Source of the DNA: Deltaproteobacteria bacterium
Lineage (GTDB): Bacteria; Desulfobacterota; Binatia; HRBIN30; CADEER01
Length of the DNA stretch: 64,000 nt
Assembly: GCA_029262455.1 (NCBI GenBank)
Contig: JAJCZJ010000020.1
Coordinates: 325,078 to 389,077 of the forward strand
Direction of reading: 5' to 3'
Shown in pieces: positions 1-64,000 of this stretch (its first letter is position 1; each line of letters opens with the position of its first letter). The translations under genes and the position numbers were made by a program. The notes beneath the pieces were generated by a model. It did no database searches, was not told the origin of the DNA, and was given only the letters and a program-made list of their open reading frames with translations.

Positions 1-3000
1 GTCAGATTCCAGAGTGAGAAACGTGACTGTGTCGCGCCCGACTCGATACGGGACTCGCGGATCACATGCCTCAAAGCGGCAAGGTACGATGGCCTGGCCA
101 CTTGGGACAACCTGGCGGGCCTCAAGGTCATACACGTACAGGACGTCGTCCTCGACGTCTCCGTCATCGTTTAGAGGCTTTCCGCCCTGAGAGGCCTCGC
201 TGACTCGATAAGCGAGCAAGGTGGGTGCACAACGATCTTCGTCTCCGCAGTCAGCCTCGGAAGCGCAGGGGCAGCCCGTCGCCCAACAGAACTTTGGACC
301 GAAGACGAAATCCTCGACTGCGAATCCCCCGCCAATGCTCAAGGGGGCATCGCGTTCCGCGTCATAGAGCTGCAGAACCCGATCCTCGACGTCATCGTCC
401 CCATTCAGGTCTTCAGAGCTGGTCTCGGACCGCTCTTCGGCGATGAACGCAACGAACGGCCCCGACGCTTCAATCACGTCGGCTCTCATTTCGACATTGA
501 CCCACGACTCCGGCGCAAGCATCGCCTCGACACCGTGAACACGAACAAAACCATCGCCATCGATCACAGCGATCCACTCAGAAGACATGGATACGTCGGT
601 CGCGATCAATTCCAAACTGACGTCCTCGCCGCCGACAAATCGATGCACCACACCACCATTGAAACTCCCGGTTGCCTCCAAATTCGCCACCGACCCAGCA
701 GGTCCTTCGGGAACCAGATAGCTCGCTCCGCCATTCGCCACCGACACAATCCCAGCAGGACCCAGGATCCGAGTCTCATGGTTACCCGTATCCACTACGT
801 AGAGAACCGTGTCGTTGAAGTCTCCATCCCCCGAATGGTCTACATCACTGCCCTGGATCTGATCACAGCCATGCACAAACACCTGAACAGACTCGTCGCC
901 GTCCGGGCCTAAAACCGCCTGCACTTTAGATTCGAAGACGACAAAATCGCCATCTGCGGAAATCGTCGGAGTAATATGATCAGTCGATCCCAGCACATCG
1001 GCGAACGAAAAAGAGCTGGTCTTGCTAACGAGGGCTGTCATGCCGGTCAACGAATCGTGAATGAACACACCGCCGACGCCTGGGGAATCAGACGGCAGCA
1101 AGGCCGTTGAATTGGTCTCGAAGACTACGAATCGACCATCAGCAGAAATCGACGGCCGATCACTCAATCCGCTCGCTTGCTCACCGCCGGAACCAACAGA
1201 CACACGGCGCGTTACGCCCTCCCCCCGATCTCGAACGAAAACGTCGAAGTCGTTGTTCGTGTCCCCGGCAACGTGCAAAGACCCGTGATCTGCGAACGCA
1301 ACAAATCGCCCATCGCGAGATAGGACGGGAAAGATCCCGCCCGTCGGAACCCGCCGGCCTGACGGGTCAAGCGTTAATCTCTCGTTGGCAGCCGTCCGAT
1401 CATTGAACTCACCGTCGCCATCCGGGTCCCTTTCACGCACATAGAGGGCAAGCCCATTACCAGAGTTTGGACCGCTAGTATCGTTGGGGGTCATGAGCTC
1501 ATCAACAGCCTGAAACACCGCCACCTTCCCGTCTGCCGAGAGTGCGGGTGGGCGAACCGCGGATCTTGTCACCTCGAAGTTCTGGTCCCGGTTGAGGATC
1601 TCACTCGCATCGACATCGTAGTTCCAAACACGCGCATTTTTGAGCGTGCCAAACGCTACAGACCGACCATCGCTCGAAACAAACGAAAGCCCATCAGACA
1701 CGCGGGTACTACCAAATTGCTCTCCGTTTTCATCGACGCTGACCAGCTCCGTATAGACAGAGTCGGGCTCGTCGAATATTCCATCGCCGTCAAAATCTCG
1801 GTCATGAAGAAAGACGTCCCAGCCACACGCGCCCTCACGCGTGTCCCAGTCGACAGAGCACTCGTTCCGGCAGTCCTCGTCAAGACAGAGAGCTACACAC
1901 TTTTCGAAAACTTGACAAGAATTCTCCGCACAGTTGACATCGCCGACAGCGAGATTCGAAGCGAGGCTTTGAAAGACAACGAACCTCCCGGTTTCGGAGA
2001 GCACCGGATCCACACTGAAACAGTTTGCTGGCTCGCGATTCAACCCTCGATTGATCAAGATATTCGCTACATCGCCTGCTTCATCAAAAGTACCATCGCC
2101 GCCAACGTCACGATCACGGACGAAAACACCGCCCCAAAAAGGCGTCTCAACGTCAGCCGCAATCGCCTCGCTGAGCGAAACGAACGCAACATATCTCCCG
2201 TTCGCCGAAATCGAAGGAAGCCCCGCACCCCCGGTGGGATTGAGATCCGGGTCAGTGCTCACGATATGCACGTCGTCGCTCCGACATGCCGCCCGTTCGC
2301 TCGTGCGTACGAAAACCCGCCCCTCCGATACCACGACGCTTCTGCCGTCTACGATTGGAGCAGCATCGACAGCGATAGACTTCGAGAGGTCCACCGAATT
2401 TCCCCCGATCTCGTAAACACGAAGAATCGAGTCAAACTCATCGCCGTCCTGGTTCTTGTCCCTATTCCCTGGTGCCCCCTGAGCAGGTTCGGATTCGAGA
2501 ATCGCGAGAACACCTCCGTCAGTTGCAAGTGCCGGCAAACGAAATGGCCCCTGGGAGACACGCACCACCGCACGACCGCTTTCAGCCTCCTCGCCCAATG
2601 CCTGCACCTCCCCCGTGCTGCGGTCGAATAGGAGAACAACATCATCGTCGGCGTCCTCATCACCGTTCACATCGCGACCGTCAACTCCCTCATCCAGCAC
2701 AACAACCAAGGCTTCGTCACTCAGTGTCAGCCCATCAATCGCGACCGGAAACCCCGCTGTCATCTGGAAGCCAACACAACGACTCCCCGCGCACTGGGCG
2801 TCACTGGTGCAAGGGGCCCCCGAGGCCACACCGGCCTGACAGATACCCTGCTCGAGTCCTGCCGATCCTGAGGTCGCCAGGTCGCCAGTGTCCTGTTCGA
2901 GCAACCGCCGGACCAGAATCGGCCCAAACCCCAAGTGATAACGCGAGGCGAAGTCAAATATTGGGTCGCACTCGTCGCCAGCACACCCTGGAGCGCGACG

Positions 3001-4053
3001 CAGGATGCGGAGCACGGTGCGCGCCGCGTCGACAGTGCCGAAGACGATCGATGCGTCCGACACGCTGCCGTCGGTCCGAGGGTCGAAAACGGGCGGGAGT
3101 AGAGACCCTTCTGGCGACAAGGACTGCAGGAAGTCATTGCTGGGGATTCGGATCGGCGCTGGGTCATCGGGAAACGCCGGGATCGCCAACGCCCCACTCA
3201 GGAGACGCCCGGCCCGTAACAATGGCGACGGCAATACGCCACTCCAGTCCATCGACAATAGGAGATTCCCTTCAGCGTCGGTTGTCATACGAAGCTGCGA
3301 GGCCCCGGGGGCGCAGGGCGGAACAGGATCAAAGCAAAGAGCCTGGAAGTTATTTTCGGGCGGGAGCGCAGTGAAGGATCCAAAGAGCTCGTGTGGCGAG
3401 TCGTCGCAGCTACCATTCGCGGCAAACAGCGAATCGATACACGCCAATCCCTGCGGCGCGGCGGTACAGTCAGCCGTCGCCGCGGCACAAGGCAAAGGAC
3501 TATTGGCAAGACTGACCACAATGCGTGCTGGACCTGCCAGAGTGAGATCGTCAGTGTCGGTACCCACCAGCTCATCCGTATCTGGGAAGACAAACCGAAG
3601 CTTCTTGTCGCCCTCAAGGCTGATCGACGGCACTGCCGCTCCCGGGTCAATCTCGACGCACGAAGTCCCACCAGTCAGGGCCATACACTGCGCGAGCTGC
3701 GGTCGGAGGGAGCTGCAATCGGTAGCCAACGTAACCGCACTAGGCGGCCCACCTGGCGGGATAAAGAAGACCGTAACAACAAGATCTTCGACCAGATCCC
3801 CAAAGGTCGGCACATCCCCATCACACAATGGGCTCAACGTGACTTCGACAACATCGCCAGGGCCAGCGTGCGGACGATCCAGGCTCCCGACTGAGCCGCG
3901 GAGATTCTTCGACACACCCGGAATCACGTTACACGCCGCACCCGCATCCCGAGGCGCCATCAACAACACAGTCACGATCAGCAACGGAACGAAACAGCGG
4001 TACGAGTCGAGATCGGTACGATTCGTGACGAGACTTGCAGCAAACTGAAACAT
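1..4053 (-). CDS. Large secreted repeat protein, C-terminus cut by the window edge; PD40/TolB-like beta-propeller blades plus Asp-rich DxDGD loops
   Basis: Absent from the ORF track because it has no in-window stop. My reverse translation from ATG 4053 gives MFQFAASLVTNRTDLDSYRCFVPLLIVTVLLMAPRDAGAAC (signal-like) and remains in frame to nt 1 (...KPLNDDGDVEDDVLYVYDLEARQVV...TFLTLESD). Repeats SADGRFVVFES, SRDGRFVAFAD and DPDGDGEFND. All listed minus-strand ORFs here are in another frame. Confidence 0.75.
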   Translation of the reverse strand, partial: MFQFAASLVTNRTDLDSYRCFVPLLIVTVLLMAPRDAGAACNVIPGVSKNLRGSVGSLDRPHAGPGDVVEVTLSPLCDGDVPTFGDLVEDLVVTVFFIPPGGPPSAVTLATDCSSLRPQLAQCMALTGGTSCVEIDPGAAVPSISLEGDKKLRFVFPDTDELVGTDTDDLTLAGPARIVVSLANSPLPCAAATADCTAAPQGLACIDSLFAANGSCDDSPHELFGSFTALPPENNFQALCFDPVPPCAPGASQLRMTTDAEGNLLLSMDWSGVLPSPLLRAGRLLSGALAIPAFPDDPAPIRIPSNDFLQSLSPEGSLLPPVFDPRTDGSVSDASIVFGTVDAARTVLRILRRAPGCAGDECDPIFDFASRYHLGFGPILVRRLLEQDTGDLATSGSAGLEQGICQAGVASGAPCTSDAQCAGSRCVGFQMTAGFPVAIDGLTLSDEALVVVLDEGVDGRDVNGDEDADDDVVLLFDRSTGEVQALGEEAESGRAVVRVSQGPFRLPALATDGGVLAILESEPAQGAPGNRDKNQDGDEFDSILRVYEIGGNSVDLSKSIAVDAAPIVDGRSVVVSEGRVFVRTSERAACRSDDVHIVSTDPDLNPTGGAGLPSISANGRYVAFVSLSEAIAADVETPFWGGVFVRDRDVGGDGTFDEAGDVANILINRGLNREPANCFSVDPVLSETGRFVVFQSLASNLAVGDVNCAENSCQVFEKCVALCLDEDCRNECSVDWDTREGACGWDVFLHDRDFDGDGIFDEPDSVYTELVSVDENGEQFGSTRVSDGLSFVSSDGRSVAFGTLKNARVWNYDVDASEILNRDQNFEVTRSAVRPPALSADGKVAVFQAVDELMTPNDTSGPNSGNGLALYVRERDPDGDGEFNDRTAANERLTLDPSGRRVPTGGIFPVLSRDGRFVAFADHGSLHVAGDTNNDFDVFVRDRGEGVTRRVSVGSGGEQASGLSDRPSISADGRFVVFETNSTALLPSDSPGVGGVFIHDSLTGMTALVSKTSSFSFADVLGSTDHITPTISADGDFVVFESKVQAVLGPDGDESVQVFVHGCDQIQGSDVDHSGDGDFNDTVLYVVDTGNHETRILGPAGIVSVANGGASYLVPEGPAGSVANLEATGSFNGGVVHRFVGGEDVSLELIATDVSMSSEWIAVIDGDGFVRVHGVEAMLAPESWVNVEMRADVIEASGPFVAFIAEERSETSSEDLNGDDDVEDRVLQLYDAERDAPLSIGGGFAVEDFVFGPKFCWATGCPCASEADCGDEDRCAPTLLAYRVSEASQGGKPLNDDGDVEDDVLYVYDLEARQVVPSGQAIVPCRFEACDPRVPYRVGRDTVTFLTLESD

Positions 4054-4393
4054 TCCCACCCCCGTCGTGCGTCTAGTCTAACAGATAGTACTCGTTCTCT
4101 ACTGAGCAATTCCCGCGCCACCCCGAAGACCCGCTTAGCACTAAAGCTCACTTCGACCGGAGTGGGCAAACGTCTTCTCACTCGATCCGCCGACGAGCAG
4201 ATTGCTACCCGGTGCCATCCGCCCGGCATCGCCCAGGCCGAGCTGAGTGAGGGCGGCACGAAACTTGACCTCCCTCCAAGCCATGACTCGACACAGCTTC
4301 GGTTCGATCGAAAAGGCTTACGAAACGATCGGCCCCCGAGAGCTCAATCAGGGAAGGGAACGCTCGGCGAGCGGCCCAAGGAGAGGAGCACCA

Positions 4394-5590
4394 ATGACAA
4401 ATCTTGTTCAAGGACTCGTAAACGATCAGCGATCACGGATAGCCAAAATCGAACATGCCTCGGCGCCGAGGCATCGGACCAACCGGGCCAGCCGGTACGT
4501 CCTAGCCGCGTACGCCGCCCTCGCGATCGGCTTGGCTGGCACTTCCATCGCCTACGCCGAGTGCACAACTCGGATCGAAGGCAACAACTTCATCATTGAG
4601 GGGTGCAACGTTCACGTCCGGGATGGCAGCGGCGGTACCGACTGCGACACTTTGGCCGGCTGCAGCGGTCTCGGCAACATCGTACTCGGCTACAATGAAG
4701 ACACCGGGGACCCAAGCCCCAGAGGCGGCCAGCACAACTTGGTGGTCGGCCCTGACCACAGCTACACGAGCTCGGGAGGCTTGGTTGCCGGCCGGTCGAA
4801 CACTGTGAGTGGTGCAAACTCTTCGGTGTTTGGCGGCGGCGGGAATGTCGCTAGCGGCCTTGCTTCGTCGATCACTGGGGGAGGACTAAACATCGCAAAC
4901 GGCTGGGCCGTCACTGTCGGCGGCGGAATCAGGAATAAAGCCACCGGACCGTTCTCGACAGTTGCCGGCGGGTCCGACAATTGGACCCCCGGTCTCTTCA
5001 GCTCGGCCACGGGAGGCTTCGGAAACACAGCAGCCGGAGACCGGTCAGCAGTCACAGGCGGGTCCGAAAACACCGCGTCAGGATTCGCTTCAAGTGTCGT
5101 CGCTGGAATCGACAACGCAGCCACCGGAGCTGGTGCTTCGGTGGTCGGCGGTCGGACGAACATCGCTAGCGGCAACGGCAGCACGGTCTCGGGCGGCGAG
5201 AACAACACCGCGCAGGGCATCTCTTCCTCTGTGTCCGGTGGTGGCGACTCAGATCCAGCCAACGGGAACATAGCGTCTGGCGACTATGCGTCGGTATCCG
5301 GCGGAGGAAAGAACCAAGCAAGCGGCCCGTACGCTGCCGTCAGCGGCGGCGCAAACAACAATGCTAGCGCGGAACTGTCGAGCATCAACGGCGGCGCCGG
5401 CAACATCGCGAGCGGACAGTCCGCGACGGTCAGCGGTGGCGTTTCGAACGAGGCGTCGGGTTTGGAGTCGGTCATCAGCGGCGGCGTCCAGAATACGGCC
5501 GACGACATCGGTTCGACAGTAAGCGGCGGCGATCAACTGACGACGACGAGCCTCTTCGATCATCAGCCAGCTTGCAGCTGCGGGCCTTGA
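4394..5590 (+). CDS. Secreted or membrane-anchored protein made of 14-15-residue Gly/Ser/Asn repeats (YadA-head / Hep_Hag-like beta-roll), no autotransporter anchor
   Basis: ORF 4247..5590. Start moved to ATG 4394, preceded by GGAGAGGAG. N-terminal hydrophobic segment YVLAAYAALAIGLAGTSIAYA. About 20 repeats of the type S.VSGG..N.A.G.. Confidence 0.7.
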   Translation: MTNLVQGLVNDQRSRIAKIEHASAPRHRTNRASRYVLAAYAALAIGLAGTSIAYAECTTRIEGNNFIIEGCNVHVRDGSGGTDCDTLAGCSGLGNIVLGYNEDTGDPSPRGGQHNLVVGPDHSYTSSGGLVAGRSNTVSGANSSVFGGGGNVASGLASSITGGGLNIANGWAVTVGGGIRNKATGPFSTVAGGSDNWTPGLFSSATGGFGNTAAGDRSAVTGGSENTASGFASSVVAGIDNAATGAGASVVGGRTNIASGNGSTVSGGENNTAQGISSSVSGGGDSDPANGNIASGDYASVSGGGKNQASGPYAAVSGGANNNASAELSSINGGAGNIASGQSATVSGGVSNEASGLESVISGGVQNTADDIGSTVSGGDQLTTTSLFDHQPACSCGP

Positions 5591-5692
5591 TTCGGGCTCC
5601 GTCCACACTCCGAAGCACTGTCTTGCAGCCGTCGAGCCCATTCCGTGGCCAGCAAGTTCAGTACACATCGCGCACCTATCGGGAGGAAGACA

Positions 5693-7879
5693 ATGAAACA
5701 GCGAACAAAACACGTCCGCAAACCCGCGACCTCAAAATCGATGGTGATCATCGTATCGGTCGCACTCTCGTTGTCGCTACACGTCGCGACGGCCGACGCA
5801 GCTGTCTGTAACGCTGCGGATCTCTGCAGCCCAGGTCTGACCCTCTGCACGATCAACGGCACACACGAAATCGGCGACTTCTGCGAGCTCGATTTTCGCG
5901 GTCTGGCCGTTGCCAAGGTCGTACTGAACGGAACGCTGCAATCCGAAATCCCTGGTGGAGGTTTCGACATTCTCTCCAACGAGTTCACCCTGAACGGGAC
6001 GATCGCTGCATCTGGATCGATCGACGACACCGGCGGATCTATTTGGATCAACGCCGCGGGCGATTTCATACTCGCCAGCGGAAGGATCAATGTCTCCGGC
6101 CCGTCAGGCGCCGGAGACATTGACATCACCGCGACCGGGTCTGTCGACCTCCTGTCCGGCAGCGGCGCTGGGTTGCGCGCCGAGGGAACTACGCGAGAGG
6201 CTGACGGCGGAGCCGTCGCGATTGATGCCACGGGCCCCCTGCGCATTCATCGCAAGATCGCTACCTCCGGCGGCAACGACTCGAGCGGCGGCGACATCAA
6301 TCTCCGCGGCGCCACGATTGATATCGACGCTGAGCTCGATGTCCGCGCAAACTCCTCCGGATTGATCGAAGTGCTGGCAACTGGCGACCTGGAGATCGGC
6401 CCTAGCGGTCGCCTGCTGACGAAGGCCGTGCCCTTCGAGGACTCGGCGTCGTCCGCCGGAGATGTCGACCTCTTCTCTTTCGAAGGTAGCATCCTCATCG
6501 ACGGACAGATCGATGTCGACGGCGCCGCCGACACCGACGGCGCCGTCGTTTACCTCGACGCCGAGACCGACCTCACAGTGAACGGCGAGATTTTCGCAAG
6601 AGGAGGCAGCCTCTCAGCGAGTGGCGGTAGTATCGAAGCCTTCGCTAAGGGCGATCTGTCACTCTCCGGAAAGCTGTCGGTCGACGGCAACGGCGGCGAG
6701 AACGACGCCGGAGCCATCTCGATCGATGTCGACGGAGTTGCGCAAGTCACGGGTGAAGTGTCGGCAAACGGCGGTGCTCTATTCGGAAGCGGCGGATACA
6801 TCGACATCTTCGCAGACCAACTAAGCGTTCAGTCGCCAAGTAGTCTCCAAGTCAACGGTGGCGGCGGCGGCGGCTCTATCTTCGCAGAATCCCGCGCCGG
6901 CGACGCGATAGTCGGCGGTACTATGAAAGCAAACGGAACGGGAGGTAGCTTTGCCGGCGACATCGAGGTCCAAGCTCGCTGCCTGGTCGAAATCGGCGGA
7001 ACTGTAGAGGCCAAAGGAGAACCCGACGGTGCGATAACCCTCCAAGGCGAACAGATCTCAATTCTCTCCAACGCCAAGTTGATGGCAGCCTGCGGTCCCG
7101 CCGCTGACTGTATCCTCTTCCGAATCCGCCAAGTTTCTCCGACGAATCCAGACGTTCATCCACAGGCCATGGTCGATCCTCCTCCAACCGTCCAAGAGAT
7201 CCCCACGCTTCCAGCCTGTATCCCGCCAACACCGACACCAACCAGCACGCCGACAGCGACGCCCACCGCGACGCCGACCGCGACCGCAACCCCGACGGCG
7301 ACAGAATTACCCAGCGCAACCGCGACACCGACCCTAAGCACTCTGTGCGATACGGAGCCTAGGGACGATTGCGCCGAAGCGACGAGATCGTCCCTGTTGA
7401 TAAGGACGGACGCCGATCCAGAGCGCCAGAAGCTCATTTGGAAATGGTTGGGCGACGACCCCAACGGTTCTTTTTCGTTCGGCGCTCCCGACTCCATGAC
7501 GCGGTACCAATTCTGTGTGTACGAACAAATCGACCTCTTCGCGGCGCTTGAAATACCTCCCGCAACGACTTGCGGAACGAAACCGTGCTGGAAGCGCCTC
7601 GGGCCTACCTCCGAGCCACGGGGCTTTCGCTACAAAGATACCGATCTATCTTCAGACGGAATTCGCGTCCTACTCCTCAAAGCCAGCCAGGCAGGGACAA
7701 CGAAAGCAAAGGTCCTAGCAAAGGACGAAAACCTTCCATTCCCGTCTGCACTGGCGCTGGCACCTGAGGTCACGGTACAACTCGTCAACGATCTGGCCGC
7801 TAGTCCCTGCTGGTCGACGACGTATCAAGAAGAAGATGTGGTTCGGAACGACGACTCGCAGTTCAAAGCAAAACGTTGA
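5693..7879 (+). CDS. Secreted beta-helix-like repeat protein with a Pro-Thr linker and a Cys-containing C-terminal domain
   Basis: ORF 5645..7879. ATG 5693 follows GGGAGGAAG. Signal-like MKQRTKHVRKPATSKSMVIIVSVALSLSLHVATADA. Repeats GG.I.I.A.GDL.L.G.L.VDG. PT linker PTPTPTSTPTATPTATPTATATPTA at about nt 7223-7337. Confidence 0.75.
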   Translation: MKQRTKHVRKPATSKSMVIIVSVALSLSLHVATADAAVCNAADLCSPGLTLCTINGTHEIGDFCELDFRGLAVAKVVLNGTLQSEIPGGGFDILSNEFTLNGTIAASGSIDDTGGSIWINAAGDFILASGRINVSGPSGAGDIDITATGSVDLLSGSGAGLRAEGTTREADGGAVAIDATGPLRIHRKIATSGGNDSSGGDINLRGATIDIDAELDVRANSSGLIEVLATGDLEIGPSGRLLTKAVPFEDSASSAGDVDLFSFEGSILIDGQIDVDGAADTDGAVVYLDAETDLTVNGEIFARGGSLSASGGSIEAFAKGDLSLSGKLSVDGNGGENDAGAISIDVDGVAQVTGEVSANGGALFGSGGYIDIFADQLSVQSPSSLQVNGGGGGGSIFAESRAGDAIVGGTMKANGTGGSFAGDIEVQARCLVEIGGTVEAKGEPDGAITLQGEQISILSNAKLMAACGPAADCILFRIRQVSPTNPDVHPQAMVDPPPTVQEIPTLPACIPPTPTPTSTPTATPTATPTATATPTATELPSATATPTLSTLCDTEPRDDCAEATRSSLLIRTDADPERQKLIWKWLGDDPNGSFSFGAPDSMTRYQFCVYEQIDLFAALEIPPATTCGTKPCWKRLGPTSEPRGFRYKDTDLSSDGIRVLLLKASQAGTTKAKVLAKDENLPFPSALALAPEVTVQLVNDLAASPCWSTTYQEEDVVRNDDSQFKAKR

Positions 7880-9401
7880 TGCGCGCGGCGGAACCGCCAC
7901 TGGAGCACAGGCCATCTGCCTCCTGGTCGGTTCCGTCGTTGCCTATTCGACGACATTCGCACCCTGGAACGCTTCCGCACTGTCATGGATCGCCCTGACT
8001 CCCCTATTCTGGATCCTACAAAGCCAGACACCGGCCCAAGGCGCTCTCATTGGCCTGGCCTGGGGGACGGGCGCCATTTGGGGTGTCGGCTACTGGGTCC
8101 CTTCAGCCCTCGCGCATTACTACCAGCAGCCTCTGTGGTTCGGTTACCTGTTCGCCATCGGCGCGTCGCTTATCTTCGCGGGATCTTACACCGCTGGGTT
8201 CGCCGCCTGCGCGGCGTACGTCAGCTCGAAGCGATCGGGTTTGGCTAGAATCTTGACGGTCACTTGCCTGTGGGTCGCATGGGAACTAGCGCGAGCGCGT
8301 CTACTGACCGGCGACCCCTGGCTGCTCAGCGGATACGGCATCCTCACCTACAATCATCTGGCACAGACCGCAGACATCGGCGGTGTTTACATGCTTTCGT
8401 TCCTAATCGCACTGGTCAACGCAACCATGGCCGAGGTGATCGCGACCCGACCACTACAAAGAATTGTACCGCTTGCATTGATGACCGCCTGCATTCTGGT
8501 CGTCGCCAATGGTTACGGCTCTTTTCGGCTTCATCAACCTTTCCCATCTGAACCCGAGCTTGCCATCGCGGTCGTCCAGGGAAACAACGACGTCGGTTCC
8601 CAGTGGGAGTCCAAACATTACGGCCAAGGCTTGCGCACCTATCTTCAGCTCAGCACTGACGCTGCCGACAGCAAGCCCCGCTTGCTCGTATGGCCTGAAA
8701 ACGCGGTCACATTCTTTCTTGCGCACGAACCGACTTATCGATCGATAATCGGCAGAACCCTAAGTAGTCTCAACGCGGACCTGATCATCGGGACACCACA
8801 CTTCGAATCGGAAGATCCCGCACGACCGATCTATTTCAATTCAGCTTTCTACCTCTCAAAGAACGGCGAGATTCGCGACCGCTACGACAAAGTGCACCTG
8901 TTGCCCTTCGCAGAATATTTCCCACTCCACGCGATCGGGCTGTTGCGAAGAAACTTCGCGCGCGTCCGGTCGTTCGAAGAGGGGCGGGAGACCCGTCCCC
9001 TCGATACACAGTTCGGCCCAATCGCCACCTTGATCTGTTTCGAGGGCATCTTTCCTGAACTCGCACGCAGTCAGATGAACCAGGGAGCTTCCCTCCTTGT
9101 CAACCTATCAAACGACGCTTGGCTCGGCTCCACCATCGGTGCCGAACAGCACCTCTCGATGGTCGCTCTACGCGCCATCGAGAACCGTACATGGGTCATA
9201 CGCGCAACGACGACCGGCATCTCAGCGATCGTCGCCCCCGACGGACGCGTGGTGGCCCGAACAAACTCCCTCGAGAAAGCCTTGCTCCAGAAAACGGTAA
9301 TCCCGATGCAGATTTCGACTTTCTACAAACGGTGGGGCGATCTGTTCGCTTACGCGTGCTTGACATTCGCCGTCATCGGCACGGCAACTCGCCGCCACTG
9401 A
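7836..9401 (+). CDS. lnt: Apolipoprotein N-acyltransferase
   Basis: Multi-TM N-terminus plus CN-hydrolase motifs VVQGN, LLVWPENAV, FNSAFYL, YDKVHLLPFAEYFP, ICFEGIFPE, NLSNDAW. Start uncertain: 7836 overlaps the upstream stop by 44 nt. Confidence 0.85.
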   Translation: MWFGTTTRSSKQNVDARGGTATGAQAICLLVGSVVAYSTTFAPWNASALSWIALTPLFWILQSQTPAQGALIGLAWGTGAIWGVGYWVPSALAHYYQQPLWFGYLFAIGASLIFAGSYTAGFAACAAYVSSKRSGLARILTVTCLWVAWELARARLLTGDPWLLSGYGILTYNHLAQTADIGGVYMLSFLIALVNATMAEVIATRPLQRIVPLALMTACILVVANGYGSFRLHQPFPSEPELAIAVVQGNNDVGSQWESKHYGQGLRTYLQLSTDAADSKPRLLVWPENAVTFFLAHEPTYRSIIGRTLSSLNADLIIGTPHFESEDPARPIYFNSAFYLSKNGEIRDRYDKVHLLPFAEYFPLHAIGLLRRNFARVRSFEEGRETRPLDTQFGPIATLICFEGIFPELARSQMNQGASLLVNLSNDAWLGSTIGAEQHLSMVALRAIENRTWVIRATTTGISAIVAPDGRVVARTNSLEKALLQKTVIPMQISTFYKRWGDLFAYACLTFAVIGTATRRH

Positions 9402-9587
9402 ACTCGGGCTGTGATCTGGGGAAGCGATAGCGCATTCCGACACCATCTCGGGTACAACTGCCATGTCCAAAGCTACCGACAAGCCTGTATTGAAAACGAA
9501 GCGAGAAATTGTAGGCTCCTGAATGTCTCTGGGCCCGACGCGACTTTTCGCCGAAAACTGCCCAGCACTCTTTAAGGAGCGGTTCTC

Positions 9588-10637
9588 ATGCGCAGCGCCA
9601 AAGACTTCTTCAAACCCCTAGCGATCGGTGCCCCGGAGCCACTTCGCGAAGTTCCGTTCCGGCCTTCGCGCATGATCCATTTTTTCGATCCGAGCAATCC
9701 GAAGATGGCGGCGAAGGTGCCGGACATCGCGAAACGCTGCGATGTCGTCCTCGGCAATCTCGAGGATGCTGTCGCCGCCGACCGCAAGATTGCCGCGCGC
9801 GAGGGGCTGGTCAAGATCGGCCGCGACACCGATTTCGGCAATGCGCAGCTGTGGACACGCATCAACAGCTTGGACTCACCTTGGGCGCTGGACGATCTCA
9901 CCCAACTCATCTCTGAAATTGGCGACAAGTTGGACGTGATCATGATCCCCAAAGTCGAAGGCGATTGGGACATTCACTACGCCGACCGCCTGGTCGCCCA
10001 ACTCGAGGCCCGTGCCGGACTCAAGAAGCCTCTGCTCTTCCATGCAATTCTCGAAACGGCCACCGGCGTCAGCAACGTCGAAGAGATTTGTGGCGCTAGC
10101 CCGCGCATGCAAGGGCTCTCGCTCGGACCGGCTGACCTCGCCGCGTCGCGGCGAATGAAAACGACACGGGTCGGCGGCGGGCACCCAGGATATATCGTCC
10201 GCACCGATCCCGACCCGGCCAACGAAGACGCGCCCCGCCCTACCGCGCAACAAGATCTTTGGCACTACACCTTGGCGCGCATGGTCGACGCCTGTAACGC
10301 ACACGGCATCCTGCCGTACTACGGACCGTTCGGCGACATCAAAGACACCCTCGCTTGCGAGGACCAGTTCCGAAACGCCTTCCTCCTGGGATGTGTCGGG
10401 GCGTGGAGTTTGCACCCGGTTCAGATCGACATCGCCAAGAAAGTCTTCTCTCCCCCCGCCGAGGAAGTGCTGTGGGCCAAGCGGGTCATCGCCGAGATGG
10501 GTGACGGCACCGGCGCCGTCATGATCGACGGCAAGATGCAGGACGACGCCACGTTCAAGCAGTGCGTCGTCATGGTCGACCTGGCCGAAAAGCTCGCCGC
10601 CAACGACGACGATCTCAAGAAGGCTTACGAACTCTAG
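9588..10637 (+). CDS. mcl: L-malyl-CoA/beta-methylmalyl-CoA lyase (HpcH/HpaI aldolase / CitE-like family)
   Basis: Collinear with Chloroflexus/Rhodobacter Mcl as I recall them: [92 protein letters not shown] at 9574-9579. Confidence 0.9.
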
Positions 10638-10644
10638 TCGTCGC

Positions 10645-11640
10645 TCATCTCTGGGCGCCGGCGGCCACGTAGGCGACCGTGTGCCCATCATCGCGGAGAC
10701 TCGCAAAGACATCTTCGAGTCGGTCCCCGCCGCCGCTCAGGTATGTGTCGTAGAACGCAATCATCACCTCTGCGGCGACGTCGAGCAACGGATCCGGTTG
10801 CTCTAAGAAGCGTTCGATCATGTTGACGTGATTGCCGCCAACCATCTCGATGAGGATCTTGGGAGCCTCGAGTGCCGCGTGAAAATCGCGCGAAGCTTGT
10901 GGTGGGATTGGGAAATCGACGTCGCCCTGGAAGGTCAATGTCGGTGGACCAGCCGCGCCGAACGGTTCGCCAAAAAATGGAGCGACGGCGGTCGCGGCGG
11001 GCTCGACGAACACTGTGGCCGCGATCCGGGAATCGGCACAACAAGGCGATCGGGTTGCCGCGATCACAGTCGTTCCGCCGAGAGAGTGCCCCATGGCACC
11101 GACACCGCGGTCGTCGACGCGCTGATACAATGGATCGCCCGGATCGTTGCTCGCCTCGAGTAGCGCGTTGACAACAACCGACAGGTCCTGTGGTTGCTCG
11201 CGAACATCGCCAATGCCGCTATTAAAGCCCCCCGGGGCGTCCTGATTCGTCAGCGGGAAGGCAACGGCGACGGCTATGTAGCCGGCCGCCGCCAGACGTT
11301 GTCCGATCGCATCAAAGCGTTCCGTCCTGCCACCGAAACCGTGAGCGAGCAGGACGAGCCTGCAGCGACTACCGCGGCACGCCGGCCGACTCAGTGGCGT
11401 GGCGGCGTACCAGAGCCGGGTTTCCAGCACCCGATCAATGCGCCCCGCAAAGTCGCCGTTTGGCGGCGTTGCCCGTGTCGAGTCGGTGATCGTGCGTGTT
11501 TCTTCGATCACATCTTCAAGAGCGACGTCGGTCGGAAAACCGCCACCGTCGTCATCCCCACACGAGATTGCGAGCGACGCAGCCGCAACCACGACCACGA
11601 TTTGTTTCGCCATGAGCCGGTCGCTTGCCAGATACCTCAT
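10645..11640 (-). CDS. Lipoprotein alpha/beta-hydrolase (dienelactone hydrolase / PAF-acetylhydrolase / chlorophyllase-like)
   Basis: ORF 10645..11871 trimmed to ATG 11640, which has a GGGAGGA SD upstream. Lipobox-like LAISC. VLLAHGFGG and nucleophile elbow GHSLGG. Confidence 0.75.
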   Translation of the reverse strand: MRYLASDRLMAKQIVVVVAAASLAISCGDDDGGGFPTDVALEDVIEETRTITDSTRATPPNGDFAGRIDRVLETRLWYAATPLSRPACRGSRCRLVLLAHGFGGRTERFDAIGQRLAAAGYIAVAVAFPLTNQDAPGGFNSGIGDVREQPQDLSVVVNALLEASNDPGDPLYQRVDDRGVGAMGHSLGGTTVIAATRSPCCADSRIAATVFVEPAATAVAPFFGEPFGAAGPPTLTFQGDVDFPIPPQASRDFHAALEAPKILIEMVGGNHVNMIERFLEQPDPLLDVAAEVMIAFYDTYLSGGGDRLEDVFASLRDDGHTVAYVAAGAQR

Positions 11641-11741
11641 CGGGCGCAGTCCTCCCTGTAGCCATCGTTGAAGTCGAATGAACAGACCCGTGGATATACT
11701 TCGACGGCTGCGAGCAGTACAGCACCGCGATCCGAACCCGA

Positions 11742-13133
11742 TCACAGTGCAGGCGACGGTCTCGAGACCCACCACAACCGCGCGCTCAACAAGCACGCTG
11801 CCGTGGCGAGACCAGCGAGTAAGCCATACCACACACCCGTAGCACCAATCGGGGTAAAAAGCCCGAGCCAAGCGGAGACGGGAAACCCGACCAACCAGTA
11901 GCTGACGAATGTGATGTACATCGGCAAGCGAACATCTTTCAGCCCACGCAGCGCTTGGTTGGCGGAAACCTGTGTCGCGTCAAAGAGGGCGAAGGTCGCC
12001 GCAATCGGCAGGAACGACGATGCAAGACCGAGCACTGTCGCGTTCAACGGGTCAGCCGCATCGAGGTAGAGTCCCGCGATCCCGGTGGGGACCGTCATCG
12101 CCGGCACCGCTACGAACATGATCGCTCCGATGCAAGACAGGATGGAAACCACCGCTGCGCGGCGCACCCCCGCTGCGTCGCGCGCACCCGCCATGAGTCC
12201 GACGCGCACCCCGCCGGCCATCGACAAGCCCAACGGCATCATGAACGCAAGCGCCGCGACATTGAGCGCAACTTGGTACGCAGCCATTTCGTCGATGCCG
12301 ATGCGTCCCATCAGGAAGACAGCCGCGTTGAACAACATCGCCTCGAAAAACATGGTGAAGCCGATGGGCCAGCTCAGCTGCACCAACTCATCGAGGCTCA
12401 CCCAACAGGGCTTGGAAAAGTTCGAGAAGAGCGCAAAGCGCCGGCTCGCAGATTCCAGATTGATGTAAGCGACGAGAGAGAAGAAGCCAGCGGCGTGCGA
12501 GATCGAGGACGCGATCCCAGCTCCCACGAGTTCGAGCCGGGGAAATCCCCAATTGCCGTAGATGAGCAGCCAATTGAGGAGCGCGTTGAGCAACGTCGAA
12601 ATGACGATAATGACAAGCGGTGCGCGCGTCCGTTCGATCGCAGCAAGAAAATTGCGCAGCGCCACGACTCCGAGAGCAAACGGCAATCCCGCGGCGAGCG
12701 CTAACACGTAGGGCTCGGCCATCGCAGCCGGGAGAGCCGGCTGACCGAGAATCTGGGCGATCTCCTCCGTAAAGAGAAAGGTGATCGACAGGATCGGGAT
12801 ACAGACGCCAATCGTCCACAACCCCATGCGCACCGCTCGTCGCACGCTCGCGGTATCATCTGGATCGGCACCGAGCGCCTGGGAGACCATCGGCGACACG
12901 GCCATCGCCGGACCGAAGCCGAAAAGAAACATCGCGTAAAAAATGACTTGGCCAAGTGACGCGCTCGCCAACGCCTCCGGCCCGAGCCGACCGATCATCA
13001 AGACGTCCACGGTGTTGATGGAGAACTGGACGAGCTGCGTCAGTCCCATCGGGATGCCGATGGCCAGGAGCGCAAGAAATTCGCGCCGCCAGGGGCCCGC
13101 TGGAGTGTTCGATCGGTTCGCTGAAGTCGCCAT
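11742..13133 (-). CDS. MATE family efflux transporter
   Basis: 463 aa, about 12 hydrophobic helices. N-terminus REFLALLAIGIPMGLTQLVQFSINTVDVLMIGRLGPEALAS is typical of NorM/DinF-type MATE. Confidence 0.85.
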   Translation of the reverse strand: MATSANRSNTPAGPWRREFLALLAIGIPMGLTQLVQFSINTVDVLMIGRLGPEALASASLGQVIFYAMFLFGFGPAMAVSPMVSQALGADPDDTASVRRAVRMGLWTIGVCIPILSITFLFTEEIAQILGQPALPAAMAEPYVLALAAGLPFALGVVALRNFLAAIERTRAPLVIIVISTLLNALLNWLLIYGNWGFPRLELVGAGIASSISHAAGFFSLVAYINLESASRRFALFSNFSKPCWVSLDELVQLSWPIGFTMFFEAMLFNAAVFLMGRIGIDEMAAYQVALNVAALAFMMPLGLSMAGGVRVGLMAGARDAAGVRRAAVVSILSCIGAIMFVAVPAMTVPTGIAGLYLDAADPLNATVLGLASSFLPIAATFALFDATQVSANQALRGLKDVRLPMYITFVSYWLVGFPVSAWLGLFTPIGATGVWYGLLAGLATAACLLSARLWWVSRPSPAL

Positions 13134-13445
13134 GATATTCGACCGAAGATGCTACAAGAGGCTAGCTGGCGATAGGGCCTCGATTTCGACGATCGACGAA
13201 CCATCGCGCGCGATCGCGCATGAGACCAGAAGTGGCGGCGAACCACGACGTGTGCAGTCGGCCAGCTTAATCCCAACCTACGTCAACCCAAAATCCTGGC
13301 TCGCTTCCTTGCAAGCCAGGGAACTTCCGAGTCAGATCGTTGGTTCTCCTGTCGGCAATACGCTTTGACGAACCGTCCAAAGAATTGGACGCGGTGCAAT
13401 CTGCCAACGGTCATCAATTCCCACACCAATCAAAGGAGCATACTC

Positions 13446-15086
13446 ATGAAGGCAAGTGACCTATTGGTCCGCGCCCTGGAGAACGAGGGGGTCGAGTACA
13501 TCTTCGGCATTCCCGGCGAAGAGAATCTCGATTTACTCGAATCACTCAGATCCTCAAAAATCCGCTTGATCCTGACACGCCACGAACAGGCAGCTGGATT
13601 CATGGCCGCAACGGTCGGCCGGCTCACCGGCAAGGTCGGCGTGTGTCTATCGACGCTCGGACCAGGCGCGACCAACTTCATGACCGCCGCATCCTACGCT
13701 TTGCTGGCCGGACTGCCGGTCTTGTTCATCACAGGTCAAAAGCCAATCAAGAAGAGCAAACAGGGACGTTTTCAGATCATCGACATCGTGCGGATGATGG
13801 AGCCGGTAACCAAGCTCAGCAAGCAGATCGTCGACGGCAACAACATCCCCTACTTCGTACGCGAAGCCTTCCGCGTCGCCCGACAAGAGAAACCCGGGCC
13901 AATCCATCTGGAACTACCGGAGGATATCGCGGCCGAAGAAGTCGACCGCCATCCGTTTGCAGTGACCGAGCCGACACCGCCGGGAGCGAGTCACTCCGCT
14001 CTCAAACACGCCGCAGAATTGGTCATGCAAGCCAAGCGCCCGCTGCTCTGCGTCGCGGCCGGCGCAAACCGGCAAGACACACGCGCCGCGCTCGAGCAGC
14101 TGATCAACAACACCGGACTATATTTCGTAACCACTCAAATGGGCAAAGGCGCGGTCGACGAACGCCACGACCGTTTTCTCGGCACGACAGCTCTTTCGAG
14201 TGACGACTACGTTCATTGCGCCATTGAGCGTGCGGACCTCATCGTCAACTTCGGTCACGACCTGAGCGAAAAACCGCCGTTCTTCATGAAGGAGGGGGGT
14301 CGAACCGTGATCCACGTGTCCTACTCACCGGCCGAAATGGACGACGTGTACTTCCCGCAACACGAGGTGATCGGCTGCACCGCGGCCAACGCGACATCCC
14401 TGAGCGATCTCATCAAGCCCTCGGAGCATTGGGATCTCGACTACTTCGCAAGGGTCAAAGAGCAGGTCGATACGCACGTACTGCACCACTTCGGCGACGA
14501 ACGCTTTCCGTTCCTGCCACCGCGCGCTGTGCACGAGGTGCGCTCCGCGGTGAAGAGCGACGCCATCCTTTCGCTGGACAACGGTATGTACAAGATCTGG
14601 TTCGCCCGAAACTACCAGGCGCACGCCCCGAACACCGTGCTGCTCGACAATGCCCTGGCGACCATGGGCGCCGGTCTACCGGTCGCGATCGGGGCCAAAC
14701 TTCTCCGGCCCGATCGCCAGGTGATAGCCGTCTGCGGCGATGGCGGCTTTATGATGAACTCACAGGAATTGGAAACCGCGGTCCGACTCGAACTGGATCT
14801 CGTCGTCCTCGTGCTACGCGACGACTCCTACGGAATGATTCGCTGGAAGCAGGAGTCCGTCGGCTTCCCCGACTGGGGGTTGGAGTTCAAGAACCCCGAC
14901 TTCGTTCGCTACGCCGAATGCTACGGCGCCACGGGACACCGCGTGAAAGAAATCGGCGGTCTCGAAGAAACAATGCGCCGGGCGTTGGCCGCGGGCGGAG
15001 TCCATCTGATCGAAGCGCCGATCGACTACTCGGAAGACAATCACGCGCTCGGAGAGGCCCTGCGCGAAAGAACATGTGCAATCTGA
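13446..15086 (+). CDS. Thiamine-diphosphate enzyme, acetolactate synthase large-subunit-like
   Basis: ATG 13446 follows AAAGGAG. GIPGEENLDLL, RHEQAAGFMA, GPGATN, ThDP-binding GDGGFMMNSQELET. Confidence 0.85.
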   Translation: MKASDLLVRALENEGVEYIFGIPGEENLDLLESLRSSKIRLILTRHEQAAGFMAATVGRLTGKVGVCLSTLGPGATNFMTAASYALLAGLPVLFITGQKPIKKSKQGRFQIIDIVRMMEPVTKLSKQIVDGNNIPYFVREAFRVARQEKPGPIHLELPEDIAAEEVDRHPFAVTEPTPPGASHSALKHAAELVMQAKRPLLCVAAGANRQDTRAALEQLINNTGLYFVTTQMGKGAVDERHDRFLGTTALSSDDYVHCAIERADLIVNFGHDLSEKPPFFMKEGGRTVIHVSYSPAEMDDVYFPQHEVIGCTAANATSLSDLIKPSEHWDLDYFARVKEQVDTHVLHHFGDERFPFLPPRAVHEVRSAVKSDAILSLDNGMYKIWFARNYQAHAPNTVLLDNALATMGAGLPVAIGAKLLRPDRQVIAVCGDGGFMMNSQELETAVRLELDLVVLVLRDDSYGMIRWKQESVGFPDWGLEFKNPDFVRYAECYGATGHRVKEIGGLEETMRRALAAGGVHLIEAPIDYSEDNHALGEALRERTCAI

Positions 15087-15096
15087 GGAGATAGGG

Positions 15097-16482
15097 ATGT
15101 CCATCCGAATCGAAGCGGCCTACGACGGAAGCCTGATCGAGGAACTGCCACTGCACACAGAAGCCGAGGCCATCGAGATGATGAGCGCTGCCCACGCCGC
15201 GTACATGGATCGCACTCGGTGGCTGCCGGCCCACCAGCGCATCGCCATTCTCGAGAAAGTAGCCGACGCAATTTCGTCACGCACGGAAGAGTTGGCCCTG
15301 CAGGCAGCCCGAGAAGGAGGCAAGCCGCTGCAAGATTCCCGCGTCGAAGTCGCCCGGGCTGTAGACGGTGTGAAGACCGCGATCGAGACATTGCGGCAAT
15401 TGGGTGGCACAGAAATTCCGATGGGCATCACCCCTTCGTCTGCGGGACGGACTGCGCACACCTACCGCGAGCCACGCGGTGTGGTGCTGGCGATCAGCGC
15501 CTTCAACCACCCCTTCAACCTGATCGTGCACCAAGTCGTCACCGCAGTGGCGGCAGGATGTCCGGTGGTGGTCAAGCCCGCCGCCACCACTCCCTTGTCT
15601 TGCCGATCCCTCGTACGGATCGTGCAAGAAGCGGGACTGCCGACCGATCTGTGCCATTTCGTCTTGTGCGAGCGAGATGTTGCTGAACGCCTTGTGACCG
15701 ATCGGCGAACGGCTTTTCTCACATTCATCGGCTCAGCCCGGGTCGGCTGGAGTCTGCGCTCGAAGTTACCACCCGGGGCGGCATGTGCCCTCGAGCACGG
15801 CGGTGTGGCACCAGCAGTCGTCGATGCTACGGCCGACATCGACGATGCCCTGCCGCTCCTCGTCAAAGGCGGCTTCTACCACGCCGGCCAGGTCTGCGTG
15901 TCGGTCCAGCGCATCTACGTCGACGACACGATCGCAGACGACTTCGTGCAGGGCTTCGAGCAGCAAGTGCGCGACCTGAAGGTCGGCGATCCTACGGATC
16001 CCGGTACCGAGGTCGGCCCGTTGATCCTGCCGCGCGAGGTCGACCGTGTAGACGAGTGGGTCAAGGAAGCTGTCGCCGCGGGCGCCGAACTGCGATGCGG
16101 CGGCGAGAGAGTTTCACCCCACGTCTACGCCCCAACGATTCTCGTCGATCCACCCGACGACGCACGCGTCACAACTTCCGAGATTTTCGGGCCCGTGGTT
16201 TGCGTCTACCGATACAAAGATCTCGACGAGGCGGTGCGGAGGGCCAACGCCCCCGACAGCTACTTCCAGGCGTCGGTCTTTACGCAGCGACTCGATGTCG
16301 CCTTGGATCTGTCCAGGCGCTTGAATGGCATGGCGGTGATGGTCAACGATCACACCGCCTTTCGCGTCGACTGGATGCCGTTCGGCGGGCACCGCCAATC
16401 CGGTCTCGGTCGCGGCGGCATCGGATACACGATCGAAGACATGTCGATCGAGCGCATGGTGGTCTTCCGAACGCCGCATTGA
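15097..16482 (+). CDS. NAD(P)-dependent aldehyde dehydrogenase
   Basis: ATG 15097 follows GAGGAG. VVKPAATTPLS, LEHGGVAP, GQVCVSVQR (catalytic Cys context), EIFGPV. Confidence 0.85.
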   Translation: MSIRIEAAYDGSLIEELPLHTEAEAIEMMSAAHAAYMDRTRWLPAHQRIAILEKVADAISSRTEELALQAAREGGKPLQDSRVEVARAVDGVKTAIETLRQLGGTEIPMGITPSSAGRTAHTYREPRGVVLAISAFNHPFNLIVHQVVTAVAAGCPVVVKPAATTPLSCRSLVRIVQEAGLPTDLCHFVLCERDVAERLVTDRRTAFLTFIGSARVGWSLRSKLPPGAACALEHGGVAPAVVDATADIDDALPLLVKGGFYHAGQVCVSVQRIYVDDTIADDFVQGFEQQVRDLKVGDPTDPGTEVGPLILPREVDRVDEWVKEAVAAGAELRCGGERVSPHVYAPTILVDPPDDARVTTSEIFGPVVCVYRYKDLDEAVRRANAPDSYFQASVFTQRLDVALDLSRRLNGMAVMVNDHTAFRVDWMPFGGHRQSGLGRGGIGYTIEDMSIERMVVFRTPH

Positions 16483-16732
16483 GAAAGCCCGTGTGGCATA
16501 CGCGGTTTGACGAATCGGCAGAATGGGCTAGTTCTTCCACAATGGTTAGACTCCTGCCTCCCACTGCCACAACGATGTTCTCGTCGACCTACCCGGCGGC
16601 TCTTTCGAACGCCGAGGCGACGTCATTGGCGGCGTTCGCCATGCTAGGGGTTTACCGACTCGGAAAGCCAGGCCACTGGGCCTGAGAAACCGCCCGCTCG
16701 GCCTCAACATCTAAGACCACGACAAAGGGCGT

Positions 16733-18856
16733 ATGGTTTCAGAAAACCAAGTCGGTTCGAGTTTGCGCTGGTGGGCCATCGTCGGGCTTGGGATCGCAGG
16801 ATATCTCGCTGCCTTCGCCCTATGGCAGATCTCGGACACCGAGCTGCCGGCAACCGGACCACCGGGACGCGGCGCTGATCTGAAGTCGTACTTCCTTCCC
16901 GGTATGGCTTTCATTCGCCAGTCATTGCTCGACGGCGAGCTGCCGCTTTGGAATCCATACGCACTGGCCGGCTCTCCGTTCATCGCGCTACACCACCCGG
17001 GCGCTCTTTACCCACTGCTCGTCGCCTTCGCTCCCCTGCCCCCACACCTAGCCATCGCTGCGCACGGACTCCTCCACCTCGCACTCGCGGGCATTTTCAC
17101 CGCCGTCTACGCGAGAAAAGTCGGCCTGCAGGCCGGAGCCTGTCTCGCTGCAGGCCTTGCGTACATGGGTTCCGGGCCCTTGATTACGGCCCTGTTCAAC
17201 ACTGCCTACCTGTCGACCTTCGTCTGGCTTCCGGCGATCCTTTGGGCCATCGAGCACCTTTGCGACAGGCCAGGTCGACTTGCAGCGGTGCGAATGGCTG
17301 GCGCGATCGCCCTTTGCTTTCTCGCCGGGCACGTACAGGCCTTTGTCTATTCAGTCCAATTCGCTGCGCTCTATGGAGCCGCCCGGTTGTTCGCCTCACA
17401 ACCGAGACAACGCTGGCTAGCCACCATCGGGTGGAGCTTTGCAGCGGGCCTACTAGCTGTTGGATTAATCGCCATACAGCTACTCCCAACGGCAAGCCAT
17501 GCAGCTTCGGCGGCTCGCAGTTTGGAGGGCCTTGTATACAATCTAGCCCGCTGGTCTCAGCTGCGATGGACGGCACTGCCGGAAATTCTCGCCGGCCAAG
17601 GCCACTACCCGTTCAGTCTGCCGTTCCTTTTCGCCCCTTTGGTCGTCGCAGCGCTGTTGTCGAGCCAGCGCATGGTCGCCGCAACGCTCTTGGCGATCTT
17701 CCTCCTTTGCTTCGACTTCATGACCGGGGGGCATGCCTTTGGTTCCAGATTCTACTACGCCCTCCCCGCTGGAAATCTGTTTCGCTTCCCCACGCGCATG
17801 GACTTTGCCTATCACTTCGCAGCCGCCACACTTATCGGATTCGGGGCGAATTTCTTTATCCTGCAGGCCAAGCGACGGAGTTCCCGATTCGCGCTCATCG
17901 CTAGCATCCTGATTCCTTCGCTCCTGGCGATCGACCTATTCTCGCGCAATCGTCTCCCGTATCACTACGACCTCTGGAGCGACCCGTTCTCAACCAGTGC
18001 CGTAGACAACACGGTCGATCTAGCCGCGACCGCCGGCTACGATCGGATGTTCATTCAGAACCACGCCTGGGTGACCGTACCGCTCAAGTTCGGGACGCTG
18101 CGCGGCGTTTTCGCTCTGCCGGATTACGATCCGATGCCACCTGGCCTCTACACTGAGTTCTTCGAAGTGCCAGGTGCGCTGTGGCACGGCCGACTCGAAG
18201 TCGTCGATCCGTGGCCAGGAAAGCAGAAAAACCGAAACCTGCAGCCGGCCAGCAGGCTCGACCTACTCAGTGTTCGTTACTACGTTGACGCACGGACAAA
18301 CGCTGTCAGAACCGGCCCCAACGGCATGGCTACCGTGGCCAAAGCCCACCGCATTCGCAGAGGCCCCCCCGCGGCTTACAAGCGCGAATCGGCCCTGCCT
18401 CGGACCTACATCGTCAAGGACGTTATCGCAGCGACGTCGGACGATGAAGCCTTGGCGCGAGTCAAAGCGCTCGACTTTGACCCCAGGCAAACCGCTGTTG
18501 TCATCGGCACCGACGCATTTCCATCAACACCGCTGAGCCCTGACGACAGCGCCCGGATCACCGCCTTCAGGCGCAACGATGTCTCGATCGAAGCCTCTTG
18601 CACTTCCGATTGCCTGCTCGTACTCACAGACCTCTACGACCCAGACTGGTCCGTGCACGTCGACGGAGCACCGCGCGAACTCCTGCGCGCCAACTACCTG
18701 GTGCGCGGAGTCCGACTCGAGGCGGGAACCCACAGGGTCGACTTCCACTACCGCGCGCCCGCGTTCTGGACCGGCGCGGCGACCACCTTGATCACCATGA
18801 CCATCGCCATATACCTGGCCGCAAGCGGACGACGGAGGCCCTCTCGTGAGCCCTGA
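16733..18856 (+). CDS. YfhO-like polytopic membrane glycosyltransferase (GT-C-like), paralog 1
   Basis: LKSYFLPGMAFIRQSLLDGELPLWNPYALAGSPF, many TM helices. C-terminal DLYDPDWSVHVDGAPRELLRANYLVRGVRLEAGTHRVDFHYRAP is typical of the YfhO C-terminal domain. Confidence 0.7.
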   Translation: MVSENQVGSSLRWWAIVGLGIAGYLAAFALWQISDTELPATGPPGRGADLKSYFLPGMAFIRQSLLDGELPLWNPYALAGSPFIALHHPGALYPLLVAFAPLPPHLAIAAHGLLHLALAGIFTAVYARKVGLQAGACLAAGLAYMGSGPLITALFNTAYLSTFVWLPAILWAIEHLCDRPGRLAAVRMAGAIALCFLAGHVQAFVYSVQFAALYGAARLFASQPRQRWLATIGWSFAAGLLAVGLIAIQLLPTASHAASAARSLEGLVYNLARWSQLRWTALPEILAGQGHYPFSLPFLFAPLVVAALLSSQRMVAATLLAIFLLCFDFMTGGHAFGSRFYYALPAGNLFRFPTRMDFAYHFAAATLIGFGANFFILQAKRRSSRFALIASILIPSLLAIDLFSRNRLPYHYDLWSDPFSTSAVDNTVDLAATAGYDRMFIQNHAWVTVPLKFGTLRGVFALPDYDPMPPGLYTEFFEVPGALWHGRLEVVDPWPGKQKNRNLQPASRLDLLSVRYYVDARTNAVRTGPNGMATVAKAHRIRRGPPAAYKRESALPRTYIVKDVIAATSDDEALARVKALDFDPRQTAVVIGTDAFPSTPLSPDDSARITAFRRNDVSIEASCTSDCLLVLTDLYDPDWSVHVDGAPRELLRANYLVRGVRLEAGTHRVDFHYRAPAFWTGAATTLITMTIAIYLAASGRRRPSREP

Positions 18857-21008
18857 GAACCCCGACGCGAGTTCAGATGCCGTTCGGAACAACCGCCACG
18901 CAACCTTGCGATGGTGGTTGGTCGTCGGGCTCGGGATCGGGGGATTCCTCGCTGCGTTTATCGTCTTCCGCCTACTCGACCAGAGCCTTCCGCTCACCGG
19001 CCCGCCGGCGAACGGCGCCGACCTAAAGTCCTATTTCATTCCGGCGATGGCGTTCATGCGACAGGCCTTCTTCGACGGCGAGCTGCCCCTGTGGAACCCG
19101 TACCAACTCGCCGGGTCTCCGTTCATTGCGCTCCATGGACCAGGCGCGCTCTACCCGTTGCTCTTCATCTTCACTCCACTACCGCCCCACGTCGCGCTGA
19201 TCGCACACGCCCTGCTCCACTACGTTCTCGCTGGACTGTTCAGCGCGCTGTACGCGCGAAAGATCGGTCTACCAAGTGCCGCATGTCTCGTGGCTGGACT
19301 CGCGTACGTGGGCTCGCCGCCACTCGTCGACGCCGCATTCAACACGGGATACCTGTCGACCTTCGTCTGGCTTCCGGCGATCCTGCTGGCAGTCGAGAGC
19401 ATCTGCGACACGCCCGGGCGTCGGACGGCGGTTCTCCTAGCCGGAGTCCTGGCGCTCTGCTTTTTGGCCGGACACCCCCAGGCGTTCGTTTATTCCGTCT
19501 TCATCGCCGCACCCTACGGCGCCCTGCGCCTGTTGACCTCCCAACCTTCTGCAAAGTGGGTGTCGATTCTCGTCTGGAGTACGACAGCAGGCTTGCTGGC
19601 GGCTGGTCTGATGGCGATACAGATCCTACCGACCGCCAGCCACGCCAACACCGCCGCCAGAAACCTCGACGGTCTCAACTATCATCTCGCACGATGGTCG
19701 GCCCTGCGATGGCATCATCTACCTAGCCTTCTCACCGGCCAAGACGGCCCCCCGCTCGGTCTACCATTTCTCTTCGCGCCCCTAACCATCGCTGCGCTCT
19801 TCTCGCGCCAACGCGTACTCGCGCTGACTCTGCTGTCGATCTTTCTATTGTCCTTCGACTACATGACCGGCGTCAGCGCACTCGGGTCAAAACTCTACTA
19901 TGCCTTGCCTGCGGGGAATCTGTTTCGTCTCCCCCAACGAATGGCATTTGCGTACCACGCGCTTGCCGCTGCATTAATGGCGCTCGGCGTGAGCGCCGTA
20001 ATCTCCGGAGCCAAACGCTGGGGATCTACCCTCGCGATCATCGCGGCAATCACGATCCCGGCGATCCTCGCACTCGATCTCTTCGTCCGTAATCCACTTC
20101 GTTTTCGCTACGACCTCTGGCGCGCCCCCTGGTCGGTCCCCGGAGCCGCAGAAACCTCACCCCTATTGAACGCAGCCGGCTTCGACCGACTTTTCATCCA
20201 GAATCGGGCCAAAGTAACAATACCGCGAAAATTTGGAATGTTGCATCGAGCGTTCATCCTGCCGGACTACGATCCGTTGCTCCCCGGCATCTACCGCCCG
20301 TTCTTTCAGATCCCGCCGAAAGGGCTGTGGCACGGTACCCTCGACATTGTCGATCCGTGGCGCGGCAGACCGCTAAATTCTGTGCGCAAGCCGATTCTGC
20401 AACCCCCAACACGCCTCGATTTACTCAGCGTTCGCTACTACGTGGATGCTCGCCACGGAGCCGCTAGCGACCCGAAAAAACTAGGCCCGGCCTCCCAACT
20501 CGCGGACATCCACGTCGGGCAACACGCTGTCTACAAACGTGAGACGGCAGTGCCCCGCACGTACATCGTGAAGGACATCGTCGGTGTGAATTCGGAGGCA
20601 GATGCCTTGGCGAGAGTGCACGCCCTCGACTTCGACCCTGCTCGGACGGCCATTGTCGTCGGTCCCCCTGCACAATCCTCAGAAACTCCGGCGGCGAACG
20701 AAGGGGCGCGCATCACGTCTTTTCGCCGCAACGACGTTCGCATCGAAGCATCCTGCAATTCGGATTGCCTGCTCGTCCTGACCGACCTGTACGACCCCGA
20801 TTGGTCAGTTCAGGTCGACGGGCAACCTACAACGTTGCTGCGCACCAACTACTTGGTTCGTGGCGTCCGGCTCAACCCTGGAACCCACACCGTAGATTTC
20901 CACTATCGCGCCCCCGCCTTCTGGACCGGTGCTGCGATCACGCTTGCGGCGCTGCTGGTGTCAGGCTACCTCGCCCTGTCCGGAAGAGAACATAAGCGAG
21001 TCGGCTAG
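18846..21008 (+). CDS. YfhO-like polytopic membrane glycosyltransferase, paralog 2
   Basis: GTG start overlaps the upstream stop by 11 nt. Long blocks identical to paralog 1, for example a 34-nt identical DNA stretch at about 17209-17242 and about 19351-19384. Confidence 0.7.
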   Translation: MSPENPDASSDAVRNNRHATLRWWLVVGLGIGGFLAAFIVFRLLDQSLPLTGPPANGADLKSYFIPAMAFMRQAFFDGELPLWNPYQLAGSPFIALHGPGALYPLLFIFTPLPPHVALIAHALLHYVLAGLFSALYARKIGLPSAACLVAGLAYVGSPPLVDAAFNTGYLSTFVWLPAILLAVESICDTPGRRTAVLLAGVLALCFLAGHPQAFVYSVFIAAPYGALRLLTSQPSAKWVSILVWSTTAGLLAAGLMAIQILPTASHANTAARNLDGLNYHLARWSALRWHHLPSLLTGQDGPPLGLPFLFAPLTIAALFSRQRVLALTLLSIFLLSFDYMTGVSALGSKLYYALPAGNLFRLPQRMAFAYHALAAALMALGVSAVISGAKRWGSTLAIIAAITIPAILALDLFVRNPLRFRYDLWRAPWSVPGAAETSPLLNAAGFDRLFIQNRAKVTIPRKFGMLHRAFILPDYDPLLPGIYRPFFQIPPKGLWHGTLDIVDPWRGRPLNSVRKPILQPPTRLDLLSVRYYVDARHGAASDPKKLGPASQLADIHVGQHAVYKRETAVPRTYIVKDIVGVNSEADALARVHALDFDPARTAIVVGPPAQSSETPAANEGARITSFRRNDVRIEASCNSDCLLVLTDLYDPDWSVQVDGQPTTLLRTNYLVRGVRLNPGTHTVDFHYRAPAFWTGAAITLAALLVSGYLALSGREHKRVG

Positions 21009-21114
21009 GCGAAACGACCTTCCGCCGTCCAGCGCAGGATCGGCTCTTGCGAGCCGAACAATCGCCGAGGCCCCCGACGCACGTAACCCCTGGAAGCGTG
21101 AAATCATCCAGACT

Positions 21115-21939
21115 ATGTTATCTCGGATGAGCCAAGGAGCGACATTCCCAACTCCCCCCCTCTCTGTGGTAATACCGGCCTTCGAGGAGTCCAGTCGCAT
21201 CGGCCCTCCACTCGCAAAAATTTGCCAGTATATTGCACAGAACCACCCGGGCACTGAGATCATCATCGTCGACGACGGCAGTCGCGACAGTACCTCGGAA
21301 ACGGTTGAGAAGCTCGCCCCGGATCTGCCATGCCCGGTCACCCTGTTGCGCTATGAGAAAAATCGCGGCAAGGGCTACGCGCTGCGCGTAGGTTTCGCGC
21401 ACAGCAGCGGGCAGCGCGTCCTGTTTACCGATTGCGATCTTTCGACGCCGATCGAGGAACTCGATCGGCTTCTCCCCGCGATCGAGGATGGCGCCGATGT
21501 GGTGATCGGCTCGCGGAAGATGACCGGTGCCGACATCGTCGTTCATCAAAAATGGTACCGCGAGCGGCTCGGCAAAGTCTTTACGTTTCTCGTCAACATC
21601 GCAATCGCCAACGTCAGCGACGCAACGTGCGGTTTCAAGCTCTTCGACGGTGACGTTGGCCGGAAACTCTTCGCACTCGGTCAAATCGACGACTGGAGTT
21701 TCGACGCCGAAATCCTCTTCCTAGCCAGCCGACAGAACCATCGCATCGTCGAGATTCCCGTAACCTGGCGCGATGCCGAGGGCACAAAAGTCCGCCTTGG
21801 CCGCGACGCGCTCGCGGCCCTGACTGGGCTGATGCGCATTCGATGGCTGGCGCTGCGCGGCGTCTATCGGGAGGCTGCTTCTCCGAGCCTGGACTCCTCC
21901 GTCGAAGTCAAGATGCTGCCTGACCGGCTCATATCGTGA
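21115..21939 (+). CDS. GT2 polyprenol-phosphate glycosyltransferase (DPM1/GtrB/CsbB/ALG5-like)
   Basis: ORF 20929..21939 trimmed to ATG 21115. LSVVIPAFEE, IIIVDDGSRDST, NRGKGYAL, FTDCDLSTP, DAEILFLA. Confidence 0.8.
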   Translation: MLSRMSQGATFPTPPLSVVIPAFEESSRIGPPLAKICQYIAQNHPGTEIIIVDDGSRDSTSETVEKLAPDLPCPVTLLRYEKNRGKGYALRVGFAHSSGQRVLFTDCDLSTPIEELDRLLPAIEDGADVVIGSRKMTGADIVVHQKWYRERLGKVFTFLVNIAIANVSDATCGFKLFDGDVGRKLFALGQIDDWSFDAEILFLASRQNHRIVEIPVTWRDAEGTKVRLGRDALAALTGLMRIRWLALRGVYREAASPSLDSSVEVKMLPDRLIS

Positions 21940-24116
21940 GCACAGGTAGTTCCCCGCAACTCGTCAAGCAGACAAACGTCGATTCCTGGCAGTGGTGGAC
22001 ACTCGTAGGGCTGGGGCTCGGCGCCTTCCTCGCGGTATTCATAGCACTTCGGCTCACGGACCCCACATTGCCTCCAAGCGCGCCGCCGGCCCGCGGTTCC
22101 GACCTCAAGTCCTACTTCCTCCCCTCGATGGTGTTCATTCACCAATCACTGATGGATCTCGAGCTGCCACTCTGGAACCCGTTCCAGCTCGCCGGCTCTC
22201 CGTTCATCGCCAGCCATCACCCCGGCGCCCTCTATCCCCTGCTCGTCGTGTTCGCACCGCTACCTCCACATCTGGCGCTCGCCGCCCACGCACTCCTCCA
22301 CTACGCACTCGCCGGTATATTCACTGCCCTATACGCACGAAAAATCGGCGCCCAGGCCGGTGCTTGCCTCGCTGCCGGAGTTGCCTACATGGGTTGCGCA
22401 CCAATGGTGAACGCCGCCTTCAACACCGCCTATCTGTCGACCTTCATCTGGCTGCCGGCGATTCTGCTGGCCATCGAGCACATGTTTCAGAAACCCGGCC
22501 GCCGGGCAGCCGTGATATTGGCCGCCACACTTTCCCTCAGCTTTCTGGCCGCGCATGCGCAGGCATTCGTTTACTCGGTCGAAGTTGGCGCACTCTACGG
22601 AATCGCACGACTGGCCGCGTCGCAGCCAAGAGCGCAATGGCCACGCATCGCGGGTTGGAGTATCGCTGCCGGATTGATCGCCGCGGGGCTGGTCGCGATC
22701 CAGTTGCTTCCCGCAGTCGAACACGCATCCGCCGGCGGGCGCAATCTCGAAGGCGTCAACTACGGTATCGCTCGTTGGCCTGGTCTCTATTGGCAGCAGG
22801 TCCCTCGAATCCTCTCCGGACTCGACCATCGAGGCACAGGTGTCCCCTTCCTTTTCGTCCCCTTAGCCATCGCGGCAATTTTTTCCCGCTGGCGGACACT
22901 TGCCCTCACGTTCCTCGTAATCTTCTTTCTCTGCATCGATTTCATGGCCGGATCCACCGGATTCGGGTCAAAGTTGTACTACGCTCTTCCCGCCGGAAAT
23001 TTGTTTCGCTTTTCAACCCGAATGGGATTCGCATATCAGCTCGTCGCCGCTGTCATCATGGGCCTCGGCACCAGTGCGGTCATCACGCGATCACAACGAT
23101 GGGGCCCAAAAGCAGCAGGCGCCGTCGGCATCGCACTTCCTGCCCTCCTCGCTCTCGATCTCTTCTGGCGCAATCCCCTGCCCTACCGATTCGACCTGTG
23201 GAGCGACCCGTGGGACGTGAGCGCCGTCAACGCCACCGCCGATCTAGCGAAAACCACCGAATACGACAGACTCTTCATTCAGAATCACGCGTGGGTGACC
23301 GTTCCAACGAAAGTCGGGATGCTGCACAGTGCCTTCGTCGTCCCGGACTATGACCCGCTACTGCCGGGGGCTTACAAGCACATGTTCGGGTCTGGTTCGA
23401 AAGTTGTCTGGCAAGGGCGCCTCGATATGGTCGATCCATGGCCTGGCGAGAGAAAGAAAAACCACAAGCCCCCCGTCCTCCAACCACCCACGCGACTCGA
23501 TCTGCTCAGTGTTCGGTACTACGTCGACGCCCGCACAATCGCGAGGCTAGGTCCTACCAAGCTGGGATCCGTTTTAGACGCCAAACAGATCCGCGAGGGA
23601 CCACCGCCGGTCTACGAACGCACGACTGCGTTGCCGCGTACCTACATCGTCAAGAATGTGATTGCCGTCGCGTCCGAGGACGATGCTCTGAAGCACGTGC
23701 ACGAGCTCGCCTTCGACCCGACCGAAACGGCTATCGTCGTCGGGAACACCACCCTAGACACGCAGCCGCTGACTGCAGACGATCAGGCTCACATCACGTC
23801 GTTCCACCGCAACGACGTATCCATCGAAGCATCCTGCACTTCGGAATGTTTGCTCGTCCTAACCGATCTCTTCGATCCCGATTGGACTGTGCATGTAAAC
23901 GACCAGCCGCACGAAATATTGCGCACGAACTATCTGGTACGTGGCGTCCGCTTGGAAGCGGGTACCCATCGCGTCGATTTCCACTACCGCGCGCGAGAGT
24001 TCTGGAAAGGCGCAATCATCACTCTCGCAGCACTCCTGGTTTCGGCGTACCTGCTGGCAACGGGCGACCCGACTCTCCACCGCCCTGCGACCAACACCGC
24101 TCGCAGTACCGGCTGA
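21936..24116 (+). CDS. YfhO-like polytopic membrane glycosyltransferase, paralog 3
   Basis: GTGA start/stop overlap with the GT2 gene. Same conserved N- and C-terminal blocks as paralogs 1 and 2. Confidence 0.7.
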   Translation: MSTGSSPQLVKQTNVDSWQWWTLVGLGLGAFLAVFIALRLTDPTLPPSAPPARGSDLKSYFLPSMVFIHQSLMDLELPLWNPFQLAGSPFIASHHPGALYPLLVVFAPLPPHLALAAHALLHYALAGIFTALYARKIGAQAGACLAAGVAYMGCAPMVNAAFNTAYLSTFIWLPAILLAIEHMFQKPGRRAAVILAATLSLSFLAAHAQAFVYSVEVGALYGIARLAASQPRAQWPRIAGWSIAAGLIAAGLVAIQLLPAVEHASAGGRNLEGVNYGIARWPGLYWQQVPRILSGLDHRGTGVPFLFVPLAIAAIFSRWRTLALTFLVIFFLCIDFMAGSTGFGSKLYYALPAGNLFRFSTRMGFAYQLVAAVIMGLGTSAVITRSQRWGPKAAGAVGIALPALLALDLFWRNPLPYRFDLWSDPWDVSAVNATADLAKTTEYDRLFIQNHAWVTVPTKVGMLHSAFVVPDYDPLLPGAYKHMFGSGSKVVWQGRLDMVDPWPGERKKNHKPPVLQPPTRLDLLSVRYYVDARTIARLGPTKLGSVLDAKQIREGPPPVYERTTALPRTYIVKNVIAVASEDDALKHVHELAFDPTETAIVVGNTTLDTQPLTADDQAHITSFHRNDVSIEASCTSECLLVLTDLFDPDWTVHVNDQPHEILRTNYLVRGVRLEAGTHRVDFHYRAREFWKGAIITLAALLVSAYLLATGDPTLHRPATNTARSTG

Positions 24117-24157
24117 GCATCGGCTCACCCAACAAACCGGCCCCACACGCCAAGCCT

Positions 24158-24916
24158 TCACAGGATCTCCCAGCCTTCACAATAGAGATCCTGCCAATTT
24201 CGAGGGCCTGCCGGTTTGAACCAAGTGCGTGGGGCGACAGTCGGCCCACCGCCAAGCCAAGCCGCCCACCAGCTATAGGTACTGTTCGCAATGACATGGG
24301 CGTGGCACAGCGCCATCGCGCACATGTCGACATGTGCGTCGTTCCCCGAGACGACGACCTGGCTGTCAAAGTGCCGACGACACCAGTCAGGGTCATCAGA
24401 GAAGACAATCGGGCTGTGACCTTCGAACCTTGCCAACGCTTGCCTGTACCACGACAAAGGCAGATTGGAGTGGATCCGGCTCTTATCCGTGTAATCGCCC
24501 CGACGCACGTGAACCGACACACGTGAAGTGCGAACGCCGGCAAGCACCTCCTCTGCCCGTTCCCGCACTTCGTCGGTGAATGTGAAGTTGCTTCGCACAA
24601 TCTCTTCGCAATGCGCGAAATACTTGGGACTCTGGTAGTAACCCAAGAGATCGAAGTCGCGCCGCTCGCTGAGGCCGAACACCTCCCGCGAGAACGAGAA
24701 GCGAGGCTCGCGAAAGCTTTCTACGGGCGGCGGGACAGATTCGTCGAGAACCGAACCGAGGATGAAACCCCGAGCAAGATCGGACGCCGAGATCGGCGCG
24801 CACGGATCGTGGCCGGTAATGATCGATGCACCCAAGACGGCAGCATATTGAAACATCTGGTTTCCCAAACGCCCCTGAATCCCAATAGAGTTATGTCCGA
24901 GTCTCGCCACGTTCAA
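24158..24916 (-). CDS. GT11 alpha-1,2-fucosyltransferase-like
   Basis: GRLGNQMFQYA, VSVHVRRGDY, IANSTYSWWAAWLG. Confidence 0.8.
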   Translation of the reverse strand: MNVARLGHNSIGIQGRLGNQMFQYAAVLGASIITGHDPCAPISASDLARGFILGSVLDESVPPPVESFREPRFSFSREVFGLSERRDFDLLGYYQSPKYFAHCEEIVRSNFTFTDEVRERAEEVLAGVRTSRVSVHVRRGDYTDKSRIHSNLPLSWYRQALARFEGHSPIVFSDDPDWCRRHFDSQVVVSGNDAHVDMCAMALCHAHVIANSTYSWWAAWLGGGPTVAPRTWFKPAGPRNWQDLYCEGWEIL

Positions 24917-24940
24917 CCATGAGTGAATCAGCGCGGGCGG

Positions 24941-27472
24941 TCAAAGTCCGATCACGTGCGTAATGGCGGGAATGGGCTTCGCCAAGGCCGGCAGGCGGAT
25001 CCCAATGTGGACCGTCGCCAACTCGCCTGTCGTTCCGGGAGCGAAACGCGGCTGCACCTCGACACACTTGCCGTTTCGAATCGGACGCGGCGCCGACGCC
25101 GGCTTCTTGCCGTCGAGGAGGAACTTGACGCCGGCCTCCAACATCGCCTGGCCGCACTTCTTCTTCGAACAACACACCGCAACAAATCCCAAGCGCATCT
25201 GCGGCATCGAGAACGTCAGCCAGCCTGCCTGCTGCGAAGCGCGTGTCACCAGCCCCGCGCACGCTGCGGGGTGCCGGCACTCGGGCATGCTGCGTTCGTT
25301 GTCGGGAATGTAGCGCCCGCCCTCCTCCGCCTTCCATCGTGTCCAACCCGCGTCCGAAGTTTGCGCAAGAGCCCGGTGCGGATTCTTCTCAGCCATCGCA
25401 TCGAGGCGCGCGAAGTGCTGTTCTCCAAACGTCGGCACTTCGTAGTTGGTACACCGCGGCGGTTCAGAAACCGCACACCACTCCGCCGGGCAAGCCAGCG
25501 GCTTGGGCAGGACCGAGGCCGACGGCTGACGGGGACGCTTCGGCCAGCGCACAGTCGGATAAGGCTCAGCAGAAACTCGACCCAACGCCAGGAGCAACGC
25601 GTCCGAAAGTTTGTACGCCAGCGCGTCGGCAGTCGTCTGAAACAGAAGCGGACCGGGATGCCAATTGCGGAACACGACGCCCAACGACTGGCGGCGCCGT
25701 TCAGACACGCCCGCTGCCTCCCCCTCCCGCGTCGTCTCGTGAAGCGTGTCACCAACCACACCCCACTCCTTGCCGGGGTAGCCAACGCTCTTGATGCCAC
25801 GCTCCATACAGAGCACATCCGCGCCAAACGGACCGTAGACATCAAGCAACACCTGGTCCTCGGCCGGCAGACGCGAGCAGTCATGCGTATAAAGAATCTG
25901 CGGCACCGGGCTGCGCTCCATCAGCAGCGACCAGCGATAGAATAGCTCGTGGTAGAGCTGGAGATCTTCCGCGGAGCTGCCGGCCTCGAAATAGGTCCAC
26001 GAGTAGTGCGTCATGTCGACGTCGTCGCCCACCAGCGTGCGCAAACACCAAACCTGGTTATCGAACGAGTCGCCGCAATCCCCACCCTGGCCGGTGTTCC
26101 GCACTTCAAACTCGACGCCGGCGGTATTCCAGACCGGAGCCATCAGGCGTTCGAGCTGGAGCTGGTAAGAATCGTAGTGACAGTTGTCGAAACCCGCGGT
26201 CACCGAGCTTCCGATCGTGCCGATGACGAAGCGGTCTCGCCAAACCAGGGCCCGCGCAAGCTTGTCAGCCAAGAAGTCGATTCCTTGCTGGTAGCGGCGG
26301 TCGTTTGGTTGCAAATACCAAGTCTTACGCAACACATCGGGACCACCGTAATAGTCCTCGAGCATCGAGCGCATCTTCTCCACCTCGGCCCGGATTACGG
26401 CATAGCGGGCGCCCTCTGCGTCGGAATCGCCGGCACCGCCTCCTTGTCGCAGCGAGAGTTTCTCGCGAACTGCCGGAACAGCGATCAGCTCCCGCCAAAA
26501 CGCACGCGCAAAGCGCTCGCCACTGTCGCGATTCAGGTGTGAGCCGTCGCTCGTTGCCAAGTCCGCGACGTCGGGCAAAACGACCGGAACCCCGAGAGCA
26601 TCGCCCAAATGAGGAAGATGGCCGGTCTGGGTTTGCGCGTAGGGAGTGAGAGTCACCACCATGAGAGCACCGCGCGATCTCAGTTCACTCTGGAGTTCTC
26701 GCGCTGCCGGCACCACTCGGTCGTAGTTCCGGTCCTCCCGAGTCCAGCCAACCGCATAACTCGCAGCCGGCTCAACTGCGGGTCGCCACCAACCAGTTCG
26801 CGAAGACCGATAGATGACCCATTGCGAAGCGATCTCATCGCCAAACCAATCCAGCTTCGGCACAATGGTGTGAAGCCAACGCTGCAAGCCCCACCGAGCC
26901 CGGGTCTCGATCCATAGCTTGTGGGCCTGCCACCAAGTCAACTGCATCGCCGCGACCGCACGATCCGACACTCGATCGCCGAAGAAGTGCGGCCCGCCGG
27001 CGACGACCACCACCTTCGGTCGCAGATCATGTCGACGGATCAGCTCCAGGGCAAAACCCAGCCCTTCCGAGTGCCCCATGCCGAGAGAAAAGACTCTTGA
27101 CCCCATCACCTCAGCGGCAGGCACTATACCGTCCTCACGCAGACCGAGCGGCATGCGCGAATTACCGATGAAGAGAACATCGGCCCGGCGCGCGTTTGAA
27201 ACCGAGTCTCCGATGTCGTGAAACAGCGCGACATGACTCAGTTCATCACCAACCGAATACGTGAAGAACGCGTCGTCCCCCGGCACCTCGAACGACGGCA
27301 TCCACTGCATCCGGGCCTGGCGCCCATCGGGCAAGGACAACTTCGGTAAGAGCAATGCCGTCAGCACAAAAGAAGAAAGAAAAAGAAGAACCGCGGATGA
27401 ACGCTGATCAACGCTGATGCGCCGCGGGAAGCCACGGCTGACATCGGACGATCTGCGTTCACCTGCGTTCAT
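24941..27472 (-). CDS. Membrane-anchored protein with two SGNH/GDSL-like domains and a Cys-rich C-terminal domain; probable partner of the adjacent MBOAT
   Basis: ORF 24941..27571 trimmed to ATG 27472 to avoid a 74-nt overlap. TM SSAVLLFLSSFVLTALLLP. Domain 1 has FIGNSR ... DGSHLN, domain 2 has IGTIGSSVTAGFDN ... GQGG. Tail is rich in Cys. Confidence 0.65.
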   Translation of the reverse strand: MNAGERRSSDVSRGFPRRISVDQRSSAVLLFLSSFVLTALLLPKLSLPDGRQARMQWMPSFEVPGDDAFFTYSVGDELSHVALFHDIGDSVSNARRADVLFIGNSRMPLGLREDGIVPAAEVMGSRVFSLGMGHSEGLGFALELIRRHDLRPKVVVVAGGPHFFGDRVSDRAVAAMQLTWWQAHKLWIETRARWGLQRWLHTIVPKLDWFGDEIASQWVIYRSSRTGWWRPAVEPAASYAVGWTREDRNYDRVVPAARELQSELRSRGALMVVTLTPYAQTQTGHLPHLGDALGVPVVLPDVADLATSDGSHLNRDSGERFARAFWRELIAVPAVREKLSLRQGGGAGDSDAEGARYAVIRAEVEKMRSMLEDYYGGPDVLRKTWYLQPNDRRYQQGIDFLADKLARALVWRDRFVIGTIGSSVTAGFDNCHYDSYQLQLERLMAPVWNTAGVEFEVRNTGQGGDCGDSFDNQVWCLRTLVGDDVDMTHYSWTYFEAGSSAEDLQLYHELFYRWSLLMERSPVPQILYTHDCSRLPAEDQVLLDVYGPFGADVLCMERGIKSVGYPGKEWGVVGDTLHETTREGEAAGVSERRRQSLGVVFRNWHPGPLLFQTTADALAYKLSDALLLALGRVSAEPYPTVRWPKRPRQPSASVLPKPLACPAEWCAVSEPPRCTNYEVPTFGEQHFARLDAMAEKNPHRALAQTSDAGWTRWKAEEGGRYIPDNERSMPECRHPAACAGLVTRASQQAGWLTFSMPQMRLGFVAVCCSKKKCGQAMLEAGVKFLLDGKKPASAPRPIRNGKCVEVQPRFAPGTTGELATVHIGIRLPALAKPIPAITHVIGL

Positions 27473-27497
27473 CTGCGGTTCAAATCCCTTGCTCGGC

Positions 27498-28907
27498 TCA
27501 AAACTGGAAGTAAATGAACTGCTGTTCCGTCGTGTACAGCGCAAGGACCGCCGCCAACATGGCACCGGCATAGATCGGCATCTCGAAGCGCTTCATTCCG
27601 AGTCCCGAGCTCCGGATCATTGCGGACCGCAAGTGAAGCGCCACGACCGGAGCGACGAAATACCAACCGAGTACTGTCAGATCGTCTAGGGAGCCAAGCC
27701 CACCACCAACCAACGAGACGATCCCCGCCACTGCATTGCCGACAACTCGCGTGCTCTGCGATAGATCCTCGGCGCGGAACAGGCCCATGCTCAGGATCCA
27801 CGTCACTTGCACGACGAGATACCAGCCCATCGAGGCCAGACGTCCCTGAGGTCCGCGCGAGAAACCCAAGGTCCGCTCGATCGCGAGCGCCAGCCCGTGC
27901 AACGCCCCCCACATCACGAAGGTCCAACTCGCACCATGCCAAAGTCCAGCGATCACCATGACCGCTGTGACGTTCACCAACGTGCGAGCTCGTCCGTGCC
28001 GGTTCCCCCCCAACGGGATGTACAGGTAGTCGCGGAACCAACGCGAGAGCGTGATGTGCCAACGACGCCAGAAATCGCTGAAGGTTGCCGCGATGTAGGG
28101 AGCGTCAAAATTGATCGGCAAGCGAAAGCCAAGCTGATAGGCAAGCCCGCGCGCAATGTCGGTATATCCCGCGAAGTCACAGAACAGCTGGCAGGAGAAA
28201 AAGGCGAGCATCGAGAGAGCCAGCAATCCGCCACCGGTTTCCGACGCGGCGCTCTCCCAATGCGTATCGACGACGCGTCCGAGGTTGTCAGCGACGACGA
28301 CCTTGAGAAACAGGCCGCGAACGATCAGGTAGGCGCCTTCGAAGAAGACTCTACCTCTGAAACCACGGTCGCGTTCCAACTGATAGAGAAAATCCCGCGC
28401 TCGAACGATCGGGCCCGCGACGAGCTGCGGAAAGAAGGCGATATAGCAGGCGAGTCGGACAAAGCTTTTCTCAGCCGGGATGTCGCCGCGGTAAACGTCG
28501 ATCGTGTAGCTCATCGACTGAAACGTATAGAACGAGATCCCAATCGGGAGGACAATCTCCGGATCCACAAACTGCCAAAGGCCCGAGGTCGCAATGTTCT
28601 GCGCCACAAAGCCACCGTACTTGAAGTAGCCGAGCAGCCCCAGATTGAGCAGCAGAGAAAGCGAAAGAATGCCCTTGCGCCGTGCCGTAGCCGACCCTGG
28701 CGCAGCGGCAATCACGCGGGCAGCGAAATAGTCGACACACGTGCTGAAGAGAATGAGGGCGAAGTACTTGGGGACGTGCCAGGAATAAAACGCCCAGCTC
28801 AGCAACAAGAGCCCGAAGACGTACGATCGGTTCGATCGGCGCGTCGCACCGCGCAGCGCCAACGCCAAAAAGAACAGGAACAAGAAAGAGACAGAAAGAA
28901 AGCTCAC
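27498..28907 (-). CDS. MBOAT family O-acyltransferase (AlgI/DltB/PatA-like)
   Basis: 469 aa polytopic protein. FWRRWHITLSRWFRDYLYIPLGGNR with the conserved His. Confidence 0.85.
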   Translation of the reverse strand: MSFLSVSFLFLFFLALALRGATRRSNRSYVFGLLLLSWAFYSWHVPKYFALILFSTCVDYFAARVIAAAPGSATARRKGILSLSLLLNLGLLGYFKYGGFVAQNIATSGLWQFVDPEIVLPIGISFYTFQSMSYTIDVYRGDIPAEKSFVRLACYIAFFPQLVAGPIVRARDFLYQLERDRGFRGRVFFEGAYLIVRGLFLKVVVADNLGRVVDTHWESAASETGGGLLALSMLAFFSCQLFCDFAGYTDIARGLAYQLGFRLPINFDAPYIAATFSDFWRRWHITLSRWFRDYLYIPLGGNRHGRARTLVNVTAVMVIAGLWHGASWTFVMWGALHGLALAIERTLGFSRGPQGRLASMGWYLVVQVTWILSMGLFRAEDLSQSTRVVGNAVAGIVSLVGGGLGSLDDLTVLGWYFVAPVVALHLRSAMIRSSGLGMKRFEMPIYAGAMLAAVLALYTTEQQFIYFQF

Positions 28908-29405
28908 GTTTTCGGCGCCGGATTGAAGTGCGAAAACACATAGCGGCCGGAGAGGCAGATGTCAGCGACCGAGGACATCGGGGGTAGTGGGTCACTTTGA
29001 TCCTGAGCTCGGCGCAACCGGAGCGAAGTTGGGAGGGCACGGCACCGCCGAGCCTTTCCGGGGTGGAGTCTTGTCACAGCTACCACCCGCAGGAGCTATG
29101 CGCGGCTCGGCGGCGCCGCGCCCTCCCGGGACCCGGCTGCTCCCGTCCGCTTCGATCAAACCGACCCACCACCGGACATCGAACGCGGTACGCGTATTCT
29201 CCCTCGAAGGCCCGTTCCAAGGCGGCCTCATTCACACCCCGGTCGTAACGCAGCAAGGAGCCGTCTGCATACGCGCGCTGCGCTGTTTCCGGGTCTATGG
29301 AAATGCCACTCCGTTCCGCATTCATTTCCGTCATTTGCAGTTTCCGACACAAACCAATCCGCCCTCTTGCGGAGCCACCCAGGTCGCGCCAGGATCGCAT
29401 CCCTT

Positions 29406-30590
29406 ATGCCGAAAGAAGAGATCGAGGTCGAGGTTCGGGTTCGGCTGCGCGGAGGGCATTCCTACGATCTCACCCTATCATCCAACTCCGCTCTTCTGCG
29501 CGACTTGATCACGACGCTCGGCGGGTCGAGAAACTCGGTCCAGCCCCGACTCTTCCAGCTACCCCTCGACGGCGGCCAAACCTCCGCAACATTCGCCAGC
29601 GATCAGATATCAGCGATCGACACCCGTCCGCCACTCGACTGGAACACCATCACAACTGGTACGGAAGAGCGGTCCGCAAAAAGCCTCGGCGATGGTCCGC
29701 CTCTCGTCCTACGCGGCGCCCGCAACATTACACGCCAGCCATCCTACGAGGCAGCAGAGCGACGAGCGCGGCGGCTGATGGAACCGTTCGTGGCGCATCG
29801 ACAAGCCCGCCGTGCCGCACTGAAGAGCACTTGCGACGAGCTCGGCGGAAACACCTTCGTCGTCTCCCCCTTCAACCAAGGCTTCGTCCCGCTACTGCGC
29901 AACTGGGCCGCATCCTGTGATCGTTCCGGCATCGACTGCCGCGCCAGGACGGTACTGTTTCCGACCGACAACGGCGCCGACACTGCAGCACGCGAGCTCG
30001 GATTCGCAACCCTCTTCGACGGCGTCTCGTTTGACGGTGCCCCGCGCGACGCTATCAAAGTCTACGGGGACGCCCACTTTGCCGATTGTGTCTTCGCCAA
30101 GCTCGGCGCAGCAATCGACATGCTCGCTCTCGGCTACGACATCCTACTCCAGGATATGGATCTCGTCTGGTTCAAAGACCCGCTCCCCGGACTCAAAACT
30201 CGAGCGATGGCCGACGATCTGGACTTACAGTTCATGCGCGACATGAATCCGCGCTTCCAGCCGCTGTACTACAACTCCGGCTTCGTATTTATGCGCAACA
30301 ACGAATTCACCCGCCAAACCTGGAACACCATCTTCGACGCCTTTGCGGCGGTCGTGTTCTACCGCTCCGATCAAACCGTCGTGAACCAGGTCGTCGACTG
30401 CTACAAAGAGCGAGGATTGCGAGCCGCCCGTCTTCCAGATCGCTACGTAGATGGACAACTGCTGATCCGGGCCCAAACAAAACGCCGGCCTCTACCGCCA
30501 GATTCGATCGTGGCTCACGTCAACTGGACCGGAAACCTTGCCGAGAAGATCGCTCGGCTCAAAGCACTCGAACTGTGGTTCATCGACTGA
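29406..30590 (+). CDS. Unassigned N-terminal ~75-aa domain fused to a GT77/PF03407-like nucleotide-diphospho-sugar transferase
   Basis: ORF 29367..30590, ATG 29406. ILLQDMDLVWFKDPLPGL (DxD) and PLYYNSGFVFMRN are typical of Nucleotid_trans/GT77. N-terminus is described in the findings. Confidence 0.65.
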   Translation: MPKEEIEVEVRVRLRGGHSYDLTLSSNSALLRDLITTLGGSRNSVQPRLFQLPLDGGQTSATFASDQISAIDTRPPLDWNTITTGTEERSAKSLGDGPPLVLRGARNITRQPSYEAAERRARRLMEPFVAHRQARRAALKSTCDELGGNTFVVSPFNQGFVPLLRNWAASCDRSGIDCRARTVLFPTDNGADTAARELGFATLFDGVSFDGAPRDAIKVYGDAHFADCVFAKLGAAIDMLALGYDILLQDMDLVWFKDPLPGLKTRAMADDLDLQFMRDMNPRFQPLYYNSGFVFMRNNEFTRQTWNTIFDAFAAVVFYRSDQTVVNQVVDCYKERGLRAARLPDRYVDGQLLIRAQTKRRPLPPDSIVAHVNWTGNLAEKIARLKALELWFID

Positions 30591-30673
30591 TCGATGCAAA
30601 TCACTTGCCGTGTCACAAGTTTTCCCCTTTTAAGCTTGACAGGAAGTCAGCGAACGTCGAGACTGCCTCCCGG

Positions 30674-31942
30674 ATGCCGACATTTGTTGGCGACACCTTA
30701 CCGGAGGCGCTTCGAGCCTTGGACTGCTCAAAATCCATCGAAACTCGTGTCCTGCCGCGCGCAGTGGCCTTCGGTCGCTTGCTTCTCGCTATCGCGGCGG
30801 CACTTGCCGTGGTGACAGCTCCGCATAGGGCGCCGGCAGCCCAGATCAAGTTCACGGGATTTGCCCAAATCAACGGCGCCCCGAGCGGACCGTTCGCAGC
30901 ATTCACAATGAATGAGGTCGTCGATATGACGATCACGATCGACGAGACTACGGCCGATTCGAATGGCGCCGGCGGCGCCGGATCATACAGCGATCCGACC
31001 TCGACCGCATTGTTCGAGGGACAGACCTCCGTGCAGATGGTCACTTTCACCGGCTTCGGCTTCGAACTCCTCGATTCGACGCGACTCGACCCGGCCAACG
31101 GCCTCGTCTCATCGAGCCCGAGCGCGGCGTACGTCGAGGACTGGGACCTGACCAACCTGTCGCCGATTTCGAACGTCGACGACCTTCCGACCATCATTGC
31201 CGAGTTGCCCAATGTGAACATTGGAACCGTCAGCGCCAACTTTTCGATACAACAACTGCCCGCCGGCCCGACCACGCTCTTCCTCGGGCTCAAGCCAACC
31301 GTCACGGTCACCGACTTTTGCGGCAACGGCATCGTCGAGGCCCCGGAAGCGTGTGACGATCCGGTGTGTTGCAACCCGACCTGCACCGCAATCATAGCGA
31401 ACGGAACTGAATGCCGCGCTTCAGCCGGCGTCTGTGATGTGGCCGAGACCTGCAGCAACGGCGCATGCCCCGTCGACGGCTTCGCCTCGATCGGCACCGT
31501 GTGCAACCCGTCATTGGGCGTCTGTGATCCAGAGGAAGTGTGCAGCGGCTCGAGCGCGGAATGCCCGCCGGACACGCTGACTCAGTTCACCTGTGGCACG
31601 ATCTGCGGCGCCCCGGTAGACGAGTGCGACGTTGCCGACATCTGCGTCTCCGGCAACGTCGATTGCCCACCGATGGGGACAATGTGCACACCGACACCGG
31701 TTCCGACTCCGACGCCCACGCCCGTTCCCGAAAATGGGTCCGGGGACGGGGCTTGCAGCGACGGTCTCGACAACGACAACGACAACCTCATCGACTGCGA
31801 CGACCCTGATTGCCTCGACGTCGAGGCATGCGAAACCGTGCACGCACCGACGCTCTCGCCAGGTGGATTGACGATCACCGTGCTCATCCTCGCCCTCATC
31901 GGCTTGTTGGCGATGGGGCGGGCAGTGCTCCGGAAGAACTGA
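30674..31942 (+). CDS. Secreted Cys-rich protein with disintegrin-like motifs, a PT linker, a DxDxD motif and an IPTL-CTERM-like tail
   Basis: Inner part of ORF 30086..31942. Start is ATG 30674 or GTG 30764 (MAFGRLLLAIAAALAVVTA signal). CGNGIVEAPEACDD, three copies of C-x5-CD-x2-E-x-C-x(4,5)-CP-x-D, TPTPVPTPTPTPVP, DGLDNDNDNLIDCDDPDC, APTLSPGGLTITVLILALIGLLAMGRAVLRKN. Confidence 0.7.
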   Translation: MPTFVGDTLPEALRALDCSKSIETRVLPRAVAFGRLLLAIAAALAVVTAPHRAPAAQIKFTGFAQINGAPSGPFAAFTMNEVVDMTITIDETTADSNGAGGAGSYSDPTSTALFEGQTSVQMVTFTGFGFELLDSTRLDPANGLVSSSPSAAYVEDWDLTNLSPISNVDDLPTIIAELPNVNIGTVSANFSIQQLPAGPTTLFLGLKPTVTVTDFCGNGIVEAPEACDDPVCCNPTCTAIIANGTECRASAGVCDVAETCSNGACPVDGFASIGTVCNPSLGVCDPEEVCSGSSAECPPDTLTQFTCGTICGAPVDECDVADICVSGNVDCPPMGTMCTPTPVPTPTPTPVPENGSGDGACSDGLDNDNDNLIDCDDPDCLDVEACETVHAPTLSPGGLTITVLILALIGLLAMGRAVLRKN

Positions 31943-31962
31943 CGGCCGAGGTGCCTGATCAA

Positions 31963-32469
31963 ATGAGCGACTCCAAAAAGACAAGAAAGCAGCTAATCGA
32001 AGAACTCGAACAACTTCGTGGTCAAGTCGCGCAGCGACAGCAGTCGCAGTCGGACAACAGTGCACCGGCGCTTGCCGGCGACGTTTCACGACGCACCGCG
32101 CTAAAGGTCGCCTGGACCGCGCCGGTCATTTTGGCAATCCCTCTCCAGGCCGATCGCTCTGGCGCCCAACCTCCGGTCGGAACGGTGGCCCCGGGCTGTC
32201 CCACCATGACCCCGACCAACGCGGCCCCTCCGACTAGCTCGCCGACCTTGTTCCCAACGACCGCTGAGCCGACGATTTCGCCGACTCAACCAGTCCCGAC
32301 CACCAGGTTGCCAACGTCCAGTCCCACGAACGACCCGACATTGCGTCCGACCACCAGCCCGACGATCCCTGCCCCGACGGCTATGCCGACGGCGAGGCCG
32401 ACCACCAGCCCGACGATCCCTGCTCCGACGCTTTCCCCGACCCCTGGTTTCCCGACGCTTTCCCCGTAA
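31963..32469 (+). CDS. Pro/Thr-rich small protein with a conserved N-terminal helix and an SRRTALK Tat-like motif; candidate substrate/precursor 1
   Basis: Inner part of ORF 31810..32469, ATG 31963 lies 20 nt after the upstream stop. MSDSKKTRKQLIEELEQLRGQV...DVSRRTALKVAWTAPVILAIPL, then about 90 aa with about 26 Pro, mostly as P-T. Paralog of 45413..45892. Confidence 0.7.
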   Translation: MSDSKKTRKQLIEELEQLRGQVAQRQQSQSDNSAPALAGDVSRRTALKVAWTAPVILAIPLQADRSGAQPPVGTVAPGCPTMTPTNAAPPTSSPTLFPTTAEPTISPTQPVPTTRLPTSSPTNDPTLRPTTSPTIPAPTAMPTARPTTSPTIPAPTLSPTPGFPTLSP

Positions 32470-32473
32470 TCAT

Positions 32474-32520
32474 CGGCGGTCAGCCCGCAATTCGGTTGAG
32501 AAACCGCCGTCGCTTTCTTC
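32474..32520 (+). terminator. Weak stem-loop directly after the candidate precursor gene (possible attenuator)
   Basis: CGGCGGT (32474-32480) pairs with ACCGCCG (32503-32509) across a 22-nt loop, followed by TCGCTTTCTTC. Not a canonical intrinsic terminator. Confidence 0.2.
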
Positions 32521-32611
32521 AGAGGACTTTCATCGTCCCCGCCCAATCGTGTCGAACACCATACCGGGCCTCATCCGCGTCAGCGCAAGCACCGTTCCGA
32601 AAAGCTAGCAA

Positions 32612-33976
32612 ATGTCGTCAGGAAACAGCGTAGAAACGCCGCCTACCAACTCTGGAGACTCCCCACGAGCACGGGGTGCGGCGGCTCGGCGGGTACGTCC
32701 GCGGCAGCGGGGCGGGCTCGAGACTTTCGAAGTACACAACGAAATCGTCGTGCTTCCCGGCGAGGGGGACCGCGTTTACGCGCTGAACGAGTCCGGTAAG
32801 GAGATCTTCGGCCTCTGCGACGGTCGCCACACCCTAGAGGCAATGGTCGACCAACTGGCGTCGAGGTACGACGCGCCTGACGTCGCGATCATGGGCGACG
32901 TGTCCGCAGCGATATTCGACCTCCACGGCCTCGGGCTGGTCGATATTCCTCCACCGGCTGACGCAGCTGCATCGATCGAGCCGCAGACCTCGGTCAAGGC
33001 ACGACCCAACGTGCGTTTCGTCTTCGGCATAGAGGACGTGCCCTATTTCCACTGGCAGCTTGCCATCCTCTTCGAGTCGCTCGTCGGCCAATTGCCCGAC
33101 GGTTGGGACGTCACCGTCGTCGTTTGCAACGACGAAGCACCGATTTCCGACGAGCTCATGAAGATCGTTTCCGAGTACGGTGTTCGCATCATGACCGGCA
33201 CCAGTCTCGCCGATCGCCACAGTCTCGACTTCGCCGGCGGCGGTGATCGCTACGTTCCGATGAACCGAGTCGAAGCACTCAGCGTCATTCGGCAAATCGT
33301 CGAACCCGAAGACGTCGTTTGCCTTCTGGACACCGACGTCTTCCTGTACGGCAACCTTCAAGAACAACTCTTCCCGACCGGCAACGCAATGGCCCGCAAC
33401 TGGATCATCTCCGAAGATCGGTACTTCGCGTTCTCGACCAACAACGAACGAGGACTGTCGCTCCCGAAGCTGCTCGAAGCCCTGGGGTGCGAGCAGGAGT
33501 TCAAACCCGGTGGCGTAGCGGTCTTCTTGACGGGAGAGACGATCCAACGCGAGCGCGTCATCCCCGACATTTTCCGTTTCCTTCAGGTTCTGTTCCTGCT
33601 CGGGAAAATCGTCGACGCACCAGCGCACGGCGTTTGGGTCGCCGAAATGGCATGCTTCGCAATGGCCATGTACCCCAACGAAATCGACTACGAGCTTCTC
33701 GACATCCCGCAATTCGCCGTCCAGGAGCAGCATGCTGAAGTCGCCCCCGACGGTTCGTTCTTCCACTACTACACCGACATCAACGACGGCGGGGGATCAA
33801 ATGGTCCGTTTTTCGAATCGCAGTGGCATAAACAGTTATTTCACCAGTCCAACATGCTCCTCGAAGACTTCGACAGCTTCAGAGTGAACGCCAAAGGCCG
33901 CCTCGAGCAGCGCTTCTTCGAAATCGCCGACAAGGCGAGAAAGCGCCTTTACGGCATCGAACGCACGGGCAAGTAG
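32612..33976 (+). CDS. PqqD-like domain fused to a GT95/GT96-like (HPAT / peptidyl-Ser galactosyltransferase-like) glycosyltransferase
   Basis: PqqD-like VYALNESGKEIFGLCDGRHTLEAMVDQLASRYD...AIFDLHGLGLV. GT part: FVFGIEDVPYFHWQLAILFESL, VVCLLDTDVFLYG, VWVAEMACFAMAMY. Confidence 0.6.
   Translation: MSSGNSVETPPTNSGDSPRARGAAARRVRPRQRGGLETFEVHNEIVVLPGEGDRVYALNESGKEIFGLCDGRHTLEAMVDQLASRYDAPDVAIMGDVSAAIFDLHGLGLVDIPPPADAAASIEPQTSVKARPNVRFVFGIEDVPYFHWQLAILFESLVGQLPDGWDVTVVVCNDEAPISDELMKIVSEYGVRIMTGTSLADRHSLDFAGGGDRYVPMNRVEALSVIRQIVEPEDVVCLLDTDVFLYGNLQEQLFPTGNAMARNWIISEDRYFAFSTNNERGLSLPKLLEALGCEQEFKPGGVAVFLTGETIQRERVIPDIFRFLQVLFLLGKIVDAPAHGVWVAEMACFAMAMYPNEIDYELLDIPQFAVQEQHAEVAPDGSFFHYYTDINDGGGSNGPFFESQWHKQLFHQSNMLLEDFDSFRVNAKGRLEQRFFEIADKARKRLYGIERTGK
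32717..32947 (+). other. PqqD-like (RRE-type) domain, copy 1, N-terminal
   Basis: aa 36-112 of ORF 32612; pattern L.LN..g..IW.LCDG..T..EI...L matches PF05402 by eye. Confidence 0.6.
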
Positions 33977-33980
33977 AGCC

Positions 33981-34598
33981 GTGTTGTCAATGTTCGATAC
34001 GCCCGCACACCTCGAGCAGCAGACGCGCGAGCAACAGGCCGCAGCCCGGTACTGCGGGCTCGGCTTCAAAAAGGCCACGCTGCCCTCCGAGGTCTTGCAA
34101 CGGTTGCGCCAACACCTGGAAACGAACAGCCGCCGATTCCGCGCCGAGGAGCCCATCGACTACCTCGTCAACCCGGACCCCGGGAAGATTCCGGCCCTTT
34201 ATTTCGAGGACAAAGAATTCAACGCCACCCTAAGTCGCGAGCTACAAGGATTGCACGAAGAGTGGGCCGGAAGGAGTCTGACCGAGTCCGCCTGCTACGG
34301 CATCCGCGTCTATCAACGCGGCAGCTTTCTCTACAACCACGTCGACCACACCGACACACACATCATCAGCTCTTCGATCTGCGTCGACCACCGCCTCGAC
34401 AAGCCGTGGCCCCTCTACGTCGAGGATATCGACGGCAATCCCCACCAGATCGATCTCGACCCTGGCGACATACTGTTCTACGAGGGAGCCCGCCTGCGAC
34501 ACGGCCGTGCCTATCCACTCGAGGGTGACTACTACGCATCCATTTTCGTCCACTATCGACCCGCAAATCTCTGGTCTTCGCGGCTCGTTGGCACCTAG
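33981..34598 (+). CDS. 2OG-Fe(II) oxygenase, prolyl 4-hydroxylase-like
   Basis: YGIRVYQRGSFLYNHVDHTD (HxD) and distal GDILFYEGARLRHGRAYPLEGDYYASIFVHYRP. Lies 4 nt after the upstream stop. Confidence 0.7.
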   Translation: MLSMFDTPAHLEQQTREQQAAARYCGLGFKKATLPSEVLQRLRQHLETNSRRFRAEEPIDYLVNPDPGKIPALYFEDKEFNATLSRELQGLHEEWAGRSLTESACYGIRVYQRGSFLYNHVDHTDTHIISSSICVDHRLDKPWPLYVEDIDGNPHQIDLDPGDILFYEGARLRHGRAYPLEGDYYASIFVHYRPANLWSSRLVGT

Positions 34599-34640
34599 TC
34601 GCCGATTTCGTTAAGAACACCCGAAAACGCAGTATTACTC

Positions 34641-36644
34641 GTGAGACATCTACTCTATACAAACTACCAGTCCGGTCAGTCGGGTTTGAGCAACGGCATC
34701 ATGTCGATCGAGCTGGGCGTGGTCCTCGCGTTCCTGACGAATCGGTTTCTCCTGCTCGATGGCAACATCTCCCCGCCGGCCAATATCGTGTCGTACGGCG
34801 ATCGAGTCGACAACAGCCAGCCGAGCCGCGTCACCGACCTGATCGACCTACCGGTCGCCTGGAGTGAGCCAGGAAGCGTCGACGTGTCCAAGTTGCCGTT
34901 CCTCGAATTGAGCGACGACCATCTGGGGAGTGCCGCGTTCTATGTCCCCGGCACCGTCGACATCCGATCCGCCGACGCGGAAGCGTTCGCCAACGGCAGG
35001 ACAGTGTGGCTCAACGCTGGCGGCTCGCTCGACGAGATCCCGGTGCTGCGAGTGTCCGAGGATCACAGCAAAGACAATCTTCGATACAATCTCAACTACT
35101 ACTCGTACTTCTTCTACCTCGACGACGAAACGCGTCGCTCCGTCTACCGCATGCTCGAGCGGATGCAACCAAAGCAGGACCTAGGGGAGCTGGCGAAGCG
35201 CGTCGCCGGCGATCTCGGAGCATTCAACGCGGTGCACTTGCGACGCGGTGACTTCAAGGTGACCTATGGAGTCACCACCCTCGACCGTCAACCTTGGGAA
35301 GCAATCGAGGCGCTCGAGCATCACTTCAAACGCGACGACACTCTGGTCTTCGTGACCGACGAGCGCGACGACCCGTTCTTCGACGAGATCAAGAAGGTCT
35401 ATACGCATCACGTATTCATCGATCACCACATCCTCGACGACTACGAGAAGGACTTCGCCGCATTGCAGCACCGCGACAGCATCGCCTTGGCCTATCTTTC
35501 CCAGCTCGTGGCGGCCGAATCCGCCGACTTCATTGGCACCATGACCAGCACGTTCACCGCCATCATCCAGCGCTACCGCGGCAATCGCGGCAAGGCCGAG
35601 AGTTTCAAGTACCTTTGGAACGAGCTCCCGGACGACGGCGATCGTCTCGAACGCGGCCGTCATCCGGTTAGTGAGTGCGTCCCGATGGACCGCGGCATGA
35701 TGGTCGAAGAGTCGTCGGGTCCGTACTCATGGAATCGCTACAACAAGAGGATCGCCGCCAACTGGATGCGCGAATGGCCCGAAAGTTTTCTGACCCAAGA
35801 GAGCCTCGAAACCGGCAAATTGACGACCGGGGCCAGCCCCGTTGCCCGCCCCATCGTTCTGGTTCGTCCCGAAAGGACGAAAGTCGAGGTCGCGTTCGAC
35901 GGCTTGAGCATCATTCTAAACTCGCAAGTGCCTCGCGTTGCGACCAAGCTGAGCGAAGCCTTCGAATCACGCCAAGCTGCGAGTCCAGCGAACGTCATCG
36001 GGGAGTTCGAGGTTGCTGAAGAAGACGGCGACTTCCGTCTTCTGCAACGCGGCCAGGAAATCGCCACCGCAGCAAGCTACGAGGAGTTGGCGCGCACGTT
36101 AAAACTCCGCATGGTGCCGATCTTTGTCGGTGCGCGCCGCCGGCACGTGTGGCTGGAAGCTTTTTCCTTCCGTAGAGCAGGCCATGCGCTGGTTCTCGCC
36201 GGCGACATGGGTCCTCCATCGGACTGGCTGCCGGACGCCATGTGCTCGAACGGCTGGGAGCTGCTGTGGGACGAGATCGTCCCGATCCGCCTGGAAGACT
36301 GTACCGTCACACCGTTCGGCCGCACGACCTGGCCGAAGGGCGCAGCCCTGCGCATCGACCGTACGCCCTGTCGCGTCAGCGGCCTGATCGTCACCAGCCG
36401 ACAAGTCCAGCGCCGCGACACCTTGACCGTCTTGTCCCCAGCCACCGGGGTGGCGGAGTTGATCGGCCGCTGCGTCGACTTCCGCACCGACCGCAAGCGG
36501 GCGGTAGAACGCCTGTGCAAGCTGGTCGAGAAACGAACCGTAGGCAGACTGTCCTTCAGCCGCGCCGAGACCGCTGTCGATCTCCTCACGCGCCCCTTCC
36601 TCGACGCGGAGCGTGAGTCCGCCCACGGTACAAAGTCTGCATGA
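34641..36644 (+). CDS. O-fucosyltransferase-like (PF10250-type) GT domain fused to an HprK-related-kinase-like domain with a degenerate P-loop
   Basis: GLSNGIMSIELGVVLAFLTNRFLLL, FNAVHLRRGDF, ADFIGTMTSTFTAIIQRYRG. C-terminal half: VEVAFDGLSIILNS...HVWLEAFSFRRAGHALVLAGDMGPPSDWLPDAMCSNGWELLWDEIVPI. Confidence 0.55.
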   Translation: MRHLLYTNYQSGQSGLSNGIMSIELGVVLAFLTNRFLLLDGNISPPANIVSYGDRVDNSQPSRVTDLIDLPVAWSEPGSVDVSKLPFLELSDDHLGSAAFYVPGTVDIRSADAEAFANGRTVWLNAGGSLDEIPVLRVSEDHSKDNLRYNLNYYSYFFYLDDETRRSVYRMLERMQPKQDLGELAKRVAGDLGAFNAVHLRRGDFKVTYGVTTLDRQPWEAIEALEHHFKRDDTLVFVTDERDDPFFDEIKKVYTHHVFIDHHILDDYEKDFAALQHRDSIALAYLSQLVAAESADFIGTMTSTFTAIIQRYRGNRGKAESFKYLWNELPDDGDRLERGRHPVSECVPMDRGMMVEESSGPYSWNRYNKRIAANWMREWPESFLTQESLETGKLTTGASPVARPIVLVRPERTKVEVAFDGLSIILNSQVPRVATKLSEAFESRQAASPANVIGEFEVAEEDGDFRLLQRGQEIATAASYEELARTLKLRMVPIFVGARRRHVWLEAFSFRRAGHALVLAGDMGPPSDWLPDAMCSNGWELLWDEIVPIRLEDCTVTPFGRTTWPKGAALRIDRTPCRVSGLIVTSRQVQRRDTLTVLSPATGVAELIGRCVDFRTDRKRAVERLCKLVEKRTVGRLSFSRAETAVDLLTRPFLDAERESAHGTKSA

Positions 36645-37630
36645 CAGACCAAGCAACCGCACCGCGCCAGATCGACATCCGCATCTCCACCATCGGCGGG
36701 CACGAGTATCGGTTGAATCTCCGCGAAGACGCCGTCCATTTGCGCGACCTCTTTACTCGATTCGTCAACCGACCGGCGACTGGGGCTGTCCGAGCTCCTG
36801 AATTCATCCAACTGCCCCTCGACGGAGGCAACGCTTCCTGCACGATCGCCGTCGATCAGATTGTGTCGATCGTCACCACGCCACCAGTCGTCATCGAAGT
36901 GCAACAACCCGCCGTCGAGCCAAACGTAATTCCAGATGTGCCGGCAGTGGTCGCGCCACCCCAGATCCGGCGCGCACACTACACGGTGATCGACGACTTT
37001 CTCACCGTCGATGAGCACCGAGACATGCTGGCGTTGGCATTGAGCGAGAAGGACAGCTTCGAACCCGGTACGGTGCAGGGTGAACCGAGTCCACACCGAC
37101 GAAACAGCGTCATCATGAACTTCGCAGACTCGGCGCACGGAACACTGCTGACAAGTCGTCTGCTCGTTTGGTTTCCATTGATCGCAAAGGCGCTGAAGGA
37201 ACCACTGTTTCCGCTCAAGACGGTCGAGTCGCAACTGACCGCCGCCAACGACGGAGACTACTATAAGCCTCACCTCGATACCGACGGGAAGACCCCCGAT
37301 TTCCGGGTCATCGCGTGCGTCTACTATTTCTTCCGCGAGCCAAAAGGGTTCACGGGCGGCGACCTACGCCTCTATGATTCCATCGAAACAGGTGGCGAAA
37401 TCTGTCAGGCGGATTCCTTCCAAGACATTCGGCCGGCAAGCAATCGCTTGGTCGCATTCACCTGCGAGACCTTCCACGAGCTGCTCGCGACTCGCTGCCC
37501 GTCCAAGGATATCGAAGACAGTCGTTTTGCGGTGACCGCGTGGTTTCACCGCAGCGGCGCACCGGACCCCGACGCCAAGTTCGGTTGGGGACATTATCGT
37601 TGCGGCGAAGTTCCGGAGGCACTGCGGTGA
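36641..37630 (+). CDS. Unassigned N-terminal ~80-aa domain fused to a 2OG-Fe(II) oxygenase (PF13640-like)
   Basis: ATGA overlap with the upstream stop. YYKPHLDTDG (HxD), GGDLRLYD, NRLVAFTCETFHEL, RFAVTAWFH. Confidence 0.7.
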   Translation: MTDQATAPRQIDIRISTIGGHEYRLNLREDAVHLRDLFTRFVNRPATGAVRAPEFIQLPLDGGNASCTIAVDQIVSIVTTPPVVIEVQQPAVEPNVIPDVPAVVAPPQIRRAHYTVIDDFLTVDEHRDMLALALSEKDSFEPGTVQGEPSPHRRNSVIMNFADSAHGTLLTSRLLVWFPLIAKALKEPLFPLKTVESQLTAANDGDYYKPHLDTDGKTPDFRVIACVYYFFREPKGFTGGDLRLYDSIETGGEICQADSFQDIRPASNRLVAFTCETFHELLATRCPSKDIEDSRFAVTAWFHRSGAPDPDAKFGWGHYRCGEVPEALR

Positions 37631-37802
37631 GCAACGCGAGGGCTCGCTGCTCGAGACCACCGATCCTCGCGCTTTCGACCAAAGGTAGCGAAGGCGCGCC
37701 CCCCGCCGCACCGGGTACTGTCATCAGCAGCCGGCGAGTCAGCCACCTCGCTTTCGCAGGCTTGACCGAAGCCCCCGGGATCAGAGGCAGAGTGCGTTTG
37801 TC

Positions 37803-38930
37803 ATGATCTTCACGGTTTTCGTCGCACCGGTCGAACCAACGCAACAGTGGCGTGCCGATCTCCTCGAATACTCATGGCGACGCATCAAGCAGAGCGGCGA
37901 ACTGATCCGGCTGGCGCCAACCGCCCCCGGACGCGCACCAGGTAGCAGAGGGAGAGTCGGGAGAACCGTCAAAACGTTCGACTGGAACCCCCACCCGTAC
38001 ACCCAGGACGTGTACGCCGGCTATCAGACAACCGCCGGCGTACTCGAGTGGTTGTTCAACGAGCCGGCCGAAGGAACAGTCCTTTTGCTGGATTCGAGCT
38101 GCATCCTACGCCACCCGGTTACAGCAGAGGTCGAACCAGGCCACGTGCGCGGGTCGTCGTGGCCGGAGATCCCACTTGGCACGGACGGCCCATTCGGCCT
38201 GCATGATGATCTGAAGTTTCTCGAATCCTATTGCGTCAACCGCAAGCTCCCCCTCGCTCCCGTGCGGATGCCGATTTTGATCCACACGGCGGACCTGCGA
38301 AAAATCGCGGCGCGCTGGCTCGAGCTTACGGCGTTGATTCGATCCCATGCCGTAGGCGTTCACGGAAAATACCTTCATGCAGATCGCGTCGCCTACACCG
38401 TCGCCGCCGCCGAATACCGCATCCTCCACACCCTTGACGACCTCGGCACTACGACGTCGGATACCGGCAAAGACGTTCCGATCGTCGACTACAGCACACC
38501 GATCAAGTCCAAACAGGGAGAGATCGTCTGGGACCGAAAGGTCTATCGACCATGGGAGGCAGTCTACACCGAAAATGCGCGCGCAGGCGCAGGCAGAGAC
38601 GTACTCGGGATCCTGAACGAGATGGTGACGCGCCGCGAATCGGGAGCCGAGCTTGCGGCAACACGTCCACAGCGGTGCTACGGGGTGCGGGAAGCACGAA
38701 TTCTCGACGACATTCATCTCGAAGTACCTGGGTGTGCCGACTTGATGTCGCTGAATCAATCCGCGGCTGCCATCTGGGAGCTGTGCAACGGCGAGAACAC
38801 ACTCGCCGAGATCGTCAGCGAGCTCGAGAGACAATTCGACGCGTCACGCGAAACCCTCATGACATCCGTCGAATCGACGGCGAGGGATTTGGAAAGCTCA
38901 GGTGCCATCGAGCTGGAGGAGCTGTTCTGA
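37803..38930 (+). CDS. GT95/GT96-like glycosyltransferase fused to a C-terminal PqqD-like domain
   Basis: IFTVFVAPVEPTQQWRADLLEYSWRRIKQSGELIRL, AGVLEWLFNEPAEGTVLLLDSSCILRHPV, ILIHTADLRKIAARWLELT, ADRVAYTVAAAEYRILH. C-terminus: LMSLNQSAAAIWELCNGENTLAEIVSELERQFD. Confidence 0.6.
   Translation: MIFTVFVAPVEPTQQWRADLLEYSWRRIKQSGELIRLAPTAPGRAPGSRGRVGRTVKTFDWNPHPYTQDVYAGYQTTAGVLEWLFNEPAEGTVLLLDSSCILRHPVTAEVEPGHVRGSSWPEIPLGTDGPFGLHDDLKFLESYCVNRKLPLAPVRMPILIHTADLRKIAARWLELTALIRSHAVGVHGKYLHADRVAYTVAAAEYRILHTLDDLGTTTSDTGKDVPIVDYSTPIKSKQGEIVWDRKVYRPWEAVYTENARAGAGRDVLGILNEMVTRRESGAELAATRPQRCYGVREARILDDIHLEVPGCADLMSLNQSAAAIWELCNGENTLAEIVSELERQFDASRETLMTSVESTARDLESSGAIELEELF
38679..38927 (+). other. PqqD-like domain, copy 2, C-terminal
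   Basis: Last ~82 aa of ORF 37803..38930. Confidence 0.6.
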
Positions 38931-40156
38931 TGGCATCCAAAGCAAAACCAAGCGCCAAAAAGTCCGTGCCGACCACAAAAACAAAGCACGCAGCAAAACG
39001 TGCCAAAGCCTCGGCCAAGAAAACAGCCAAAGCGCCGCCCGGAAAAGCCACGACAGCACGGGCGAAGAAGACCACCAAGACTCCGGCCTCCAAGAGCCCC
39101 AAAACCCGGACCCAAAGGACCCGGGCCCAAAAGCCCCGGGCCCGCAAAGCCGCGCTCAAAGTATCGCAAACGGTGTCGCCCAAAGGATCGCAAACGACTT
39201 CGAAGACGGAGCGAACGACCCCATCGCCTCGCGCAAAGTCGCGGCAGGCCACAAAACAACCCCAGATCTTCGTGTCGATCGCCTCCTACCGCGACCAGTT
39301 TCTTCACTTCACCATCGAGTCGGTGCTCAAACAGGCGACGTACCCAGAACGGTTGACCTTCGGCCTCTGCTGGCAAGCCGACGACACCGAGCAACTCGAT
39401 CAATACCTGCACGATCCGCGTTTCCGCATTCGCAAGTACCCGTACTACGCGAGCCTCGGCTACGGTTGGGCAAGAGCCGAGATCCAAAAACTATACGCCG
39501 GCGAAGAGTACCATCTACTGATCGATTCTCACACGTATCTCGCCAAGGGGTGGGACGAGAATCTGATCGCGCAACTCGAGAGCAAGCCGGGCGAGAAGCC
39601 GCTACTGACGACCAGCTCACCCCCTTTCACCTTCGACAATGACGGCAACGTCGTAATCCCGTGGCAAGGGACCGAACACGACGGCGTGCCGCTGATGAAG
39701 TGCGCACGAATCCAACCGGCAGGGTGGGTCGACATCCAGATGTCCAATGAGCGCAAGTCCACCAAACATCAAACCACCGGATTGGTGTGCTGTAACTTTG
39801 TCTTCACGCACGGGGCTTGGATCCGCGAAGTGCCCGAGGATCCGGCGATGATCAACGCCGGCCACGAGTCAGCCCTTTCGGTTCGTACCTTCACCCACGG
39901 ATACGACATCTACCTGCCCGACGAAATTCAAATCTGGCACCTCGACTACAACAACTACCCGAACGGTGAGCGCAACAAGGTATGGGAAGCAAAGTCCGAC
40001 AGTTGGCAGTCTGAGGGCACCGAGATCATGCTGCGGCGGCTGCAAGCGCTGTTCTACAACCGCGGCGACCGCGCCTCGCTCGGCCGCTACGGACTCGGTC
40101 GATCCCGCACCGTAGCCGACTGGGCGGAGATCACCGGACTCGACCTCAGTGACTGA
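38930..40156 (+). CDS. Lys/Ala/Thr/Pro-rich basic N-terminal extension (~111 aa) fused to a GT60 Gnt1-like (PF11397) glycosyltransferase
   Basis: Inner part of ORF 38552..40156. ATGA overlap with the upstream stop, GGAGGAG SD at 38915-38921. MASKAKPSAKKSVPTTKTKHAAKRAKASAKK..., then QIFVSIASYRDQFL, LLIDSHTY. Confidence 0.65.
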   Translation: MASKAKPSAKKSVPTTKTKHAAKRAKASAKKTAKAPPGKATTARAKKTTKTPASKSPKTRTQRTRAQKPRARKAALKVSQTVSPKGSQTTSKTERTTPSPRAKSRQATKQPQIFVSIASYRDQFLHFTIESVLKQATYPERLTFGLCWQADDTEQLDQYLHDPRFRIRKYPYYASLGYGWARAEIQKLYAGEEYHLLIDSHTYLAKGWDENLIAQLESKPGEKPLLTTSSPPFTFDNDGNVVIPWQGTEHDGVPLMKCARIQPAGWVDIQMSNERKSTKHQTTGLVCCNFVFTHGAWIREVPEDPAMINAGHESALSVRTFTHGYDIYLPDEIQIWHLDYNNYPNGERNKVWEAKSDSWQSEGTEIMLRRLQALFYNRGDRASLGRYGLGRSRTVADWAEITGLDLSD

Positions 40157-41942
40157 CGTCGACTCCGCACTACTGCCAATTCCCCAACCCGAGTGGCGTG
40201 CTTCTTTATCCGGCGACGGCGCGGCAGTTGATGTCCTGATTTTAAGCAAGGACCGCGCCTGCCAACTCGACGGACTGCTGCGCACGATGCGCGCGTTCCT
40301 GACCATCCCACACCGGAAATACGTACTGTACAAGACGTCTAATTTGGCGTTCGAGCGCGGCTACGACATGCTCCGCCGGTGGAATCCCGAGGTCGAGTTC
40401 ATCGACGAGGCGCAAACGTTTCGACAATGCTACCTCGACCTCGTGGCAAGGATCGCCGCCGGGCCTGGTCGCTACTGGATGCCGGTGATGGACGACATGA
40501 TCTTCACTCGCACGTTCACCGCACAGCCACTCATCGACCTCCTCGACACAGACGAGGACGTGCTGGCGATCTCTCTGCGCCTCGGCGAGAACATTACCTA
40601 TTGCTACACCCGAAACGCTCCAACCACACCTCCGGACTTCAGCAACGGACACCGTTGGGAATGGAGAACAGCCAGCCCAGGCTACTGGAACTATCCAATG
40701 TCCGTCGACGCCAACATCTACCGCACGGCGGAAATGGCCGAATACATCCCGACCCTCCAATTCGGCAAGGCTGAAGTCATCGAGGCACGCATGGCCGGGG
40801 TGCCCTTGAACCGCCCCCATATGCTGTGTGAACCGACCCCCAGCGTACTCAATCTCGCGATCAACCGCGTTCAACACACCTTCAAGAATCGGCACGGCAC
40901 AATCACGCCAGAAGCCCTGAACGGCGCTTTCCTCGCGGGTTTCGCGATGGATGTGCGCCCGTTGCTGGGTCGAACCTTCAACGCCTGTCACGTCGAGGTC
41001 GAGCTGTCCTTGGTCCCCGATGCGCGCGAGCGCCCCGGCGCAACGCCCCTCTCTTCGACCGGCTGGAAACCACAGCGAAACGGCGCCGTCGTCGTGACCG
41101 AGAGCCATGCTGTCGTGACGCTCAAGAGGAACGGAACGAAGCTCAAACTCAATCAGAGCGCCGAAGAGATCTGGAAACTGTGCGACGGAACACGAACGCC
41201 CGAGGACATCCAAAACGAGCTCGCGCAACATTTTGACGCAACCCCGCGCCAGCTTCACAGCGGCGTACGAAGCGCCCTGGCGAATTTCATCAATCACGGC
41301 CTTCTCCGTCAGGAACGCCCGGAAGGCGCATACCGCCGCATCGACCTGCGCCAGATTCCCTGCTTCGTGATCAATTGCGAAGCCGATGCTGAGAAGGACA
41401 CGTTGATGAAGCGTCAGCTCGCTGAGCTCGGGATACCGTACGAACGTGTACCCGGGATCGCCGCAAGCCCGGATTGGGTCGGCGTCGCGCTGTCGCACCT
41501 CAAAGTGCTTCGCCTGACCCGCTCGACGACACCCTTCCTGGTGCTCGAGGACGATTGCTTGTTCAACGACCGCTTCCAACCAGTGTGGCAAGTACCGGTC
41601 GAGGCCGACGCCCTGTATCTCGGCGTTTCCGAGTTCGGCCTCGAGACCCCCGGTCACTTCAGCTGGGGCCGCCGGCGCAAGAACCAATGGAGACCCTACG
41701 ACCGGTCCTTCCTCCGCATTTTCAACATGCTCGCACGCCATGCGGTCGTGTACCTTTCCAACGACTACTGCGAGCAAGTCATCCAATCGCAAATCGAAGC
41801 ACTGACGAATCGAAGTTTGCCGTACCCTGGGGACATCGGCTGCGCGATGCTGCAAGCATCGCACGTCGTCCTGACCCCGAACGAACCGATCTGCCGGCAA
41901 ACCGGTCGTGACTCGACCGTGCGTCCGTTGCCGGAGCTCTGA
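40149..41942 (+). CDS. Three-domain protein: GT-A-like domain, central PqqD-like domain, GT25-like domain
   Basis: VDVLILSKDRACQLDGLLRTM; central KLKLNQSAEEIWKLCDGTRTPEDIQNELAQHFD; C-terminal IPCFVINCEADAEKDTLMKRQLAELGIPYERVPGI...FLVLEDDC. Confidence 0.6.
   Translation: MTDVDSALLPIPQPEWRASLSGDGAAVDVLILSKDRACQLDGLLRTMRAFLTIPHRKYVLYKTSNLAFERGYDMLRRWNPEVEFIDEAQTFRQCYLDLVARIAAGPGRYWMPVMDDMIFTRTFTAQPLIDLLDTDEDVLAISLRLGENITYCYTRNAPTTPPDFSNGHRWEWRTASPGYWNYPMSVDANIYRTAEMAEYIPTLQFGKAEVIEARMAGVPLNRPHMLCEPTPSVLNLAINRVQHTFKNRHGTITPEALNGAFLAGFAMDVRPLLGRTFNACHVEVELSLVPDARERPGATPLSSTGWKPQRNGAVVVTESHAVVTLKRNGTKLKLNQSAEEIWKLCDGTRTPEDIQNELAQHFDATPRQLHSGVRSALANFINHGLLRQERPEGAYRRIDLRQIPCFVINCEADAEKDTLMKRQLAELGIPYERVPGIAASPDWVGVALSHLKVLRLTRSTTPFLVLEDDCLFNDRFQPVWQVPVEADALYLGVSEFGLETPGHFSWGRRRKNQWRPYDRSFLRIFNMLARHAVVYLSNDYCEQVIQSQIEALTNRSLPYPGDIGCAMLQASHVVLTPNEPICRQTGRDSTVRPLPEL
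41079..41315 (+). other. PqqD-like domain, copy 3, internal
   Basis: aa 311-389 of ORF 40149..41942. Confidence 0.6.
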
Positions 41943-41977
41943 TCGAACGAGCCGTTCCTCCAAGCCGGATCCATACA

Positions 41978-44900
41978 GTGAAAAAGGGCACAATCCACGA
42001 TCTCTTCTCCCGCACCGCTTGCGTCGTGTCCGACAGGCACCGATTCATCTATTTGACGGCGCAAAACGCCACGTCTTCCCTGAAGGCCGAGCTGTCGAAC
42101 GAGCACTGCGGCGGCGTTGTCCTCGCCCGCGCACAGGTGGCTGATAAACTCTGGAACCAATACTTTACGTTCGCCTTCCTGCGCGACCCGCTGACGCGCT
42201 TTCTCTCCGCCTATCAGGAAGTGTCTCTGCACATGGAGCGTGACAAACTCGAACCGCGCCCTTTCGGCCGGATGCCCGACGGCCTCGATCGCTTTCAGGC
42301 ATTTCTCGCGGACGTCGAGCAGAACGGTCCGTGGAACGAGCACATTGCACTCCAGCTAGCCTTCGTCGAGCGCCGAAGAATCGACTTTTGGGGGCTCGTC
42401 GAAACGCTGCAAGACGACTTCCAACAAATCTACACCCGGCTGGGATTGGGGACCTGTCCCGTTCTGCCAAAACGCCGCTCTCGCAGCGGCCGTGAGGAAA
42501 AGGACGGCATCTCGCGCTTCGCCTTCCATCCGGAGGACCTCGATGCGACGACAATTGAGCGCATCTACGACCTCTACCGTGAGGACGTCTTGCTGATTCG
42601 AGCGGTTCGCCCCGACGCACCTGAAATGCAGCCGCACTCAACCCGTGCCGCACCGCCCCCCGGAATGGTGCAGGTGGCGATCGCCCTGGCCAACGGCGGC
42701 GAATACTCCCTCGAACTTCCGCCCGGCCAACCAGAGCTGGGCGCTCTGCAAGCTGTGGTATCACCACAACAATCCGATGGACGTTTTCTCGGCCCGCAAG
42801 TTCTGCAGGTTCCACTGCGTGGTGGCAATTCCGCGCTGACGTTTTCCACGCAGCACCTCGTTCGTCTCGAGCTACGCCCCCCCGACGCCCGAGAACTGCG
42901 CCGAATCGAGGCGCCGGCCACCGGCACGGGCAACTCCGGAGTGAATCTAATAAACGTCGGGAACAAGCGGCCGCCAACCGAGGACCCATCGAGCAATATC
43001 GACGAGGCGCATCTCGGTGGCTACATTCGTGCGGCCAATACACCGATTCTCCACAGCGCCGCAGGCCCACACGGGGACCGGGGAACCTGGAATCCGCTGC
43101 TGTGGCGTTGGGCAATCGAAGATCTCGACGTGCGATCAGTGATCGATATCGGATGCGGCGAGGGACACGCCGCCGGATTTTTCTCCGACGGCGGGTGTGA
43201 AGTGCTCGCGCTCGATGGCAGCCTTCAAGCGCGCTATTCCAGCGTTGTTCCAGATCGCCACGTCGTACACGACTTCGTCGAGGGACCTTTCGTCCCAGAG
43301 AAAAGCTTCGACATGGCCTGGACCTGCGAGTTCGTCGAACACGTCGAGGCGCGTTTTCTCCACAATTTCCTGGCTACGATCGCATCGAGCCGCAAGTACG
43401 TGATGATGACGTTCGCCAGCCCGACACAAACAGGCTGGCATCACGTCAATTGCCAAGAACAGGGTTACTGGGTCGATCAGTTGGGACGCCTCGGGTTTCG
43501 CCTGGACGACGATCTAACCGAGAGAGGCCGAGCCTTGGCTCACTCTCATTTTCGCGAACGTGGCCTGGTCTTCGTCCGGCACCATCGAAAAGGCGAGTCA
43601 TCGAAGTCCACAGAACCGTCGCTGCGCGCGACTGCCGAGAGTCACTGTCTCGACCCGCTGCCGGTCCAATCCATGCAGGTCGCACAGCGCGAGAGCGATG
43701 CCTTCTACCTGTTTGTCGACATCTTCGTGCATCCGACCGCACCGAGAATCGTGGCGATCTCACCACCCTATGGCGAAGACTGGAATCCTAACGTTGTCGG
43801 CATCGACTACGATGCCGTCGACCTTGTATTCGGTGACATACGCGTCCGCGGCCGCTGCCTGCGGCACCGTCTCGACTCCTGGGAGCCTTGCATGCTTCTC
43901 GAGTTCGAGGACGAAGACCTAACAGAGCGCATTCGGGCCAACGACGAGATCAACGTCACGATCGAGGCCGGCTCGCATTCGTCGTCCTTCGTCCTGACGA
44001 CCCGCCCAGCGCCAGCCTACGATGTCGCAATGAGCCTCGTCGTACGCAACGAAAACCGCTGGATCCGCACGTTTCTCGACTACTACCTCGACTGCGTCAA
44101 AGCCGACCACGTCTTCATCTACGACAACGGAACGTCGGAACAAGACCAGCTGCTTTCCATTCTTCACCCGTACCGAGAGCGCGGGCAAGTGACGTACATC
44201 CCGTGGGATTTTCGCTGGCGCAACCGCATCGACCGCAAGATGATCGGCCAACCGACACAGGAGGCTCACTCCCTTGCAAGATTCGCAAACACCGGGTGGA
44301 TCGGCTTTCTCGACATCGACGAGTTCCTGCGCTTGCCGCACAGCACCCTGCCACAATTTCTCGCTCGCTTCGCGTCCGCGGAGGTCGACGGACTCTCGTT
44401 CGGTATCCGGTGGTTTTCTTACGAGGGCCCGCTTGCACTCGATGAGATTACGAGTGTGCCACTGCAATTCCTCCACTCGCGCCGCAATGAGCTCGGCCGA
44501 AAACGGCAGAAGTTCTTCGTCAAAGGCGGCGGCTCGAAGTTTCTTCGCTTGCATTGGCTCGAAGACGGAGGTCGCGAACTGCCCATCGACGACACCGAGA
44601 TCTACTTTCACCACTACGATCAACGTCCCGGCCGTTTCGAAGAAGGAAAGCAAATCGGAGGAGCGCGCGACGAATACATGCTGCGCTTCGCCGACCAGCT
44701 CTCGCGCCCCGAGCGGCACAGAGCCCCTCTAACCGAGAGAGGATGGATCACCCACATCAACTCTTCGATCGAACGCGCCGAACGCGACACCTCCAAACTC
44801 ACCCCGGAAGTCCTCGCCGTCGACGGCATGTGCGGGCGCTACACCCGTCACTTCTACAACAACCTCTGCAGCTTCGGAGGATGCCGCTACCTCGAGATCG

Positions 44901-45385
44901 GCAGCTATCACGGGGCCAGCACCTGCGCGGCAATCTTCGGCAACGACGTATCCGCCGTGTGCATCGACAATTGGACACAGTTTCACGGCAAGCGAAGCCG
45001 CTTCGAGGATGCCCTACGACGCTTCCGAGGAGATCGCTCGGTCCGAGTCATCGAGCAAAACTGCTTCGAAGTAGACGCCTCAAGCCTCGGCCCATTCGAC
45101 ATCTATCTCTACGATGGCGACCACAGCCAGCAGAACCAGTACCGAGCCTTGCAGCACTTCGTTCAGACGCTGGCCAAGCTCGCCGTAGTCGTCATCGACG
45201 ACTGGAATCGTCGGCATATCCGTCGGGGGACACAGGACGCGATTCGGGACCTCGAACTCGATGTAATCTTCGACCGAGAGATCCTACTGCCAACCGACCA
45301 GACGGCGGATGAAAACCGTGACGCTGGAGCGCGAACTTGGTGGAACGGACTCTACATCATGCTCGTTCGCAGTAGAACGCAGTAG
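41978..45385 (+). CDS. 1135-aa five-module enzyme: sulfotransferase, shared ~75-aa domain, class I SAM-MTase, GT92/Glyco_tranf_2_4-like, second SAM-MTase (Methyltransf_24-like)
   Basis: FTFAFLRDPLTRFLSAY; MVQVAIALANGGEYSLELPP...LQVPLRGGNSALTF; VIDIGCGEGHAAGF; SLVVRNENRWIRTFLDYYL...FIYDNGTS...FLDIDEFL; YLEIGSYHGAST...IYLYDGDHS...VVIDDWN. GTG start has a weak SD. Confidence 0.65.
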   Translation: MKKGTIHDLFSRTACVVSDRHRFIYLTAQNATSSLKAELSNEHCGGVVLARAQVADKLWNQYFTFAFLRDPLTRFLSAYQEVSLHMERDKLEPRPFGRMPDGLDRFQAFLADVEQNGPWNEHIALQLAFVERRRIDFWGLVETLQDDFQQIYTRLGLGTCPVLPKRRSRSGREEKDGISRFAFHPEDLDATTIERIYDLYREDVLLIRAVRPDAPEMQPHSTRAAPPPGMVQVAIALANGGEYSLELPPGQPELGALQAVVSPQQSDGRFLGPQVLQVPLRGGNSALTFSTQHLVRLELRPPDARELRRIEAPATGTGNSGVNLINVGNKRPPTEDPSSNIDEAHLGGYIRAANTPILHSAAGPHGDRGTWNPLLWRWAIEDLDVRSVIDIGCGEGHAAGFFSDGGCEVLALDGSLQARYSSVVPDRHVVHDFVEGPFVPEKSFDMAWTCEFVEHVEARFLHNFLATIASSRKYVMMTFASPTQTGWHHVNCQEQGYWVDQLGRLGFRLDDDLTERGRALAHSHFRERGLVFVRHHRKGESSKSTEPSLRATAESHCLDPLPVQSMQVAQRESDAFYLFVDIFVHPTAPRIVAISPPYGEDWNPNVVGIDYDAVDLVFGDIRVRGRCLRHRLDSWEPCMLLEFEDEDLTERIRANDEINVTIEAGSHSSSFVLTTRPAPAYDVAMSLVVRNENRWIRTFLDYYLDCVKADHVFIYDNGTSEQDQLLSILHPYRERGQVTYIPWDFRWRNRIDRKMIGQPTQEAHSLARFANTGWIGFLDIDEFLRLPHSTLPQFLARFASAEVDGLSFGIRWFSYEGPLALDEITSVPLQFLHSRRNELGRKRQKFFVKGGGSKFLRLHWLEDGGRELPIDDTEIYFHHYDQRPGRFEEGKQIGGARDEYMLRFADQLSRPERHRAPLTERGWITHINSSIERAERDTSKLTPEVLAVDGMCGRYTRHFYNNLCSFGGCRYLEIGSYHGASTCAAIFGNDVSAVCIDNWTQFHGKRSRFEDALRRFRGDRSVRVIEQNCFEVDASSLGPFDIYLYDGDHSQQNQYRALQHFVQTLAKLAVVVIDDWNRRHIRRGTQDAIRDLELDVIFDREILLPTDQTADENRDAGARTWWNGLYIMLVRSRTQ

Positions 45386-45412
45386 AAACGCCGCAAATAT
45401 CGAAACCGGGAA

Positions 45413-45892
45413 TTACTCCTCGCCCTTGGTTTCTTTTCCCACGGGAGCCGGTCGGCCCTCGTCGTCATCCGAAGCAATGAGCTTTTTAGCACCGAAGCCA
45501 AAGAGCGCCGCTGCGGCCACAGCCGCGGCGCCGCCTGAAACCACAGGCGCATCGACTGCTGCCTGAAAGGCGGTCGGAACCGCCGTACTGGGAAGGCCCG
45601 GATCGAGGACCGTCGGGACCTGCGTCGGTGCGGCAGTAGGATTGAGGCAAAGTGACGGCGAATTGGTACATTGCGTCGTCCCAGCTTCGACAGGCGCGAC
45701 GAATCCAAGATCAGACGAGACCGGTACCGATAAGATCACCGGCGTTACCCAGGCAATCTTGAGCGCCGAGCGCCTTGAAATATCGTCGGAAAAAGTCGGC
45801 CGCGCCGCCTTCCCGTCCGTCACCAGCTCGCCCCGCAGCCGCTCGATCTCCTCGAGAAGCTCCTTTTTCGTCTTCGTTCCGTCACCCGCCAT
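45413..45892 (-). CDS. Pro/Thr-rich small protein, paralog of 31963..32469, with a C-terminal hydrophobic anchor and acidic tail; candidate substrate/precursor 2
   Basis: ORF 45413..45997 trimmed to ATG 45892, which has a GGAGAGGG SD upstream. MAGDGTKTKKELLEEIERLRGEL...DISRRSALKIAWVTPVILSVPV, P/T/S/A-rich middle, GGAAAVAAAALFGFGAKKLIASDDDEG. Confidence 0.65.
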   Translation of the reverse strand: MAGDGTKTKKELLEEIERLRGELVTDGKAARPTFSDDISRRSALKIAWVTPVILSVPVSSDLGFVAPVEAGTTQCTNSPSLCLNPTAAPTQVPTVLDPGLPSTAVPTAFQAAVDAPVVSGGAAAVAAAALFGFGAKKLIASDDDEGRPAPVGKETKGEE

Positions 45893-46048
45893 TATAGACC
45901 CTCTCCAATGCTGCCGCTGCCATAGCAAGAATCCGACCCAAATCCCAGGCCTGCGACATCGATTTCCTGGATTCGCGGTGAGACACCCCCTGCGCACTCG
46001 TAGCAGCGGCTCGGCAGCCTATCCCGATCAAGTGGGAGAATGGGCGTG

Positions 46049-46744
46049 TCATCCCACCCCGCAGACCTCCCGACCCGTGGCTTCACGATAGTAGGACACA
46101 TCCTCGGCGCAAATGCGCAAAGCCAGTTCTCGCGTCTCCCCATCATAGAAAAGCTCCGGAACCGGCATCCCGTGCCGGCGAAGCCAGCCCGGGGAACGAT
46201 CTGTCGCGCGCTCTCGAATCGTCACGTCCTGCGGCGAAGGATTCTCGTGCAGGACCGGCGCGGAAACCGAAACTCTCTCGTTTAAGCTCGCCAGCCCCCG
46301 CGAGAGATCTTCCACCGCAACGACTTCGTCGAAGTCTATCTGATGCGTGTTTCGGACCTGCGGCACCAAATGGTGCTGGGGTTCGATCCCGCGGGTCTGA
46401 ACATGCTGCAAGGTGTAGAGGAACTTGCGAAAGCTCTTGTCCCGCAGCGAGAGCTTCCGGTCATCGTCGGCAAAGCACCACAACGTTTCATCGCGCACGA
46501 CCCACAAGGTGTAGAACCCGACGAGTCGGCGAAGCGGATCGCGCACAAAGAAGACCTTCCAATAGTCACGACAGCGGTCGATGTCGCCGTGCCAAATCAG
46601 GAAAGCGTCAAGGTCTTCGACCGGTTGCTTCGTCTTCTCCTCAATCGCTGCCTTGCACCACGATCGGATGCTGTTCGAACCACACTTGGGACTATAGACG
46701 GCAAGTACTTCGAGTGGATCCGCGGCTAGGAAGAAGTGGGCCAT
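46049..46744 (-). CDS. Sulfotransferase (Sulfotransfer_2-like)
   Basis: MAHFFLAADPLEVLAVYSPKCGSNSIRSW (5'-PSB-like), KVFFVRDPLRRLVGFY (3'-PB-like). The frame stays open upstream through the heptamer repeat to GTG 46900, so an N-terminal HESPVTS-repeat extension cannot be excluded. Confidence 0.65.
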   Translation of the reverse strand: MAHFFLAADPLEVLAVYSPKCGSNSIRSWCKAAIEEKTKQPVEDLDAFLIWHGDIDRCRDYWKVFFVRDPLRRLVGFYTLWVVRDETLWCFADDDRKLSLRDKSFRKFLYTLQHVQTRGIEPQHHLVPQVRNTHQIDFDEVVAVEDLSRGLASLNERVSVSAPVLHENPSPQDVTIRERATDRSPGWLRRHGMPVPELFYDGETRELALRICAEDVSYYREATGREVCGVG

Positions 46745-46759
46745 GGGGATTCTATGTGT

Positions 46760-46878
46760 GTGATTGGTGACTGGTGATTCGTGACTGGTGACTGGTGATT
46801 CGTGACTGGTGACTGGTGATTCGTGACTGGTGACTGGTGATTCGTGACTGGTGACTGGTGACTGGTGACTGGTGATTG
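46760..46878. repeat. 17 tandem heptamers GTGAYTS, with a 21-bp super-repeat GTGACTGGTGACTGGTGATTC
   Basis: Counted by hand from the sequence: 119 bp = 17 x 7, lying between the GT60-like stop (46893) and the sulfotransferase ATG (46744). Confidence 0.9.
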
Positions 46879-46892
46879 GTTGGGCAAAAGTT

Positions 46893-47900
46893 CTACACAC
46901 CGGCGCCGGCCTGGTACTCTTCGAAAGTGACGCAGCTCTCCCAGTCGGACGGCGACCGGATTGTCACTGGGTCGGGGTTCGCGCCACTAAACGCATCCGG
47001 ATGCGCGCGTTTGGCTCGGAAGTCAAAGCCCGAAAAAATCTCGTAGTCCCGCAAGGTCCGCACCCGACCGAAACCGTACGGTCCGGGCAGCGGTGATTCA
47101 TAGCTCGAGAGCAGCTGTTCCAAACGGGCAAACGCCTCGCGGTTGCGGCGCTCGACGACGTCTTCCCCCTGCTCCCAATGGCGCCGCGGCGGCCCGTCGT
47201 TGTGCTGCATGTGCCATGCCACGACTTCCGTTGGAAGAAAGAAGTCGTACCCCCAGGTGTACGAACGAATGGTCACATTCAGCTCTTCGCCCCAATAGTA
47301 TTGTCCGGGATCCTGCGGCACCTCGACATTCCAGATGCCGCGCGAGAACGCGAAGTTGCCGTTGACAAACCGTGTACGCCCCGGCTTCTTGACGTTGGGG
47401 GCTCCAAAGTCGAACCACGGCGCCCAATGGTCCGACGCGCTCCAGCCGCTCACCTTGGTCGTCGGCACACCCATTTCAGTACGACGCTGCGGCACACCAT
47501 CCTCGTCGTACCAGAATAGGGGAGCATTCATGCTGAGAACGGGTTTCTCACTGGGGAGAGCCTCCAGCATCTCGATCAGCCGCGCGTCCCAGTCGGGCTC
47601 GAGCTTCATATGGGAATCGATCTGCAGAGTGTAGGGTTCACCTCGCCACAGAGACTGCGCAATATTACGCGCCCAGGGGCCGCCCTGGCTTGCCGCAATC
47701 GTCGTATCCACAAACCGAAACCGCGGATCTCGGCGAAAATCCTCCAACGGCACCGGCGCTTTTGGGTCACGCTGCCAGCAAATTCCGAAACGCAGCGAAT
47801 CTGGAGCACTTGCCGTTTCGATCGCGTCACGCAAGGTGCGCGGCAACTCGGGGTCCGTGTACGACGCGATCGCGACGAAGATCTGAGGGTGGGAAGCCAC
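46893..47900 (-). CDS. GT60 Gnt1-like (PF11397) glycosyltransferase, paralog of 38930..40156 without the basic extension
   Basis: MASHPQIFVAIASYTDPEL, LQIDSHMKL, and the C-terminal GFGRVRTLRDYEIFSGFD parallels GLGRSRTVADWAEITGLD. Confidence 0.65.
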   Translation of the reverse strand: MASHPQIFVAIASYTDPELPRTLRDAIETASAPDSLRFGICWQRDPKAPVPLEDFRRDPRFRFVDTTIAASQGGPWARNIAQSLWRGEPYTLQIDSHMKLEPDWDARLIEMLEALPSEKPVLSMNAPLFWYDEDGVPQRRTEMGVPTTKVSGWSASDHWAPWFDFGAPNVKKPGRTRFVNGNFAFSRGIWNVEVPQDPGQYYWGEELNVTIRSYTWGYDFFLPTEVVAWHMQHNDGPPRRHWEQGEDVVERRNREAFARLEQLLSSYESPLPGPYGFGRVRTLRDYEIFSGFDFRAKRAHPDAFSGANPDPVTIRSPSDWESCVTFEEYQAGAGV

Positions 47901-48115
47901 GATTCATACTCTTGCCGAAGCCAAGGTCGCACCGCAAGTGACAGAGACACCCGTCTATAGCCGCTCCACCGCTTGAATCTTGGTCGAGGACTCGGGATTC
48001 CAAACAACCTCCTCATGGCTCCAAGATCGGGATCTTCGCAGACAATCGACCCGCAAGGTTGCCCGAGCCACTGCGAGCGCGGCCGCAAACCCACCCGATC
48101 CACTCGACCCCCGGA

Positions 48116-49114
48116 TCAGACCTTGTGGGCGAGCCCCTTTTCCCGCGCCGTGTACTGATCGAAGATCCAGGCGTAGGTTTTCTCGATACCGTCGCGCAAT
48201 GAAGTAGACGGAGCCCAACCGAGCTTCTCAATGATCATCGTGTTGTCGCTGCTCCGCCCGTCGACACCCTTCGGAGCATCCAGTTTATAGGTTCGCTCGA
48301 GCCGAATTCCGGCAATCTCTTCGACGACATCGACCAGATCATTGATGGACACTGTCTCACTTGAGCCGAGATTGATCGGGTCCGAGACACTGCTCTCCAT
48401 CAGCCGACGAATTCCCTCGATGCAGTCATCGATGTACGTAAACGAGCGACCCTGGTTTCCATCGCCCCAGATTTCAATGCGATGATCGCCGCGGACTTTT
48501 GCTTCGATCACCTTTCGACAGATCGCCGCGGGTGCCTTCTCGCGACCACCGTCCCAGGTCCCATGAGGCCCATACACATTGTGGAAGCGAGCCACTCGCG
48601 TCCGCATCCCAAAGTCCTCCATGAAATGGCGGCACATACGCTCGGAGAACAGCTTCTCCCACCCGTACCCATCTTCCGGCATCGCCGGGTACACGTCGTC
48701 CTCTTTCAAGGGAGTGACATCATAGCCACGTTGCTTGTCCGCCCTGTATACGCATGCCGACGACGCGTAGAAAAAGCTCTCGGTGCCGCACACATTCGCA
48801 GCTTCCAACAGATGGGTATTGATCAAGACGTTGAGCATGCACAGAGCCTTGTTGCTCTCGATGAAGCCCATGCCGCCCATATCACAGGCCATCTGGTACA
48901 CGACTCCGACCCCCTCGCAGACATCCATGCACGGACTCCGCAACCGCAGATCCAGCTGCCGATTGTCGACGTCGTCGAAGCACTGGTACCACTCTTCGAT
49001 CGGTTTGAGATCGACCGCGCGTAGGTTGGGCTCACCACGCTGGCGCAAGTCGGCAACAATCTGCCCCCCGATAAACCCGCCCGCGCCTGTGACTAGAACA
49101 GTAGAAGCAACCAT
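48116..49114 (-). CDS. GDP-mannose 3,5-epimerase-like extended SDR
   Basis: VTGAGGFIGG, ACDMGGMGFI, FFYASSACVY, RFHNVYGPHGTWDGGREKAPAAICRK, EIWGDGNQGRSFTYIDDC, GVDGRSSDNTMIIEKLGWAP. Collinear with plant GME as I recall it. Confidence 0.8.
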   Translation of the reverse strand: MVASTVLVTGAGGFIGGQIVADLRQRGEPNLRAVDLKPIEEWYQCFDDVDNRQLDLRLRSPCMDVCEGVGVVYQMACDMGGMGFIESNKALCMLNVLINTHLLEAANVCGTESFFYASSACVYRADKQRGYDVTPLKEDDVYPAMPEDGYGWEKLFSERMCRHFMEDFGMRTRVARFHNVYGPHGTWDGGREKAPAAICRKVIEAKVRGDHRIEIWGDGNQGRSFTYIDDCIEGIRRLMESSVSDPINLGSSETVSINDLVDVVEEIAGIRLERTYKLDAPKGVDGRSSDNTMIIEKLGWAPSTSLRDGIEKTYAWIFDQYTAREKGLAHKV

Positions 49115-49228
49115 GGTCAGTCTGTATTTGCCTCTAACAGCTCACGTTGCAAGGATCAGCCGGGAACAATCGATGCATTCACTTCCTCATGCTTCGCCCG
49201 AAAGAGTAGACTCGAAGGTCAGGCAACA

Positions 49229-51316
49229 ATGACTGAGAAATCGCCCTGGCATGACGCTCTGAAGCTGGCGGCGTCAGGAAGTCGCAACGGAGTAGCGGCC
49301 ATCGTAGACGAGGCGCTCGCGGCTTCTGCTGTCAGCTCGAAGTACGAAACTATAGCTGCGAGAATCTTCCTTCTCGCCGCAGACTTCCCAAAGGCCGTCG
49401 CAGCTTGGGAACGTGCTCGACAAAAGGCGCAGACGGACGAAGACACTCGTGAGGTGAACATCGTGCGCGCGCTCGTTTCAGGGATGCTCGGAGACTTCGC
49501 GACCTCTCTGGACACCTACCACCAAGTCGTCAACGAGGGTTCCGACATCGCAACAATCCTCGCCGCAATCGAGGTCGCAGTGCGCGCCGAAGCCTGGGAA
49601 AAAATCCAACGTTGGCAACCGATCCTGGAAAAGCACGCGTCAGCAAAGCTCGAGCACAACCTGCGCCTCGCCGATCAGCTTCGACTCGCTGGCCGAGTCG
49701 ACGATGCTCGAGCGCTCATCCTCAGAGCCGTCGCGGCATCGACAGATCCGAAGGTCGCCAGGCCAGCGGCCGCACAACTTCTGATCGTCTGCGGCGCCTA
49801 CGACGAAGCGAGGCAGCTGTTCGAAGCACAGATCTCAGCAGGCGTAGCCTGTGCTTCGTCTCATGCGGGCATGTCTACCCTTCAGCTGTGGCACGGAGAC
49901 GTGGGCACCGCGTTGCAGGCCGCAGCAAACGCCTGCCGAATCAATCCGGAACTGAAGACAACGCGAAAAGTTGAGGCCATTGGGAAACTTCTCGACGGGG
50001 AGCACGCAGCGGCCATCGAGGCTTTGGACTCTTTGGTGAACTCCGGCGAAGCAAACGATGCTGAAACTCATGCATGGCGCGCTGAAGCGCTTGTGAGACA
50101 GGGCAAACACGATCTCGCAATGGCTGCCGCGCGCAACGCTGGAGATCTCAGTCCAGATCACGCCACTTTCATCGCGGTGCGCGTCATCGAAGCGCTCACG
50201 GCAGTACGCAGCGGGCGACGACCAACGGGAGACGGCACACTCGTCCGTGCCGTTGAGGTGCTCTGCGGTGCGCGCGACGCGTCTCTGCTACGAAAAACAA
50301 TGCGGCGCGTCGCGGCCGGTCCCTGGATGGGTCCGGACAGAGTATTGGCAGCTGGGACACGGTGGCTCCGCCGCATCGGGATCCCTGTCGCCGAAATCGC
50401 CACACCGGCGGAGGTCGAATCCATTTTGGAACGAAGTCTGGAGGCCATGGGTGGAAATCGTAGCCCCTTTCATCCGACACGAGTGGAGGGTGGAAAGCTC
50501 AAGCCGCTGCGCGTCGAAGCGCCGCCGCGCACACTCGTGAGAGATGCCCAACACGCGGTTCGGTTCGGCGGCTACGAGACCGCGCGCCGACGGCTCGACC
50601 TATTGATCGAGCGTTACCCTGGCTGGCCGCAGCCTTGGTACTACCGCGCCGAGATCTTGATGTGGCTCGGTCGCTACGACGAAGCTCGGGAAGACCTGGA
50701 GATCGCCCTGTCCCGGAAGCACAGTGATCCGGAAATCGAACACGGATACTGGCACCACATCGGCCTCGCCGGCGTGCATCTCATGCAAGGGAGACCCGAG
50801 ATCGCGCTGCGAACCATTGATCGCGTGCGGCGCCGTATGATCGGATCTCCGGCCCAACCGTACTACGCCTGGCGCGGCGAGATCCTTCGAGCCTTGGGAC
50901 GAAGCGAAGAAGCAAGGGATGCGCTGCAGGAGGTTTGCCCACCTGGCGGTCGCCGTCTCGGTTCGTGGCTTACGTTGGCAATGGTCTGCCACGATCTCGG
51001 AGAAACTCAGCGAACCAGGCAGATCCTCGTGCAAGCGGCGGAGAGCGCACCATCCTTGATGCTCGACCTTGCGCGGTCACCACAAGTCGCCCGATCTCTC
51101 AATCGGCTACAAGGTCAATCCGGCTGCGACACACTGTCGGACCGGGAGGTTCTCGAACTCCTAGCTCGAATGACAAAAGCTCTGCGCGGCAATCGCAGTG
51201 CCTCTTGTGTCACCTTTGTCGACTCCGATGGGAGTCTCCGTGCGATCCCACCGAACGGCTTCTACGAAAACGTCGCCCGACACATCGAGATTGATGGCAT
51301 TCGCGCCAAGTTGTAG
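49229..51316 (+). CDS. TPR-like all-helical repeat protein, function unknown
   Basis: 695 aa, Ala/Leu/Arg-rich helical repeats (for example YYRAEILMWLGRYDEAREDLEIAL). Divergent from the epimerase gene. Confidence 0.6.
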   Translation: MTEKSPWHDALKLAASGSRNGVAAIVDEALAASAVSSKYETIAARIFLLAADFPKAVAAWERARQKAQTDEDTREVNIVRALVSGMLGDFATSLDTYHQVVNEGSDIATILAAIEVAVRAEAWEKIQRWQPILEKHASAKLEHNLRLADQLRLAGRVDDARALILRAVAASTDPKVARPAAAQLLIVCGAYDEARQLFEAQISAGVACASSHAGMSTLQLWHGDVGTALQAAANACRINPELKTTRKVEAIGKLLDGEHAAAIEALDSLVNSGEANDAETHAWRAEALVRQGKHDLAMAAARNAGDLSPDHATFIAVRVIEALTAVRSGRRPTGDGTLVRAVEVLCGARDASLLRKTMRRVAAGPWMGPDRVLAAGTRWLRRIGIPVAEIATPAEVESILERSLEAMGGNRSPFHPTRVEGGKLKPLRVEAPPRTLVRDAQHAVRFGGYETARRRLDLLIERYPGWPQPWYYRAEILMWLGRYDEAREDLEIALSRKHSDPEIEHGYWHHIGLAGVHLMQGRPEIALRTIDRVRRRMIGSPAQPYYAWRGEILRALGRSEEARDALQEVCPPGGRRLGSWLTLAMVCHDLGETQRTRQILVQAAESAPSLMLDLARSPQVARSLNRLQGQSGCDTLSDREVLELLARMTKALRGNRSASCVTFVDSDGSLRAIPPNGFYENVARHIEIDGIRAKL

Positions 51317-51498
51317 TGCCCGCTCAAATCCTCCGATACCAGCCGACTGCTACGGAGCAAAGCAAGTAGTGCGCTTGGCCCGTTTTGCGAGACAGGAGCC
51401 TGCTATTCGGGGGCCGGGGGTGGATACGGCTGGGTGCGCCGAACTCGTGGGCATCACCGGGTGGGCGCTCGCACCGTCGGCCTGCTATCGTGTCGGTC

Positions 51499-52260
51499 AT
51501 GAACGAGAACCTCTCGAAAAATCCACACCTGGCAGCGCTCCTCGTAGCCATGCTCGCGACGACCTCCGCCCTAGCCGAACCGCCGCCAGCCTATTTGAGC
51601 GCGGCAGTTGCCAATCCCGATCGCAACGCCGCCGACCGTGCCAGGGATGAGAATCGCAATCCCGCTGAAGTGCTTGCGTTCTTCGGGATCGAACCAGGCA
51701 TGACGGTGGTCGACCTCATGGCGGGTCGGGGCTACTACTCGGACCTGCTGTGTCGCGCTGTCGGCGACACAGGCAAAGTCTTCGTACATAACAATCGCTT
51801 CGTGCTAGAGCGCTTCGCCGAGAAAGCCGTCGCCGAGCTGGTTGCAAAGCCCGAGTTCGCTCATTGCAAGAGGTTGGATCGCGAGCTGGACAATCTCGGC
51901 CTTGGCGACGGGACCCTCGACGCTGCCGTCATGGTGTTGTTCTACCACGACACCTATTGGCAGAAGACTGATCGGACAAAGATGAACGCGGGCATCCTTC
52001 GAGCGCTGAAACCAGGCGGCGTTTTTGGAGTCGTCGACCACCACGCTGAGCCGGGCTCCAAAGACCGCGATGTGAGCACACTACATCGAGTCGAGGCCAC
52101 CATCGTGAAGCGTGAAATCATCGACGCCGGATTCGTTCTCGAAGCGGAGAGCGAGCTACTCCGCCATCCCGACGATGATCGCACGCTCAACGTCTTCAAG
52201 CCGGAGATACGCGGCAAAACAGACCGCTTTATCTACCGCTTCCGCAAGCCGACCGAGTAG
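51499..52260 (+). CDS. Secreted class I SAM-dependent methyltransferase-like protein
   Basis: ORF 51385..52260 trimmed to ATG 51499. Signal LAALLVAMLATTSALA. VVDLMAGRGYYS, LKPGGVFGVVDH. Confidence 0.65.
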   Translation: MNENLSKNPHLAALLVAMLATTSALAEPPPAYLSAAVANPDRNAADRARDENRNPAEVLAFFGIEPGMTVVDLMAGRGYYSDLLCRAVGDTGKVFVHNNRFVLERFAEKAVAELVAKPEFAHCKRLDRELDNLGLGDGTLDAAVMVLFYHDTYWQKTDRTKMNAGILRALKPGGVFGVVDHHAEPGSKDRDVSTLHRVEATIVKREIIDAGFVLEAESELLRHPDDDRTLNVFKPEIRGKTDRFIYRFRKPTE

Positions 52261-52266
52261 CACGAC

Positions 52267-53163
52267 ATGACTTCCAGTGACACGAACGGCAAGCGGGTCC
52301 TCGTCGCCGGGGCAACAGGTTACCTCGGCAAGTTTGCAGTCCAGCAGTTCAAGCGGCGCGGATACTGGGTTCGAGCTCTAACCCGCAGCGAGGAGCGACT
52401 GCGACGCGGCGGCCCGTTCACGGCTCCCGCCATCGCACCAGAAGACTGCGACGAAATCTTTGTGGGTGAGGCTACAAAACCGGAGACGCTCGCAGGCCTG
52501 CTGGACGGAATCGACATTGTCTTCTCGTCGATTGGGATCTCGCGCCAACGCGACGGCCTGACCTTCGAGCAGGTCGACTATCAGGCCAACCGCAATCTGA
52601 TCGACCTTTGCTCAGGGACGTCGGTCGAAAACTTCGTCTATGTCTCCATGCTCGGGGCAGAGCAGATTTCCAACCTTGCCATCACCATCGCGCACGAACG
52701 GGTCGTCGAAACATTGCGCACCTCTGGTCTCGAATACACCATTGTCCGGCCCTCCGGGTACTTCTCCGATATGGGAGTACTGCTGGATATGGCAAAGCGT
52801 GGTCGGGCGTTGTTGGTCGGCAGCGGGAACAACCGCTTTACCCCTATCCACGGTCGCGACCTCGCCGATGTTTGCGTCGACGCGGCCGCCGGAAGTGATC
52901 GAGAGGTCGAAGCCGGCGGCCCTGAGACGATGACCCAACGCGAAGCCGCCGCGCTGGCATTCGACGTTGCGGGCAAGCCGGTGAAGATGACCGTCATACC
53001 CCTGTGGCTGGCCAAAGGATTGGCCCGAACCATCGGGCTGCTCAACACACAGTTCGGCGATCTCGCAGAGTTCATCGTCACCGCCGGTGAAGTCGACGCC
53101 GTCGCTCCAACACGCGGCAGAACCACCCTGCGCAGCTACTTCGAGAGCTTGAACGATAGTTGA
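52267..53163 (+). CDS. NAD(P)-binding NmrA/atypical SDR family protein
   Basis: VLVAGATGYLGKFAVQQFKRRGYWVRALTRS Rossmann motif. Confidence 0.75.
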   Translation: MTSSDTNGKRVLVAGATGYLGKFAVQQFKRRGYWVRALTRSEERLRRGGPFTAPAIAPEDCDEIFVGEATKPETLAGLLDGIDIVFSSIGISRQRDGLTFEQVDYQANRNLIDLCSGTSVENFVYVSMLGAEQISNLAITIAHERVVETLRTSGLEYTIVRPSGYFSDMGVLLDMAKRGRALLVGSGNNRFTPIHGRDLADVCVDAAAGSDREVEAGGPETMTQREAAALAFDVAGKPVKMTVIPLWLAKGLARTIGLLNTQFGDLAEFIVTAGEVDAVAPTRGRTTLRSYFESLNDS

Positions 53164-53226
53164 GGACGCCGGCACAACGAGGTGCCAACGCGCCGACATT
53201 GCTCAGCACCCCGCAACGGCCTGCGG

Positions 53227-54837
53227 CTAGTGGTCCCGAGCTTTCCCAGCCGAACCCGGTCGCCCTTGGGCAAACCAGGCGTGCTCGGGACGAGCGAGGA
53301 TCTCTGCAATCAGCGTATCGATCGCCGACGCCGCCACACCCTCACCGCGCGCTGCCGCATGCTCGGCGATCTCACGCGCTTGCGGCAGTAGCTCCTGATA
53401 AAATCGTTCCGCAACCTCGTACATCCCGTGCCACTGAGTGTAGTCCGGCGCCATCATCGCCGCACCCATGCGCGCGCGACGGCCTTCGTGGTGCCAGAGG
53501 TAGAACCAGGTCCATTCGATCTCCTCATCAAAGGGAGTCGCCGTGATCAGATCGTTCGTCTTGAGCGCCTTCATGATCGACTGACCTGGCGCTGCAAACT
53601 TCTCGTTGTAGAGAGTCACGAGATCGTCATACTGCCGGTAAAACCCGCTCGTGTGGTCGTCCGTGTGGCAGTGCGAGCAAACTTCGCGCATCCGTCCGCG
53701 CTTATCGGCGGCGCTATCGGTCACCAGCTCACGCCGCTTCTGTGGGTCGAGCTCACGTACAATCGCCCCATCTTTATCGGTGTCCATCTGCAGACTCAGA
53801 GGCGGTCGGTTGTTCCAAGAGATCCGCTCGCGCGGATCATGCGTGATCTTGCCACCGTTTCGTGAGTGTCCAGACATGTGGCAGGTAGCGCAGGTCGGTG
53901 CCTGCGCGTAGTCGCGGCCGAGCACCCAGCTGTCGCCGTCCAGGTCCATGTCTTCGCGCAGGTCGCGGTAGGCGACACCGTGCTTCGACTCCTCATAGAT
54001 CTCCTTTTGCGGATGGTCGGGTCCGAGGTGGCATTTGCCGCAATTCTCCGGCTGTCGCGCACGTCGCGGCGAAAAATCGTGACGGCTGTGGCAGGCGGAA
54101 CACGAGCCGCGTGATCCGTCGAGGTTCAACCGGCCAATTCCCGTATTCGGCCAAGTCCCGGTGTCGAGGAGCGGACGGCCATTGTCGTCGCGCAGCACGC
54201 GAGCAACCGCGTCGAGGTCCGTTGGCTTGCCGTCAACGCCAGGCTTCAAGTCCACAAACGTGATCGACTCCCCGGTGGTCGCTCGCAGTGCGACCTTGCT
54301 CCCGTGGCATTGCTGGCAGCCAGAGAGGGCTGCGGCCATACCGTCGACTTCATCTCCTCGCGCAATTGCTTCGGGCGAATGTGGTGAAAAAGCCACGCGA
54401 GAGCCCTCGACCGTCTCGGCGAGAAAGTTGTCCAACGAGGCAAGGATGTTGCCGGCCGCAGCGTGATGACTCCGCTCGAACTCGTCGGCCACCTGCGGGT
54501 GACATCCCGCACAATCGCGCGGCGTTACGATCGTCGCTATGTCTGCGCCGTAATGGGAGAACGCATCCGCCTCATCGCGTTCGGCTCGGTGACAGTCTAG
54601 GCAGGCGACACCGACCTCCGCGTGCTTGCTGCTGCGCCAGTGCGTCACGATGCCGGGATGTGCTTGACTGTGGCAGGCTACACAGCCCTCGCTACTCGAA
54701 GCCACCGAAATGATCGGCTCGCGCATCCCACCCTCTACTTCGCGTCGTACGATCTCCATGCGTTGCACGAAGAACAGAGAACCGACGAAGATCAGGGCCG
54801 CTGCGATCAGCACCAGTCGTTTGGCGTTCAAATCCAT
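53227..54837 (-). CDS. Membrane-anchored octaheme cytochrome c, hydroxylamine-oxidoreductase (HAO) family-like
   Basis: Eight CxxCH motifs: CVACH, CLDCH, CAGCH, CQQCH, CSACH, CGKCH, CATCH, CSHCH. N-terminal TM LVLIAAALIFVGSLFFV. HAO-like WRSSKHAEVGVACLDCH, PTCATCHM, LWHHEGRRARMGAAMMAPDYTQWHG. Confidence 0.65.
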   Translation of the reverse strand: MDLNAKRLVLIAAALIFVGSLFFVQRMEIVRREVEGGMREPIISVASSSEGCVACHSQAHPGIVTHWRSSKHAEVGVACLDCHRAERDEADAFSHYGADIATIVTPRDCAGCHPQVADEFERSHHAAAGNILASLDNFLAETVEGSRVAFSPHSPEAIARGDEVDGMAAALSGCQQCHGSKVALRATTGESITFVDLKPGVDGKPTDLDAVARVLRDDNGRPLLDTGTWPNTGIGRLNLDGSRGSCSACHSRHDFSPRRARQPENCGKCHLGPDHPQKEIYEESKHGVAYRDLREDMDLDGDSWVLGRDYAQAPTCATCHMSGHSRNGGKITHDPRERISWNNRPPLSLQMDTDKDGAIVRELDPQKRRELVTDSAADKRGRMREVCSHCHTDDHTSGFYRQYDDLVTLYNEKFAAPGQSIMKALKTNDLITATPFDEEIEWTWFYLWHHEGRRARMGAAMMAPDYTQWHGMYEVAERFYQELLPQAREIAEHAAARGEGVAASAIDTLIAEILARPEHAWFAQGRPGSAGKARDH

Positions 54838-54859
54838 GGAATCCCCCGTGGTCTTCGCC

Positions 54860-55906
54860 TCAGTGGGCGACGGCCGCCTCCCAAATCATGAGAACCGAGA
54901 TCAGGACAACGGCCAACAGACCAATCCAAACACTCGCTTCGGAAAATCTCGTTTTTCGACGAATCAAGTCGTCGATAAAAGGCCAACAGAACATCGTGAA
55001 GACCACGAAGCCCATGCTGAGAATGGCCACGGTTCCGGAAAAAAGTTTCAGCCAACGAAACGCCACATAGAAGAACCACTCGGGTTTGATCACTTCGGGA
55101 GTCGTCAACGGATCGGCCAAAGGACCCATCGTGGCCGGGAACACAGTCGCCAACGCGCTCAGGAGAACCATCAACGACAGTCCGATGGTCAGCTCCATAT
55201 AGACGTGATCGGGGAACAGATTGAACGTTCCACCTCCGTCCGGCTCCTCCTCGAACGAGAGCTCGCTGACACCCTGCAACCGGACGATCGCGATGTGCAC
55301 AACGATCAACAGAGTCAGAATGATCGGCAACACCGCTCCGTGAAGGACAAAGAAGCGCGCCAGGGTATGGCTATTGTACGAATCGCCTCCGAGCAGCATG
55401 CGCTTGACGGTCGACCCGATCAGGGGAACGCCATCGGCGATGTTGGCGCCGACCGTCGCCCCCCAGTAGCTCAGCTGCTCATAGACGAGGCTGTAGCCGG
55501 TGAAGGCAATCGTCAGAGTGCAGACGAGCATCGACATACCGATCATCCAGTTGATCTCGCGCGGCTTGCGATAAGCCCCGGAAAAAAACACCCGCATCTG
55601 ATGGAGCACGATCGCGGCGATCATGAAGGTTGCGCCCCACTTGTGCACGCTCCGGACGTACCAACCAAATGGGACTTCGTCGGTGACATAGGCCACCGAC
55701 TGGTACGCGCGCGACGGCGACGGTTCGTAGTAAAAGGCGAGCAACAACCCCGTCACGATCTGAATCGCGTAGAGGTACGCCGGCGTACCTCCGAGGGCGA
55801 ACCACCATCGCTTCATGTGATTCGGCACCGGCTCGTTGGTGAGCCAACGTAAATCCTCACCGCTCACATCGAGTCGTTCCCCGAACCAATGGCGCACCGA
55901 CATCAT
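54860..55906 (-). CDS. Cytochrome b of a Rieske/cyt b complex (b6 plus subunit IV-like fusion)
   Basis: WFALGGTPAYLYAIQIVTGLLLAFYY, VRSVHKWGATFMIAAIVLHQMRVFFSGAY, YWGATVGANI, RFFVLHGAVLP. Confidence 0.85.
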   Translation of the reverse strand: MMSVRHWFGERLDVSGEDLRWLTNEPVPNHMKRWWFALGGTPAYLYAIQIVTGLLLAFYYEPSPSRAYQSVAYVTDEVPFGWYVRSVHKWGATFMIAAIVLHQMRVFFSGAYRKPREINWMIGMSMLVCTLTIAFTGYSLVYEQLSYWGATVGANIADGVPLIGSTVKRMLLGGDSYNSHTLARFFVLHGAVLPIILTLLIVVHIAIVRLQGVSELSFEEEPDGGGTFNLFPDHVYMELTIGLSLMVLLSALATVFPATMGPLADPLTTPEVIKPEWFFYVAFRWLKLFSGTVAILSMGFVVFTMFCWPFIDDLIRRKTRFSEASVWIGLLAVVLISVLMIWEAAVAH

Positions 55907-55915
55907 GCTCTGCCC

Positions 55916-56455
55916 CTAGGTCCGAAGCGCGCCCGTAGTGGACGGGATCAAGTCGGCTTCCGCCAACTCGATGAAAAGAAGGTTTCCTTCGACCTTTAGA
56001 TTGTACGGGATCAGATCGAGCCCCTGCTCCCCTGGCGGGCCACCCGTACCCTTGCCGGTCGAATCAAACACACCATTGTGACAGGGACAGAAATAGCGTT
56101 GGTCCCTACTCTGCCAATGAACCTTGCACCCGAGATGCGGGCAGACGTCCGAAAGCGCAGTGAATGTCACCGCGTCGACGTCATCGGCCTGGCGCGCAAT
56201 CACGACAGTCGCGCCGCTCGGTGTCGTATACTGAATCGTGCCCTCGACTCCCAGCCGGTCCAAGTCGCCGACATAGAGCCATTGCCCGAGGTTGCGCTGC
56301 GGCGGATAGAGGAACCTCGCGGCCAGTGAGGCAAACCCACCATAGGCCGTGACTAGGCTGACGAACAAACCACCCGACAAGAGCCTGGCAAAAAAGGCGC
56401 GACGCGGCGGTTGCTCCGGAATCTTCTTCCCCGATGACTCCTGCAGTATTGCCAT
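55916..56455 (-). CDS. Rieske [2Fe-2S] protein
   Basis: CPHLGCKVHW ... CPCHNGVF. N-terminal PRRAFFARLL followed by a TM segment. Confidence 0.85.
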   Translation of the reverse strand: MAILQESSGKKIPEQPPRRAFFARLLSGGLFVSLVTAYGGFASLAARFLYPPQRNLGQWLYVGDLDRLGVEGTIQYTTPSGATVVIARQADDVDAVTFTALSDVCPHLGCKVHWQSRDQRYFCPCHNGVFDSTGKGTGGPPGEQGLDLIPYNLKVEGNLLFIELAEADLIPSTTGALRT

Positions 56456-56458
56456 GAC

Positions 56459-56908
56459 CTATGCGACAGCCGACGACGCGTTTGCCAGACGCTGTCCAAG
56501 AAAACGCAGGCAATCGGTTTCGCTAACCAGGCCCACGATCTCGTCCCCCGCCGCACCGCCGACGACAGGCAAACAACCGATGCGCTTCTCCAACATCGTC
56601 GCGACAGCATGCCGAAGCGGCGTCGTCTCGCGCGCGGTTTCGACATGCCTGGTCATCACGTGGCGAACTTCAATCTTTGAAAGCCATTCACGTTGTGGCC
56701 CCGGCTCGAACTCAAGCACTGACGAGATCGCAGCGCGGAATAAATCTCGCTGCGAAAGGATTCCGGCAAGGCGGTTGTTGACCACTACAGGCATATGGCG
56801 GATTCGGCCAAGCCGCATGATGTCATCGGCCAGATCGAGGGCGTCATCCACCTTTAGAGTGACGACCTCGCCCTGCATGATGTCTCTCAGAATCGGTTCA
56901 TCAGACAT
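56459..56908 (-). CDS. CBS-domain pair protein
   Basis: ILRDIMQGEVVTLKVDD...IRHMPVV...LAGILSQRDL and a second CBS repeat. Lies 4 nt upstream of the Rieske gene. Confidence 0.75.
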   Translation of the reverse strand: MSDEPILRDIMQGEVVTLKVDDALDLADDIMRLGRIRHMPVVVNNRLAGILSQRDLFRAAISSVLEFEPGPQREWLSKIEVRHVMTRHVETARETTPLRHAVATMLEKRIGCLPVVGGAAGDEIVGLVSETDCLRFLGQRLANASSAVA

Positions 56909-57393
56909 GACAGTGACATCAGCAATTGTCGTACCGTCATTCCGCTGGTCCGTACGAACAGCGAACGAGAACAGGGATTCTCAAAATCACTGCTGGCAGC
57001 CGCTGGGTTTCTCACGTATGGGAAACCTGAATTCCAAATTCTCTGACCTGCGCGGTGGGTGGTACGACAAATCTAGTAGGGTCAGTGCGAGTCGTGCGCC
57101 GGCATCGAGGCAAAGGTATTTCGCCAAGTCGATCAAGCTTCTCTACGCCGCTTACTTCGGCGCGCTGAACACCTATTCAGCAGCAGCGCTCCAGTCGATC
57201 CAGAAGAAGGTGCCGATCTACGTACCCGACTTGGCGTTCGGCGTGCTAGGCGTCAGCCCTACCGAAGTAGCCCGACGCACTCGTCCGCGCAGGTGAACAA
57301 CCCGTCCGACGAATAACGTCGGCCGATGCCGCCCTCAGATCGTTGGTAACATTTTCTTGCTGCAATCCAGCAATCCTGGTCTACTTCGAACTG

Positions 57394-58962
57394 ATGAAAC
57401 AGACTCACCTCGTATTCCTCGCGCTGGGCCTCAGCACCCTATGCACGCACCCGATCGCGGCGCAGATCGAACCCATTGGCAACAGTATTCAAGTCGGTAC
57501 CAACGACGGCACCAACCAATTTCTGCCAACGGTCGCCGCGGCGCCGAACGGCAACTTTGTGGTTGCTTGGAGTCGTGCATTTGACTTCCCATTCATGGGG
57601 CAGATGATCCCGGTGCGCCAGCTACAAGCGCGCGCCTTCGACAGCGCCGGAGCGCCAGTGGGCTTCGAATTCAACATTCGTTCGGGGTACCAAACCGCGT
57701 TCATTCCAGACGCCACCGCGATCGATGGCGGATTCGTTGTGGCTTGGGAAAAACAGTTTGACTACGGCGTCCACGCGATAAAGCTCGACGCGTCGGGAAG
57801 CGCGCCCACCGGAGCGGAGTTTCTCGTCGACTCCACGGTTGTTTACAACAACCCGCCCGGCGAACCCGGCGACACCCTCAACCCGGAACAACCTGTCGTC
57901 GCTGCGACTGCCAACGGCGGTTTCGTCGTCGTGTGGTCCCGCGTCTACCTCGAGTGGCCCCCCACTGGAATCAGAGAGGGGCGTGGTGTGCACGGACGTC
58001 TCTATGACAGCAACGGCACGCCGGGTTCGAAGTTTCAGGTAAACACCACCCAACCAATGGAACACGCAGCCGCGGGACGCGACGTCGCCTCGGATCCCTC
58101 TGGAAACTTCGTTGCCGTCTGGGACTTTGAGAACGACGACGCAATCTTCGGGCAACGGTTTAACTCGAACGGGACACCGGTCGGCACCGAATTCTCAGTG
58201 AGCGGTCCGCCGGACACTCGCACCGACCCATCGACCTGCATGCACTCTGACTCCAGCTTCGTCGTCGAGTGGACGGCAACGGACGGCTCGGGGAACCCAC
58301 GCATTCAAGCCCAACGCTTCGACAGCGGTGGCACTTCCCAAGGCACAGATTTTCGAGTCAGCTTACCTTCGGCGACCTCAGCGCAGTACGGAGAGATTGT
58401 TTGCACCGGCGATGGCGGCTTCACCATTGCCTGGGACGAGCCCAGCGGCTTCTTCGGCCGTCGTTACGACGCCGCGGGCGATCCAGTCGGGACACGGGTA
58501 TCGTTACATGCGTCCGGACAGTCGCTTGACTCGCGTCCGCGCCTCGCGGCGCAGACGTTTCCCAATCTACTGATGGTGCATGACAGCAGCGCTATTACCG
58601 CTCAGCGAATGCGGGCGTCAGGAGAGGGATTCCCGGTCGACAGCTTCAAATGCTACAAGGCTATCGACCGAGAGGCGCCGCCGTTTCAGTCGCTGAGTGT
58701 AACGCTGGCGGACCAGTTCGCCATCAACGACGGCACTTTCAAGGTCGTCAAACCGCGCCTCCTCTGCAACCCCGTGGCAGTGGACAGCGAGGGGATTAAC
58801 CGACCTGACGAACACCAGGTTTGCTATAAGATCCGCGGACCAAGAATAGACCGCGACGAGAGACCCCTCATCTCCGTGAGCAGCGACTTCGGGGTTTCGC
58901 AGCTGGAGATCGTCAGACCATTGTACTTGTGCATACCTTCTCTCAAGACGGTACTTCCCTAG
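57394..58962 (+). CDS. Secreted beta-propeller-like repeat protein with a 4-Cys C-terminal domain
   Basis: ORF 57343..58962 trimmed to ATG 57394. Signal MKQTHLVFLALGLSTLCTHPIAAQ. Repeats G.EF.V......P.VA....G.FVV.W....QRF...G. Tail: FKCYKA...LLCNP...QVCYKI...LYLCIP. Confidence 0.7.
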   Translation: MKQTHLVFLALGLSTLCTHPIAAQIEPIGNSIQVGTNDGTNQFLPTVAAAPNGNFVVAWSRAFDFPFMGQMIPVRQLQARAFDSAGAPVGFEFNIRSGYQTAFIPDATAIDGGFVVAWEKQFDYGVHAIKLDASGSAPTGAEFLVDSTVVYNNPPGEPGDTLNPEQPVVAATANGGFVVVWSRVYLEWPPTGIREGRGVHGRLYDSNGTPGSKFQVNTTQPMEHAAAGRDVASDPSGNFVAVWDFENDDAIFGQRFNSNGTPVGTEFSVSGPPDTRTDPSTCMHSDSSFVVEWTATDGSGNPRIQAQRFDSGGTSQGTDFRVSLPSATSAQYGEIVCTGDGGFTIAWDEPSGFFGRRYDAAGDPVGTRVSLHASGQSLDSRPRLAAQTFPNLLMVHDSSAITAQRMRASGEGFPVDSFKCYKAIDREAPPFQSLSVTLADQFAINDGTFKVVKPRLLCNPVAVDSEGINRPDEHQVCYKIRGPRIDRDERPLISVSSDFGVSQLEIVRPLYLCIPSLKTVLP

Positions 58963-59031
58963 CGCGAACTCAAGGACGCCAATGCGGCGGCACAGACGGC
59001 ACCACCCGTCGCGGAGGCAATCAACTAAGCT

Positions 59032-60456
59032 ATGGGCGACGAGATCAATCAGCGCTACTACGACGCCGATGACTTCAGCGACTTTCGACACAATCTCGAT
59101 GAGGAAACAGCGCTACTCGGCAATCTCTTTCAACAAGACGACTTCAGCAAGCGCGGAGACATGGCAGGCTTCGAGCTCGAAGCCTGGCTGATCGACGACC
59201 AGGGGGATCCATTCCCGGACAACGAAAGTTACCTGAAGGCCCTCGACAACCCACTCGTCGTTCCCGAGCTCGCTAGGTTCAACGTCGAATTGAACGGAAG
59301 CCCGACTGCCCTCACTGGCCGGGTGTTTTCACGCTTGCAAGATGAACTCGATGCAACCTGGCGATCCTGCCGCAAAGCAGCGGACCGATTGAAGTGTCAC
59401 CTCCTGACAATCGGTATCCTGCCGACCGTCAAGGAAGCCATGTTGTCGGACGAGTACATGTCGCACATGGTCCGCTATCAGACGTTGAATGATCGGGTCA
59501 TGGCGCTGCGCGACGGAAAGCCGCTCGAGCTCAACATCGAAGGCACGCCCAACCTCCTCGCGACACATTCCGACGTCATGCTCGAGGCCGCCGCCACGTC
59601 GTTTCAGGTCCACCTGCAATGCCTGCCCGACCGGGCGGTGCGCGACTTCAACGCGTCGCTGATCGCGTCTGCACCGATGGTCGCCGTCTCGGCGAATTCA
59701 CCCTTTCTGTTCGGACACGCGCTCTGGGACGAAACCCGCATCCCGCTATTTGAACAGGCAGTTGACCTCGGCGAGCGATTCCCGTCCAGAGTCAGTTTCG
59801 GCAAGAGCTATGTAAACGAGTCGCTCTTCGAAATCTTCGAAGAGAACCAGCGCGAGCATCCGATCCTGATTCCGGCGGTCCAGGAGCAACCGGCGAACCA
59901 ATTCGCTCACGTGCGCTTCCACAATGGGACACTGTGGCGTTGGAATCGCCCCTTGATCGGCTTCGATTTCGACGGCCAGGTGCATCTGCGGATCGAACAC
60001 CGGGTCATTCCAGCCGGCCCCACGATCAAGGATTGTATCGCCAATTGCGCCTTCTACTTTGGTTTGGTGCGCGGCTGGGGCCTGGACAAGGAGCCACTGG
60101 AGAACCACATCCCCTTCGAAGTCGCGCGCGACAACTTCTACAACGCCGCCCGATACGGTTTGGGCGCTCGGGTCCGATGGTCGCGCGATGGCACCGAGAG
60201 TGAAGTCTCGATTCGATCCCTGATCATCGACGAACTATTGCCAATCGCTCGCGCCGGCCTTCAGTCGAGATCAATTCCGGACTCGGAGATCGACGACTAC
60301 CTGGGAGTGATCGCAGCGCGCGCCGAATCGTCACAGAACGGCGCGGCCTGGCAACGGCGTTGGATCGAAGAGAACGGTCCAGACTTCAACGGTCTGGTCC
60401 TCGCATACCGCGAACAACAGAACCGGGGTTGCCCGGTTCACGAATGGACGCTTTAA
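59032..60456 (+). CDS. Glutamate-cysteine ligase family 2 (carboxylate-amine ligase)-like protein
   Basis: GFELEAWLID, RFNVELNGSP, ATSFQVHLQ, VSANSPFLFG. Confidence 0.65.
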   Translation: MGDEINQRYYDADDFSDFRHNLDEETALLGNLFQQDDFSKRGDMAGFELEAWLIDDQGDPFPDNESYLKALDNPLVVPELARFNVELNGSPTALTGRVFSRLQDELDATWRSCRKAADRLKCHLLTIGILPTVKEAMLSDEYMSHMVRYQTLNDRVMALRDGKPLELNIEGTPNLLATHSDVMLEAAATSFQVHLQCLPDRAVRDFNASLIASAPMVAVSANSPFLFGHALWDETRIPLFEQAVDLGERFPSRVSFGKSYVNESLFEIFEENQREHPILIPAVQEQPANQFAHVRFHNGTLWRWNRPLIGFDFDGQVHLRIEHRVIPAGPTIKDCIANCAFYFGLVRGWGLDKEPLENHIPFEVARDNFYNAARYGLGARVRWSRDGTESEVSIRSLIIDELLPIARAGLQSRSIPDSEIDDYLGVIAARAESSQNGAAWQRRWIEENGPDFNGLVLAYREQQNRGCPVHEWTL

Positions 60457-60465
60457 GTCCGTCTC

Positions 60466-61461
60466 GTGCAAGAGCTTACAACCCTCCCGAAGCACCTACT
60501 GGAATGCCCTGCGACCGAGCTCAAGGCGCTGCTGGGTGGACCAACTCTGCTGCACTTGCAGGGAGAGAAAGAGCCGGCGCTCTTCGTCTCACTGCTCCTC
60601 CACGGTAACGAGGTGAGCGGATGGGACGGCCTTCGCCGCCTGCTGGCGGCGAATCCGGACTTGCCGCGGTCGATGTCGATTTTCATTGGAAACATAGACG
60701 CCGCGGAGCAACGCGTCCGCACACTGCCGAATCAGCAAGACTTCAACCGAATCTGGCGCGGTGCGACCGGCCCAGAAGGACAGATGGCGGCATCCGCCCT
60801 CCGGTCGATGACCGCGCGCAAGCTCTTTGCCGCCGTAGACTTGCACAACAATACTGGACGCAACCCCCACTACAGCGTGCTCACTGACCTGAGCGCCAGC
60901 AACTTCGGGCTGGCGTACCTGTTCTCAAACAATGCCGTCTACATCCGAGAGCCCGACACGGTGTTGACCAGCGTGCTCTCCGAACACTGTCCAGCAATCG
61001 CGCTGGAACTCGGCCCGGTCGGCGATCCGAGATGCGCCGAACGCTCGTACGACTACCTCACAAGACTTCTCCAACTCGAAGAGGTGCCCACGGCAACCCC
61101 CGACAACTTCAACCTCTTCCGTACCGTCGTACGCGTACACATCCCCGAGGGCATCGAGTTCTCGTTCGCTGACACCCCCACAGACAGCGGCGAGCTCGTA
61201 CTCACCGCGGGCATCGAGAGCATCAACTTCCACGAGATGCCCGCCGGCACGAGCTTCGGCCTCACCAACCGGCCCCTGAACGAGTCCCTCCGGGCCCTCG
61301 ACGTGGTTCACGACGATGTTACCGACCGGTACTTTCAGGTGACGGACAACGAGATCCGCACAAGAAAAAGTATCGTACCCGCCATGTACACCACCGACCC
61401 TCAGGTCATTCGGCAGGACTGCTTGTGCTACTTCATGGAACGAATCACCGGGCTTGTTTGA
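60466..61461 (+). CDS. Succinylglutamate desuccinylase/aspartoacylase (AstE/AspA, M14-like) family protein
   Basis: PALFVSLLLHGNEVSGW (HxxE zinc motif), DLHNNTG. Confidence 0.65.
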   Translation: MQELTTLPKHLLECPATELKALLGGPTLLHLQGEKEPALFVSLLLHGNEVSGWDGLRRLLAANPDLPRSMSIFIGNIDAAEQRVRTLPNQQDFNRIWRGATGPEGQMAASALRSMTARKLFAAVDLHNNTGRNPHYSVLTDLSASNFGLAYLFSNNAVYIREPDTVLTSVLSEHCPAIALELGPVGDPRCAERSYDYLTRLLQLEEVPTATPDNFNLFRTVVRVHIPEGIEFSFADTPTDSGELVLTAGIESINFHEMPAGTSFGLTNRPLNESLRALDVVHDDVTDRYFQVTDNEIRTRKSIVPAMYTTDPQVIRQDCLCYFMERITGLV

Positions 61462-61541
61462 CGGATCAGAGCCAACCGTCTTCATGACGACACGGGATGG
61501 AATGGCGTTCAACTGGTTGAACGCCAGCCGTTGGCCGTGGC

Positions 61542-62876
61542 CTAACGAATCGGTTGGAAATCGAGATTCGGGAGCTCACGTATTGCCGGCCGCAGCAGCA
61601 GCTCCTGCATCAGGGTTCGCCGATGCAGGCAACGGATCAACTCTGCATCGCGACTGCGGTCATCTTCCCAGACGAAACGCTCGAGTTCCGAGTCGGCCTC
61701 AGCCCAATCGCCGACGGATTTTCCAACGAGAACCGACACCAGCGCGAGATCTTCCTTGTCGGCAGCATCGCCCCAGAGGTCGACGGAGCGCGCCGCCTGC
61801 GCCATACGCAGCGCGGTTCCGAACTCATAGTCGGTCCTTTCGCGCTCGAGGGTTTTCACGAGCAGCTCGAACATTCCCGCGTGCCGCGATTCGGCCGCCT
61901 CGGGCAGCGCCACGGAATCGAGCTCAACTCCCTCGACACCGGCAATCGTCTCGATCGCCATGCGCCCAAACACCAGATACCAACTGAGGTACTGCGGAAG
62001 ATTCAGTCCGGCGAAAGGCTTGGCACACACTGCGGCCACCGCCATCGGCGTGTTCAACGAGAATCGCGCCGAGTGGTAGGCAATGACGCCGAGATCGATC
62101 TCTTCTCCGGTAATCTCTGCGTACTTGCGATACGCCCGTGCGATATCCCCGAGTGGTTCCGAAACATCGCGACCACGAAAAGCAGCCAGGTCGCCGAGCG
62201 GATCGCCGAGATGCGATAATTCAAAATCGAGAACAGCCGTCACCTTTCCGTCGTCGAAGAGAAACTGCGCCGCGTCCCCGGTTACGAACGTCGTCCGACT
62301 GCGATGCATCGGCACATTGCGCTTGAGCCAAAGCAAAGCAAACTCGATCAGCGGCTCCGGTCTCTGCTTGCCCTGTCGATAGCCCTTTTCCCAGACCGGC
62401 AAGTCGTCGAGCCCGATCTGCCGTGCCCCCTCGGGGCGTTGCAGACCGATCGCGTCGAACGCCGCCAGATCGATCGAGTGCATGCGTGCCAAGATAGCGA
62501 CGTACTCGTCCATCACCGCGCAACGCTCCGCTTCGTCCTGAGCGGTTGCCAGGTTCGCCCGACCGGGGGCACAGGCCATGACGATACCGCGAGGATCTTC
62601 GCAGAAACCGTAGAGCCGAGGCACAGGAATCCCGTGGTCTTCGAGAACCCGCATCACCTCGTACTCATGCCGGATGTCGTATGTCCCCTGCCCCATCTCA
62701 CGGTCGCCACGGTAGTAGACTCGCACGACCTCACCGTCGCATTCGACCTCGAGAAACCACGCCGGACGCCAGCGCGGTTGGCGTTCGACGCGAAGCGCCC
62801 GACCGCCAACCATGCGGCCAACTTCCGCGAACACGCGCTGCCAGCGATCCTCCTTTACTTGCTCGACTGGGATCAT
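61542..62876 (-). CDS. Phosphotransferase (APH/choline-kinase-like) family protein
   Basis: ORF 61542..62990 trimmed to ATG 62876, which has a CAGGAGGGG SD. FVTGDAAQFLFDDGKVTAVLDFELSHLGDPLGDLA. Confidence 0.7.
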   Translation of the reverse strand: MIPVEQVKEDRWQRVFAEVGRMVGGRALRVERQPRWRPAWFLEVECDGEVVRVYYRGDREMGQGTYDIRHEYEVMRVLEDHGIPVPRLYGFCEDPRGIVMACAPGRANLATAQDEAERCAVMDEYVAILARMHSIDLAAFDAIGLQRPEGARQIGLDDLPVWEKGYRQGKQRPEPLIEFALLWLKRNVPMHRSRTTFVTGDAAQFLFDDGKVTAVLDFELSHLGDPLGDLAAFRGRDVSEPLGDIARAYRKYAEITGEEIDLGVIAYHSARFSLNTPMAVAAVCAKPFAGLNLPQYLSWYLVFGRMAIETIAGVEGVELDSVALPEAAESRHAGMFELLVKTLERERTDYEFGTALRMAQAARSVDLWGDAADKEDLALVSVLVGKSVGDWAEADSELERFVWEDDRSRDAELIRCLHRRTLMQELLLRPAIRELPNLDFQPIR

Positions 62877-63096
62877 ACCCCTCCTGGGTTGCAAGGTCCG
62901 ACTCTGAGTTGGCTCGACGCACCGCACAATGCAAGCGAGCAAGCGATGACAAGCGAAGAAACCCAGATATCGGTTCACTGGGCGCTCCAAATCTGGGTCG
63001 ACGCCGAAAGGTTGCGTCCTTACCTGGGGAGGCGTTATTGTCCGAAAGCGTGTCGCATTTTTGACCGCGAGCTAGGCAACCAAGGGGGGACATCGC

Positions 63097-64000
63097 ATGA
63101 AGACTCGGACCAGGAGTTTTGTGTTTGCGTTAGCTGCGTCGATCGTGATCGCCAGCGGAAGCGCCAGCGCCAATACCGTTACACAAAACACATCGTGGAC
63201 GATTGACCGCAGCGGCACCGGCACAACCTACCGCGTCGTCGCCTACGGCGATTCAATCTACGCTGGGTACTACGGCTCGATCTCGAGGGTAGCCCGGCGA
63301 GCCGCACCCTGGATCGAGGGCGAATACCTCTCGGCACATTGGAACGCCGACATCGAAGTCATCCGCCGCACGAAGTCAGGAGCTGTCGCCTCCGACATTT
63401 ATCAAAACAAAATCGTCGCGGAAGATTCCCACATGCAAAGCGCGAACACCCGCGTCGTCACGTTCGAGATGTGCGGTAACGACGGCCTGCAAGCGCGGTC
63501 GGACTTCGCCGGCCAGTCGGGAACCTGCAACTACGCCCCGTTGGACAATGCGTTGGCGAACTGCACGACCTACCAAGAGCTAGCGATGCAGTACATCAAT
63601 GCCAACGCCCATGCCAACACCGAACTCAAGATCGTCGCCAACCTTTACTATCCGGGTTACGACGCCGACAACGGCTTGGCGAACTGCAACGATCCAACGA
63701 CCGGCCAGCCACCGAGCAGGCAAGACATCATGATGCCGTATCTCGTGCGCATGAACTGGCGGGCCTGCAACTTCGCCAACACTTACGGCTTCGAGTGCGC
63801 CGACAGTTTCGCGGAGTACATGGGCGCCGACTACGACACCAACGGCGACAGCCTGATCGACTCGGACGCGCTGCGCTACGTGCAAGGCGAGAGTGAAGCG
63901 GACTACGTGACCCGGCTGACACAAACTCTGCGCTCAACGGTGCGTGACGCCAGCTTCCACTTCGTAAACAACACGACTAGCTTCGACTACATCCAGTCGG
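63097..64000 (+). CDS. Secreted SGNH/GDSL hydrolase, 3' end cut by the window edge
   Basis: Not in the track (no stop). My translation from ATG 63097 (AAGGGGGGA SD) gives MKTRTRSFVFALAASIVIASGSASA...RVVAYGDSIYAGYYG...VTFEMCGNDG... Confidence 0.75.
   Translation, partial: MKTRTRSFVFALAASIVIASGSASANTVTQNTSWTIDRSGTGTTYRVVAYGDSIYAGYYGSISRVARRAAPWIEGEYLSAHWNADIEVIRRTKSGAVASDIYQNKIVAEDSHMQSANTRVVTFEMCGNDGLQARSDFAGQSGTCNYAPLDNALANCTTYQELAMQYINANAHANTELKIVANLYYPGYDADNGLANCNDPTTGQPPSRQDIMMPYLVRMNWRACNFANTYGFECADSFAEYMGADYDTNGDSLIDSDALRYVQGESEADYVTRLTQTLRSTVRDASFHFVNNTTSFDYIQS

What the first reader, a model, noticed from the sequence alone, without database searches (positions are those of the whole stretch)
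53227..56908. Rieske/cytochrome b module co-operonic with an HAO-like octaheme cytochrome c and a CBS protein
SEEN: gene order on the minus strand is CBS, Rieske, cytochrome b, then an 8 x CxxCH cytochrome with an N-terminal TM anchor, with gaps of 3, 9 and 22 nt. No cytochrome c1/f-type gene is present. ESTABLISHED: the HAO family has eight hemes. Anammox bacteria encode Rieske/cyt b clusters that include HAO-like octaheme proteins, and related proteins catalyse hydroxylamine, hydrazine or nitrite/NO redox reactions. Oxidative HAOs carry a Tyr that cross-links the P460 heme, and reductive ones lack it. INFERENCE: a quinol-linked N-oxide (or other) oxidoreductase supercomplex in which the octaheme replaces cytochrome c1.
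Basis: partly seen in the sequence, partly recalled or inferred. Interest (0 to 1): 0.6.

Follow-up and report, generated by a model that had tools for sequence, protein, structure and literature searches.

The report
Rieske–cytochrome b–octaheme nitrite-reductase operon
A three-gene operon joins a complex-III-type quinol oxidase (Rieske protein plus cytochrome b) to a membrane-anchored eight-heme enzyme of the reductive, nitrite-reducing branch of the hydroxylamine-oxidoreductase family. The same module occurs in hundreds of bacterial species, often directly next to nitrate reductase, so it is a real respiratory device already foreshadowed in the literature, not an anammox or nitrifier gene.

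Summary
On the minus strand lie a CBS-pair gene, a Rieske gene, a b6-type cytochrome b (fused to a subunit-IV-like part) and a 536-aa protein with eight CxxCH motifs and an N-terminal membrane anchor. The gaps are 3, 9 and 22 nt, and the 64-kb window has no c1/f-type gene.

Rieske–cyt b–octaheme synteny held in all 80 related genome loci examined (>10 phyla) wherever upstream DNA was present. The CBS gene is not conserved. In 36 of 78 loci napA follows the octaheme directly, usually with a NapB-like tetraheme. The window itself has no napA.

Best reading: a menaquinol:nitrite oxidoreductase in which the octaheme replaces cytochrome c1, making nitrite reduction Q-cycle coupled. Precedents are Caldithrix abyssi (nap–Rieske/cyt b–εHao) and the anammox R/b-3 complex. 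Verdict: a new member of a known kind, biochemically untested, of moderate interest.

The parts
53227..54837 (-). HAO-family octaheme cytochrome c, 536 aa, of the reductive (εHao-like) type. It has an uncleaved N-terminal TM anchor (residues 7-25, window 54763-54819) and eight CxxCH motifs. The catalytic Asp274-His275 pair corresponds to NeHAO D267/H268 (window 54013-54018). Arg344 sits at the NeHAO Tyr334 position (53806-53808). Trp469 sits at the NeHAO cross-link Tyr467 position (53431-53433), with Met461 eight residues upstream (53455-53457).
   Evidence: The εHao signature rule comes from PMC8940962.
54860..55906 (-). Cytochrome b, 348 aa: a b6-like N-terminal four-helix part fused to a subunit-IV-like C-terminal part. 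The four heme-ligand His are His88, 102, 189 and 204. The Qo motif is PEWF at residues 275-278. There is no Cys for heme ci (Ala in 'WFALGG').
   Evidence: Pfam PF00033/PF13631/PF00032. PDB best hits are cytochrome b6 at 1e-50, with the alignment shown. NCBIfam matches are b6-type. Motif positions are and C-terminal TM segments.
55916..56455 (-). Rieske [2Fe-2S] protein, 179 aa. It has a twin-arginine motif RRAFF (residues 18-22) followed by a hydrophobic anchor. Cluster box I is CPHLGC (105-110) and box II is CPCHNGVF (123-130). Gly and Phe replace the Ser and Tyr that raise the redox potential in high-potential Rieske proteins.
   Evidence: Pfam PF00355. PDB best hits are b6f-type Rieske proteins. 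The Ser/Tyr potential rule is as described in PMC12954380.
56459..56908 (-). Stand-alone CBS-pair protein, 149 aa, whose stop codon lies 3 nt before the Rieske start. It is probably co-transcribed here, but it is a lineage-specific accessory and not part of the conserved module.
   Evidence: Pfam shows two CBS domains. It is absent next to Rieske in most of the 80 loci. CBS-pair ORFs occur within a few kb in about 6 loci.
56909..57342 (.). A 434-bp intergenic region between the CBS gene and the divergently oriented gene at 57343. It is the only sizeable non-coding gap upstream of the four genes, so it is the likely promoter/regulatory region. This is inferred only.
   Evidence: ORF map and sequence. 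The simple sigma-70 scan found no consensus promoter.

Best explanation
The Rieske, cytochrome b and octaheme genes encode one membrane complex: a complex-III-type quinol oxidase whose c-type subunit is itself a terminal reductase. A low-potential quinol, probably menaquinol, is oxidised at the Qo site of the b6-type cytochrome b. One electron goes to a low-potential Rieske cluster and from there into the heme chain of the membrane-anchored HAO-family octaheme, which sits where cytochrome c1/f would be. The chain ends at the five-coordinate heme 4, where nitrite is reduced. I favour six-electron reduction to ammonium, as in εHao and IhOCC, roughly 60:40 over one-electron reduction to NO, as in Kuenenia HAOr. 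The second electron returns through hemes bL and bH to the Qi site (Q cycle), so periplasmic nitrite reduction becomes proton-motive. In about half of the related genomes the same module probably also supplies NapA through an adjacent NapB-like tetraheme. The window carries the stand-alone version, preceded by a CBS-pair protein that may act as an adenylate or energy sensor.

Shown: gene order, domain identities, catalytic and cofactor motifs, absence of the cross-link Tyr, conserved synteny, correlated divergence of the subunits, and napA adjacency in relatives.

Inferred: the physical complex, the electron path, the quinol type, the substrate and product, and the Q cycle.
For: HAO-family membership is supported by sequence and fold.

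The reductive type is supported by a gapless alignment, NeHAO 'GLAHVNPGGWTY467' against window 'GAAMMAPDYTQW469'. It keeps Gly, Ala and Pro in register and puts Trp469 at the cross-link position, with Met461 eight residues upstream. That is the εHao signature attributed to Haase et al. 2017 in PMC8940962. Both residues are invariant in the clade. Cross-link-free HAOs are reductases (PMC8042395).

Catalytic Asp274-His275 is conserved. Arg344 replaces NeHAO Tyr334, and only in this clade and its nearest relatives.

Rieske-cyt b-octaheme synteny is present in every one of 80 loci from more than 10 phyla where DNA allows, and in the TM-anchored sister clades P0286 and P0125. A soluble relative lacks Rieske/cyt b.

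Octaheme and cyt b distances correlate (r=0.59, Mantel p<=0.001).

The TM anchor has invariant residues across phyla (F17, S20, L21, V24, Q25, E28, R31, E35). That is unlike a cleavable signal peptide and suggests specific helix packing.

No c1/f gene exists in the window.

The Rieske box II 'CPCH-x-G-x-F' lacks the Ser and Tyr H-bond donors in all 72 loci, which predicts a low-potential cluster suited to menaquinol (rule).

The nitrogen link comes from relatives. A bona fide napA (NCBIfam NF010055, 944 bits against a cut-off of 904) lies directly downstream of the octaheme in 36 of 78 loci, followed in 28 loci by a NapB-like tetraheme. A 47%-identical soluble relative sits beside napD and napA. 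The published precedent is Caldithrix abyssi, with nap plus Rieske/cyt b plus εHao.
Against: No experiment exists for this clade.

The window itself has no napA or any other nitrogen-cycle gene in 64 kb. About half of the related loci also lack napA, so the substrate is inferred from relatives.

Rieske/cyt b complexes are dimers and HAO-family enzymes are trimers, and the stoichiometry of a joint complex is unexplained.

HAO-type hemes are often lower in potential than Rieske clusters. HAOr spans +305 to -315 mV.

Ammonium and NO as products cannot be separated from sequence. Arg344 has no counterpart in any characterised HAO-family enzyme among the solved structures aligned here.

Sequence alignment of the Tyr loop is ambiguous by 2-3 residues. 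MAFFT put NeHAO Tyr467 opposite Gln468, and an invariant Tyr466 lies three residues upstream of Trp469.
Confidence: 0.6

Rival explanations
1. The architecture is the same, but the enzyme is a one-electron, NO-forming nitrite reductase like Kuenenia HAOr/Kuste4574. It would supply NO to Nor or other enzymes and stand in for NirS/NirK in partial denitrifiers.
For: HAOr, also cross-link-free and with the Asp-His pair, makes NO. Kuste4574 in the anammox R/b-3 complex is proposed to do the same. A Phycisphaerae genome survey suggests hao-like octahemes replace NirK/NirS in genomes that have nar and nor. A globin-like gene is inserted within the cluster in three Planctomycetota loci, and heme-copper oxidase/NOR-superfamily genes lie nearby in three loci.
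Confidence: 0.22
2. The octaheme is mainly an electron-distributing cytochrome, a multiheme substitute for c1. It would pass electrons from the Rieske protein to soluble periplasmic reductases such as NapAB and would not be the terminal enzyme itself.
For: napA and a tetraheme cytochrome follow the octaheme in 36 and 28 loci respectively, and these clusters show no NapC/NapGH-type quinol dehydrogenase in the DNA held. Multiheme c subunits replacing c1 are described for anammox R/b complexes and discussed for Caldithrix.
Against: The catalytic Asp-His pair, Arg344 and the whole heme-4 region are invariant across phyla at about 65-70% overall identity. That level of constraint is not expected for a mere wire. 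Thirty-eight loci and the window encode no partner reductase nearby. The two roles are not mutually exclusive.
Confidence: 0.1
3. The enzyme acts on a non-nitrogen substrate (sulfite, tetrathionate, peroxide, metals or extracellular acceptors), or serves only in detoxification.
For: The window has no nitrogen-cycle gene. Multiheme cytochromes are catalytically promiscuous (PMC9250108). The function of IhOCC in a sulfur-respiring archaeon is unclear in vivo.
Against: All characterised HAO-family members act on N-oxides or N-hydrides. napA is the only frequently co-located catalytic gene. There is no similarity to OTR or MccA.
Confidence: 0.05
4. An oxidative hydroxylamine or hydrazine dehydrogenase feeds electrons into the quinone pool, as in nitrifiers or anammox bacteria. 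This is what the automatic annotation 'hydroxylamine oxidoreductase' implies.
For: Public pipelines name these proteins hydroxylamine dehydrogenase/oxidoreductase. An invariant Tyr466 lies three residues from the cross-link position.
Against: Trp, not Tyr, is at the cross-link position under the published εHao rule. Tyr466 is conserved throughout the radiation that carries the εHao Trp/Met signature. No amo or hzs genes are present in the window or in any related locus. A Rieske/cyt b complex oxidises quinol and does not reduce quinone with high-potential electrons. The host is a 60%-GC non-anammox lineage.
Confidence: 0.03

Closest known systems
Caldithrix abyssi nap-Rieske/cyt b-εHao cluster (Cabys_2564-2556; Kublanov et al. 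2017, PMC5317091)
   Same: The gene order is the same: Rieske (Cabys_2558), cytochrome b (Cabys_2557), HAO-family octaheme (Cabys_2556). There is no monoheme c1 gene nearby. The cluster is adjacent to nap, as in 36 of 78 relatives of the window module. The authors proposed that the Rieske/cyt b complex donates electrons to the octaheme and makes the pathway electrogenic.
   Different: In Caldithrix the module follows napMADGH and the Hao is described as periplasmic. In the window clade the octaheme has a conserved TM anchor, napA (where present) lies downstream with a NapB-like tetraheme, and the window has no nap at all.
Anammox Rieske/cyt b complex R/b-3 (Kuenenia stuttgartiensis Kuste4569-4574)
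   Same: A b6f-like Rieske/cytochrome b complex encoded together with an HAO-like octaheme that lacks the Tyr cross-link and is proposed to reduce nitrite.
εHao of Campylobacterota (Haase et al. 2017, cited)
   Same: A cross-link-free HAO-family octaheme with Trp at the Tyr position and Met eight residues upstream, a conserved Asp-His pair, and genomic association with nap in various lineages. Nitrite and hydroxylamine reductase activity has been demonstrated in vitro.
   Different: As far as I recall, the characterised εHao proteins are not encoded with Rieske/cyt b. The window clade is TM-anchored, has Arg344 in the distal pocket, and is always linked to Rieske/cyt b. No authentic εHao sequence was available for a direct identity or tree comparison.
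IhOCC (Igni_0955, PDB 4QO5) of Ignicoccus hospitalis
   Different: Identity is only about 31%. IhOCC has Asp-Val instead of Asp-His, Phe instead of Arg344, and lacks the 'WHHEGRR' helix motif. It is archaeal. I did not check its gene neighbourhood for a Rieske/cyt b complex.
Canonical cytochrome bc1 / b6f complexes
   Same: Rieske CxHxGC/CxCH boxes, four b-heme His ligands, a PEW(Y/F) Qo motif, and b6 plus subunit-IV architecture.
   Different: There is no cytochrome c1 or f and no heme-ci Cys. b6 and subunit IV are fused in one 348-aa protein. The c-type subunit is a catalytic octaheme.

Membership tests
HAO family of octaheme cytochromes c (PF13447) | Eight c-type heme-binding motifs, all CxxCH, in the family's spacing | tested here: met
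   Eight CxxCH motifs lie at residues 52, 79, 109, 174, 246, 266, 316 and 387. They use all 16 Cys and all are invariant in a 59-sequence family alignment. Pfam PF13447 scores 2e-18.
HAO family of octaheme cytochromes c (PF13447) | HAO fold, including the C-terminal oligomerisation helices | tested here: met
HAO family of octaheme cytochromes c (PF13447) | Distal Asp-His pair at the catalytic heme 4 (NeHAO D267/H268) | tested here: met
   Asp274-His275 in 'GPDHP' aligns with NeHAO 'GVDH' and is invariant in the clade.
HAO family of octaheme cytochromes c (PF13447) | Homotrimer with a 24-heme ring and a five-coordinate heme 4 | not testable with these tools
   Only a heme-free monomer model could be made.
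Oxidative HAO/HOX/HDH subgroup (P460 enzymes) | Tyr that cross-links heme 4 of the neighbouring subunit (NeHAO Tyr467) | tested here: not met
   The NeHAO sequence was verified as identical to 4fas_A, with Tyr467 in 'WTYTEGW'. A gapless alignment keeping Gly, Ala and Pro in register places window Trp469 there. This matches the εHao rule of Trp plus Met eight residues upstream, here Met461. MAFFT places Gln468 there. No alignment places a Tyr at that position.
Oxidative HAO/HOX/HDH subgroup (P460 enzymes) | Distal-pocket Tyr (NeHAO Tyr334) | tested here: not met
   It is replaced by Arg344, with 'SWNNRP' aligned to 'RWANYP'.
εHao-type reductive HAO | Trp at the cross-link position and a conserved Met eight residues before it (Haase 2017, as relayed in PMC8940962) | tested here: met
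   Trp469 and Met461 are both invariant in 17 clade members and widespread in the surrounding radiation.
εHao-type reductive HAO | Nitrite and hydroxylamine reductase activity | not testable with these tools
   This needs purified protein.
εHao-type reductive HAO | Phylogenetic grouping with authentic Campylobacterota εHao | not tested
   No authentic εHao sequence was available. The neighbour-joining tree contains only anonymous representatives plus IhOCC and NeHAO.
ONR / NrfA nitrite reductases | CxxCK motif giving a Lys-ligated catalytic heme, and the ONR/NrfA fold | tested here: not met
OTR / MccA | Fold and sequence similarity to octaheme tetrathionate or sulfite reductases | tested here: not met
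   There is no OTR hit, and MccA has E 2.4. Sequence searches gave no hits.
Rieske/cytochrome b complexes (bc1/b6f superfamily) | Rieske cluster boxes CxHxGC and CxCH with a membrane anchor and Tat signal | tested here: met
   CPHLGC at 105-110, CPCHNGVF at 123-130 and RRAFF at 18-22. Box I is identical in 72 loci.
Rieske/cytochrome b complexes (bc1/b6f superfamily) | Cytochrome b with four His ligands for hemes bL/bH and a PEWY-type Qo motif | tested here: met
   His88, 102, 189 and 204 align with the b6 ligands. PEWF lies at 275-278. Across related loci the motif is PEWF in 57 and PEWY in 9.
Rieske/cytochrome b complexes (bc1/b6f superfamily) | A cytochrome c1, f or di-heme c subunit | tested here: not met
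   No other CxxCH-bearing ORF exists in the window. The octaheme is the only c-type cytochrome in the module in all loci.
Anammox R/b-3-type complex (Kuste4569-4574) | NAD(P) oxidoreductase subunit, split b6 plus five-helix subunit IV, an additional multiheme c, and a high-potential Rieske with Ser/Tyr | tested here: not met
   The module has three genes only, a fused 348-aa cytochrome b, and Gly/Phe in place of the Rieske Ser/Tyr, compared with the description in PMC12954380.

The most novel reading that the evidence does not exclude
The membrane-anchored, Arg344-bearing HAO-like clade with its dedicated low-potential Rieske/cyt b partner would be a distinct, widespread class of respiratory enzyme: a 'complex III-terminal reductase' fusion. 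It would make periplasmic nitrite reduction (and, where napA follows, nitrate reduction) directly Q-cycle-coupled. It occurs in at least 583 species-level genomes of Acidobacteriota, Planctomycetota, Gemmatimonadota, Myxococcota, Binatia, Chloroflexota and others. If so, it represents a large pool of nitrite-reducing capacity, ammonifying or NO-forming, that current nrfA/onr/nirS/nirK-based surveys do not count and that hao-based surveys misassign to nitrification.
Probability: 0.35. Interest if true: 0.7.

Novelty: new member of a known kind. Interest (0 to 1): 0.45.

Why it matters
Genes of this clade are routinely annotated 'hydroxylamine oxidoreductase/dehydrogenase', so they can be read as nitrification or anammox markers in metagenomes. 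The sequence evidence says they are reductases.

If the module works as proposed, nitrite reduction in many soil, sediment and marine lineages is coupled to a Q cycle. That would make it more energy-conserving than the NrfAH or soluble εHao routes, which the literature treats as non-electrogenic.

A recent global census of nitrate ammonifiers counted only nrfA and onr and treated HAO/IhOCC-type sequences as false positives. A Phycisphaerae survey reported that no Phycisphaerales genome contained a bc1 complex, although Phycisphaeraceae loci here carry Rieske/cyt b beside the octaheme.

The minimal three-gene form is also a simpler model than the six-gene anammox R/b-3 complex for studying how a Rieske cluster hands electrons to an HAO-type heme chain.

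Tried and rejected
1. I first suspected that the invariant Tyr466 ('APDYTQW') was the cross-linking Tyr ('WTYTEGW' in NeHAO). I rejected this. The gapless alignment that keeps Gly, Ala and Pro in register, together with the published εHao rule, puts Trp469 at that site. Tyr466 is also conserved throughout the radiation that carries the εHao Trp/Met signature.
2. The first AlphaFold run used 17 near-identical sequences and gave pLDDT 57, so it was discarded. A 59-sequence diverse alignment gave 91.8.
3. My first neighbour clustering used greedy selection of the longest ORFs. It was misled by antisense ORFs in high-GC DNA and missed napA. A tblastn with the napA of a relative's locus revealed it. 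A second, stop-to-stop clustering was noisy but found no further conserved neighbour.
4. The locus labelled 'Candidatus Kuenenia sp.' (L067) looked like an anammox link. Its 55-57% GC argues for a misbinned contig.
5. Exact-match look-ups returned only a 4.7-kb Logan contig, so the source organism could not be named that way. Lnt homologues gave only a coarse placement.
6. The promoter/terminator scan was uninformative.
7. The IhOCC structure paper (doi 10.1111/febs.13870) is not in the library.
8. Literature searches found no paper describing this widespread three-gene module beyond Caldithrix and anammox.

Full report
**Observation.**
- CBS-pair protein, 56459-56908
- Rieske protein, 55916-56455
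- cytochrome b, 54860-55906
- octaheme protein, 53227-54837

The sequence shows gaps of 3, 9 and 22 nt, and Pfam confirms each identity. The 536-aa protein has eight CxxCH motifs that use all 16 of its cysteines, where 0.025 motifs are expected from its own composition. It also has one N-terminal hydrophobic helix. Six-frame counting finds no other clustered CxxCH motifs in the 64-kb window. My ORF map shows no other c-type cytochrome, so no c1/f gene is present.

**What the parts are: Rieske and cytochrome b.**
- The Rieske protein has a twin-arginine motif (RRAFF) and cluster boxes CPHLGC and CPCHNGVF. It is closest to b6f-type Rieske proteins.
- The cytochrome b N-terminal part matches cytochrome b6 at 1e-50. 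All four heme-ligand His are present, and there is no heme-ci Cys. A subunit-IV-like part with a PEWF Qo motif is fused to it.

**What the parts are: the octaheme.**
- It is an HAO-family protein. By sequence the order of PDB hits is IhOCC (1.7e-40), Kuenenia HAOr (5e-28), then NeHAO/HDH/HOX (about 1e-14). NrfA and ONR score only 0.004 to 0.4.
- A first AlphaFold model from 17 near-identical sequences was poor (pLDDT 57). A model from 59 diverse sequences was good (pLDDT 91.8, pTM 0.86).
- All 11 significant Foldseek hits are HAO family. ONR is at 0.058 or worse, MccA at 2.4, and OTR is absent.

**The tyrosine test.** I checked the NeHAO sequence against 4fas_A. It is identical over 546 residues, and Tyr467 sits in 'WTYTEGW'.
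- The window protein reads 'RMGAAMMAPDYTQWHG'. A gapless alignment with NeHAO 'HVGLAHVNPGGWTYTEG' keeps Gly, Ala and Pro in register and places Trp469 opposite Tyr467 and Met461 opposite His459.
[quoted passage not shown] 2017).
- Both residues are invariant in the clade and common in the surrounding radiation.
- MAFFT shifts the loop by two residues and places Gln468 there. A 2025 reconstruction describes reductive HAOs as having His at the key site, and His470 is adjacent. No alignment puts a Tyr at the site.
- The nearby invariant Tyr466 is conserved throughout the radiation that carries this signature, so it is not diagnostic.
- The catalytic Asp-His pair is kept (Asp274/His275). NeHAO Tyr334 is replaced by Arg344, a residue specific to this clade and its nearest relatives. 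IhOCC has Asp-Val and Phe at these positions.
- Cross-link-free HAOs that have been characterised are reductases (PMC8042395).

**Distribution and synteny.**
- The protein family is large and tightly conserved. A word-indexed search returned 7,988 clusters at E<=1e-5, with the top 120 at 66-78% identity. Names given by sources span Acidobacteria, Deltaproteobacteria, Planctomycetota, Anaerolineae/Ardenticatenia and Sumerlaeota.
The 80 best loci come from more than ten phyla.
- In all 80, cytochrome b lies immediately upstream of the octaheme and Rieske upstream of that, wherever the contig extends far enough. CBS is rarely present.
- Octaheme and cytochrome b distances are correlated (r=0.59, Mantel p<=0.001).
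- At 50% clustering the clade collapses to one representative. Its neighbours in a neighbour-joining tree are other membrane-anchored forms, with IhOCC at about 31% and NeHAO at about 24% identity.
- Two anchored sister clades are also preceded by Rieske/cyt b. A soluble 47%-identical relative is not, and it lies beside napD and napA.
- The anchor helix carries residues invariant across phyla, which argues for specific packing in a complex.
- The Rieske box II is CPCH-x-G-x-F in all 72 loci. The Ser and Tyr that raise Rieske potentials by about 130 and 65 mV are missing (rule summarised in PMC12954380). This predicts a low-potential, menaquinol-type complex.

**Nitrogen link.**
- The window itself carries no nitrogen-cycle gene. 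Its other genes are glycosyltransferases, YfhO-like proteins, sulfotransferases, an aldehyde dehydrogenase and similar.
- My first neighbour clustering was misled by antisense ORFs.
- A tblastn with the NapA of the soluble relative's locus then showed a napA directly downstream of the octaheme, on the same strand, in 36 of 78 loci with enough DNA. The gap ranges from -14 to 325 nt.
- The L008 example passes the NCBIfam NapA equivalog cut-off (944 against 904 bits) and has the expected Pfam domains.
- In 28 loci it is followed by a roughly 200-aa tetraheme with two NapB-like halves.
- Thirty-eight loci with at least 2.5 kb of downstream DNA have no napA there. The window has none anywhere in its 64 kb.
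- Other recurrent neighbours are weak: an alginate-export-type porin (about 12-14 loci), NarL/LuxR-type response regulators (about 11) and CBS-pair proteins (6).

**Host.** GC content is about 60% throughout. The window's Lnt has its best named hits in 'Deltaproteobacteria bacterium' (58%) and Candidatus Binatia (51%) MAGs. The best GTDB octaheme matches are of the same kind. This is not an anammox bacterium. The one locus labelled Kuenenia has 55-57% GC and is probably misbinned.

**Mechanism.** The steps below are inferred:
- The three proteins form a menaquinol:nitrite oxidoreductase.
- The Rieske/cyt b pair runs a Q cycle.
- The anchored octaheme takes the place of cytochrome c1/f and reduces nitrite at heme 4.
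- Where napA and the tetraheme follow, the same complex probably also feeds nitrate reduction.

I favour ammonium as the product. The reasons are the εHao signature, the IhOCC-like fold and the nap-hao pattern of ammonifiers. NO formation, as in HAOr, cannot be excluded.

Three problems remain open. Rieske/cyt b complexes are dimers while HAO-family enzymes are trimers. The potentials of the octaheme hemes are unknown. The role of Arg344 is unknown.

The CBS-pair protein is probably co-transcribed here but is lineage-specific. In one relative (L020) a CBS pair is fused to a GCS2-type ligase like the gene at 59032-60456 of the window. The CBS protein may therefore belong functionally to that neighbour, or it may act as a sensor.

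**Comparison with what is known.**
- The closest published arrangement is Caldithrix abyssi, where Rieske, cytochrome b and εHao genes follow the nap cluster. The authors proposed electron transfer from Rieske/cyt b to the octaheme.
- The anammox R/b-3 complex (Kuste4569-4574) is analogous but has six genes. These include a NAD(P) oxidoreductase, a split b6 and subunit IV, an extra multiheme cytochrome, a high-potential Rieske and an HAOr-like octaheme.
- Hypersaline-mat and Phycisphaerae surveys have seen hao-like genes of this kind without noting the Rieske/cyt b link.
- A global ammonifier census excluded such proteins.
- I found no paper in the library describing the breadth of this module or its frequent napA linkage. 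The library is incomplete, and reviews I recall but could not read may cover it (Simon and Klotz 2013; Kartal et al. 2013; ten Brink et al. 2013).

**Verdict.** This is a new member of a known kind. It is moderately interesting because it is widespread, consistently mis-annotated, biochemically untested, and offers a simple system for asking whether periplasmic nitrite reduction can be Q-cycle coupled.

Noticed in passing
L034:4024-4482, L029:5475-5927, L048:6610-6990: In three Planctomycetota loci a roughly 150-aa globin-like ORF (weak Pfam Globin hit, E 1.9e-4) lies inside the cluster. In L034 and L029 it sits between cytochrome b and the octaheme. In L048 it follows the napA-tetraheme pair. 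A heme-based NO or O2 binder in this position might hint at NO handling.
   Followed up: partly
L063:5261-5956 (also L061): A different roughly 230-aa ORF with no Pfam match fills the roughly 830-nt gap between cytochrome b and the octaheme in two Planctomycetes loci.
   Followed up: no
window 59032-60456 and 56459-56908; L020:1822-3735: The window has a GCS2-family carboxylate-amine ligase gene 2.1 kb from the CBS-pair gene. In L020 (Marinacidobacterales MAG) a GCS2-like domain and a CBS pair are fused in one 637-aa protein just upstream of the Rieske gene. This suggests the CBS protein may be functionally tied to the ligase rather than to the respiratory module.
   Followed up: partly
L039:10514-11845, L006:2689-4149 and about 10 other loci: An outer-membrane beta-barrel of the 'alginate export' family (PF13372) recurs within 3-5 kb of the module in about 12-14 of 80 loci, on either side and either strand. 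It might be a porin for nitrate or nitrite, but this was not tested.
   Followed up: partly
L067 (contig JAYTAK010001279.1, labelled Candidatus Kuenenia sp.): This 5.8-kb contig carrying the module has 55-57% GC, far above what I recall for Kuenenia (about 41%). It is probably a binning error rather than evidence that anammox bacteria carry this clade.
   Followed up: partly
L016, L042 (Phycisphaeraceae MAGs): [quoted passage not shown] KEGG-style bc1 definitions apparently miss this c1-less module.
   Followed up: no
window 53455-53457 (Met461 of the octaheme): Met461 is nearly invariant across the whole IhOCC/εHao-like radiation and aligns with His459 of NeHAO and the equivalent His of KsHOX. 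If that His is a heme axial ligand in the oxidative enzymes, the reductive enzymes would have one His/Met-ligated, higher-potential heme. I could not verify the ligand assignment.
   Followed up: no
window 16733-24116: Three paralogous roughly 710-725-aa YfhO-like membrane proteins lie in tandem, interrupted by a family-2 glycosyltransferase. They sit within a long stretch (about 16.7-49 kb) rich in glycosyltransferases (GT11, GlcNAc-type, GT92-like), sulfotransferases, an MBOAT, a 2OG-Fe(II) oxygenase and two PqqD-domain proteins. This looks like a large glycan or peptide-modification island.
   Followed up: no
window 57343-58962: A 539-aa protein with an N-terminal signal-like segment and a weak C-terminal DUF7450 match is encoded divergently from the CBS-Rieske-cyt b-octaheme genes. 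Its function is unknown.
   Followed up: no
L019:11447-13150, L010, L012: A heme-copper oxidase subunit-I-family gene (PF00115; oxidase or NO reductase not distinguished) lies within about 5 kb of the module in three loci.
   Followed up: no
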